From positions 13,648,655 through 13,712,654 of the forward strand of contig NC_134033.1 in assembly GCF_964204645.1 (NCBI RefSeq): a stretch of DNA of 64,000 nt, read 5' to 3'. Positions 1 to 64,000 of this stretch are shown piece by piece (within the stretch, counting starts at the first letter, position 1; every line of letters begins with the position of its first letter). A program made the position numbers and the translations under genes. The notes beneath the pieces are model-generated. The model was given only the letters and a program-made list of their open reading frames with translations, made no database searches and had not been told where the DNA came from. The DNA is from Tubulanus polymorphus. Its lineage: Eukaryota; Animalia; Nemertea.

Positions 1-300
1 CATTATATGAGTGTGATGGCATAGTAGACTATTATCCACTCAAGTCAAATTTGTTTAACTTGAGGTCATTATTCAAGTGTGATATTATAGTAGTCTGCAC
101 TCAATTTGACTTGTATCTGATGGTACAGAAGACTACTCTCAGGCAGATCTTTTGATTTGAGAGATATCCTCAAGTTTGATGGTACGATAGACTCTACTGA
201 AGTCAGATCTTTTGACTTGAGAGCGAAATCAGAGTTAGATGATACGGCAGACTCTGTTCAAGTTATCTGACTTCAGAGTGATATCCAAGTTGTATGGTAC
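1..300. repeat. Degenerate ~58-60 bp tandem repeat (MYO7A intron)
   Basis: Recurring GATGGTAC..AGACT(A/C)T..AAGTCAGATCTTTTGAcTTGAGA blocks, about 5 diverged copies. Confidence 0.6.
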
Positions 301-991
301 AACAAAAAATTTTAATCTTTAAAATTTATTGTGGATGGCTTTCATATTCAAGACCCCGAGAGACCCAGAGAAGGAAGTTCCTACTTTATATCACTTGTAA
401 GTAACAATAATCTTGAAGAATCCCCGTGACGCCACTAGTTACAAAGATCTAATCTTAATCTTACGGCTTTGTATCGGCGTCTCTGAGCGAATCCTCTCCA
501 AGCCGACTGCACGACCACCGATCCTTTCTTCATCATCATGAACCGTCTGCGACACTGCCATCCACGGATACATTTCTGTATGATAATGATCTTCTTCGTT
601 AAAACGCGATCTCGTTCCTGTTCCAGGTAAACGTCTTGAGCATCCTACACGCACAAATATAACAAACAAACATCATTAAAAAATCTGAATATTTCTAATG
701 TCTCTCAATAAACATAAACTCCAACTCCAGGACACAGTTCTGTGATGCTTTTTTACTTTGATTTGAAAATTAAAACTTAATTCATAACTGTGGAACTGAG
801 TCCAGGTATATCGAAGCCAGCCACTCTGATAATGCTGGGAAAGAAAATTCAGCCAGCACCAGAATTCAAACCCATAAACCCTGAATTGAAGTGAATGCTC
901 AATATATTTTGAAGGACGTCTGAATTCCCCAAGTTTGACAGGTTTTCCTGGTCAGTAGCCGGATTGAGTCTCTATCAGAGGTCATACGTAC

Positions 992-3900
992 CTTCAAGAA
1001 TACTTTGGTTTTCCCGAGTTGATAATCAGCGTTCGCTCCGAACACGGCCTGGCAGATATTTTTCGACAACACTTTCGCGTCGGATCGCGACGGCGAGGGT
1101 AAACCGTCGACGAGTATCCGGTATCGTTCGACGAACGCCGGGAACGAGTGACGTATCGGGTATCCGGCTCGACGTATCCGGATTGTCTCCATCATCCCGG
1201 AATATCTCAACTGACGACAACACAGCTCACGATCAAATATCTGCCGGTATTTATAATTAGTACTATTAATTAATTCATTATTCAAAAGCATTTTGCATTA
1301 AAACAATGTCATAGCTCTTAACAAATTATATTCTAAAAGTGACTACAAGTCATGAAACTCTTTTCCAACAAAAATTTTAAAAATCTAAGACATGTTTAAA
1401 GACTCCGCTGATGGTTGGTTTTGGATATTTGGCAAAATGTTCCACTACAGATCAGATGCTGATAACGAGTTTTAGCAGATTTCTATTGATTTGGAATACG
1501 AATGTAATCTTTGCCGTAGAAGACAATTTGTCTTGATTTAGAAAACGGCTAAAATGCTGCGCCATCAGGGAACTTTCAATATCTTGTTTTATGTATTTGC
1601 ACGATAATTTACCATTGGTTTCTTGAATTCATTTGGTTTAATGCACCTCACGAAGAATGGTTGACACGTCTCTAATGTTTTCATCAGCGATTCCAGTGAT
1701 TTTTTGAACTGAACCCCGAGTGTCGGAGTTCGTTTCCTCGTTTCATTTCCCTGAAACAAAAATGATTACAATCTAGAAACAGGTTTTTACATAATTTGAA
1801 CCCAGTTCCCACGTTCCTCTAGAAATGGTTGAACATGTGAGCAGATCTAGGGCAGTTTTGGTTCCCATGTTTTTCAAGAAATGGTTGAACATGGGGAGAT
1901 CTAGGGGGCAGTTTTGGTTCCCATGTTTTTCAAGAAATGCTTGAACATGGGAAGATCTAGGGGGCAGTTTTAGTTCCCATGTTTTTCAAGAAATGCTTGA
2001 ACATGGGGAGATCTAGTGGGGCAGTTTTAGTTCCCATGTTTTTCAAGAAATGCTTGAACATGGGGAGATCTAGTGGGGCTGTTTTGGTTCCCATGTTTTA
2101 ATATATGTTTTAATAGAATATCTAACCCTGATGGTGGAACTCCACTTGTGCACTTTTTGGTTTATCCGAGTAAAGAGACCCCCCACCTTCCAATCTACCT
2201 AGATTCACCCCTGGAATCATACTTACCATCGCAAAATCTTTATGGAATATTTTCTTCAGAAACGCGTTGTTTGAATTATGAATCAGTTGAATCAGATCTC
2301 CGCTGAAAGTGTCTCGATTCTTTTCCAAAAACCCTGAGAAAATTAACATAAATCACGCGATGAAAGTTGAAGGCTATTCTTCCCAACATCGGTAACATAT
2401 TTCAATGGATTTCTAGTAACTAACCGTTAGCTTCGTAGAACACAACGCCAGCAAAATGATTCAAACCGAAACTCTGATTGATTTCTGCTTTGGGTTTTAG
2501 ATAATTGCGGTTACTGCCATGTTGTTGATGAAGTTTATTCAACATTGTGCCATCGGAGCCCTGAAAAATATTCACAAGCATATACCACAAATTATGAGCA
2601 CACACTGAATGAAGGTCATGAATAATTTCTCCTTAACTCTTACTAATCATTTGGTTCAAACTTTTACCAGTTGCAACATAACCAAGTAAGAGACAGAATC
2701 TACCGCGCATTTCACAAAATCTAACTCAGTATTCAGTACCAACTCAGGATAGAAACCGGTTTCAACTTTACTGAGTAAGAAACAAACTCTTCTACTATAT
2801 TTCACAAACTCTAACCCAATATTTTATACTAACGCGGGGTGGAATTTGATCAGTCCAAACTGCAGTAAGAGACAAAGGCTACTATATTTCACAAACTCTA
2901 ATCCAATATTTTATACTAACGCGGGGTGGAATTTCATCAGTCCAAACTGCAGTAAGAGACAAAGGCTACTATATTTCACAAACTCTAACCCAATATTTGA
3001 TACCAACTCGGGGTGGAATTTCATCAGTCCAAACTGCAGTAAGAGACAAAGGCTACTATATTTCACAAACTCTAACCCAATATTTGATACCAACTCGGGG
3101 TGGAATTTCATCAGTCCAAACTGCAGTAAGAGACAAAGGCTACTATATTTCACAAACTCTAACCCAATATTTGATACCAACTCGGGGTGGAATTTCATCA
3201 GTCCAAACTGCAGTAAGAGACAAAGGCTACTATATTTCACAAACTCTAACCCAATATTTTATACTAACGCGGGGTGGAATTTCATCAGTCCAAACAGCAG
3301 TAAGAGACAAAGGCTACTATATTTCACAAACTCTAACCCAATATTTGATACCAACTCGGGGTGGAATTTCATCAGTCCAAACTGCAGTAAGAGACAAAGG
3401 CTACTATATTTCACAAACTCTAACCCAATATTTTATACTAACGCGGGGTGGAATTTGATCAGTCCAAACTGCAGTAAACTGAGACAAAGGCTACTGTATT
3501 TCTCAAACTCTTACTCAGTATTTGACACGATCTGAGCAAAATATCTACTTAACCGAGTAAAACTGAGTCTACTGTATAGTGAACTGATATAAATCTCAGT
3601 ATTGTTAACGAATAAAAACCCACAGTAGATTTGTTACAAAAATGTGTTTTTCTTGTTCCTCTGAAGATGAGGTTTACGTCGAAACTGTTAGGAAATAAAC
3701 TGTTTCTTGAAATCTACTGTGGATTTTTATTCATAGAGTCTACTGTACTTTTCACTATCTCTCACTATCTCAGTATTCGACACTAACTCGGAACGGAATC
3801 ATCATTTTCTACGATCGGATAATTTAACGTACTTTAGGAAATCGACTCTCCTCGTCGATTAAAGCGAGAACGTTCATAGGTTTAACAGCGATCATGTCGA

Positions 3901-6900
3901 GTGCGTGTTGATTATCGACGAACTCGATGTGCGACCAGTTGATATGTTCGTTATTGTACTCCTCTTGTTCGATCTTGAAAATGTGTCGCACGAAAAACTG
4001 TTGCAGATTCTCGTTGGCGAAATTGATGCACAACTGTTCGAAACTGTCGTCGAAAAATAGACAAACGGACAAAAATGTACCTCCTCGAAGGCATTGAATA
4101 AGAGGTCTTAGTAAGATATCACAATTTCAATTGTTTGAATAAAGGTCGCAGTCATGACAAGTTCACCCTTTCAGTGATGACTAAGCAATACCCAAAAGTG
4201 CTGGAGATAATTTGAAAATTTAGAAAAATTCCCGCCCCAGTGTTTGGAATAATGAGCATATCGCTTTAGCCCGTCTACATCGCAGTGCGGTGTATGATTA
4301 GTTACTTATATTTCACTACATTTGATAGACGCTGCAAGTAATTACTAATTACATCAATAAGCTGCGATGTGGTGTACAAGTGTACTAGTAAAGTCCATTG
4401 CACTATTGATTTATACACTGCACTGAAAGGGTTAAATCTTAAACCAGCCATGAAGTTTTTAGATGATGGTCGTAAGAACCAAATTGGACCATTGCTAGAT
4501 TGGTTTATTGACCAAAACAGACTTGAAACGGCCTTAAACATAAGCGCTGACTTGCCATTGACTCGAGGCTCCATAAAATTTCTGGTTTCTTAGCGAAATT
4601 TTGGTACCTGTTTTTGTCGAAGTTTTCGAATCCGAATATATCCAACACGCCGATGCGCTGCAGCGCGAGATGACTGCCTTGTATCGGTTGAAAAATAGCG
4701 TCGTTAATTTTGTCGACGATCCACACAAACATACGACCGTAGATTCCTTTAACGAACGCGTCTCGTACGTCTAACGAGTGAGCCGTACCTACATAACAAC
4801 ATAAATAGCAAGTCTTTACATATCAGTCGTTCCTGGATATAAGGAGTTCTAAAGGAGGAAATTACAAATTACGAGGAAGCGTCTGCATCACTTTCATATT
4901 CCAATTACTGTAGAGACTCCTCCTAAATCAGTATTGTTTATCTTGGTAAATGGATAATTCGGTTGTTTTGTAAGCAAATATTTATCCTTGACATTAACAC
5001 TACTAAACTCAGTTTCTAATTCGGTAACTACCTAATTGGGTAAAGGATCCTGGTCCCAACTTTATCAGTTTTTTTGTGTAGTTTACTGTACAACTACAAA
5101 CATTTCTAGTTGCCTATTTCTCAAATTGAAGGAGTTTTAAAGGAGTTTTGGGCATTTTGCTCAAATTAAAGGAGTTTCAAGCACCTTAAAACGACCTATT
5201 TCCATTTAGAAGGAGTTTTTAAAGAATTGAGGAGTCGTAGGGATGCTGTTACATGTAAAAACTTTCTAAAGATTATTTCAAAAATTATATTAAATGCTTG
5301 AGGAGTTTTCGAGTTTATCATCTAGATCCCATAACTTGGAAGGTCAAGGTATATTCAACTCCTCTCAGGGATAAAAACCAAACTAATCAGACGAAATGAC
5401 TTACTCATCGTCGAGACGACTGTTTCGCCGCGTGTGAATAAAGTTCTCATCGTCAACGAATCGATTAAATCTTGAGCTTTCACTCCGAGCAGACGCGCAG
5501 CTTTATTGATCTCAGCCGGATTCATTATCTCAGTCGCGTCGAGATTCTGTACGATTTTCGCTATAAACAGAACATTTTCATCGGTTACACGAACAGCACG
5601 ACAAATCCAACATTCGAACAATGGAAATCAAGGGATCCAATTGATGTGGCAAGCAAGGTTCCACCAGGTGTCGCTAGTGTGGATTCAGATAACAATGCCA
5701 GATTTCTTCTCAGATTCTATTGATATTTAGCCATAATTCATCGAATTCTATGAATGATTAGGAAATTTGCCAAGTTGAAATTTGCCTAATTTCTGTTGTG
5801 GGAGGCTAAAAATCGTATGTTAGTTGTATTGAAATGCACGCCATCTAGTGGGATAGCAGGGTCCTCATTGATTAAATTTTTAAGTCCCTGAATTATCAGT
5901 AAACATACCTGAATAACGTAGATTCCCGATATGAAGCAACGCCGCCAGTATTTTCAAAATATCCCAAACTTCGGCGTCTTTGAACATTAAAACTTTCATC
6001 GCTGATCGAATATCAGCGAATTCCTTCGTATCGTCCCGACCTTCACAATAGATGTCGCCACCCTACAATAATATACACAGATATTGAGTTATGCTCTTTT
6101 AATTGTAAACCCAGTTTTACCGGTTAAACCCTTTAATTCAAGTCATGACCAAAATTTCCACACGAAAGGAAATAACATAGTTCAATAACGTAAAAATAGA
6201 CAGGACCCAGTTCCACAGTTGCGAGTTAGACTTAACTGTGAGTTAAAGTTAGTTCATTTTCAATGTTTTAACCCAGGGTCAAATCTTAACTCAGAACTGT
6301 GGAACTGGACCCGGGTCTTCCACCCAAGCCTGAAGTCTAGTCCTGTTTATTTTCATAAATCTAGCGGGATCCAGAGGGCAATTTTGAGGGACTCGCATTT
6401 GAGCAAATTGTTCTCACTACTCATGAAATAAACGGTAACCTAAATCACGAACCAAATTCTATCTATCGTGAAGTTAAAATTTTACCTGTATGAGGTAGTA
6501 ATATTCAGACGCGTCCTTGACCTCTAGTTTCAGTCGTTCGTCTGCGGTCATTCCCTGCAGCATGCAGTAGAATATATGATAATTGCGTTCATCGTGAGCC
6601 TGGTTGACGATTCGAGATTTCTCCAGTAAATACTGCTCGATCTTCGCGCCGTCGATTGCGCCCTTGTTGTTGAAGTGTATGTCGATGTATTTACCGAATC
6701 GGCTCGAGTTGTCGTTACGGATTGTCTTCGCGTTACCGAACGCTTCCATGATCGGATTCGCCTCGAGGATTTGCTGCTCGATCCACGAGTGTTGTCCGCT
6801 GATCGCGGCGAGGAATTGTAAAATCAATTTCGTACTTTCCGTTTTGCCGGCGCCGCTTTCTCCGCTGAAATGGTGAACATTTCAATGTCAGACAACGATA

Positions 6901-9900
6901 ACCACACTCAAATGTGGTGAACAGATAATAAGATAAAAACCGACCATTTACAGATTAAAAGAATTTAAAAACAAGAATTTATTTATTCAATCTAAAATAT
7001 ATATAAGACACGACGTTTCGATCTCACCCTAGAGATCATCGTCAGGTGTGAGACCTTTCACACACTTTTCTCACACCTGACGATGATCTCTAGGGTGAGA
7101 TCGAAACGTCGTGTCTTATATATATTTTAGATTGAATAAATAAATTCATGTTTTTAAAATTCTTTTAATCTGTAAATAGTGGGTTTTTATCTTATTTCAA
7201 TGTCATGCCTGTTATACAATACAGCGCAGTGGAATTTTTCTTAAGTTTCAAATTATCTGCAGCTCATTCGGGAGTTAATTAGTCAGAACTGAAAGGTTTA
7301 ATGTAATACAATGGAAACCAGCCACCAGAGGGCAGTTTCACATTTATTCCCAGGGTCCAGTTCCACAGTTCTGAGTTAAGATGTGACCCGAGTTAACTCA
7401 TTGAAAATGAACTAACTTTAACTCAGAGCTAACTCTAACTCACAACTGTGGAACTGGGTCCTGAGTTTTTCCTAACTTTCCTGTAGCCCTAATAAATAAC
7501 ACAAAATTCCCGAACGAATCTTCAGCAAGTGAATTAGAGAAATGTCTTGGGTTTAGAATATTACAATTTATTCATTTCTCACCAATTGCGTATTGATAAA
7601 GAAATGCGTGCCAAATAGCACATCTTATTTCCCTGATTTTTCCAGGATTTTTTGCAAAATTTGTCAAATTTCCAGATTTTTCTTACCTGATAATGATACA
7701 TTGATCCTGACTGTAGCGTCTCATGTTGTAGTAACTATTATCAGCGATCGCGAATATATGCGGAGGCAGTTCGCCGATTTTTCTATCGCGATACATTTTA
7801 ATCTGTTCCGAAGTGTAAATCGGTAGGATCTGATACGGGTTCACCGCGACTAAAATCGATCCCGTATACGTCTAAAATAACGGTACGAAAATATCGTAAA
7901 CCATCGAATAAAATTGACACGAAAAGAAGCCCACATTTTGAGATTCATTTCGAGAAAATGACCATAGTTGAGACAGGGTAGCCACTTTCCGCCAGTTGAC
8001 AAATTCCCTGCATTTTCCATCTTATAACACCAAATTCCCAGTTAGTGTTTCAATTAATTCATTCTATATGAATCCCATATTGATAAAGAAACACGTGGTC
8101 AATAAAGTATCCGAATTCTCCGAGTTTTCAAGGTTGTTTTGCAAAATTTGTCAATTTTTTTCTAGATTTTTCTGATTCCACGAGTTTTCCAGGTCAGTGG
8201 CGCCACCCAGTGGGATAAAATTTCAGGAATTTTTTCGGGATTTAAATTTCACTCACGTAGATGAGGTTGTCTTTGTATCTGATGTAAAGATTGCGTAATA
8301 TTCCGGACTCGTGTAAATCTCCCAGTACAATCATATCCGTTACGCCCGTGAACGACGTAGGGTGCATGTGCTTGATTTTCGTTCCCGCTTTCAGCCATTT
8401 TTCCTAGAAAAATGAAATATAAACCTCTTTCATTCCTGGAAGCGCCTAATAAAGAAAACGAGTCATTTTAATCGATGATATCGTAGAGGGATTTGAGAAG
8501 AAGCCATCTTTTCTGAAAGTAACTAATCTCCCGTAAGCCGAGATGTTAAGACAATTGTCTCGATGACCTCGAAGTTGAGGCGACCGGCATCTTTTCTGGA
8601 TAAAAATAAACAGGTAAAATCTGATGACACCATACGTAGTTTGTTTTTACAGAGGCTGGATAGATCTGATCACCATACTATATGATGATGTCATAGGGGG
8701 ATTTTACTTATTTCCAAACGACTGAAGATGAAAATCTATAGAGAATCGCACAATAATAAACGATGAAATAATGATATAAAGTCTGACCATTAGAATATAG
8801 TGGAAACGTTGAATTAACTACACTAGCTCTAGGAAACTTTCAGACTTCGTATCATTTTTTTGATATCATTGTGTGATTCTCTATAGGCCTAGATTATTGT
8901 CATCACACGGATATAGAGTTTTATCAATGGTTAATACAGATGAAATCAATTAAACTGTTGATGTCATAAGGGGATTAACGGGGGCAGCCATTATACCTGT
9001 CCGTCGTCGTCTACCACTTGAATTTTTCCCGACTCGGAGAACTTGACGACGGCTCCGATCGCCGTTTCGAATTCACCTTTATTATCCGGCTCGATCCAGA
9101 TGTGGTCGCCCTACAAGAGAATTCAAATCGATTCAATTTAACGATTCGAGGAAAAAATACAATTCAGATGAAATTCTTAAAAAAAAAAACTGCATTTTCT
9201 ATTGTAGTTTTTGGAAATGAAAATTACAAAAATACAGGAATAAAACAGATCCAGATGCTACTGTCGTAATTAGTGGCCACACTGGACTGGGTTTCATAGA
9301 TGTGGAAGAAAAATAGTCCCTGGGAAACATTTTGAAGTTTGTCAGTTATAACCATGGTTTCTCATTGTTACTATGAGGGTTGTCATCCAGATTGAGGATT
9401 TAACCCTAGGGATAACTTTGATACTCAGTCTATGAAACCGGGCCATGGACTCACTGTAAAGGGAAGTCTTCAGCCCGAAGTTCACGGCTACCCGTGATAT
9501 ACATTACATAGTATATAACTAGAAACAGTAATTACTGTTAATATTCAATAGTTGAGAACAGAACTCGTTTTCAATATTCAGTCAACAGCTCTTCATCAAA
9601 TGAATCGACTGTGAACAAATTTAATGTCTGATAATAACGCGACGACGGCGTCTGTGACGTAATCACGAAAATAGATAATCATCGGCTATAGTCTGTTTAC
9701 GCTTGAGAACTAAAGGGGATGTATAATAGTCTCATAACGTTCATTCAACAGCAAAATTCTTGTTTCTTTTTGATCGGCTGTGAAAATGATTTTTATATTT
9801 CATATATTCTAAGCTCTTCAACTAGCAGACGCTTCAAACAATTTCGTTTGAAAAAAATGAAGCATTTTAGCGAAAAGAAATTTCCCTCCAACCGACCGAC

Positions 9901-10501
9901 AAGTGCGCACTTGGCTTTGTTTAATCTCACTTCGCAAATAGATCAAAGTATTCGATATCTTATACAGCTCGGTACAGTACGACAAAATACAAATAATCAA
10001 ATATAAGGAAACTTAGGGAAACAATTAAACATTGAATGAATTAATAGAATGAAATAGCCGATGGGTAAAAAATGCAATTTATTGCGCCGTAAAAACCATT
10101 AATGTTTATTGATACTGAGTAGGCCTATGCGTTATTTAAGGTGTTCTGTTGATGTGCACGACATCATTGGCGTTTCAAAATTACAAATCTACAAATGTGA
10201 ATTTTGGCGTTCATTTTGCAATTAAATGTATTTCATCACACTTAATCTATATTTGATAGATTTTGATAATTATTTTCGTGAGGATGTGCACTACATCGTC
10301 GATATATCAGGGCTAGACTGGTTGCCAGTCAATTCAATTCAATGATCGATATATTCAAATCCAAAATAACCTTATTGACCCTTAATATTATATAATCAAA
10401 AGTCATTGTAGACAATATTAATCAATTTATGGGTTACCTTGGTGTCAATATCCTTTCGAATTCGATGTCTTTTTCGAACTTACCTTCGATAAAATCACCA
10501 T
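992..10501 (-). CDS. MYO7A: Unconventional myosin VIIa, N-terminal/motor-domain exons (gene continues past window start)
   Basis: GT-AG exons: 10484-10501 (MVILSK), 8997-9110 (GDHIWIEP..), 8257-8403, 7687-7871 ([13 protein letters not shown]), 6486-6864 ([13 protein letters not shown]-loop; NDNSSRFGK), 5909-6062, 5405-5560, 4608-4788 ([12 protein letters not shown]), 3833-4043 ([17 protein letters not shown]), 2425-2560, 2227-2333, 1613-1750 (FVRCIKPN), 992-1240 ([29 protein letters not shown]). Phases join consistently. The N-terminus MVILxxGDHxW is typical of myosin VII. Confidence 0.95.
1821..2100. repeat. ~56-57 bp minisatellite, ~5 copies, each self-complementary
   Basis: Unit GAAATGCTTGAACATGGGGAGATCTAGGGGGCAGTTTTGGTTCCCATGTTTTTCAA with internal AACATGGG/CCCATGTT inverted repeat. 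Confidence 0.9.
2790..3530. repeat. 87-bp minisatellite, ~8.5 copies
   Basis: Near-identical units in two variants (TTTTATACTAACGCGGGG and TTTGATACCAACTCGGGG); the source of the spurious 29-aa-repeat ORFs. Confidence 0.95.
3656..3694 (+). ncRNA. Putative minimal type I hammerhead ribozyme in a ~120-bp Penelope-like pLTR fragment
   Basis: TTCCT-CTGAAGA-T-GAGG TTTA CGTC-GAAA-CTG-TT-AGGAA: stem I TTCCT/AGGAA, core CUGANGA..GAAA..UH, stem II with one mismatch. Flanked by a 21-bp inverted repeat (3611-3631 / 3711-3731). Confidence 0.6.
4166..4431. mobile_element. piggyBac-type MITE (same family as 46220-46507)
   Basis: CCCTTTCAGTG ... CACTGAAAGGG terminal inverted repeats; right flank TTAA, left flank degenerate TTCA. 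Confidence 0.75.
4822..5250. repeat. Dispersed repeat, second copy at ~12045-12330
   Basis: Shared blocks TTCCTGGATA.AAGGAGTT, CATCACTTTCATAT, CTGTACAACTACAAAC and GCATTTTGCTC. Confidence 0.65.
6203..6312. mobile_element. Palindromic ~110-bp MITE (GGACCCAGTTCCACAGTT family)
   Basis: TIRs GGACCCAGTTCCACAGTT/AACTGTGGAACTGGACCC. Other copies at 7352-7462, 33713-33822, 33825-33940, 58181-58263; degenerate copy near 727-805. Confidence 0.8.
7008..7049 (-). ncRNA. Minimal type I hammerhead ribozyme (mirror copy, sense to MYO7A pre-mRNA)
   Basis: Exact reverse complement of 7073-7114. Confidence 0.8.
7073..7114 (+). ncRNA. Minimal type I hammerhead ribozyme (Penelope-associated)
   Basis: ACAC-CTGACGA-T-GATCTC-TAGGGT-GAGATC-GAAA-CG-TC-GTGT: stem I ACAC/GTGT, perfect 6-bp stem II, palindromic ACGT in place of stem III. 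Confidence 0.8.
7352..7462. mobile_element. Palindromic MITE (GGACCCAGTTCCACAGTT family)
   Basis: TIR pair GGGTCCAGTTCCACAGTT / AACTGTGGAACTGGGTCC. Confidence 0.8.
7974..8209. mobile_element. Non-autonomous DNA transposon, CAGGGT(A/G)GCCAC-terminus family (hAT-like)
   Basis: CAGGGTAGCCAC...GTGGCGCCACCC with internal TTCCCTG/TTTTCCAGG motifs. Relatives at 41565-41938, 45713-45850 and 48120-48501. Confidence 0.55.
9282..9445. mobile_element. MITE with ~18-bp TIRs
   Basis: TGGACTGGGTTTCATAGA ... TCTATGAAACCGGGCCA. Confidence 0.55.
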
Positions 10502-10974
10502 GGTTACCGATGAAATTTATTTCTGCGATTATCCGATCATCAAAACTTCATATCATTTTCCGGGCGAAGCTGAAAGATACAACATAAACTGCGTTACGCC
10601 TCGTAAGATGATTAGAAAGCTTCTTATTTCATCAATTTATGAACCAGGAAGTTTCATTTTTTTTACTGGGAAATTGTGCCAGTTAATGGACAACTGGGAA
10701 ATTGTCCCAGCAAAGTGTATATATAATATACAGGGTATACTTTCATTCAGGTACAGTTGTAAAGCTGACTATGCAAGGGCTGGTTTTCTTATAATGGAAA
10801 AATCATGAATTTCAAGATTGGCCTAGTTTCAAGACATTCAGAATTGTCCAGGTTCCTACATAAAAAATGATACAATGAAACATTGTTTCTCCTGATTGGC
10901 CGGGTCATTTTTCTAAAATGCAATATAATTTGAATCCGTACATTACTTTCTAAAAAAGTAATGTAGAGGATATT

Positions 10975-11491
10975 TAGGAGGCCGGTCGAGTCAACTTTTA
11001 AGCTCTAGATAGGAGGCCGGTCGGGTCAACTTTTAAGCTCTAGATAGGAAGCCGGTCGGGTCAACTTTTAAGCTCTAGATAGGAAGCCGGTCGGGTCAAC
11101 TTTTAAGCTCTAGATAGGAAGCCGGTCGGGTCAACTTTTAAGCTCTAGATAGGAGGCCGGTCGGGTCAACTTTTAAGCTCTAGATAGGAGGCCGGTCGAG
11201 TCAACTTTTAAGCTCTAGATAGGAGGCCGGTCGATTCAACTTTTAAGCTCCAGATAGGAGGCCGGTCGGGTCAACTTTTAAGCTCTAGATAGGAGGCCGG
11301 TCGAGTCAACTTTTAAGCTCTAGATAGGAAGCCGGTCGGGTCAACTTTTAAGCTCTAGATAGGAGGCCGGTCGGGTCAACTTTTAAGCTCTAGATAGGAG
11401 GCCGGTCGAGTCAACTTTTAAGCTCTAAATAGGAGGCCGGTCGAGTCAACTTTTAAGCTCTAGATAGGAGGCCGGTCGGGTCAACTTTTAA
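10975..11491. repeat. 35-bp minisatellite, ~15 copies
   Basis: Unit TAGGAGGCCGGTCG(G/A)GTCAACTTTTAAGCTCTAGA, head-to-tail with no spacers. Confidence 0.97.
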
Positions 11492-13097
11492 GGTCAGCAG
11501 AAATGAGAAACAAGTGTCAATTTCTTTTAGCCTAAAAGCAATTTTCTTCATCTTCATTAATCCATTGCTTCTATAATAACAACTTTTCTGAGAATTTATC
11601 TCCATCAACACGAAACGTAAAAGGAAATAATTTTCAATTAGGTCTAGATGAAAATATTTGGAGTTTTTTTTTAGATCCTAGAACATGCGCGCAATATCAA
11701 ACGCAATAATAACAGAATAATAATCATTCGTCATTTCAACCATCTGTCGTAGATTTATTAAACGCACACAGATGGTTTAATTATGATGAAGGTATTTTGA
11801 GGGGGTTAACATAGCTGTGCACACTATCCCATGCTTTCAGCGCTGTGTCACGGTATATGTCAATATCGTGGACAATATATGTGTAAAATTATGTCAAATC
11901 TGATGGCAGAGCGGGATCAATACTGCGAGTTCAAGGCTAATGACATCCGTCATAAATACCGAAACATACATAATATTGTATGAAATTCTGCCAATGCTAG
12001 TTTTTTTGTAACCAACTTATGGGACAACAGGTACAAGGACTCGTCGCTCAGTTATTCCTGGATAAAAGGAGTTTTCGAGGAGAAAATTTCTAGGAATTGT
12101 CCACATCACTTTCATATCCCCCCACGACTCCTAATCTTGTGTTATCTTGTACATTGGTTTTGGTAAATTTCTATCCTACAACCAACACTTCTTATTTTGG
12201 ATTTCTAGGCATAGTCTGCTGTACAACTACAAACTAGACAAAAATGACTAATTGCCTATATTTCTTTAGAAGGAGTTTCAGGCATTTTGCTCTTATCAAT
12301 GAAGTTTCAAACCGTAAGGAATCACGGAGTTGTAATAAGATTATAGTTTTTCATTAAATAAAACAGAATCTATGTTTTTGATATTGCGGTTTCTTGACAA
12401 ATTAAAGTAAGGTTAGGTCTATAGACTGTCATAGATCTTTCAATCCTATCGAAGCCCACGGCATTTATAGAAAAAAATTACTCTTTAAAGAGAAGAGCCA
12501 CTCCACAATTTACAATACGCGGAACTTAATGAGAAGGGTTTAAAATACATGACAAGCGACATTGTGAATGAAAGCAGGTTTCATCGCTACTGCGTGTCAG
12601 TGATATAGGTCAGCGGTGAATTCGGGAATGTTTGAAATTCATTCATAAAATCAATTACCAATCAGGTCGGACAAAGCAATAGTTTACGAATTAGACACAG
12701 GTGAATACTAAGTAAATTCCATATTCACACCTTAGAATACGCAGGGAAAATAGAATAAACATCGGCCTTATTAGATATGGAATTGATTTAATAGGAGGAT
12801 TGTTTGTAGCTAATAAATATTCATCATAAAAATATACGTCAATTTATATTCTAGTATTTAGGCCTGCTTACGTTGATCCAGGCTAGACTGACCAAAAGAG
12901 TTTTGTATTATAAGACTTTGTTGGAACTGCAATAGTGATAATCACTGATATAAGACCTCTGTAAGACCCCCCCTAGGAATAACTTGGGTCCCAGAGTGAA
13001 CAAGGAGATAATAAATGAGATGATTATTAAAACAATTAATTAGGCTTATACACCCTAACTATTGGATTCAGTCTCAAGAATGAAAATTATACCCAGA

Positions 13098-13342
13098 CAA
13101 CTGTGGAACTGGATCTGGAGTCGAATTAGACCCACACTGGAACTGGTTCCAGAGACCAATTGAACCCGCATAACTGCGGAACTGATCTGGAGTCAAATTA
13201 AACCCACTCAACTGTGGAACTGGTTACAGAGACCAATTGAATCCGCATAACTGTGGAACTGACCTGGAGTCAAATTAAACCCACACAACTGCGAAACAGT
13301 ATCTGGAATCAAATTTAACCCACATAACTGTAGAACTGGGTC
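13098..13342. repeat. ~39-bp tandem repeat derived from a MITE terminus
   Basis: About 6 units of AACTGTGGAACTGG..CTGGAGTCAAATT.AACCCAC. Confidence 0.8.
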
Positions 13343-14169
13343 CAAACTTGTGCCCTCAAAGACATGGGTCTGCTGGTAATTGATAGCCAAAACAGTAAGT
13401 CAAAACCTAAGGGCCTGTACACTGTCACTGGGCTGCAGTGAGTGTGGGGCATTGAAGTAGTTTTGTCACAACCTTCTCCATCTCTCCATCCAACTCCAGG
13501 GCTCCGACCAAGAGTCTTAAGACGTAAGTTAAAAGAATTAAATCTAAATCTATATCTAATCAAATTCAAAGACTTTATCTTAGTTAGATTCAAGTTAGAT
13601 TCAAGCACGATGCAACTTATCTTAGCGGATAGGCCCTACTTTATAACCAAGCTTTCAAATATACATCCCCTTCTTTCCATAAAAATGAGATTCGTGGTTC
13701 AAACCAATAAATTAAACCCACACCTCTCACAAAATGGAATTTGGTGCATTTGAATTTGAGTTTGTTGACACGAAATTTATTAATGTTGATCTCGAAAACT
13801 TACGTTTTTACCGAACGCAGATTATCAGATAATCCCCCTCACTCGTCAGATTTAACGATGTATCTATAAATCCCTGCTCGTGGTGATAGATAATCCGGCA
13901 ATATCCCGTGAAGAGAAATATAATCCGGTTTTAACGTAGAAATGTACACACCCAAGATGACAGCGACAGGTGGCAGCACCGGCTAAAAAGAAACTATTCG
14001 AGACTTTTGCATTCTGCAGATTTTCCAGAACCTACCCTGAGAGGCCAGTGGTTTGAATCAATACAAAATGAAAACCATTCACCAGATTGAGCTGAAACGG
14101 TGGCAAATCAAGGTGATCGGGATATTCGGATTCAAACTAAAGTTTTCGAACATAGAAGACTTTCATAGA

Positions 14170-15855
14170 ACGATAAGCACACTCAAACGTGGTGAACGGA
14201 TAATAAGATAAAATCCCACTATTTACAGATTAAAAGAATTTAAAAACCAGAATTTATTTATTCAATCAAAAATATATAAAAGACACGACGTTTCGATCTC
14301 ACCCTAGAGATCATCGTCAGGTGTGAGATATAGATTAAAAACAGGGGTATATATACAGAGGAGAACAGGTTAATTGAGTAACCTGGTGAGTGGGTAAATA
14401 ATTAGTGTTTGGCAAGGCATGAAGTAATAAACTTAGAAAAAAGGAAATTGTGCGGAGAAAAAGCCATTACTCAAATTGGTACTAATATCTGAGTGACGAG
14501 TAATTAGGGCAGACTCAACTATGTGGCGTTTAGTGTAATTGCTGGAAGTATAAATAATTTCGGCTTTATCAAAATTAAAACGATGACCAGTGTTCCAAAC
14601 GTGATTGGCTACGCCACTTTAATTCACGACCAGTTTCTCCAAAGTAAATTTTATCACAGCCAAAACAAGGAATTTTGTAAACTCCGCATGAGTCCAAAGG
14701 TTTAGATTGATTGTTTTTAACCAAAGTCTTACTAAATTTGTTTTCATACGTGAAAACGATTTGTTTATCCAATAAAGGGAGAGTGACGAAACTTTTCCAA
14801 AACAGGTACATACGGAACTACAATGAACTCTGAAATGTGTTTTTTTATTATCTGGAGGTTTAGAATTGAAGAAGGTACGTTTAGCCTTAGAAATAGCGAT
14901 TTTCAAAATGTGATCAGGGTAAGCCAATTTTTTAAGGGAGTTGGATATATGGTCAAATTCAGCCGAAAGGAAGGTTTCATCGCAGATCCGTAGTGCACGG
15001 AGAAAGAGGCATTGAGCGAGACCAATTTTGATTGATTTAGCAGTAAACGAAAAGAAGTGAAGGTATGCCTCGGCGTTGATAGGTTTGCGGTAGACTGAGA
15101 AAATCAAATGAGAATATTTATTGTGAATTAGAACATCTAAAAATGGAATTTGGTCATTTTAATTGTTCCCATTCAAAAGTGAATTTCAAAGATGGATATT
15201 GGGAGTTGATGAAGTCGATAAAAGAGGTAAGATCAAAATTATCAGAATATAAGCACAGAATGTCATCAACATACCTAATCCAAAAGTTAGGTTTAGAGCC
15301 AGCGTACTTTGGAAGAATTTCGGATTCAAAGTGTTCAAGGAAAAGATTAGCCAAAATGGGGGATAATGGGTTACCCATAGCGAAACCGAAAATTTGTTCA
15401 TATAATTTGTCTTGGAATTGGAAATATAGATTGGTAGTACAGAGTTCCAAAAGTTCAAGTAAACATTCTACAGGAATTGGGAGATCAAGATTGGAGTCCG
15501 GGAGTTTTCTTAAGAAATCGAGAGTTGGTTCAAATGGTTTATTTGTGAACAAGGAAACAGCGTCGAAAGATATAAATTTTTGTCCATTAGGTTTGAGATT
15601 TTTGAGTTTGTCTAAAAGATCCATATTGTGCCGAATGTGAGAATCAGAAAAAGTACCCAAAGCCGGGGAGAGTACTTTAGCCAGATATTTGGAGAGCCGA
15701 TATAATGGAGAATTGATATTAGAAATGATCGGTCTTAAAGGTGAATTGGGTTTATGAATTTTGGGAAGACCATAAGCATAAGGAAGATTAGGAAGCCGAG
15801 AGTTGAATTTGGAGATGAAGTCCGAATGATCAGGAAATTTCTAAGAGATGTTTTT
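14170..15855 (-). mobile_element. Penelope-like retroelement, 5'-truncated and frameshifted (RT + GIY-YIG endonuclease + 3' pLTR)
   Basis: RT motifs SFDAVSLFT, GFAMGNPLSPILANLFL, WIRYVDD (15154-15660); FSVYRKP..LFLRALRIC (14619-15107); GIY-YIG GVYKIPCFGCDKIYFGETGR (14575-14811). Motifs lie in different frames, and the upstream YGLPKIHKP..LRPIIS segment is present near 15715-15780. Confidence 0.93.
14283..14324 (-). ncRNA. Minimal hammerhead ribozyme in the Penelope 3' pLTR
   Basis: Identical to the 7073-7114 motif and on the element's coding strand, as known for Penelope-like elements. Confidence 0.8.
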
Positions 15856-17094
15856 TTAATAAGAAAGAGGATAAATTTATGACTCGTCAACTAACAAAGT
15901 TCAGAGTAGCTAATTAACTTAACAAATAAAATAAAGAATTTCAAACAAACATATTTATTATCATACAACAATTATACAAAATGCCAGGTATGTGCTCGAG
16001 GAATTATAACGTAAGTTCCTCAAACACGTGGACAAAAACAGTCCAACCATGGACGCATAAACTATAAACTAGAGTTTATACATCCATGGTCCAACCATAG
16101 ACTCTAAAACGGAAATGTCTATGGGCCACAACCATGGGCTCTAAACTGTAAGAGTCCATGGCTCCCCGCACTAAAACCAGAGGTAAACCTGGCCAATTAC
16201 TCTGGAAAGCGTAAGATTTAATGTTGAATCAATCTGATTTACATTTTTACTCTTAAAAGTTGACCCGGCCAGCCGCCTATCTACCTTAAAGGTATTACTT
16301 TAAAATCATGATCAAGCTAACCATAACAGATTTAGCAGTTATAGAGATTAACCGATTACAAATATCATTGTTATTTACAAAATGACAGCTGGCCGATCAG
16401 GAAAAACAAGGTATCATTATAGCCTTATAACGGGCTATCCAAAAAAAAAGATTACCGTACTAGCCTTTAACATCACAATTGCTACTGCAAGGTATTTGAA
16501 GGTTTTTATTCACCAAAAACATTTCGACTACAACTGATTTAGAAAATTTGAATCAATAGGATAATAATAAAATAATACAAAGAATTGTAAACTTTGATCC
16601 ATAAAACACCGACAATTGGGACCAGTCTGAATGTCTAAGACTATTAATTTGACAATTCATGAAGTCACCAGGCATAAGTGACATTTGGCTATTTCATGAA
16701 ATATGAAGCATTATATCATATCAACTCCTCTTCAAATGACAATGTAAGAGATATTTAGGATACTCTGTTTATGTATCATCAATCATCAAAGAACTACATA
16801 ACATATCTCCAACATATAAACATTAAAACTCCATAAATCCACAAATTCGCTCTCTCAAATAATCAATCTCTAATTTCATTTCATTAAACATTATTCTTAA
16901 AAGAAAACCGAAATTTCGCAAACTTTGCTTTGTATTTGAGGAATTGTAAGTTACTCATTAACAAATGAGTGAACTATATTCGAAAAACAGTTCAACATAA
17001 AAGCATTAAAACTAATAAAACCTACAGATTCAATCTTGAAAGCTTGAGAATAACTAATCAATCTTTATTTTTTCATTTCCATTAACATTATTTT

Positions 17095-17497
17095 CAGGCC
17101 CGTCATGTGGGGGGGTTCGAACAAAAAAAATATTAAGCGACCTCCCGTCGTCCGCTCTTGCCAGCGTCCATTGTACTTCCATTGACGTTAATCGGGCGAT
17201 TGACATATATGCGAAACTACATCCCAGGAGAATGGCACTTGATAGTCTCATTGCTTAGTGAAACATTTTTGACGTAAATGCTCCAAACAATGTTGACAAT
17301 GCTGATTAAATTACAACATTTTATAATAAATCTGTTTATTTATACCTTGCTTATATATCCACGGGAAATCGCTCAGAGGCCATATCTGAGCACCAGATTT
17401 TCAAAATTTTTCTGGGGGAGGGGACCCAGACCCCCATACTTTAGTTCCGGTTCATTAAATATGAACCCACCCGCGATTTCGTGAGCTGACGGCCCTG
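17095..17497. mobile_element. hAT-like MITE
   Basis: CAGGCCCGTCA ... TGACGGCCCTG termini; no clean 8-bp TSD. Confidence 0.5.
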
Positions 17498-20229
17498 ATT
17501 TTACAAGATAACTAGAGTTTTAAGTAAGATAACTAGAGTTTTGCCAACCTTGCCTGAGGTTTTCAAACATTATCAATGTTATTTTCTCAACATTGTTATG
17601 TTTAATGCAAAGTATTTTGAAGGTTTTTTTAATTAAGATATATTGAGAATCATCGTATAGATATTTCATCTATCCATATATCTAGGTAAATTAGAAATAA
17701 CAGATCACTGAGATATCTACAATTAAGCTGAATTCGATAACTTTTTCGAGATCGGAAATGCATCATGAGCAGATTTGAATCAGGCCCCATATATTGTAAA
17801 ACTGACAATATAGCTATCAAAACATAGCTAGGACAATTTACTAATCAACACCGTTCATATTTCCTCATTTATAGGAAAAAATACTCCTCTGTATTCGATA
17901 GGACCTCAGTTTGATAGTTGCTATAAACCTAACTAAACAGTCGAAAAATTTTAAGATGAATAATGAACACGTATGTGTCGTTTTATTCACATGACAAAAC
18001 CTTGCTAAATGACAGGTATTTACGTACTCGAGGAATTATCATGTAAGTTCCTTGTTAACAAATGGACTGTATTTTAATAACAGTTCGACATAAAAGCATT
18101 TGAACAAGAGACAAAACGTACAAAGTCCCGCTTCCGCTGCCCCTCGTCTTAAGATTTTCAAACATTATCAGTTCGCTCATTTAATACATTTAATACAAAG
18201 TTATTTGAAAACATGACAATAATTTTACTATCGATAACTAATCACGTTTATAGCTGTTTAACATTCTTTCTAAAAAAGAGTAAAATGTAAAATCTCCCAG
18301 ATATTATCCCTAAAACAATCAACAGTAACAGCAGTGACAGGGTGTGCTATAGGCAAAAGGGCGGGTGATCTTTCATCAGTTATTTGAAGCATTCTATCAA
18401 ATCAGTTATTTTCTTAGTGAGTTTGGTTTAGTTAAGGTTTATGGTTATTTGTTTTGTTTATTACTAACTGTCCGATAGAATGCTTAAAACAACAACAGAA
18501 ATGATCATAAGAGGTTGGGAAACTCTAGAGAAGGTTCTTCCATGTGAAGAAGAACCTTTAATGATTAGATAAATGTATTTTTAAAAAAATTCCTGATGAT
18601 GAAGGCCCTATAATTATAGAAGTTAACTAATTGTTTGTTGGTTTTTGTTTATTTTTTTATTACTTATGATTTTATTTGTTTTTTTTTTTAATATTTATTT
18701 TGTTATGTATTTTTTATTCATTGTTTTTTTTTATTTATTTACTTCTTTGATTATGTTCTATGTATTTTGTACTATTTTTTACTATTTACATCATCAGGAA
18801 TTTCTTACCGGTGGAAATATGGGCTCACTTTAAAAAAGTGCTACAAATTCACTGCTGCTCCTAAATAATCGTTTATCATTAAAAACCCCGATTTGAAGTT
18901 AAGCGATCATTGAAAGCCACTCAACCTTATGATATGGATGACGATGAAAGAAGTTAAAACAGCTATAAACAGAATTAAAACGATCAAAATTATTGCTGGC
19001 CATTATCATTTATTCCTTTATATCACATTATTCCTAGCTATACCTCTCTTATACCTCTGTGAATACAATGTACTAAGATACAAGTTTTCATATACCTAGC
19101 TATGATTATCTACATGGAAGCTCAGTGCTAAAACTCTATGTGAAAATCGAGATATTCTACTCATTAGTCAAATCGCTTTTATGGGCATTGTAAAAAAATT
19201 ATGGCATCAACAAATACATCAACACTTTGGTTTATAAACTTAGTATTTGTACACAGAACACTGCCAAACATTATAGTCTATGTTTTTCTTAACTACGTGA
19301 TGATATTCAAGGGCGTAGCCAGTCTATACTGAAGGCCCACTTTTTGGCCAAGGAATCATTGTCAAAACATCTTTATTCAAAGCCCATAAACTTGCTGGGT
19401 GAGTTTAACTAATCAGGTATCAACTTCCTTTATTGCGATTTAAAAGTTTCAACTGTTTAACTGACTACCCTCTCCCTTTTGAACATTTAGGCTATGCAAA
19501 TCATTTTCACTCTCAGGAAATATAAAATGAATCGCTGTTTCTAAGAGACCAAACTATGTCACTTTTACAAATCATGCAAAGCTATGTTTAACTAAGTATG
19601 AAGATTATCTGAACTATCCTGTTGATATCATATCTCAGTTAAGGTGTATTCAACGGACCTACGTCGAACCGTGACGCTGAATGTGATCAATACCATCAAT
19701 TAATGGAGCGTAGATTTCATGAGACTCCAAGAAGGAACTTTCTGTCACATTACAAAGGACATGACACATCTGTTTACAAATCGAAAACAGTTTGCCTAAT
19801 CAATATGAAAGAATTAGGATGCCATTTTATTGAAATATTCAAATATGAATAGTTCCTTCTCAGGCCCAGAGCCCTAATTATCTAACTTCAATTTTCATTA
19901 ATCAACATTAAAACTATTTCTTTTTTTTCCGCCTCTTCAAATAGACAGTGCATTTTAAGACGCATTTTGAAACCCATGTTACACATCAGACTGGTTTGTA
20001 AAAAGGTAATACACAAAATAAATCAATACTGCTCCTGAACAAGTGTTTATAAGGTACGCATTGTCTGTGCTGCTCCTGAATAAATGTTCACAATATATTT
20101 ACATTGTCTCAGCTGCTCCTGATTAATTGTTTATATATAACACACGCATTGTCTGTGCTCCACCTACTGTAGAAGAAATCCGTCATTGGGCGATAAACCG
20201 CTGCTGGCTGAATTTCTCATCTGGACTTC

Positions 20230-23200
20230 TAGGCCTACGCAGTTGGACTCTTCTGTGGTAGTTGATGATTTCAATTCAAGTTAGAATCTTCTGTTGGCAG
20301 TTTCAATCAGTAGATTCTAGATGACGAGTTGATCTCAGGCTGAGCTTCTTCTTATAGATGTGATTTAGCTGAAATGAATAAAAGACGATATCCTGTAATT
20401 AGACAATATCTTACAATATACACAATTTTTCATGTAGCATTAATGATAATAAAATCAATTTACCTTTCCAGATAACTTGGTTTAGTGTCAGCTAAAAGTT
20501 CTAAGTTGGTTGATTAGTAAAATTCAAGGTGCATTCTTCTGTGGTCTGTTCTAATCAGTAGATTCTAGATGGTTAGTTGATCTTAGTATGGGCTTTTTCT
20601 TATAGATGTGATATAGCTGAAATGCACATAAGGAGATATCCTGTATTCACACAATATTTCATACAGCATTAACCCTTTTTAAGTTCATGCTCGACCGTAG
20701 GTCGAGACGGAAAAACATTGGCTTTACGTTCATGCTCGACCGTAGGTCGAGTCCCGGCGGCGCTGTAAAAGTGTAAATAATCGTCGTTTCACCTACAGGT
20801 TTTCATCATAGCACATCATTAGTCGGTAGATGGCGTTTCTGTTGATTATTCGCCGTAAGAATTTTTGATGGTTGCAATTCATTGTTTTTGAGCAATTTTG
20901 AGTCAAAATTTGTCATTTTTTCGAAATAAATAAGGTAAAATCATGAATACAGATCAAGTAATCATAAATCTTTGCTTATGATGAGTTTGGAGACAATGAT
21001 TTAGAGCTAATAGACAGTGAATCCAGTGACTTTATGAAACAGTTCAGATGATATTTATGATATACACGACGAAAATCAAACCCTTCCCAAGGCCAAGTCC
21101 TGGCCCTGACTCTGATGAATCTGACAAATACTGACCAATGCTAACTAACCAAAATACTCAAACCTGGTATCATATGAAAGGTCATAATATTGTCTACAAA
21201 CTTTTTTTTTCACTGCTAAGCTATAGGACCGATAGTTTTTGAACTTTATGGCTTCAAATATGAGTTTTCGAAAAGCGCAACAATGGCCGAAAATTTCTAG
21301 GGTAGTCACAGAGTAAAAAACTTGCACTTAAAAGGGTTAATGATAATAGATTCCAAGTGAATCATCTTACCTTTCAAGATTGCTGAGTTTAGTTGATGAT
21401 TTCAATTCAAGTTGGAATATTCTGTTGGCTATTCGAATCATTTTTGACTAGTTAAACTTTGGCTGAGCATTATCTTATAGATGTAATTTAGCTGAAATGA
21501 ATAAAAGAAGATATCCTGTAATCATACGATCTCTTACAATATACACTATTTTTCATATAGCATTAATTATAATTAATTCCATGTAAATCAATTTACCTTT
21601 CAAGATAACTGGGTTTAATGTCAGCTAGGAGTTCTAGGTTGATTGAGTTCTAAGTTCAAGTTGCATTCTTCTGTCGACTGTTTTAATCAGTAGATTCTAG
21701 ATGGTTAGTTGATCTTAGTATGGGCTTTTTCTTATAGATGTGATTTGTGATAACTGGGTTTAGTGTCGGCTAGGATTGTCTAAGTCTGTTCTCTAATAGG
21801 CAGATTTTAAACAAGTTGTTGACCTCAAGGGCGGCAGTCTCATATAGATATTATTTAGCTGAAACGAGTAAACAAAGATATCCTGTAAATACAAAAATTT
21901 CATTCAGAATTAATCCTAATAATTTCATGTATATCAACTTACCTTTAACGATTGCTAGGTTTGGTATTGGCTTGGATACTCAGTGTGTCAGGACATTAGT
22001 TTCGAACCCCAACTGCCTAATCATTTGTTGTAGTAGTAGCATTAGTTCATCACTGTTTAAGACTAATGAAGGCCGGATATATATCAGATCAGCAATGTGG
22101 ACCGGTGCATAGATTTTGGTAATTAAATGCCTCTTCTGTGCGCTGTTCTCTAATCGGCAGATTTCAAACGAGTTGTTGATCTTGAGCGCGGCTGGTTCAC
22201 ATAGATAGGATAAAGCTGAAAGAGTTAACAAAGATATCCTGTAAATACAAATATTTCATTCAGAATTAATCGTAATAATTTCATGTATATCAACTTACCT
22301 TTAACGATTGCTGGGTTCGGTATTGGCTTGGATCCTCGGTGTGTTCGGATATTAGTTTCGAACCCCAACTGCCTAATTATTTGTTGTAGTAGTAGCATTA
22401 GTTCATCACTGACTAATGACGGCCGGATATATATCAGATCAGCAATGTGGACCGGTGCATAGATTTTGGTAATTAAATGCCTCTTCTGTGCGCTGTTCTC
22501 TTATCGGCAGATTTCAAACGAGTTGTTGATCTTGAGCGCGGCTGGTTCACATAGATAGGATAAAGCTGAAAGAGTTAACAAAGATATCCTGTAAATACAA
22601 ATATTTCATTCAGAATTAATCGTAATAATTTCATGTATATCAACTTACCTTTAACGATTGCTGGGTTCGGTATTGGCTTGGATCCTCGGTGTGTTCGGAT
22701 ATTAGTTTCGAACCCCAACTGCCTAATTATTTGTTGTAGTAGTAGCATTAGTTCATCACTGACTAATGACGGCCGGATATATATCAGATCAGCAATGTGG
22801 ACCGGTGCATAGATTTTGGTAATTAAATGCCTCTTCTGTGCGCTGTTCTCTTATCGGCAGATTTCAAACGAGTTGTTGATCTCAAGCGCGGCTGGTTCAC
22901 ATAGATAGGATAAAGCTGAACGAGTAAACAAAGATATCGTGTAAATACAAATATTTCATTCAGAATTAATCGTAACTAGTGGAAAGCCCGTGGAAACCAC
23001 GGGTGATTTCTAAACGAAGAACTTCCGACTTATTATTTCGTTGCATGGTTATTGAGTATTTGGGCATTTCAAAGTGGCCTAATTTATGTAGTGTGATCAG
23101 CTGTGCCCATATAGAGACCATACGGGATCTCAGGACACACTTGACCTTCTTCCCATGGAGGCCCAAGGATACAGAACTATAGATAGAAACAAATATGTAA

Positions 23201-24545
23201 AGTACAGATATATGATTATTTCATAATGTATGAATTTTGTGACCCGGCAGCTGGGTCACAAAGGCAGCAGTAGCTCGTACTGTATCAACAGTGACAACAG
23301 TGGCTGTCTCTGGACAGTGGCTGTCTCTAGACAGTGGCTGTCTCTAGTCAGTGGCTATGCCAGCTGACCCATGCACCCTCTGTGAACAGTAGGAGACTAC
23401 AAAAATTTGGAAAGTGAATAATTTTGAATGGAAACCATGCCCAAGCGATAAAAGACGTCGAGATCTACCGCCGGGCAAATTTTCAGGGCAATACATCCAG
23501 TAACGATGGAGCAGTCGGTACAACAATTCAGTATCATTATATAAGATAATTTCATGTATATCAACTTACCTTTCATAATTGCTTTGTTCGCTATCGGCGA
23601 GGATCTCCTAAGTTTAGCTGAAAATGAGTAAACAAAGATATCCTGTAAATACAGATGTTTCATTCAGAATTCAGGCCCCTTCTGTGCGCTGTTCACTAAT
23701 CGGTAGATTTTAGATGAGTTGTTGACCTCAAGTGCTCGTTTGACTTCGAGCCAGGTCACATCGTACTGTATAACTGTGACAACAGTGGCTGTCTCAGTCA
23801 GTGGCTATGCCAGCAGACCCATGCGCCCTCTGTTTACAGTAGGAGAGACTACAAAAATTTGGCAAATGGCGCTGTTCCAGTTGGTCGATTTTGGAAGAGT
23901 AGTTGATCTCAAGCTGGGTTTTTTCTTATAGTTGCAATTTAGCTGCTATGATTTAAAGAAGATAGCCTGTAATGACAAATTATTTCATTTAGAATTCATC
24001 ATTATCATTTCCATAAAATATCAACTTACATTTCAAGTTTGCTGGGTTCCCTATCAGTTAAAATGTTCTAAGTTCATTGATGCATTTGATTTAATCTTGG
24101 ATTGTTGTGTGGGCTGTTCTTATCTGTAGATTTATGATTTGTTGTTGATCTCAAGCTGGGCAGTTTGATGAAGATAGGATTCAGCTGAAGAGTAAACAAA
24201 GATATCATGTAATCACAAAACATTTCATTGAGAATGAATCGAAATAACTCCATCTATATTAAGTTACCTTTTATGATCGCTGGATTCGTTATCGGCGTGG
24301 ATCATCTAAGTTGGTTGGTTGATTCTAGTTGGCTGTGCGCTGTTCCAGTTGGTCGATTTTGGACGAGTAGTTGATCTCAAACTGGGTTTTTCTCATAGTT
24401 GAAATTTAGCTGCAATGATTAAAAGAAGATATCCTGTAATGACAAAGTATTTCATTTAGAATTTATCGCAATAATTTCAACTATATTAAGTTACCTTTTA
24501 TGGTTGCCGGGTTCATTATCGGCGAGGGTCTCCTAAGTTGGTAGT
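20230..24545 (-). repeat. Array of ~12 duplicated exon-intron-like modules (putative spliced lncRNA), including three ~350-bp near-identical units at 21880-22975
   Basis: Recurring minus-strand AAAG|GTAA(G/A)TTG donors and ..TTCAG|CT acceptors, with a conserved ACAGGATATCTT intronic motif; stop codons in the frames checked. Confidence 0.7.
20673..21336. mobile_element. Non-autonomous piggyBac-type element
   Basis: TTAA|CCCTTTTTAAGT ... ACTTAAAAGGG|TTAA. Sister modules show the empty site GCATTAATGATAATA. Confidence 0.88.
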
Positions 24546-24725
24546 CTAATTTTACATATCTTTTGTTGTTTTTTCTGTGTAAATAGTCCGAAAGTTTACA
24601 ATGTTTGAATTTTGTCTAATTTTACATTTCTTTGCTTTTCTTTTCATGTAAATAGTCCGAAAGTTTACAAGGTTAAGATAATTTTGTCTAAGTTTTACTT
24701 TTTACTTTTGCTTTCTCCGTGTAAA
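24544..24725. repeat. ~70-bp tandem repeat, ~2.5 copies
   Basis: GTCTAATTTTACAT..GTAAATAGTCCGAAAGTTTACAA repeated. Confidence 0.8.
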
Positions 24726-26977
24726 GTTTTTTCAAAATCGGAAATCGAAGTACAGATATAGTTGCGTGATCGGCGGTCCATTTAACATAAATTTTCTTTT
24801 CTTGAAATCCAAGCACATAACAGGAAATTTGGTTCCGGTGCCTTCAATTAATCTTCCAACCAGTCTGAACTGGCAAGCATCTGATTGGGGACTGCCTATT
24901 TTGATACATCGAGATTTGGAATATCTATATTACAAGGTAGAAGATCATTTTGTACATATTATGACTAGTTGATTAATAGTATCATACAGTGCAAACCTGC
25001 TAGTAAAATTGCCCCTATATACATTTCGATTCCCAGCTAAACTATGTTCGTATTATTAAATTAACTTCATCGCCAATTAATAAACTTTTAAGAGATATGT
25101 ATTCTTCCCACAGACATCTGAGCCCAGTGAATGGTATTCTAATCCATTTCAGTAATTTTAAATATTGCTGGTAAAATATATACAATGATCTTTTGATTAT
25201 GATAATATAACTAGCTTAACGAACCCAGAATTCCCCAAAACCTAACTGATTCAACAGATCCCACACACATGTGGCCCAGTTAGACACAGACAACATTGCA
25301 CGATACAGTCGTCTCATCCACTGCATTATTTTTAATCAACTTAAATTCCTTATGTTGAATTAATTCTAACTAATTTTCTGATATCTAAGCGATCCATTAA
25401 TTAGTAATCATTCTAGCCACAATTAATTGTCAGTCGAACAATATTTATATGGAGCCTGAAAATCTACACGAGTAGAATTTCAGATGTGGTGAATTCATCA
25501 CTATTTGAATTCATCAGAACTTAAGATAAAATCACATTTTTAGTGGTAAATTAGAAATTCCCTTACCCGAATTGCAATATAATCTTTATTTCCCTTTTAC
25601 AGTTCACTGTGTATAAGGATCAAAAGACCTTGTTATGACCGGACCTCCCTGGTGCGGTGCAAGACATGATGCTGGAATATAGTTTGAAGGAGAGGGGTTA
25701 GTAAAAGAGAGCTATTAGCAAGAGGAATAAGACCTAAGTTTAGGATATCCTGTCAGAATAAGGCTCTCAATCTGACATACACAGTGAAATTGAAATATTC
25801 CCCCTCCAAAATTCAGGAATGTATTTTTGCACGTACAGATTTTTTTTTATCTCCCTTCGATCGGAAGTAAATCTGCATTAAATGATTTTGGCAATATGTA
25901 TCAAAATAATACAGCTGTATGAAGACACAATAGGTTCACTTAGATACAGATAAATAAGTAATGTGCTCAGATACACATGTATCAGCTACATTTTTAATGT
26001 CAATGTACTTGAATTCAAAATAATTTCACATCATTGAATTTACCTTAATTGTAGATATCTAAGTAGTACCTTAATGAGTAATTCACCTTAGTTATATCCT
26101 TATTCATCCTCTAAGTTGTTTGTCCCGCGTGTTGACTAGGTAATGATGTTGTTGGAACGTCCAATGGTGCCATCAGACTCAGTCCCAGAGTCGGATTATG
26201 GATGTTGGTATCACCAGACTTCCCACCATCCGAGTTTGACTTCTGGCTAGCGAAATGACAAGATGAAGAGAGCATATTATATATTAAGTCAAAATGTTTG
26301 TCAGACAGATTCTGACCACTGTGGTTTGAGAAAGCTTTTATTATCTCATAACCATCCCTATCATTAATAGTATTAACTATTATTGTGCCACAGATTTATG
26401 CCAGCTCCGTTCGTGTCTGGGTTAGGTACATATACAGCCAAACCATATACCTCTTCCCCACATGATAAGTGTTTTTTGAGAACACCTGTATTTTGGAATT
26501 AGTAAAAATCAACCCTCGATATACCACTATTGCCCCAAGTTTGCTTAAAATGAGCTGAAATTAAAGAGTTCATAATCATTAATTAACAAGACAAAATTTG
26601 CAACTATATCTAACTTTGATAGTGGATGATGAAAAAGATGAAAGGCCAGGATGAGGGGTCTGAATCAGAAATCGAAGATACAGAGTTTACGATGTATTTG
26701 AAGTACACAAAAGATGCTCGAGATTACAGAGTTCACGAATACAATATAGACGATATCATCCGCTGCGACAAGAAAAATTGGGAAAGATTTTGATGGAAGG
26801 GGAAAAAACCTTGGATGAAAAATAAAATTTACACAGTTTCACGGCTTAAATCGAAGTACAACCATATAGACGCTGGTAATACATAGTTTTAACGGCTTTA
26901 CATCATATTTGATCTAAACCTGAGAAAGAGAAAGAAGTCAGCACAGAAATTCTGGCTGATAACAGCAAAGTCAGAGT

Positions 26978-27600
26978 TCTCAGGGTTCCAACTGGCAGCG
27001 GCAGAGTCGGAGTTCTCTAACGTGGCCTCATCCCAGCTAGTGGCGGGGTGCTGACGACACGGGTGTTACTACGGAGGACCCGCAATCAGAGTAAGATGGG
27101 AAGCGACAAACATCTTCGGCTTCGGGGGATATCCGATCTTCAAGCATCAACACCAAAAGACAACCGGCACCCAGAAGAGAGAGAAAAACTGGGTGAACGG
27201 GGAGCCCATCAGCAAGATGCCAATGGGTAGCCTTAGGCGAAGAAACCAGCCGATTCAGACTAGAATGGACCAAACTGGGGACCCAATTGAGAATTGAGCA
27301 CACCACCTAAGACAACCGGCACCCAGATGACAAGAGAAAAACTGGGTGAACGGGGAGCCCATCAGCAAGATGCCAATGGGTAGCCTTAGGCAATGAACCA
27401 GCAGATTCAGACTAGAATGGACCAAACTGGGGACCTAAAGATCCAACAGCCCCTTCAGTCGAAGATTGCTACCACCCCCATCTTATTCTGATCGCAGGTC
27501 CCCCGTAGTAACATCCGCATCACCAGCACTCCGCCACTAGCTGGAACGAATACCACATTAGAGAACTCCGACTCTGCCGCTGCCAGTTGAAACCCTGAGA
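26978..27600 (-). ncRNA. Putative long hairpin RNA: ~163-bp imperfect inverted repeat enclosing two ~135-bp structured direct repeats
   Basis: Arms 26978-27140 and 27438-27600; direct repeats 27151-27283 and 27301-27435. G-U bias points to the minus strand. Confidence 0.55.
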
Positions 27601-28629
27601 TTGAGAGGGCGGGGCAAGGGATGAATGAAATGAAAGAAAAAAAAAATGAAAAAACAAAAATAATATAGAAAAATAATGAAAAAAATAAGATATAAAATAT
27701 ACCACACATTCATACGACACATATAAACTCCATTCACTCCTCTTGCACACACCGCGCACACAACTCCATCCACTCCGCTTGCACACACCGCACACACAAC
27801 TCCATCCACCGCCACCGGCGCCACACCACCACTCCAAAATACTCCGCGCCACAAGATCGCCAGGAAACACAGCAAAAGCTGAAGAGCTCGAGAAAACGCC
27901 ATCTGATCGTGTCAAAGACTAGTACTCGATTGAACGATTGTGGAGAAATTTCGCCCGGAGCTACGATCAAATGCAAACCCAAATGTAGATATTTTATTGA
28001 ACGGAATTGATTTTCAGTCCACGTCAGTTGAAAACCTGCTTTGATCGATGTTTTAATGTTTATTTTAAAAACAAATTAGATTTACGACCTAGGGTTATTG
28101 ATTAATATCTAATTGTGAGGGTTAGATAAAAGGATCGTGGATGAATTTCCTGCTCGCATGCCACAGTTCTGTAAAATCTCAATCGTCCAGTGCTGCTTCT
28201 AGATACTGTGGCGAATACATAAACTAATCGATGTACTCTGCCCGTATTTGTACAAGGCCTACAGTTTACTTATCTTGCTTAATTTACGTCGTTCGTGTCT
28301 TGTGCCGGTATCCTACGACTATTAATCATATTGGATCCTTTTTCAGCGGTAGAGCTAGATAATTAAATGATAATTATCCGAACAGTAGATTGTTCTATCT
28401 TTTAAAAACTTTCTCCACGTCAAAGTTAATAGTTCAAATATTCAAAATACAAATTATGTTCAAATCCAGATTTCACATACAACAACTCGTTGGCCCACTG
28501 AAAGATAGCAGTGATACAATCATTGGGTAATAAAAGTTAGAAAGAATTAGGTTATCCTCTCAGGGCCTGTTAATTGTACGTCACCGGTAATGGAAAAAGT
28601 AAGGCAAGCAGGAATTAAGGTATGCCTAC

Positions 28630-28735
28630 CCTAGTCAGTAACCTGACTGTGGTTTAGTTTTACGATCGGATATTTTCACAAACCACATAAGCCCATCCAA
28701 CTATAAAAAAGCTTACCACCAACGATTAGGTAACT
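28630..28735. repeat. Dispersed repeat, inverted copy at ~44810-44920
   Basis: TAGTCAGTAACCTGACTGTGGTTT..ACGATCGGATATTTTCAC..AAGCTTACCACCAACGAT matches the reverse complement of 44830-44920. Confidence 0.8.
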
Positions 28736-30794
28736 AACTACGCCTACCCACATTATCCAACTACAAAAGCCTTGATGAGAAAAGAAGAATTAGCAACATA
28801 ACCAAAATCGAAAAGGAAAATATCGAAAGTTCAGGATATCAAATTAACTTAATTATGGCTGCTCAAATTCAACAACCACTAAAACCGATGCCTGAAAGAG
28901 GCTTGAAGCTCACACCACGAGGATAGATCTAAGCAAATATCCGAATTTCAATTGCGGGGTACGGGTCGAATGAGAGAAACATCTCAGGGAAACATCTCAA
29001 ATGACACTGCGCGTAGATTGTTCACGTCAGGAGTCATCAAACTCAAACAGTCCCATAAAAATGAGCACCTGAAGTCTACGTATCAAGGACAGGGTGGCCA
29101 TTTTATCAGAATCTTGGGAAGAAATCCGTCGAGGAAGCGATGGATAAAGGCAAATACATCTTTTGTTTAAAAAAACATGTTTTGAACATTATTTCCATAA
29201 TATTGAAAGTATGCCTAGTTACAATATTTCTCATTAATAAACCAAAACCGACCCTGAAAGATATATTCATTCTGCAAGGAGGTTGGTTTGCAATTTGGGT
29301 GGTAAACTATTGGAGATTTGGCTGTGGAAGGTATGAATCACATTATGTTTCATTCAGTAGCCTATGTCGTAATACATAGCGATTGTGCGCTCAGATTTCA
29401 CATGGTCACAGTCGAATGATCGTGGGTGGGTATTATCTCAGGGAATTCACTATACACCAGTTCAATTGAGTCTATTCACGCTCGTAACACAAACTAAGTC
29501 CCGTACTAACCTACGGTCAGCCCTATGTGTATGGGCCCTGGTTGTTAATTATTAAGACGATTTTTGATGACTGCGGTCTTTCGTTTTAGGTAGTTTGGTC
29601 ATTGTTCTGAAGGTTGACCGAATTTCATCTGGGTTTTCATGCAGACTTTTCGAATTTGTCTGCCCAGGCTTTCTTAGCGTTTTGAATACTTAATTGGTGG
29701 TTTCCTCAGCAGAAGGCAAGGAGATTGCCGATGGAGTTTCTTTGTTTTTGTATCTCTCGCTGCCTCTCTTGTATGCTGGTTAACCCAGCATGGATGCGGC
29801 TTCAGTCTGGGTTATTTCTATACATAGTAGTAGGTCTACATAAACCTTTTGTATCAGGCCCCTGTGGCCGGCCGTTTCGTTCCAATTTTGATTTGGCGTG
29901 CGAATGATATCGACAACTCTGAAAAACCGCTATTGATGAATGGATTTACGAGTTTATCATGGACGTTAGAGTCTGATACATTGTCCTTGTTACCGATTCC
30001 CTACAACCGTTTTTTGTTTGTGGAACGACGGCTAGGTACTAGACTATCATGGACGTAAACTAGTTTATACGTCCATATGAGTTTATCAAATGTTCCACTG
30101 CCGGGTTGAATACGCGCCTCTGTACCCAGCTCAACGATATCGAATTCCAGAATCCCACATCTTTGCGGTCCCAGATCCGACGCGAGTGGATTGAGTGCAT
30201 GATCGAATAATAAAACCCCGGCAATAGACAGATTTTAATTTATAAAATTTTTTATTCAATTGAGTGGAGACATATTAGGCTTTTTAGATTACTTACAGCG
30301 TGGATCCTCTGGAAATTCTGCCAACAACTTCATTGCGCTTACCACTCATAATTTGAAAAAAAACCCAAATTTCTTTCTTTAATTTTGATACTGGATTAAA
30401 CGGTACATCATCATGTAAATCTAGGCAAGTCCATATTAAGAATTTCGTTTCTTGTTGTCAGTCTTAAAATGATAGTATCTGTTTTTTTCCAAAGTATTTT
30501 AAAGCCTGTTTGGTCAACGGATGGCTATAGTGACAATCAAAAAGATTGCTGATTTCACAATACTCTTCGGCAGCTAAACACTTGCTTCTTACCGGTCAAC
30601 AAGTGTCAGTGTGTCCGGTTTAAGCTGTATTGCCACTGATATAATCGCATCATCATGTTTTCCGCACATCCTCGTCTCCGGACAATATTGGTGGAAATAT
30701 TGGGTTGAAAAAAGAGGTGGATTGCAAAAAACCACTGACTGGTCAACTAACAAACAACTAACGGATCGTCTAAGTCGGTTCATGAGTTAAATTC

Positions 30795-31090
30795 GTTCTG
30801 TGGTAGTTGATGATTTCAATTCAAGTTGAAATATTCTGTTGGCTATTCGAATCAGTACATTTTTGACTAGTTAATCTAGTTAGGCTGAGCATTTTCTTAT
30901 AGATGTAATTTAGCTGAAATGAATAAAAGAAGATATCATGTAATTATACAATATCTTACAATATACACAATTCTTCATATAGCATTAATCATAATAAATT
31001 CCATGTAAATCAAATTACCTTTCAAGATAACTGGGTTTAGCGTCGGCTAGGAGTTCTAAGTTAGTTGATTTTTGTTGTTATTGTTTGACT
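30795..31090 (-). repeat. Isolated copy of the exon-intron module of the 20.2-24.5 kb array
   Basis: High similarity to 20250-20510 and 21390-21650, including the acceptor next to 30913 and the donor next to 31019. Confidence 0.85.
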
Positions 31091-31545
31091 AAGTTGGTTG
31101 GTTGACTTTTGCGGCTTCGTTTCATATCTTAACAGATTCAGGAACTGTGAGGCCACAGGCCTTTCTCCTGATCGAATCACTTCTATTAGATTTGCAAATA
31201 ACACTTTTCCAGAAATAGCGGGGCGGGTGGGATGAGCGCGGAGGTGGCGGCCGGTACGTCGAATTTGCTACTTCGGCAGTCTTACCCAAATTACGCTCAA
31301 ATTCAAAACCCAGATCTAATCGAGATTTTTGTGCGTTTTTAAGTTGCCTAAATGAACTTAGAATCGCTTTAAGCACTTTCACAATAATAAAATATATAAT
31401 TTGTAATTGAATTGAATGAGCGTCGCGGGCCGCAGTAGGAAACCTCGACTGCCGCAGAAGATCTTAGTGGCAGCACCGGACGGAATAAAGAAAACCTTGG
31501 TCGCGTGCCACAGTAAGAAACCTCGACTGCCGCAGTAGGTTGAAA

Positions 31546-34500
31546 ATGGCGTTTGACAAGAACCAGGAAGTAAATTTAGCGGCGTCGAATGTAGCTAATA
31601 CGAGTATGGAGACGATTCGATGTACATTATTCCCGCAGAATCAACACCAGTGTGTAAGTGTCCGACTGTTAAACGTGTTTCATTTATCTGAACTCGTGTC
31701 AATTGTTGGGAATCAGGGGAGTTAAACAAGGGAAATCCTGGAAGCAAATCAATTCAACCAACTAATCAAATGTCAAATGTATTGTATTCCGGGCATTGAT
31801 TGAATCAACTACAATCACAAATGCTTCTGACTTTTTTTTTCGCTAGGAAATTGAATATACACCAAATACATTGTTAAGTTATTTTGTGTGGCTAGAAAAG
31901 CCAAGGTTTATTCAGCAATTGAGGATTGTTTTAAAAAGGCATGTTTCGACCGTCGTCGAAGACAACCAACAATGTTTTAGTAATCACACTGCGCATCACC
32001 TAAAGTTAGAAATAGTATTTGTTGTTGTCATTTGACAAGACTCCCCAAGATCAGCCATTAGTCTCGAATATTTTTATCAGCCAAATTGACAATGATTATT
32101 TTTTTCATTTCATTTCTAGGATGTTATAATTGGTGTAAAACAAGCCATGGCTGCCTTATCACTTGTTGGCTGGTAAGTTTGAACTAAAAAGGGCTGGGAC
32201 TGAGATGAGAGAGGGCATGAGGAGGGTTCATCGGTTTATTTCAAATCAAATTCTCTAAAGAGATTGATTTAATGTCGAAATGTACTTTTTGTCCAATTTT
32301 AGTTTGTTTATGATTGTTGTTATTTGGATTTTCCGGAAATACGCCTCATTCACTCAGGTAGGAACTAAGCAACATCCCCATCCACTGTCTTTCCGAGTCA
32401 CCTTCAGCTCTTTATAAATTCATGCGCATTACCAGCACCTCCCTTATGGCTGTCGAGATTTCGTAATTTACCCTAAGATAAAAGGGTTGTCTAAAATTCA
32501 CCTTAAAAATGATTTACCAAAATGGTTTAAGTTAAGATAAAACAAATTATTGCTTTTGTGATTTACTAAGTTTAACTTAATCAAGTTTTAAGATGTAGAA
32601 AATTCAGAAAGTAGATCAAGCCTACCTCGTAGGGTTCTATTGGTTGTTTATTGTAGCGTTTGGTTTTATACCTGAGTATATCAGCGTTACTGCTCAATAC
32701 GGCGTACTTAATGAATGTACTACAACCCGCTGGTCATATCTGTAACTTCCAGGCATTCTTGTTCACTTATTTCGGTAGGTCATCGTTATCGGATACTGAT
32801 ACCTCGTTTGTTTACAATTCCAGCGCTTAATTCTGTATTTGACGATTTCTGCATTGTTGCATAGCACAGCTTATTTAATGGGTGAACTGCACCCTGACGG
32901 CCCGCTCTGTGACTTTCAAGCGTTCTGGCTTACTATGCTTGGTATGTACGACAGTTGAAATTAATTTCAGTTATATTGTAACGTAGTCTAACACTATTTG
33001 GCCTGCTTTTTAAATACTGTTTTATAGTAGTTCAATTTTATAATATTTTAATCCTTTAACCCTGGTTAACTTTTACTTGATTCCTACTTTTTGAAATGAG
33101 CCAGTTTGACGAACACTTCACTTGATGAGCCAAAATGATGCCGTCGTCTAAGGACTTTTTCAAGCTCCCAAACTTTTAGACTTCAAGTGTGGGATTAAGC
33201 TTAATCATATTTTCAGTAGCTCATTGTGTTTGTTTATTTTGCTGTTTCAGATTGGAATGTTTTACTTTGGGTTTGTTGTATTACTGTGAATCTCTACATG
33301 AACGCGATACAAGCTAAACTTATAGACCGTTACGAATGGTAGGATGTTTTAAAAACCAGGCTAATCGTACCTCTATTTTAGTACATGAAGGAATTAAACT
33401 GGACTTAACTTCAACTTAATCTCCTCTCATTTTCGGAAAAATTGAGTTCATAATTTTTTCTCTTCTTCAGGGCGTTCCATGTTGTGGCATGGTTATTTTC
33501 ACTATTCATGGCCTGTTTACCATTTATCGGGGACCACTACGGACCAGCAGGTGCCTGGTGGTCAGTATCGTAAACTATGAAATAATGGCAATAAATCAAG
33601 GTTCAATTTGCTAAAGATCTGGGGCTGCAATTGCTCAGAAGTTGGTTAGAGTTAATCGTGGATAGTTGACGTAGTGACAAAAGTTCATTGTTACTATGGT
33701 ATTTATCCACTTGGACCCAGTTCCACAGTTGTGAGTTAGAGTTAACTCTGAGTTAAAGTTAGTTCATTTTCAATGAGTTAATGCGGAGTTAAATCTTAAC
33801 TCAGAACTGTGGAACTGGACCCAGGACCCAGTTCCACAGTTGTGAGTTAGAGTTAACTCTGAGTTACCGGTAAAATTAGTTCATTTTCAATAAGTTAACT
33901 CGTGAGTTAAATCTTAACTCACAACTGTGGAACTGGATCCAGTTATCTAAATAAACCAACTTTCAAGCAACTGGTCCCTACAGTTTTTTCCGCGTGTTTA
34001 GTTATTAGATATTTTCATCTTTCAGTTGGGTCGTTGACGATGCTAGATGGAGATTTGGCATGTAAGTCATCTATCGTATAGTATTATTTTGTCGTTTTCC
34101 CCTGAAGTTGAAGACTTGAATTCTGTTTTTTGTTTGCAGATGGTATGGTCCGCTGTTTGGTATAATATTTATGCTGTTTTCTGTATACATCTATATAACG
34201 GTTATGGTCAAACGACGGGTAAGTTCTCGACTTCGAATTTTTCAAATTATCCACGCATTCCATATTTCATAAAGTCCTATGACTAGCTCGGACATGTTAG
34301 TTAGATCCGTAAGTACTTAGCAAAATCTAAAAGAGCTAAAGTTGTGGTAATACTTTGTTATTTTTTATAGGTGAAAACGTGGGAAGGCCTTTATGATCCA
34401 GATACCGAACGTAAAAAGGTTTGCAATTTTTTCAGATTTTCCACTTAGAAATAATTTGAGGATGGGGATCATTCATTTATTACATTTGTTAAATTATTAT

Positions 34501-36483
34501 TCATTTATTACATTTATTAAATTTGACTTTTCAGGCTAGGTACTAGACTACCCTACCCCCCCCCTCCGTACGGAAAATCGGCAATTTTTTCATATACATT
34601 AAGCATTACAGTACGCAATTGCACTGACCCCTCCCCCTCCCCTAATGCGTACGTAATAAATGAATGATCCCGTACCATAATCTCTGGGTCACTCACACAG
34701 GTCGACACTGATCTTTTAATGCCCCGATATGTTTGAATATTTCAGCAAATGTTAAAAGAAGATGTAAAACCACTAATTGCCTACCCTTGTGTGTATCTAG
34801 TGTGTTCATCATTCTCACTTATAAACAGGTAACAAACAAACAATCATTTTCATCTTCCTGGCTGAGATTTGAACTGTTGTTAAAAGTGAATTTTTTCCAA
34901 ATTTCTTTCAGAATTCAAAATGCTGTGAATCCTGGTAATCCAGTGTTTGCTCTTGTGCTCTTACAGGCAATATTCTCTCCAGTTCAAGGTAGGACCTTGA
35001 TTTTCATGATTAGAATGTTGCCATCATAGTCTTGTATTGCAGCTCCTCTCGATCTATTCCTTATATAAGATCACAAATTATTTAACTTTGGGCAGTTGTT
35101 GTGGGGGTTAACAGATAAACAAAAAACATGAAAGATGGCTCTCTGCTTTCATCCCCCAGTGACATCATCAAATCCGTATATATGTATTTCATATTTCAGG
35201 AATGTTGAATGCAATCGTTTTTGGCCTCGACAAAAATACGAGAAGCAAATTGACCCCTTCACAAATAAGGGTAAGTATCATTGTGTGTGGATCTGCTTCT
35301 ACGGTTACCAGCAAAAATCTTTATCTCAATTAAATATTTTGATTTTCTCATAGTTCAGTGTTACTCACTTTTCAAAAATCTTTCCCAAAAATTAATCCTT
35401 GAATTTTTGCTGTCGCCTATTTTGATTTTCCAATAAAGAAAATTTTGTTTGTGTGTGTGTCATGCTTTTAATGTTTTGTATACAAAGCATGCCAATGTTT
35501 TTAGTTTACATGGACTGCGCCCAGTTTCACTGTTGTGGCTTGACGTTTGACAAGGCAACTGTGGAACTGGGTCTGTTGGCAAATTTTAATAAGTGTCCTC
35601 TGGGTTGAAGTTAGTACCCAGTCTATAAAACTGGGGCTTGTGATTAGTAAATGGCATATCATTGTTTTCAATGCACCAACCCCCAAGATTTACGTTTTGA
35701 AGAACTTCATGATTTGATTTTGGAATGAAGCCCGGTTTTCTGGTTCGTCGTTTTGTTCCGAGATTATTTGCTATGCGATTTTGTTTGTGGAGACACTTAC
35801 TGTGGCAACTGGGTACTCTCTACCTCCATCTCTATCTCGATAGTTGTAGAATGAATGTTGTCTCAAAGTAAATTGATTTAGATTTCTCATTACTCTATAC
35901 CTAGCTCTTAGCCAATTGGAAAGCTCAATTCTCATTCTTAACCAATCAGTAAGCTCTCTTTCTGTTGTAACCTAATCGGTGAGCTTAATGCCGATATAAC
36001 TCTTAGTCTTCAAATCTATCTATTGATTTTTTATTGATTAAGATTTTGTTATGTTTTAACGAATTAGAAATTTTTCATTAAATTAAATTTCAATATCAGA
36101 AAATTTATCTATTTTCAACCATTCATCAGAACAAAGGTAAAACAATATCTTAGGAATCGATACATGTAGTTGATTCCAACTGGCAAAGATTATTAATTAC
36201 CAAAATATTGATTCCACCTTTAATAATGGCTCATCGAAGTTGAATTCATTCAACTCGTCGCTTCAGAGCTTTAATTCTAACTGATCTTAAGTTCGGCTTG
36301 CTTTTTTCCTACCTATAGGTGGCGCTAGCTAGTCGTAACGAGCCCAGTATCATCAGAGAGTACCCGGTAGCGTTCAGAAGTCTCGACGCCGGCAGCGATG
36401 AAAACGCCATATCACGCGGAAACAATCAAGAATTCTCGCAGATACCGAAATATAATAACGTTTCATACTCTAGACTTCACTGA
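31546..36483 (+). CDS. Cyclic AMP receptor-like (CrlA/GCR1/GPR157-type) 7TM GPCR, 13 exons
   Basis: Exons 31546-31653, 32120-32172, 32303-32357, [32657-32774 or 32824-32941], 33251-33338, 33471-33560, 34026-34061, 34140-34218, 34371-34418, 34746-34828, 34912-34988, 35200-35270, 36319-36483. Motifs QRLILYLTIS, LCDFQA, YGPAGAWCWV, WYGPL, AYPCVYL..INRI, SPVQGMLNAIVFG; seven hydrophobic segments. Confidence 0.9.
32657..32774 (+). CDS. GPCR mutually exclusive exon 4a (TM2-ECL1-TM3)
   Basis: AG|..|GT, 118 nt, RLVLYLSISALLLNTAYLMNVLQPAGHICNFQAFLFTYF; paralogous to 32824-32941. Confidence 0.88.
32824..32941 (+). CDS. GPCR mutually exclusive exon 4b
   Basis: AG|..|GT, 118 nt, RLILYLTISALLHSTAYLMGELHPDGPLCDFQAFWLTML. 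Confidence 0.88.
33620..33980. mobile_element. Nested MITEs: two tandem GGACCCAGTTCCAC-family copies inside another MITE
   Basis: Outer TIRs ..TTGCTCAGAAGTTGGTT / AACCAACTTTCAAGCAACTGGTCCC; inner copies at 33713-33822 and 33825-33940. Confidence 0.7.
34464..34672. mobile_element. MITE (PIF/Harbinger-like termini)
   Basis: GGGGATCATTCATTTATTAC ... GTAATAAATGAATGATCCCG 20-bp TIR. Confidence 0.7.
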
Positions 36484-37765
36484 GATATACCGAGGATAGA
36501 TGATTATTTTACCCGTCCATGTGCCTTGCACTTCACACGAATAGTTTTATTCTCAAAGCTTGGAGTAGGGTATTCGAATTGTGACGGTCAGTCGCCCGAA
36601 TTCCGCAGATTCGAGATAAGCTTGTTCTGCAGTATAAGCATTTTACGACCAGACTGATGCTTTATGCCCATGTATATAACCAATCTAATAAATCTAGAAA
36701 AGATTATGAAGTGGCCTTATTAAGCACACTATTATGGACTTCAACTACTGTAGAAGTGTTGAAATGAGTTACCATTTGTAGATTGGCATTGTATTAGATT
36801 GGGATCTCTCTAATGAGAGGACTTTTACTAATTCTAATTAGGAAGGTGCCTACTACCTGTTCTGATGAAACTGGCAAATCGTTCTTAACCATCTTCAACC
36901 AATCACATTGCAGGATCGAGTTCCTCGACCGATCATGTTGCAGGATGAATGTGCCTGTATTTCAATTGATAGTACCTGGTAGTTTTGGATGATTTGTCGG
37001 TTAATGAACTGGGGGAAATTTGCCATACAGATCGCTTTTCGTGATCTATAATACTTAATGTGTGCTACTAGTCAAGGGAACATTCATATATCCTGTTTTG
37101 CAATCCCAATGTTTGGCCTTCAAAATGTCCAATCATGTATTTTCTAATATCTACAAATATTTGAGAACGCGTAGTATAGGTTTCGGACATCTCAGAAATT
37201 GCCAATCTCATGTACTTTGTGTGAGTGTTCCTTAACAGTTTTTGTGATCTGGAAATTATTTGGATGCAAACACTTCATTATTTAAAACAAATGTTGTTGT
37301 TGTTGTTATACTATTAATGTTAATGCTAATGTTAATGTATACCGGTTGAAATATAGTTTACTCAAAAAGAACAACTACATTGTAATAATGTTTAAATATT
37401 AATACTCAATATACATACATATATATCTATATAAATGTATTTCTAAAAAATGTATTTCAGTTCTTTCTTCTAAATTTACTTCGGAATTATTTATCCAATC
37501 GTCATATCACATGGTGGCTCGGTACACAGATGGAAATTTCAAAATCCTTGGCCCTACTCAGTGACAGTTTGTGATGAAATAGACCGTATTTATGGAGGTT
37601 GCCATATTGTTTATATTTTGATTAAGTCAGTTAATCATTAAATACTATCTACTCCAATTGGTATCAGCTGAAGAATGGGCCTGTTTTGGTGACTGACAAA
37701 CCATTATTTTGCATGAAATTTTTTAATTCTTATTAAGTTTTTTTTGCGTTTGCTATTATAAATAG

Positions 37766-37894
37766 ATGGCAATGGAGTCACGTGGGAAGTCGCGATCAGT
37801 CATACGAGAATACCCGACAAACGAGAGTCCTTTCACTATCGGCGCGGAGACGAACGAAACCAGGGACGACATCTGCTTCGGAAATACTACGTAA
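37766..37894 (+). CDS. GPCR alternative terminal exon 13b
   Basis: TAG acceptor, phase 0, MAMESRGKSRSVIREYPTNESPFTIGAETNETRDDICFGNTT*; homologous to exon 13a VALASRNEPSIIREYP.. Confidence 0.8.
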   Translation: MAMESRGKSRSVIREYPTNESPFTIGAETNETRDDICFGNTT

Positions 37895-40638
37895 AATCAG
37901 AGTATAAATTTTTACGGATTAAAAATCGAGCAAATCGTAAATAAGGTTGCATGTATCGCATAAATTTTAAAATTGTGTTCAAGTATTTTATGGTTTTAGA
38001 AACTAATATGGGCTGAACCCAGTCCAAATGAGCATGTGAGAGCTACTCAAGTATAGTTTCTCATCTCCTCGCTTTTCAGGGTTTGTTTGCCTCCTGCCAA
38101 AGCCAATCAGATGCTATATTGATAGCGCAAATCTCTGGGTGTAGAACAACGCATCTGATTGGCTTAATACATAGACTGGTGGGCGCTGAACAGTAACCTG
38201 TCTGCCCAAGAAATCTTGGCATAATAGACCAATGAAGGGGCTGTGACCAGAGTTTGTGTTGGCGTGAGGCAACCAAATGGCAAGAGGCAAGCGCGGATGA
38301 GTTTCTCAAAATTTATTGGGAAAAGAGTATAGTTTGTGGGCCAAATGATAAAAAGAAGATGTTTTGCTCAATAGATGTTGTCACAGTGTGAAGAACTACT
38401 TAAGAAGAAATAATTTTCAAAGCACAGATTTCTTTCTTTATCTAACAAAATGTAAATACTTACGTTGTTTACTTTCAGAGTTTTATGTACGTATCAATGA
38501 AATTCGGTTCTTGTATTTCATTTTATTTATTTTGTAAAAGGTTGATATAACGTTAGTTAATAAACGAGACTTCACATTCTTACATAGATGTTACAATGAT
38601 CAGCATGGATTAAATTGTGTCTTTTATATCTATTAATGAACTAATAATAATTGTATTTATTGTTAAATTATTTTCTTAAGATTTTTTCAATGTTTTGCTT
38701 TTCGTTCGCAGGATTTTCTTACAGGTCTGGAAAACTCAGGCAGTTCTGAATTTATTTTACCGTGCAAGGAATTTAAATTTTGGTTTGTTGTTCTTGCTGG
38801 TGATAGTGGCACAAGGATCCTCTTGATAAGAAACAGCCCCCACCGAGGGTATCTTATGATTCAATCGGGGTTCTTTTGGTCAAGGTCAGGGAAATATGAT
38901 AATATCGGGTTATCTGATGATCTGTAGACCTGTCTAAGGCAGAGTCAATCCTTCATGCATTACGATCTATAGCAGCAGGGAGTCGGGAGTGATAGCAGGT
39001 AATCTGAAGCCTGGGAAACTAGACAACCCCTTCTATTAGGCTAAATAAATTGATACCTTGTTACTCTTTTGTGCTGAGCTTAAAAGCATTGATTCAGTTT
39101 ACAAAATAAACCCGGTCCATTATGAGAAACAAGGTGTCGTTTTTTGGCCTTAAATACTGAAGACATCAATGTTCTGGATTCTTATGCAATCTGCCAGAAA
39201 ATTAACAAACCATAGAAAACAACATAATTACATTTCCAAAAAACCCATTTTTATTTTTCGCCATACATCATTAATAATACATACGCAGCAATATATATAT
39301 ATATATATCATGATTTTTTGTATATTATCAGTTATTTCACCACAAATAACGACAGAATTGAGAGAAAATGATAAATAAATGCACCAAAACCTACTGAACA
39401 TGAATACAATACGAGTACGGTAGACTTGTCTTTACTCAGTGCCAGTCATTGAATGGAATTTTACTAAGATATCTACAGTAAATACATGAATCATAGGTAA
39501 AAGGCTAGTTGTAGCTCAGCTGTTGTGTAAGAGATTCTAAAAAAAAAAATATTTTGTACATCTACTTGGTAAATATATGAGCACTACAGAAAAGTCATTG
39601 TGAAACGCATTATCTTTCCAAATTATCAACCAAAATCCCAGTTCCAACTGAAGACAGTTTTTCGAATGTATATTCGGCAATAGAAACAAAATGTGCTTAA
39701 CCAGGTCTCCAGTCGATTGACTGTGAAATACAGAGTCTTTGTTCTTTGTTAAAGATACAACATCATCAAATCCTAGCACAGTTCGTAGAAAAAAAAAAAA
39801 ATAGTTGAAGTTAAGCATCGACGAAAGAATACTGAATTATATTACAGAGAACACTCATGGCAAGGTCACAAAAGAGCAGTATAACACATATTAATCCGGG
39901 CCACATGGACCCTCACCCCTTCAGATATTTTATCAGACTTCAGGTACTTAGGTGTCTCCGTGTAGTGTATCATTTTTACCAAATTTTGACATGAAAAAAA
40001 AAAACAGGGTCCGATCTAAAAGCACTCATCTGATTGGCTGGGATAAGTCTTGTTAGGGCAAGTAGATTTTTGAGGGGGTAAGTGGCTTTTATTCTTTAGA
40101 TCGGACACTTGAAAATGAATGTGAAATTATTGTGATTTTGATATTTTTGGTAGTAGTTGAGCTAAGAGTAGTAACTTCTTTCAAATAGTAGTGGTAGTCT
40201 GATCTGTGGTGCTTTGACGCAAAAAGAACGAGGTCAAATGAACGGACCTAAAATGACAGATTTCATACTAAATGGTGAAAGCTAGATATAGGGTGGCTCC
40301 AGACCGCATAGACCCAACAACCACTGGCAGGTGAGCGCACAGTTATTGTTCTTTTGACTAGTTTAAACACATGGTCACACATAAACGTCTCGCGAAAAAG
40401 AAATTCATATCTTTGAGATCGTACACGCAATATATATTATAAACGTATCTTATAAAAAAAATTCACTGCCAAATTTCCAGAGAAAGGAACAACAAAACGT
40501 CACTGTGGTACACTGAGTTAACATGTAATAGGGCTGACTATGATTTGAGTTTGACTGACCAGCAGACTGTCCATCGAACCCAGGCTGCACACCGCTGCAG
40601 GTTGGACTGACCGCTGAACTTGTAACGGATGTTCTCAC

Positions 40639-43600
40639 CTATCCTAAACCGTGATCCTCGAAGAATCCTTGCGGTGTTTCTTCCTGTAAAGAAAAAAAAA
40701 CAATTTTCATGTCAGTCGTTATAAAAAAATTGTACGAAAGATCTTTTCGCGATCGAACAAAAAAGGCAGTTATAGAAGTTATTTCGATCGGGTCAATTAG
40801 CCGATGGATTTTTAAACGGAAGAAGGGTGTTAGTCAGAGTTCATAGTGTCCATGACCAACCTAAGCATTTAATGACCTTTTATCTTAAGATCTGCATATA
40901 ATAGCTAATGACAGATACTATTCGAGGACCATGACAATGATTCAAGGATTTTAGAGCCTATTCCATGATGGCCTCGAATTGACGCATTTTCATTTCAAAA
41001 CTTTTAAAGGACTGCTATGAACCCTGGGTAGTAACCACTGAAATATTTCTAATTTTGATTAACTTTTAAGTTCAGTTTCATTGGGAGTTTTACTTTCCAG
41101 CTACTGTACATGTACAATGAATGTAATAGTTGATTTTCATTCATTTTATCGAACAACATCATTATTACGACGATAACTGGTAGCGGACTATACATAAACA
41201 CGCAATAAAGTGTGCCGAACGAGGAAGTCCTAATAACTGTAAGTTACAAATCAAGTCCACCGCCCGAAAAAGGATAAATAAAAACAAATTCTACCGAGAG
41301 ATGAAAGCTTTTGTGAGGAAAAAAGATATCATCAATGCACAGCTAACCTAACTAAGATTTTGATAAAAAATGAACTAGGCCCACGATCTACAAATTCTAC
41401 ATATTGATGACATTTTTCTCCAATATGACCTTCTACGGACATAAAAAAAAATTTCTCAACAAAATTGATGTTACAACACAGGGCACATAGGACTTGATGT
41501 CATATCATGAAGTCTCATTGCAGCACATAGTAGGGTCACAAACAAACATAACAAGAGGGACACACAGGGTGACCACAAACCACCCACTTGCAAATTCCCT
41601 GTGTTTTCCCTATGAAAAGTTGATTTTCCCTGTGCTGGGCGTCATATGGAGACCATGACAAATATAAAATTAAAGACAAGCAGCCTATCGTCTGATATAG
41701 CTCAGCTGTGATTTTACAAATTTGTTAGAAAGTGGCGCTATAACTTTGTATTACTTACCGTATGATCCTTGATATATAATCAGGTAGACAATTGTAAACA
41801 TTCGCGGTGAAAACGCGCGTGCGAGACGAAAGTAATTTCGCAATGTGTTTTCCAGATTTTTACCAATTTCCCTGTGTTTTCCCTGAGAAAAATCATTTCC
41901 CTGTGTTTTCCCTGTTTTCCAGATTCGTGGTCACCCTGATCAGTATCTCCTAGTTTCTATGATTATAAATTTTCTCCTCTCATTTTGGTTAAAAATAATT
42001 CAGATATAAACAGAACAGAACAGAAATAACCAAGAGAAAACATTTTCACTTTGTCGCAACTGAAAACGAGTGCCACTGCAACGTAACGTCTAAAAAAAAC
42101 AAAATTACCACCGATCGAACGAAACGCCCCCTGGTGTCGTTACATTAAACCGTATTCGCTGAGGACTTCCATTAAGGCCTCGTCCTTGTTTTTTTTTGTC
42201 AGACAAGCGACGATGTTTTAGTGAACGAAGAAAAAAAGAAAGTACGAATAAAAACCAACGAAATGAAAAGTAACGAATACTCGCATAAAAGAATGAAGAC
42301 AAAAAATGAAAATAGAGTCTAGTCGGTTACAAGTGAAAATAGCGCTAAATACAGTTTAAGTCGTTTTATAATGTCACGGTTGGGACCAATTAAACTTGCG
42401 GTGTTATAAGTAACAAATTTGGCAGCCTTATAAAGAATGGTATTTTCATTGAATTTGAGTACGATTGAGCAAATTCCTTCTCGGAAAAATGTTGACGTTA
42501 AGCGAGCAGTGGTATTAAAATGGATGGGAACGTTATAACGGACTTTCACTGTAATGTCACTCAACCTCACTAGAATCATAACTTTTACATAAATCCATGC
42601 ACATTTTTCATCCTGCAGGGTTCTAACAGGTCAGAGGCGGGGATCCTGATTTTCCCTGACCCACGACGAACAGTTCCTGATTAAACCGATAATGCCACTT
42701 AACCTCACCAGAATTCGTACGTGTGCATGGATACATGCATAATTTTTCTATCCTATTTTCAAAAGGGTTATTACAGAGATCAGCGGGAATCCACCGACCC
42801 ATGATGCAAAATTCCCCGTTTTAACTCAGATGATCTCGCTACTTGTATCATTAAAAACTTTGAAATGAGCTCGAAAACATTTCCATACTGCATTAAAGTG
42901 TATCTCGTAAGGTAAACCAACACCTTAGTTTGAACTATGTGAAAAATGTGCTCGGGGAAGTTGGTTTGGCGGTGGCCATTGTTGGGGCGTAAAGTTGACA
43001 TCAAAAGAGTTAATGTTGTTCATGCTTGTCGAGTAATGATATTAGTAATTTTCTAATCGTACCTCTTGTAGTAAATCTTGAGCGGCGATTGCTTTTAATA
43101 CGTTCTTTTTACTCGTCTCTTGAACTTCACCCCCGATTAATAACTCGTCCAACATGAAATACGCCTTCTCAAAATTGAAAATGATGTCCAACTCGCAAAC
43201 CTACAGAAGACAAAAATCAACAAGTTTTCATCTAAGATATCTATCCATTCGGGTGTATTACTTAAATAGGGATGCCAATAGTCATAATAATAATAATAAT
43301 AATAATAATATTTTCTTATATAGCGCGGCTATAAAATCTTAACCACTGCGCTTTACAATCTAAAACTAAAAGTACAAGTTAAAAATTAATCACCATAGGT
43401 GTTTAAAAAAAAAAAAGTTTTCAATCTGGATTTGAAGGCCGAGTCACATATATATATTTCAGTATATATTGTCATGTGTTCGAATACTTACACTTCCGAA
43501 GTATTTGTCCAACAGTTCGACGTATCTGTGAATGATTTCTAACGTCAAAAGTTCGTTATCTTCCACTTCAATCGCGCAGCAGAAATAAAGACTAGCGTAC

Positions 43601-44288
43601 CTATAGTTTTCAGCAATTAAATAAAATAAAATATCTTTAATTCGATCAGGTCTCCTAAACGATATCCCCTGTCGTCAGCACTGACTCTTACTCACCGTTT
43701 ATAAACTATTTTTAGATCTTTCCATTCGAGAAAACTGCACATTTTCGGTTTTCTCGATAGAATAGTCGTGATCAGCTCGCGCGCGATTTTCTTCTTGACT
43801 TTATCGGCGGTGGCGTTGTACCATTTCTGTAAACGGAGTTTACCCTGTCGACTAAACAGTAACATAAACTGCATCTGAAAAATACATACAATTATTAACA
43901 ATAATGGCAAATAACTATCCTATACATAGGCTACATTAAAACCCAAACCTTTTTTGAAATCAGTCAAAAACATAATATGGTAAATCTTGGACTTGGTGGT
44001 TGTTGCCTTGGAAGATGGCCCTTAACCTCTGTCCTCTGTGTCTCTCGACTTAGTGCCCCCAGGCAGCAGGACAATGCTTACTGGACTACCTATGTCCCAT
44101 CCATGGATAGCCTTACAACAACAGATGCAGAGGACGACCATGGAACTGACACTGACGACAGTGACACTTACTTACATTGTCATTACAGACACTGACACTG
44201 ACAGGTCGGCGAGACAATCGCCGTGGTGGAAAATGACCTTAAAAAACCGGTTTTATTAACTAAGAATTAGACTCAGGCATCTTACCAT
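40639..44288 (-). CDS. AP1S2: AP-1 complex subunit sigma
   Basis: Exons 44286-44288 (ATG), 43696-43874 ([25 protein letters not shown]), 43492-43600 ([17 protein letters not shown]), 43063-43200 ([20 protein letters not shown]), 40639-40683 ([14 protein letters not shown]). Most likely a single invertebrate co-orthologue of AP1S1/2/3, so the symbol is nominal. Confidence 0.95.
41565..41938. mobile_element. MITE with CAGGGTGACCAC / GTGGTCACCCTG TIRs
   Basis: Perfect 12-bp TIRs and subterminal TTCCCTGTGTTTTCCC repeats. Confidence 0.75.
42140..42184 (-). CDS. AP-1 sigma alternative terminal coding exon
   Basis: AAG|GAC GAG GCC TTA ATG GAA GTC CTC AGC GAA TAC GGT TTA ATG TAA = [14 protein letters not shown]. 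Same 45-nt length and phase as 40639-40683, with a long upstream pyrimidine tract. Confidence 0.72.
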   Translation of the reverse strand, partial: DEALMEVLSEYGLM

Positions 44289-44289
44289 A

Positions 44290-45030
44290 TTGTTGAATCA
44301 GCTGTAGAATCTATGCTCGTTATCCGTTAAAAATTACTGAATGGTTACAGACGATTTTCTTACAATAATTAGAGACGAATTCTTGAAAATTAATTGCGAA
44401 AATTATGCGGCTGTGAAAAACGTCATCAGTTTACGCGTTGGTAGTCCCTAAATCCTGGTTTCGGCTTCGTTCGCAAACATGATCGGAATATGAATCGGAA
44501 TATGAACCGGACGACTGGACTGTGAGTCGGACGTATTCTGAGGTAAGCAAATAACCCGTGATAGAACATGGCGGCCCGACACTGATCGAAACTATCGAGA
44601 TGGAATTGAAGGATCAAACTGGTTAGCGTTATGGTTTATCTTTTATTTCCATTCTGAACAGTTGAAAGTGCATTATATCACAAATTTACCGAGTTATTTT
44701 GTGCTGACAGTAATTTCGACTCATGATATTTCATGTCAAACAGGTCTACTAAATCAAATAAAAGATCATGGTCCCGGATCTGTTATTTGATTACATGTCA
44801 TGGATATAGTTACCTAATCAATCGTCAGATCGTTGGTGGTAAGCTTTTTATAATCGGATGGGCTTACCAACGTGAAAATATCCGATCGTGAAACAAAACC
44901 ACAGTCAGGTTACTGACTAATCCATAGACAGGCTACACTGTCACTACTTAAAGATTTTTCAAGACCGTCTGTTGTTTTAACAAGTTTGAATAGTTAGGAT
45001 TGAAATATTTGATGATTACTGTTTTACAGA
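44290..45030. promoter_or_regulatory. Probable bidirectional promoter / 5' UTR region between AP-1 sigma and ASCC1
   Basis: Head-to-head start codons ~745 bp apart; CpG-rich core at 44400-44620 with a YY1-like AACATGGCGGC motif. Confidence 0.55.
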
Positions 45031-45031
45031 T

Positions 45032-47768
45032 ATGGATGTGCTTAAGCCATCATTGATATGGCTTCAGGGACGCTGTTATAGAAAAGATTTCATCACAAAA
45101 GATGATAATGAATATGTTGATGATATGGGCAAAAACTATGAAGGTTCGTACAGGCTCTAAATGGCTTCTCTTCTAGATTTTAGAAATCACTCTAAAAGGA
45201 TACTTTAGGAAATACTTGTGGAGGTTACGTTAAAGTTGTGAAATATTTCGTTTCAGAATGTGATATGTACGAGGATGAGTCATGTGACAGCTGTCTGCCG
45301 ATTGTTGAAAGCGATTCCGGTTTTAAACTATCGTTGAACGTGCCTAGCGCGTATTTCAAATTCATCATCGGCAAAAAAGGCGAAACTCTACGAAGACTCG
45401 AGCAGGAAACGCGTGCTCAAATACGTCTCCCACGACAGGGAGATGATGGTCCTATAGGTAAGCCACCTATATATGTATTATGTTTCATCAAACGTTTAGC
45501 TACCGATTCAAAACCCCATCTCCTTTGTCTAAAGCACCTTATGGTATAACCCCCTCCCATTTCTGTAGTTAGACACAGGCCAAAAGTTTTTCCCTAGCGT
45601 TCACTTATTGTCGACACATTCTAACCCCCTACACTGTTTTACTCCGGATTCTGGTTTAGTCCCATTTCAACAGCTGTTTTGTTTGAATCTATTGTTGGAT
45701 AAATGAAAATGTCAGGGTAGCCACTTAACCTGGAAAAAGCCCAGGGAATCAGAAAAATCAGGGAAAACTATGGGAATTTGACAAATTTTTACAAAAAACC
45801 TGGAAGACACTGGTAATCTTTTGTTATCACATGGAAACATCAGGTAAAACTCAGCGGATTTGTAAATGGGCAGTGAATATGCTTATTTTGAGTCAAATAA
45901 CTCATGAATGATAAATTGGTTGTGTGGCAAAAGTAAAAAATCTGAAATATTGTGTCTGCATCTGATCTGAATACTTTTATTTCTGAATATTGTTTTATTT
46001 CAGTAATCAGCAGTCGTGAGAGGAAGGGCGTTATATCGGCGAATACAAGAATAGAATTATTGATTGATTCGGCTCGAACTAAGATTCCTTTCACTCATTT
46101 CATATCGATTCCGATCACTGCACGAAATATTCAGGATCATTTCATCGATTTCAAAAACGACGTTCTGAGGAGTTGTGACGGCGTAAGTTCACATGATCTA
46201 TCAACGTATAAACCTTTAACCCTTTCAGTGCTGACTAATCAATACCCTATAGTGCTGGAGATAATTTGAAAACTTTTAAAGATTCCACCCTAGTGTGTTG
46301 AATAACGGGAATACCACTATAGTGCATCTACACCGCGGTGCAGTGTATCGTTAGTTACTAATATTTCACTATGTTTGACAGGTGCTGCTATCTTTCAATA
46401 GAGATAAAAACTAATTCCATATTACATCAATACACCGCAGTGCGGTGTACTAGCAAAATACATCACCGATTCATACACCGGACTGCGGTGTAGACACACT
46501 GAAAGGGTTAATAGTTAATTAACCCTTTACCTACCAACCCCTATTTCTGTTGTCCAATTAGTATACGTCAGACTCCCATGGCAAAGATATGCGATTTTTA
46601 AGCATTTCTCAAACGGGTTTTCGGAGAAATTTTCTGAACGATTGTCATCTTACTTCTCAGGATCGAGGATTAGATATTAGTTTGTTCCAAAACCCGACCA
46701 AACTTCACCTGACCTTGGGCACGTTAGTCTTACTCGACGACGATGAAGTTCGTAAAGCAACTGACGTGTTGCTGTCGCTGAAAGAAAAAATAATCGAGTA
46801 AGTTATTCATATTTGAATCGTTTAAAAAGACACCTTCCTCAAAAGAATTAATTTCAGTTCAAATTATTAATTTCAGTCCAGTTTTAAATGGTCGACCGTT
46901 GATGGTATTTGTAAATGGATTGGAGTATATGAATGATGACCCGAATGAGGTCGATGTACTTTATGCTAAAGTTGAAATAGCTGATGGATCTGATCGGTAA
47001 TTGTCGGGGAGCTAGATTTTTGCGATATTTCGAATTTTATAAATTTGTTGAACGTCTTTGTTCTCTATTTGTATCGTCAAGGTTACAGATGTTAACGGAT
47101 CGTATTGTTGATAGTTTCGTAACGGCCGGACTCGTGCAGCGGGAGTTCGACCGGTTGAAGCTGCACGCGACTGTGATGAACACGCTGTTCCGTAAAGACC
47201 CGTCCGGCGCCAGTAGCGTACGCGTCGAGAAAAAACCGCGCGAGTCGTTCGATGCATCAAACGTTCTCCGGGTGAGTCGATATACAAAACAAATTAGCCA
47301 GGGGCGCATCCAAGGGGAGGGAGCAGGGGGTGCACCCTATTTAAAATGTCGGTGCCCTGACATCTTACGCCGAAAAGGGAAATATTAAAGTGATAACTAT
47401 AAAGTCTTAATTCATAAGCTTGTTCTCTGTATTTCCAAAAACTGAGTAATTGTTTTCCCACAAGCTTTCTTTCGGAGTGCTTTATGGTCTATATGATCCT
47501 TCTTTATATAAGGTCATCCTTGGTTTGAATACTTTAAAGTTTGACATAATACATATATATATTGTCTGAGAACCACGGATTGACAAATTTTCAAATTCAA
47601 ATAACATGATGCTAACAATCTTTATTTTCTTTTTCTTTGTATCTATTTTAGTTGTTCGGTGATTATGATTTCAATATGTTGAAAATCGGTGAAGTGCATT
47701 TATCGGAACGTTACTCAACAGGGGATGACGGTTACTATAAACCTGCTGCTAAGGTTTACTTACCTTGA
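45032..47768 (+). CDS. ASCC1: Activating signal cointegrator 1 complex subunit 1 (KH + 2H phosphoesterase)
   Basis: Exons 45032-45143 (MDVLKPSLIWLQGRCYRK), 45257-45457 (KH: FIIGKKGETLRRLE), 46004-46182 (PFTHFISIP), 46661-46797 (KLHLTLG), 46877-46996 (LEYMNDDP..VLYAK), 47082-47271 (KLHATVMNT), 47652-47768. Confidence 0.95.
46220..46507. mobile_element. piggyBac-type MITE
   Basis: TTAA|CCCTTTCAGTG ... CACTGAAAGGG|TTAA. Confidence 0.88.
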
Positions 47769-48199
47769 ACCTCTGGGATAACTACGAGGAGGACAAAGAT
47801 TGTGTGAGGTTAACAAAACTATGTTATGGTGACAAAACTCTGTAATGGTGGAAATCGGTGGAAGATGTTTAAACTCTTTGGGTCGGCAGTCATGAGTTCT
47901 CTCCACTTCTAAAACTGCTTCATCAATGATGAAAATGAACTGAATTTTTAATCCATACTCGTTATCTTTCTCAAATGTAAACCATGAGTGCTGTTATGGT
48001 ATTAAGATATATATTTTGTTATTTCTTGAAAATAATCACAACCGTTGATATCGAATTGACCGCGTCACCAGTTTCATCTGAATTCATGTAAAAAATGATA
48101 TCTTCTGATCAGAGGACTACGGGGCGGCCACTTACCTGGAAAACTCAGGGAATCGGAAAAATCTAGAAAAAGTCGGGGAACTTGACAAATTTTACCAAA

Positions 48200-48332
48200 A
48201 TTTGATGATCTCCAGTGACAGTTCGAAAAGTCGTGTCATTTTAATTTTCGATTGAATAAATTCTTGATTTTTAAAATCTGTATGTAGTGGGTTTTTATCT
48301 TATTATCTGTTCTCCACGTCAGAGGAGTGTGT
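48200..48332 (+). mobile_element. Degenerate Penelope pLTR fragment (decayed hammerhead); related fragment at 63870-64000 (minus)
   Basis: GATGATCTC..TCGAAAAGTCGTGTC..GATTGAATAAA..TAGTGGGTTTTTATCTTATTATC matches 7082-7197. Confidence 0.6.
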
Positions 48333-51300
48333 CCGCTCGACCGTATTGACCACATGTTTCTTAATCAGAGCGTGATTCATTGAAAATGAATGATTGAATT
48401 AACATTTAAACCTAGAAATTTCTCAGATTTACTCCGGTAGTTTCGTTTTAATCATGTGCGAAAACTCGGAGGATTTTTAAACCCAGAAACTGGCCACCCT
48501 GGACTATACAAAACAGTTTAAAGAACGGGTTCAGCAAGTGTGTTTTCGAGGACTGTGATTTATCCGCGACGCCGCGTGCGACATTTTTGACGGTGTTAAA
48601 TTGAATCTTTTCAAATCGTCTCCTGACTGACTCAATTATTACCAGTTCAAAAAATCCTTTCGGTGTCGTCGACGCCTTTCTTTGTCGATTATTCATAAAT
48701 CGAGTCCATATACACACGCCGAATATACATAATAAAGACGTGTAATGGATTGAGTTTATATTGCTGATGAAGTCATCAAAAATATACCTTTAAACGCGTC
48801 GACGAGTTTAAGTATATTGTGTCTAGATTTGAGGCCATGTATTTTAAGCGGTATAGGTGGATTATTCGGTGATGTGAAAGTTGTTTTTCTTTCATTTCGT
48901 GTGGTAGGTTATAAGCTATTTCCTAATAGCACCAGACGATCGACTAACGTTTGCGTCACATGACAACCGCGCTACGCGAAATATTACGCTCACGGACATT
49001 TTCAGCTATAAATAGAAAAAACAATGGAATTGTAATTCGTGCTAAGTTAACCGCGTTCGATATCTTGAAAATTCTTTTCGAAAACGATTTTAAAGGATTT
49101 ATTCGTTGACTGTATAATCCGATGATGACGTCATTCCGATGGCTAAAGTGTAAGTTGATTTACAGGTACTCTCGTTGATGCAGCGGTTCGAAATGTATTA
49201 TACGCAAACATTTAAAAATGAAGAAATTGATCATTGAAAATAATATCACATATTATGTCTTTATGGACTTTTTATCGAAATGACCCGATGAGCTTCCTTC
49301 GATAAGCACAAGCATGGATGATACGCAACATTACCCCTACCGAATATAGAACATTTTCAGACTGACTTCCGCACTGGTTGTTCCGCCTTTGGTTGAAATA
49401 ATCTCTGAATATGCAATGCTTTTTGTAGATTTTGAGTATTTCCACGTTGGATTCGGGCCAAACTGTAACCCGTTTGACCTGTGTGGCTATCAATCTTAAT
49501 TCTTTAACTTACGAACTTTTTGGAGTACAGTTTTTTCAAGAACAAAATGGTAGGGCGAAGGCGAAAACAAAAATAAAACGTTTTTTTCAAATGGAAGGGA
49601 ACAGGAAAAAGTGAAAATAATCTTTTTAAAATCAATTGAGTGTTTTCCATATAAAACTTCGGTAGGACTGCATAAAAGAATAAAAAAGAAGTGAAAATTG
49701 TGATATGTTGCTAGATTCAAAATCACGACGGACAGAAGAAAAAAAATGTATCGAAAAATTTCGTATTTTCTAATTTGATGATTTTTTGCAGAATTCTGGG
49801 AGGCGGATCCGTGCTTATTTTAGAAAACTCCTAACATACACTAGTGTCATTTCAAATCTATTTCATTCTACGAACGAAGCAATTAATAATTCTATATATA
49901 ATCCTAATCATAACATTTCATTCTTGAAATAAATTTCCTGAAATAACCACATTTCACCGCGCGGTGGAGTAAGACGCCGTTATATTTTGAGGAGTTTTTT
50001 GACAGCGAAGTTAATCACTTCGTTTTGTTTGACGAGAAAATTCGAGGGCAAAAGTCAAGTCTCAACTCTATAAATATACGTGTTTATGTTGACAGAAATT
50101 CCCGCGATTTGAATCGTTTATTTTTGAATCTTTCGTCGAATGTCGAATATCGCAGTAAGTGAATATGTCCAGAACGATTTATAACGATTTTTTCGGTCGG
50201 TTCTTCTCGGAAGTGTTTTGATTTTATGATTAAAACCACGAATTTTCAGTTGGTAATTTCAGTCACGTACGTTAAACAGTAACTGAAAGTAGACATACGG
50301 ATTGAAGGGATTGGTGAAATTTAGAAATATCTTATTCGGATTTAGAAAATAAACGATAGGAAATCTTTGTTCCACAAGAGCTACGTATCAAGGTATGTTT
50401 TATTGTAACGCTTATTTGTTCGTTTGTTCGGTTATTTCGGGAAAAAACATTTTGAAAACTACTCTATTCGATTTCTAGAGAAGTCTGTGATTCGGTTTCT
50501 CGAACGCAGTGCTTATATTCATCTTAAAATCTATGTTTGATTAAATCGTTGACTTGATAATATCAGAATACATTATTCTGCGAGTCACCTCTCAGTGAAA
50601 ATGATTTCTATTCCGATAGTAGAATGTATTTTTATCACGTATTCTGAGGGTTAGCGTGTTCCCAGCGAATTCATTTCACAAAATGTACATTTCATTTGTC
50701 TTTATCATTGATTATCTCGAATAATTAATCAAAATATCCCCGGCTTCTGTCATGATCGTCTGCGCCCGTGTGTTTAGTCAGTTTCCACAAACGAGACCGC
50801 GCGGTTGCTATTTTCATTTGGGATCATCCCTAACAACGAGTGGTACGGAACTGTGCCTAAAATAACAAAGTCGCCGTTATGGCCATTTTGCCTTTTTTCC
50901 GCCTTCGGAACGAACGCGATAGTGGTGTACGAGGCTTTCGTTCTGCGATTTTACTTTCAATTTTAGAGTTGTTCGCCAATGCGTTAGCTATATGCGCAGA
51001 AAAATATATCAATCTCTAAATAGAAGTGACTGGCGCAGATAATCGGATTAAACAATCAATCAGAAAATATCCTCGAGAACGCGCTTTATCTTCGTCTGCC
51101 ACGGTCGCTCGGTCACGTGACTCGGGAAGGGATGACATCCGGAAATGAGGCCATATACCAAGCCTGCGACATAAAAAAAATGCACGATTCCGCTGAGAAT
51201 GGATCAAAAGCAAATATCCACCACGTGTGTGATGATTATATTTTCGGTTATTGTCGATAGAAGAATGGCCAGGGCCAGTTGATGATGACCATCTTATTTC

Positions 51301-51921
51301 CAATTTCAATATTTTCAATTTCAATATTTCAATGACTCTCCCGATTAAAATAGGACCCAAGGGAACGTCTGGTTTTTGTTTGACGATGTCACTGTGTACA
51401 TAGGCGTCGCGGGAGAATTGCTAGGCAGCAAATCATTGTGTGTACGCTGATGTATTATTTACTTCTGTTCAATTCAATCTCCGAAACGCCATCCACGACA
51501 GTAAACCGACGATTATTCATTGGCGCGATTGGTGTCGGTTATGGGTCTATCATATAGTGTTAAACAAGCCGATCAAATACACCGGCTTTGTTTTTCACGA
51601 AATAAGGATACTACTTTATGATTAAGTAAATTTCAAAAGAGTTATCAAGAGTTTGTGGAAGGGATATTCTATATGTCCGAGGTTTACGTAGTCGTACACT
51701 CCTCTCGCATTGGGACTGTTGCATCATCCGGGTACAACTAACTCCATGCGTCGAATCGCTGGAATATGCAGTAGTTTCGCAGTGTGGACCGTTCACGAGA
51801 GTGTCTCATTATTACTGTGCAGATCAAATTATGATGCTTCAAATGTTTAAGAAAATATCTCCTACATCGGAATTTTATTTGTTCTTTTGTAGAAAGAACA
51901 TTCTTAACAAGTAATCGAATC

Positions 51922-55742
<3,821 letters not shown>

Positions 55743-56244
55743 TTTACAATCTAGAGCAGTGGATGTTTCCGCTGTGATCTCCGTCACCCTGATCCCAGCG
55801 TAACCACATTTTCTGTATTGTAAAGTCAGAGTGATTTCAAAGTATCGAGAAAACATCGTTCGGGCCTCAGTATCTGTGGTAACATCAGGCAAGTTCCTGG
55901 TGAAATGTACTAGAGATATGCACCGACGAATGCTAGTCTGACAAACCGTGTCGTGGATTATTGATAACTATTTAACGATGGTTTGAAAGAAAGTAAATGA
56001 AATTTATCTATCAAAATATTTGTGTTTGCTTGAGTTTAGGAGAATATCTGATGTGAATCGAGGTTAAATGTCGAGTACTTGAAATTTCACTTGGAGATGA
56101 TTCAGCAAGTTGGCGAAGTTAGCAAGTTTCCTAGTTTCCTATAATCTCAAATCTATATCATTCCCCACATTTGGGGCAAATGCTATGCGATAATATATAA
56201 TACAGGATAGAGGATGAAAAGATTGTTTGCGGACTGAGCCGAAT

Positions 56245-59200
56245 TTAGAATTCGTCATCAATTTTCAATTCTACATGCGCGTCAACATCTTTCTTCTTCA
56301 CGTCACATATGTAACACTGACCCTAAAAAATCAACAAAAATAATTCCAGTCTTTGGGGTTGATAAATTGAATGATTGAGGATTGAGGAGTGTATACCTCA
56401 GCGTCGATCCAACACTGCGCGCAGTACAGGAAGTTACAGCCTTTGGTGCACGTGACGCATTTCGAATCTTCCCGTTCGTCGCAGACGATGCATTTCCTTT
56501 TACCAAGGCCAAGGACGTTCAGGCAACAGCACAGCCGAGGAAACTGTAACTTCAACGCCGTTAGAAGTGACGTGACGCGCTGAAAAGACACAGCCAGTAT
56601 GGTCACCGTGGCCCATAGATTTTGGAACGGCGAGATGGGCTTTAATCTGACGTAATGATTACCGAAAGTTCTTGTCTTTCCACCATTGCACGTATTTCTG
56701 CTCGCATGTGTTTCATGTATCCGTTTCTCTTCCGCATCATATCATTGTAAAGGAACAGAATTCGCTTTTTCTCGTGCTTCAGATAACAGGGAATAAATGT
56801 ATACATAAATATATACAGAAGCTGTTAATAAACGGGATATTTTAGAATGAAATATGTATATATAGGCCTATAAATGTGTAGTACTATACAGAATTCTTTT
56901 TGAAATTAACTCCAGAAAACTCAATGGGTTAAACATTTTGCATAATTTATGCACAATAACATTCGAAATTCAGATTCAAAGCACCACCTTGCGGTAGAAG
57001 AACGAAGCAATCACTCTTCTGAGTCGTAGAGCGTACGCCTCGGTCAGAATCGACACCCAAACAGTCACAACAACTGCTATAGTCTTCCAGATGTACATAC
57101 GAGGCGTCTGCATAGGGCGAGGCAGACATACTGAAAATATACGACATGAAACCAAGTAAACTTGAAACCATTTTAAAGATTGCTGTCTGAAACTGTGAGC
57201 ATCAAAGTTAAATTCATCCTGAAACGACTGTGGAACTGTCAAACCTATAGAAATTATTGAATTTGTTTCATTATAAACGGCTGTACCTTCGTTGCTAGTC
57301 AGGTTGTCTATAGAGTGTTGTTGGTTGAAACTTTTAAATAAAGTGCGCACCAGGTTCCCAACCAGTCCGTTACCGTAAACCTTCAATCCGATCTGATGAA
57401 AACCTGGCGATTAAAAAAACAACACGGCCCAGGTATTTCACATTGCCGTAAACATTCTAAAGAGCAGAACAAAAATTCCAAAATGTATGAAATAATGCAT
57501 TCATTGTTTTGACCTTTTTGGGTATATTTGACTGCTGCGTTTCCGGCTAAAATGTCCATTATTGAAAATACAATAGCATCGACCATGAATATACCAGCAA
57601 ACATCAGAGCTCTCAATAACACGTACAGTGTTCCCATTACCTGTAATGATAAATCAAATATTTATTTGAAAATAATCCCTACAAATGCATCCCTTGCTGC
57701 TGCGTGTGTATTTATCAAAATGTACCGTACCAATTTGCGTTTTTCCGGACCCATCAAGCGCATGCGTATTGGCTCGATCACTTTGGCCGCTTCCCGTTTT
57801 TTTAATGGCATCAAGGTTTGTTTGTTCTGTTATAAAGAAAACACACTTCATCAACAAAATGTAAATATGTTGAACTGAAAATCTTGAGTTGGAGGATTTT
57901 GTTCAAAGAGTTGAACTGAAAGCTGTGCTCTGTGTTACCTTTTTACGGCGTCTTTCCTCGATATGCCGGAAATAGGTCGTCATGTAGACGTTGTCGAATG
58001 TGAGCATTTTAATGTAGTCGTTATGATAATACATCGCCCTAAAATCAATCAATATCATCGACCTATCAATTTGACCAATATCATCTCTCACATTAACAAA
58101 CCTCAAAAATCTCAATTCAGGTTGCTTCAATTACAAAGAACCAGTTTAATAAATCAGTGCTAGGTTTATCATCACTTGTAACCAGTTCCACAGTTGTGAG
58201 TTAACCCCGAGTTAAGATTAGTTCATGTTCACCCTAGAATCAAATGAACTATGGAACTGGGTCCGGTATTCAAAGTTATTGTTTGAATTTTACTCGATCT
58301 AATTTATATAAATCTATAACAAAAAAATACTTCGATTTGTAAGCGAAAATACTGATTCTATTTTTCACGTGGAGATTATTTTTGTCAGGAATAATTGTCA
58401 TTTCGAAGGCCCCAGCCGCCGTACAGATACTTAACGATAAGAAAATCCTGACAAACATGAAAGGCAAAATACGTCTGATGGTGAGTAGAATGAAGTTCAG
58501 AACCCGCGTTCTCATCTCAAACTGATACTCAATCTCTTTAGCGATCGCGGCTGCGGTTTTAACTTCAACCGGTGGTTCAATCATCTCCAACTGTAAAACA
58601 ACAAACAACAACAACAATTAATCAATCAATTTCAAAATTTATCAATTGAATACCTCTTCAATGGTCTGTCCATAAACAAGAATGGCGCCTGGGGCCGGTT
58701 GCATAGTCGTGGCTCGGACTTAAGACCAGTCTAAGACCAACTTAGTTCTATAGCCAATCTAACAACTTAAGACCAGTCTTAAGATTTAAGACCACTTTCG
58801 AACTTAAGTCACGACTGTGCAACTGGGCCCTGGTCATTTGATGCACTAAGTTCGCTATGCCTCTTTTTTCAGGTTACCTTGTATTGCATGTTTACTTTGA
58901 ATTGCTGATTAAGATCTTTCATCGTGTGTTTGGTGGCTTCGAACCCTTCACCAAATCCTGGATTCACAGCTTCCATCGAGTTACAATCAATACCAGTTAT
59001 ACCCGGTAAAACTGTTTTTCATAAATGCGAATACAAAATGGTTACATTTGTTATAAACGAATTATCCCTTAAGCTCCAAGATTGATTACTTGCGAGGATT
59101 CGAACACTAAGAATGTTCACTTACACAAGGCTAATTTGCATATACCGGTGAACGCGGAGAACGGCCAGCAGAGCAGTTTACCGAGGATACGCCCGACTTT

Positions 59201-60823
59201 TTGAAGGCATGCCACCTTCACTTCTTTCATACTGTTTTTGCACATTATAACCCCTTGATTAAAAACCTCTGAAAACAATTTGAACAATGGTTGTTAAGCC
59301 GTTCGGCGAAGCACACGAAGTACATTGGGTCCGACGTTGGCAGACACAAATGTATCACATTCCATTGAATCATTTGAGATGTAACGACCTTGACATTGGT
59401 AATCTAGTTTTCGTTTGAAGAGTTTTTCATCTTGGGTGGCATCACTGTCGCTTTTGTCGATTTTATAGCGATTGTCGATCCTTTCGTTCCGGTCAGCGCC
59501 ACCTTTTAACGGATGATAACATGACGAATAAGGATCCGGGTCACGATAGTCTACAGACATTTCAATAAATACGGCTGCGAAAAGTGTGGTCCCTCGTATG
59601 ATACAATCAATAAGGAATCTTTAGTTTCAAACAATCAGGATATTTCACGGAAGCAACCACCTTTTCTAGTTTCATAGATATTAAATACGGTTCCTACTGA
59701 CCCATATCCTGCTTCGTAGCCTCGTTTTGTATCTTTATACGGTCTACGTCATCCTGTGACGTCACAAATTTATTCAGCGGCAAGAATTCATCGAATAGCG
59801 AACCGGAAATACCCGTCAGAAAATTACTTTGTAACTAAATGTGAAAACAAAAACAACCTCGAGATATAATTGTAAGACACTCGGTTTCTTACAAGATGTT
59901 GGATTGCGTGTATCTTATATCATTGGTATCGATAGTACAATACCTGGGCTCTGAAAACCAACCCACCAAACTTTATGAATAAGTCTTTATTAGGTCTAAC
60001 GCCAAACGTATTACCTTTAGGTCGTCCAGTATATCCTGAGCCGGTTTTGATCTCAGTTCCATTCGCATCTTCGTTTGATTTTCAGCTAATTCCACCACAC
60101 AGTTCAACGAACGAGTAATCTCTTTGGCGTTGAATATCAGATTTGAAACAGGTCCTGAAAACAGGCGCCAAAAATCGAGTTTTATTTCAACTAAATTTGC
60201 TTCGGTTCTTATGAAATGACACGCGCGGACACCGGGATAGAAATCGACTTACCTGTTATGATTAGTCCTATGGCGAAAGTCCAAACGTAAGCTCGGCCGC
60301 TTTTTGCGAAAAGATGCGGAAGTAAAAGGGATGTAATGCAGCGAATTTCCACCGATAAGGCGAAACCAAACGCCAGAAGAAGACCCATAACGCCCCCTAG
60401 CGAGTACCGCAAGTAGTCTGGGAGCTGCATAGGCTCAATCAGCGCGAAGTGTAAACCTAGAAATATTCAGATATATTCAGAATGAGGTTTGTGTGATCTG
60501 GTTGTTGTAATTTGTCATATGAATTCAAGATGTTTCATTTCACTGTTGGACGGTACTCACAGAGGGCAATCAGCGCCCCGACGGGGAACCCCAAAATCTT
60601 TTTAGCGATGCGGTATTTATTTGGTTCGCTCGTTAAAAAGTCGTGTATTAGCGGACACGATTTCTGACAGCAGCTGGAGATTCCTTTGAATGGAAGTTTT
60701 AGAAAAATGTATTGATTAAAACAAATTTTGCACCTTTCGAATGTAAAGAGTGTCCAGAGTCCGATATCTCTGTATACATTTACCTTTGTGGATCTTGTCG
60801 AGAAATCGTGCACACGACGACAT
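56245..60823 (-). CDS. DCST1: DC-STAMP domain-containing protein 1 (DCST1/sneaky-like)
   Basis: Multi-exon gene. Starts MSSCARFLDKIHKG (60784-60823); continues through 60561-60683, 60253-60456 (IRCITSLLLP..GRAYV), 60015-60154 (GPVSNL), 59702-59834 and further exons. Contains TFDNVYMTTYFRHIEERR, CLPRP, EAYALRLRRVIASFFY, EKKRILFLYNDMMRKR and a C-terminal Cys-rich RING-like CIVC..C..C..YCAQCW..CYIC; stop at 56245-56247. Confidence 0.9.
58691..58830. mobile_element. MITE with ~22-bp TIRs
   Basis: GGGGCCGGTTGCATAGTCGTG ... CACGACTGTGCAACTGGGCCC. Confidence 0.75.
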
Positions 60824-61623
60824 CTTTTTTCTGGCAGGAAAAATTGTTCCAGTTTCCTTTGGTCATTAGCCTATACGACGTAACCGTTAACATTGTTGTC
60901 CTATGCCTGTATTTTTTAATTTGAAGATGGCGGAAACTTTGTATCAGAAAGATACAATTTGTAAATGTTAAGGAAAAATAAAGATGAAGATGATGATGAA
61001 TTTTCTTGCTCATACGGTGATATTCTTATGTCGATTGAAATTGTGCAATTTCGCTCCGCGAATCCTCTCATGGTGGAGCTAATATCTACACAGCTTTCCA
61101 GAATGAAAATCGCCCAATCCCGGGATATTTAAGATTTTGCGTGACAGCTCTACGATCTGGGAAAAGCTGCAAATTGGATCTGTCAAACAACATGAGGATA
61201 TCAGACGTCAAAATCAGTTAAGAATATAATCCGGTTGACTGTCATTTCGTATATGAATTTATTAAGATTAAAAAAAAAAAAATAAAAATCAACACAAATA
61301 TCAAATAAACTTGAAAGTATTTTAGACACACGGTGTAATACTATAAAAATCATATTCTAATTATTATCACATCATGGTTTATTTTGAACTAGTAACTGTT
61401 AAAAAGTGTTAAGTAGTTTTACGTACGGATACAACACTCAAAGATTTTAATTTTTTTTTACTTCAAGTGGATTGCAAATGAATTTATTTCAGTGTAAAAT
61501 CTAAGACATATTTTCAACGCAACTCTCTTTAAGTCTATAGCGGGTACTACGAGGGGAAAAAATTACCCAGAACGTAATGAAAAATCGACGATGAAAAAAA
61601 GAAAACAGTCGGGTTCCCGTTGT

Positions 61624-62871
61624 TTAGTCTGAGGCTGATGGCATTCCGTTTCCTTTGAAACTTGGCACATTGATTTCGTGTTGCTGCGGATCACCAATGC
61701 CAACCGATCGCAGTGACGTCATACTATTAGTACGGCTAATAGGCGGCGTCGCTGTACCACTAACGACTTCACGACGTCTAAGAACCGGTGTGAGCCTACC
61801 GGAATGAGTCTGTAAGGCTGACTGAGGTGAAAGAAATTGTTGACCATTAGTCTTATCAAATTTATTGATTTCGTCATCCGGGTCGTAACCGATATTTATA
61901 ACGGCCTTGACCTTCATCGACGTGTTGTTATCGTCGAATAGTTCGCTGTTTCTGGGCGACGAGCTCCGGGTCGAGTCGGTGTCGACATCAGACATCTGAA
62001 AATGACGGAGCGCGACGGTTGACACGGAACAGTCCGCATCCGTGGTCGTCACGCTTCCTCTTTCGACCGTGTAAAACTTCTCGCTGGCGTTCGCGTGAAT
62101 TTTCTTCATGCAAAGTAACGTCAAAGCGACGTGAATTGACGAGAACAGAAGGAATACCGGGCACAGAATCCCGATAATAGTCAACTGACGGGTCAACGTC
62201 GCGCGTAAGAGCGGGTCACAGGCGTTCTTGTAAATCACTTGTAATGGACTATTCGTATTTCGGGAAATCTGTTGACAAGTAGTCGATTTATTGGATATGA
62301 GAACTTCGGGAACTAGATCGGCCGCGCATTGACACGATTTCGGATAGATAACCGAATCTAAAGTCGACCAGTCGGTATGATCGAGTACTCCGCAGCAGTG
62401 TTCGTTAGTTTGAATCATGAGCAGACAGGGGGCGTTCGAGTCGATCGTTTCGTTCGATACGCCCATATCCAGCATTCGTCTCAGATTAGATTCCAAATTT
62501 CCCTCAACGTCCGTGACGTAATGACTCCACGTGAACGCCGTTGCTACTAGCAGCAGAACGCCGATGACCGCGCACACGGCCAGTAGCTTGAAGAGCAAAT
62601 TTACCAGATCGAACGTCTGACCTGACGTCACAAAACCCGTGAAACTGAACAGAATCATTATAACCGCCGCGGCGATTGTTACGTAAAGCTCGATTTTGAG
62701 ATGGCTGCCAATCAGGCAAGTGGGCAGCTGGGTCATCAGAAAGTTAATGGAGAATCCGAGTAGAATACAGCCTTGTATAAGAAGCAATATGAAGTATAAA
62801 ATGTAAACGACGTGGGCAGTTTTAGTGCGGTATATGAGCAAACCAAACCTAGTTGCAGCTTGACTTTTCAT
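61624..62871 (-). CDS. Divergent tetraspanin-like protein, single coding exon, long cytoplasmic tail
   Basis: 415-aa ORF with three N-terminal TMs, a large loop carrying HCCGVLDHTDW, PKSCQC and a pre-TM4 Cys, a fourth TM, and a ~160-aa Ser/Thr-rich tail. Confidence 0.85.
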   Translation of the reverse strand: MKSQAATRFGLLIYRTKTAHVVYILYFILLLIQGCILLGFSINFLMTQLPTCLIGSHLKIELYVTIAAAVIMILFSFTGFVTSGQTFDLVNLLFKLLAVCAVIGVLLLVATAFTWSHYVTDVEGNLESNLRRMLDMGVSNETIDSNAPCLLMIQTNEHCCGVLDHTDWSTLDSVIYPKSCQCAADLVPEVLISNKSTTCQQISRNTNSPLQVIYKNACDPLLRATLTRQLTIIGILCPVFLLFSSIHVALTLLCMKKIHANASEKFYTVERGSVTTTDADCSVSTVALRHFQMSDVDTDSTRSSSPRNSELFDDNNTSMKVKAVINIGYDPDDEINKFDKTNGQQFLSPQSALQTHSGRLTPVLRRREVVSGTATPPISRTNSMTSLRSVGIGDPQQHEINVPSFKGNGMPSASD

Positions 62872-64000
62872 CTTTTTAAACGTAGTGCTCGCTCCCGACC
62901 GATTGGTTTATCCTACAACTTTTTCATAACTGAAATCAAGAAATAAATAAACTTGAGGAAAGAAACGAAATAACGAGTATTTTTTTACGCAATTCGCCTG
63001 TCTTATTCTTATGGATAAGACGCGTATTTTGCTTCACACCTAAAAAGATTGTCCCAGAGAGGTCTTGAACCGATATCGCATGAATAACGTGCAAAGGCCT
63101 AAAACTCTTTCCCTTTTGTATAGAAAACTGATCTGTCGAACTCTTGATGATTTGTTTCTTAATGTCCTTGTTATATATGAAAAGCTTCATGTTTACCTGA
63201 ATATCCGTCGATTGGAGAATCGCACGCGCTCAAATAACCATAATCTCCTGATTTATACGTATATGACTGACTGCCACACATTCCCGAAGTTTATTTATGT
63301 CAGTAGTATGAAATTGAAGTTTTCCACACGCTATGTAAGAAGAACGAACTCGATTAGCACCTGCTTTCAAATCAGCTCTCATTCAAAATAACGTACATTC
63401 ATGTATATGTATGTGATATATTTCTATTTTCGTGCTGAATAATAGATCTACTTGTTTTTTTTTGGTGACTATATGTTCCTATTACAATATTGCTGCAATT
63501 CTGTCGCGTTATCGCGGTTTTCAGTTCTACTGTTTAGAATTGTAAAGACCGGTATTTTTAATGGGAACAGTTAATATTGCGTTATTGAGTGCACAACCAG
63601 ACAATATCGCTTTGTTTCTGATCGTAGGAACGCCTACTCATTTTTTCATCGAGTTTTCACTCTCAACAGACCTGCGCGGTGGGGTGGGCAGAGCACAGTA
63701 CTACATCAAGATGTGGCGCTTAGATAAGACTTAGAATCGCTCCAAATAAAGCAATCTTTTCTTCACAAATTAATACTGGTCCCAATGCTAGGATTGAATT
63801 GATCGAATTGTCAAAGACCCAGTTGGCCAGCTGGGAGTGAATCAAATTCGATTCGTTTTTTGATTTCAGAATAACCACACTCAACCGTGTGGAGGATAGA
63901 TAATAAGATGAAACCTGCTATAGATGAAAAGTTTTGTTATCGAGGATTTATGCAATCAAAAATCAATTAAAAAGGCACGATCTTTCGAACTCACATTAAA

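Follow-up and report, generated by a model that had tools for sequence, protein, structure and literature searches.

A strand-specific fold-back as an internal module of a dispersed non-coding repeat unit in the nemertean Tubulanus polymorphus

The window analysed here, a stretch of 64,000 nucleotides of Tubulanus polymorphus (assembly GCF_964204645.1, contig NC_134033.1, positions 13,648,655 to 13,712,654 of the forward strand), contains a long fold-back whose arms differ in a strand-specific manner, and a preliminary description had taken it for a single hairpin-RNA gene. What kind of locus is this fold-back, and has one of its strands been kept in a paired form? A repeat finder and an alignment found the two reverse-complementary arms where they had been reported (Table 1), with arm segments 26978-27025/27553-27600 being 96% complementary and 27028-27100/27477-27549 being 84% complementary. 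Global alignment of the outer 123 nt of the arms gave 106 matches, with 12 G-U pairs and 3 A-C mismatches on the minus strand; of the remaining positions, 1 is a non-transition next to the indel and 2 are gaps. The earlier count of 13 G-U to 3 A-C, with all of them called transitions, was essentially right. Over the full 163-nt arms the minus strand showed 19 G-U pairs, 5 A-C mismatches, 7 other mismatches and 2 gaps (19 versus 5, two-sided binomial p = 0.0066), so that the trend does continue into the inner arm as claimed, although with transversion-type mismatches, the 7 of which lie mostly in the inner part of the 163 nt. The interior of the fold-back contains a 152-nt tandem duplication (27143-27283/27297-27435) that the preliminary description had not mentioned.

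Table 1. Features of the repeat unit, its fold-back and its borders, in window coordinates
Feature	Position	Strand	Basis or remark
Window copy of the large non-coding repeat unit	15880..30755	-	Collinear matches to copies on C7, C2 and C8; short ORFs only
19-nt direct repeat TGACTSGTCAACTAACAAA, left copy	15880..15898	.	End analysis
19-nt direct repeat TGACTSGTCAACTAACAAA, right copy	30737..30755	.	Head-to-tail unit junction in C8 and C2
Block T1	29989..30502	.	In C11, C4 and C10 both ahead of the unit body and near the right end
Block T2	30503..30754	.	Directly precedes 15880 in other copies
Unrelated dispersed repeat abutting the unit's left end	14400..15859	.	Outside the system
One monomer of the unit's ~300-bp internal repeat	30763..31072	.	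Just past the right end; unique DNA then
Tandem cassette repeats with canonical short introns	20250..24545	-	aag/GTAAGT ... TTTACAG/g
Fold-back module	26978..27600	-	Long imperfect stem and branched interior; minus is the favoured single strand
Hairpin 5' arm in minus sense	27438..27600	-	Arm alignment
Hairpin 3' arm in minus sense	26978..27140	-	Arm alignment
Fold-back interior	27141..27437	-	152-nt tandem duplication; small local hairpins within each unit

Both strands of the fold-back were folded as RNA. The minus strand was clearly more stable, as had been expected, with a minimum free energy of -384.8 kcal/mol (z -30) compared to -317.8 kcal/mol (z -19) for the plus strand, and the long inverted repeat can form an extended RNA duplex with a stem of ~165 bp. 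The minus strand is G+T-rich across ~900 bases, sequence outside the stem included (AT skew 0.35 in 27001-28000), and part of the energy gap between the strands is therefore compositional. The results agreed with the reported setting of a GC-rich segment in an AT-rich, gene-free region: the G+C content was 0.49 in 27001-28000 versus ~0.37 in the surroundings, and only short ORFs were present, those of at least 99 aa in 18000-38000 being just two, of 131 and 114 aa, which overlap each other on the minus strand at 27520-27915. A reading as coding remnant was rejected, these two ORFs overlapping the right arm without a Pfam match. The tRNA scan of the window returned none, and blastn against a phage collection, where no informative result was expected, gave no match. 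The ~100-nt tract adjoining the fold-back (27601-27700), rich in A on the plus strand and in T in the minus sense, ends ...ccctctcaaTCTCAG/G at the stem's first bases; it could represent a 3' splice site and its polypyrimidine tract on the minus strand, or else the tail left by an old retro-insertion in plus sense.

Searching the animal's own genome (268 Mb, 77 contigs) placed the 623-base fold-back at 24 loci on 12 contigs, 20 of which hold full-length copies of 87-98% identity. All 72 matches lay inside these 24 family loci, the remainder being reverse-strand self-matches of the same loci, and no arm matches were found outside the family in the 268 Mb. Thus, at the sensitivity of the search, no trans target is visible. 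The 40 bases on each side of the fold-back were the same in 20/20 full-length copies, and in all 20 the flank homology extended across the entire 1.5 kb retrieved per side. The target-site duplication (TSD) that the preliminary description had failed to see is indeed missing around the fold-back, because the flanks belong to the same repeat and no mobile element terminates at the arms. These results indicate that the fold-back is an internal module, without ends of its own, of a non-coding unit of ~14.5 kb.

The same data bear on what the fold-back had been thought to be. A MITE or Foldback element in its own right was ruled out by the flanks common to all copies; dispersed copies with TSDs and without strand bias had been named as the mark of an ordinary MITE, and the copies are dispersed, yet the fold-back has neither its own ends nor a TSD and its bias holds across copies. 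A host hairpin-RNA (endo-siRNA) gene present in one copy, or a rod of viroid or deltavirus type, would account for a long G-U-biased duplex on one strand, but we regard either as extremely unlikely: uniqueness is refuted by 24 loci on 12 contigs with common flanks, no homologous target lies outside the family, and Rfam at gathering threshold returned no family, ribozymes included, over the whole window. The supposed viroid-like kinship found no backing in these searches, an Rfam E-value scan of 26400-28200 giving a lone chance snoRNA match (E 0.73).

Same-orientation pairs of fold-backs 11-20 kb apart occur on C8 (13422408/13436068), C5 (22720981/22731840) and C3 (7298182/7317663), and these pairs show that the unit has been duplicated locally in tandem; an additional internal repeat is present in the C3 copy at 7317663-7318387. 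A diverged relative of 469 nt (L045, C9:11358645-11359113) has lost most of one arm, and its minus-sense strand still folds better (-212.8 versus -150.6 kcal/mol); it yielded no useful covariation.

The 20 full-length copies were aligned in the minus sense, and changes at paired positions were sorted into private ones, seen in one copy and taken to have arisen after insertion, and shared ones, seen in at least two copies and taken to have arisen in the copy-making lineage. At Watson-Crick pairs of the arms, private changes divided as neutrality predicts (18 to G-U versus 22 to A-C), whereas shared changes went to G-U in 19 cases and to A-C in 7 (Fisher p 0.04 for the contrast); the shared-versus-private comparison rests on tens of events, with p 0.01-0.04. 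Considering all pairs, variants present in at least two copies comprised 30 exchanges between Watson-Crick and G-U states versus 7 between Watson-Crick and A-C states, and on the RNAalifold structure the variants present in at least 3/20 copies were 18 of the G-U type, 0 of the A-C type and 1 other. Hence it is only at paired sites, and in the lineage from which new copies come, that the bias arises; copies that have already landed do not acquire it. The family consensus kept it as well, with 15 G-U versus 4 A-C (p 0.019), and folded to -398.0 kcal/mol on the minus strand versus -332.5 kcal/mol on the plus strand, the minus value surpassing that of the window copy. Pair-preserving variants were favoured across copies, but compensatory changes were found at 3/238 pairs only, with a covariation term of -0.87 (RNAalifold). 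Covariation is nearly absent because the copies are 95% alike, and the case therefore rests on wobble asymmetry.

A passive origin of the bias was weighed against these counts. Transcription-coupled mutation, or A-to-I or C-to-U editing of an RNA intermediate fixed by reverse transcription, could produce it free of selection on pairing, in keeping with the G+T richness of the minus strand outside the stem and with the fact that every G-U-creating change is C>T or A>G on that strand. However, the singleton spectrum over 3.6 kb was C>T 135/G>A 146 and A>G 192/T>C 190, and complementary changes were symmetric for private and shared variants alike, both over the 3.6 kb and inside the fold-back. 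This symmetry, together with the unbiased private changes at paired sites, leaves no signature of strand-biased mutation or editing. Furthermore, shared wobble-creating changes were mostly C>T (18) versus A>G (6), and ADAR-type editing cannot yield C>T. A-to-I editing at the A-C sites had been named earlier as something to look for; the fold-back variants seen in contigs of sequencing runs proved to be states of other family copies and not edits. We consider a mutational or editing by-product quite unlikely, and the data point to selection that acts, in the lineage that spreads, on the minus strand in single-stranded form. In this respect the preliminary description, which had proposed a strand-specific structure with its minus single-stranded form under selection, was upheld by the private/shared contrast and the symmetric spectrum.

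A second family offered an independent view of the module. Locus L038, 1.87 Mb further along the same contig, contains a similar fold-back of 779 nt in the same position and orientation between collinear anchors (L038 1158-1481, 3454-4060 and 5580-5639 matching window 15918-16250, 23874-24478 and 29880-29935, respectively). The two fold-backs have no sequence similarity (best blastn E 0.59) but are built alike, with tandem repeats enclosed by a long stem. The sister fold-back showed the same strand preference (-443.5 versus -328.5 kcal/mol), and its 235-nt arms carry 32 G-U versus 7 A-C (p 7e-5). Related scaffolds thus hold unrelated hairpins at the same place and on the same strand, which argues that it is the structure that has been conserved. 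A commonplace inverted duplication decaying within a transposable element, functionless and biased by chance, would suit the repeat-rich non-coding surroundings and the near absence of true compensatory changes. It is nevertheless very unlikely, given that the bias is significant in the window copy, in the consensus and in the unrelated sister fold-back, and that shared variants are skewed to pair-preserving states.

The unit that carries the fold-back was delimited against longer stretches from C7, C2, C6 and C8, and its ends were read on a handful of copies. In the window copy the order is body-T1-T2, after which the initial 19 nt of the body recur; other copies read T2 and then directly 15880 onwards, so the window copy is circularly permuted. 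It comprises exactly one unit plus a 19-nt terminal redundancy with the near-palindromic core TGACnnGTCA, a single case, and this is the form that would be expected of an opened circle or a cut concatemer. The right end was sharp in 5 copies, ...(TGGCAAC)n TGGCAATGTCGTCTCAGGGCTTCCATA with unrelated sequence beyond, and reads ...GGGCTTCCATA (TATGGAAGCC... on the opposite strand). The left ends of the C7, C8 and C2 copies were ragged within ~45 nt, at the equivalents of 30487-30530. Units stand head to tail on C8 and partly on C2. No TSD, terminal inverted repeat (TIR), LTR or poly(A) was seen at the unit ends. For a non-LTR retroposon one would look for a poly(A) or simple-repeat tail at a fixed 3' end, variable 5' truncation and a TSD; the copies have a fixed right end with the (TGGCAAC)n run nearby and ragged left ends, and neither poly(A) nor TSD was seen in the two copies with both ends read (C7 and C8). 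An LTR retrotransposon or LARD was rejected, the terminal direct repeat of the window copy being 19 nt at most. The 280-bp T1 repeat is confined to C11-type copies and is not terminal.

These ends raise the possibility that the selected strand is DNA, the unit spreading via a single-stranded or rolling-circle-like form on which the fold-back would be a cis-acting hairpin that, for example, primes synthesis or resembles an origin. One sharp and one variable end, head-to-tail units, a permuted copy of exactly one unit with terminal redundancy, and unit ends at which none of the usual terminal signatures was seen would all accord with such spread. Nevertheless, the termini do not fit a Helitron, for which 5' TC, 3' CTRR with a subterminal hairpin and insertion at A/T are required and which was rejected on the sharp end of the 5 copies, and tandem copies can also come from unequal crossing-over between T1 blocks. 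In addition, the hairpin strand is the strand of canonical introns in both families, as expected for RNA. We judge spread through single-stranded DNA to be unlikely.

Related palindromes were observed near both unit ends (16048-16090 and 30046-30080), reading CCATGGACG.ATAAACTA...TAGTTTATAC.TCCATGG; they could be protein-binding or recombination sites. The repeat abutting the left end of the unit has at least 40 scored copies of 86-96% identity, whose matches stop at window position 15859, and overlapping ORFs of 162-168 aa at 14619-15660 within it are without a Pfam match.

Splice signals were found on the minus strand of the unit. The cassettes carry the intron motif aag/GTAAGTTG ... TTTGTATTTACAG/g, and intron-like GT..AG candidates numbered 5 on the minus strand versus 2 weaker ones on the plus strand; all 5 lie within the repeated cassette and so reflect one origin. 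In the sister family the same cassette exon and 5' splice site lie just downstream of the hairpin in the minus sense, and a pyrimidine tract with CAG follows the hairpin by 45-60 nt in both families. A search for sequencing runs that contain the stretch returned four, none of them on record as RNA and all as contigs that may derive from RNA or DNA and give no strand. These contigs cover all of 24300-30200 and therefore say nothing as to transcription. In run X4, one contig lacks precisely the segment 24410-24494, whose borders are GT..AG in minus sense and which lies 2.5 kb from the hairpin. Run depths differed strongly, X4 being near 0 at 28043-28436 and 28831-29815, where X1 reached 250-630, and this hints that some of the four runs are RNA. 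Taken together, the X4 skip and the depth differences are a hint of minus-strand transcription and splicing and do not amount to evidence for them. At window 28634-28830 the summed contig depth was 10 to 1000 times that of the neighbours in all four runs; this segment is a very high-copy repeat embedded in the unit.

What, then, is the fold-back? It is a module without its own ends in which pairing is kept on the minus strand only. We consider it moderately probable that the module is a conserved structural part of a gene-like, non-coding unit of ~14.5 kb present in many copies, and that its selected form is RNA of minus-strand sense, the strand that holds the canonical short introns. The transcript would fold into an imperfect duplex of ~165 bp topped by a branched interior, and its G-U wobbles would keep the RNA duplex while breaking a perfect DNA palindrome. 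The best-supported interpretation of the copies and of the sister family is that pairing is under purifying selection where new copies are made and that the module most likely acts as RNA. Single-stranded DNA, too, tolerates G-T wobbles better than any other mismatch, and RNA and single-stranded DNA are therefore not separable by sequence alone. With low confidence, the module might serve as a dsRNA domain that is diced to small RNAs acting on sister copies, or that is bound in cis for transcript processing or stability. The genome contains one Dicer-type locus. If such small RNAs are made, no targets are visible for them other than copies of the family itself, and this is difficult to reconcile with selection in the lineage that spreads.

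Loci for long hairpin RNAs are familiar from flies, where they are host genes, and as accidental products of transposon rearrangement. Transposon-borne inverted duplications give hairpin RNA, as in maize Mu killer and in read-through hairpins of MITEs and TIRs, and the fold-back resembles Mu killer-type duplications in that its hairpin lies within mobile repeated DNA and its RNA would be homologous to the family's own copies. Those duplications are, however, accidental rearrangements of coding or terminal sequence, with no selection for pairing, whereas the fold-back is a constant part of the interior of its unit, its pairing has been maintained in the lineage that spreads, and it has an unrelated counterpart in a sister family. 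Single-strand origins (sso) of rolling-circle plasmids are long imperfect hairpins that work on one strand and in one orientation, and relatives retain their structure even where the sequences have diverged. The fold-back is like them in being a strand-specific, one-orientation hairpin whose structure is kept while its sequence differs between relatives. Unlike the fold-back, for which a single-stranded DNA stage would be hypothetical, these origins belong to bacteria, act on single-stranded DNA and prime lagging-strand synthesis. MITEs and Foldback (FB) transposons likewise have long inverted arms, a short interior with tandem repeats and multiple dispersed copies, but in our case the mobile unit does not end at the arms, all copies have 1.5 kb or more of flank in common on both sides, and no TSD borders the arms. 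Drosophila hpRNA loci yield endo-siRNAs and are host loci whose arms match trans target genes (PMC10292708, PMC10317233). The fold-back has in common with these hpRNAs a long inverted repeat, an extended duplex in a non-coding transcript and wobbles tolerated on the transcribed strand (transcription being putative here), and some Drosophila hpRNAs are also built of tandem repeats, like the fold-back interior; in contrast to them, its arms match only the 24 copies of its own repeat, and it is a module of a dispersed ~14.5-kb repeat. In engineered G:U hpRNA transgenes, the palindrome is disrupted in the DNA by C-to-T changes, yet G:U wobbles leave the RNA paired throughout, and in plants such transgenes avoid self-silencing with their hairpins still diced (PMC9263138). 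The stem of the fold-back has ~12% wobbles (19/163) versus 18-26% in these constructs (PMC9263138), which are artificial and plant-tested, so that the likeness is an analogy only.

A broader reading would make the unit an undescribed non-coding, gene-like, intron-bearing mobile element whose spread depends on a long strand-specific hairpin; we hold this unlikely. Such an element might be a mobile hpRNA gene, selected because its small RNAs act against a rival or host target that is unrecognisable by sequence, or might carry a cis-acting origin or packaging hairpin on a single-stranded intermediate. From one sister family to another the hairpin would then be replaced in sequence but remain unchanged in place, strand and architecture. 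Returning to the RNA module that we favour, the main outcome at present is that a first reading has been corrected: the fold-back is not a unique gene. Here the hairpin is a constant and, it appears, selected component of a repeat that has reached two dozen places. Should a transcript and small RNAs be confirmed, the units would represent mobile hairpin-RNA units in a spiralian, a group in which, to our knowledge, little is known of endogenous RNAi, and a natural case of wobbles that disrupt a DNA palindrome yet preserve the RNA duplex. Were DNA the form under selection, the module would imply an unusual single-strand stage in a eukaryotic mobile element.

Three of the 24 loci (on C11, C4 and C10) sit as cargo inside a low-copy TIR element. 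This carrier has inverted termini of ~45 nt (GCAAAATGTACCATGTTGATAGAGAATT...) and a 9-bp TSD, GGTTCAGAC at the C11 locus and TCACRTCAG at a 366-bp relative, and is Mutator-like by TSD length; the window copy and most other copies are without these ~45-nt TIRs. A 22-nt motif of the TIR has 17 occurrences in the genome, and examples of the element are L046:146-521 (G000:C3:7962395-7962770) and L039 and L040 (C11). The 366-bp TIR element contains telomere-like (GGGTTA)n repeats and a tRNA-like 3' half (GTTCGAATCC...CCA). Elsewhere in the window, at 61624-62871 on the minus strand, a 415-aa ORF with a tetraspanin domain (E 1.5e-14) was found, an ordinary host gene that confirms an animal genome.
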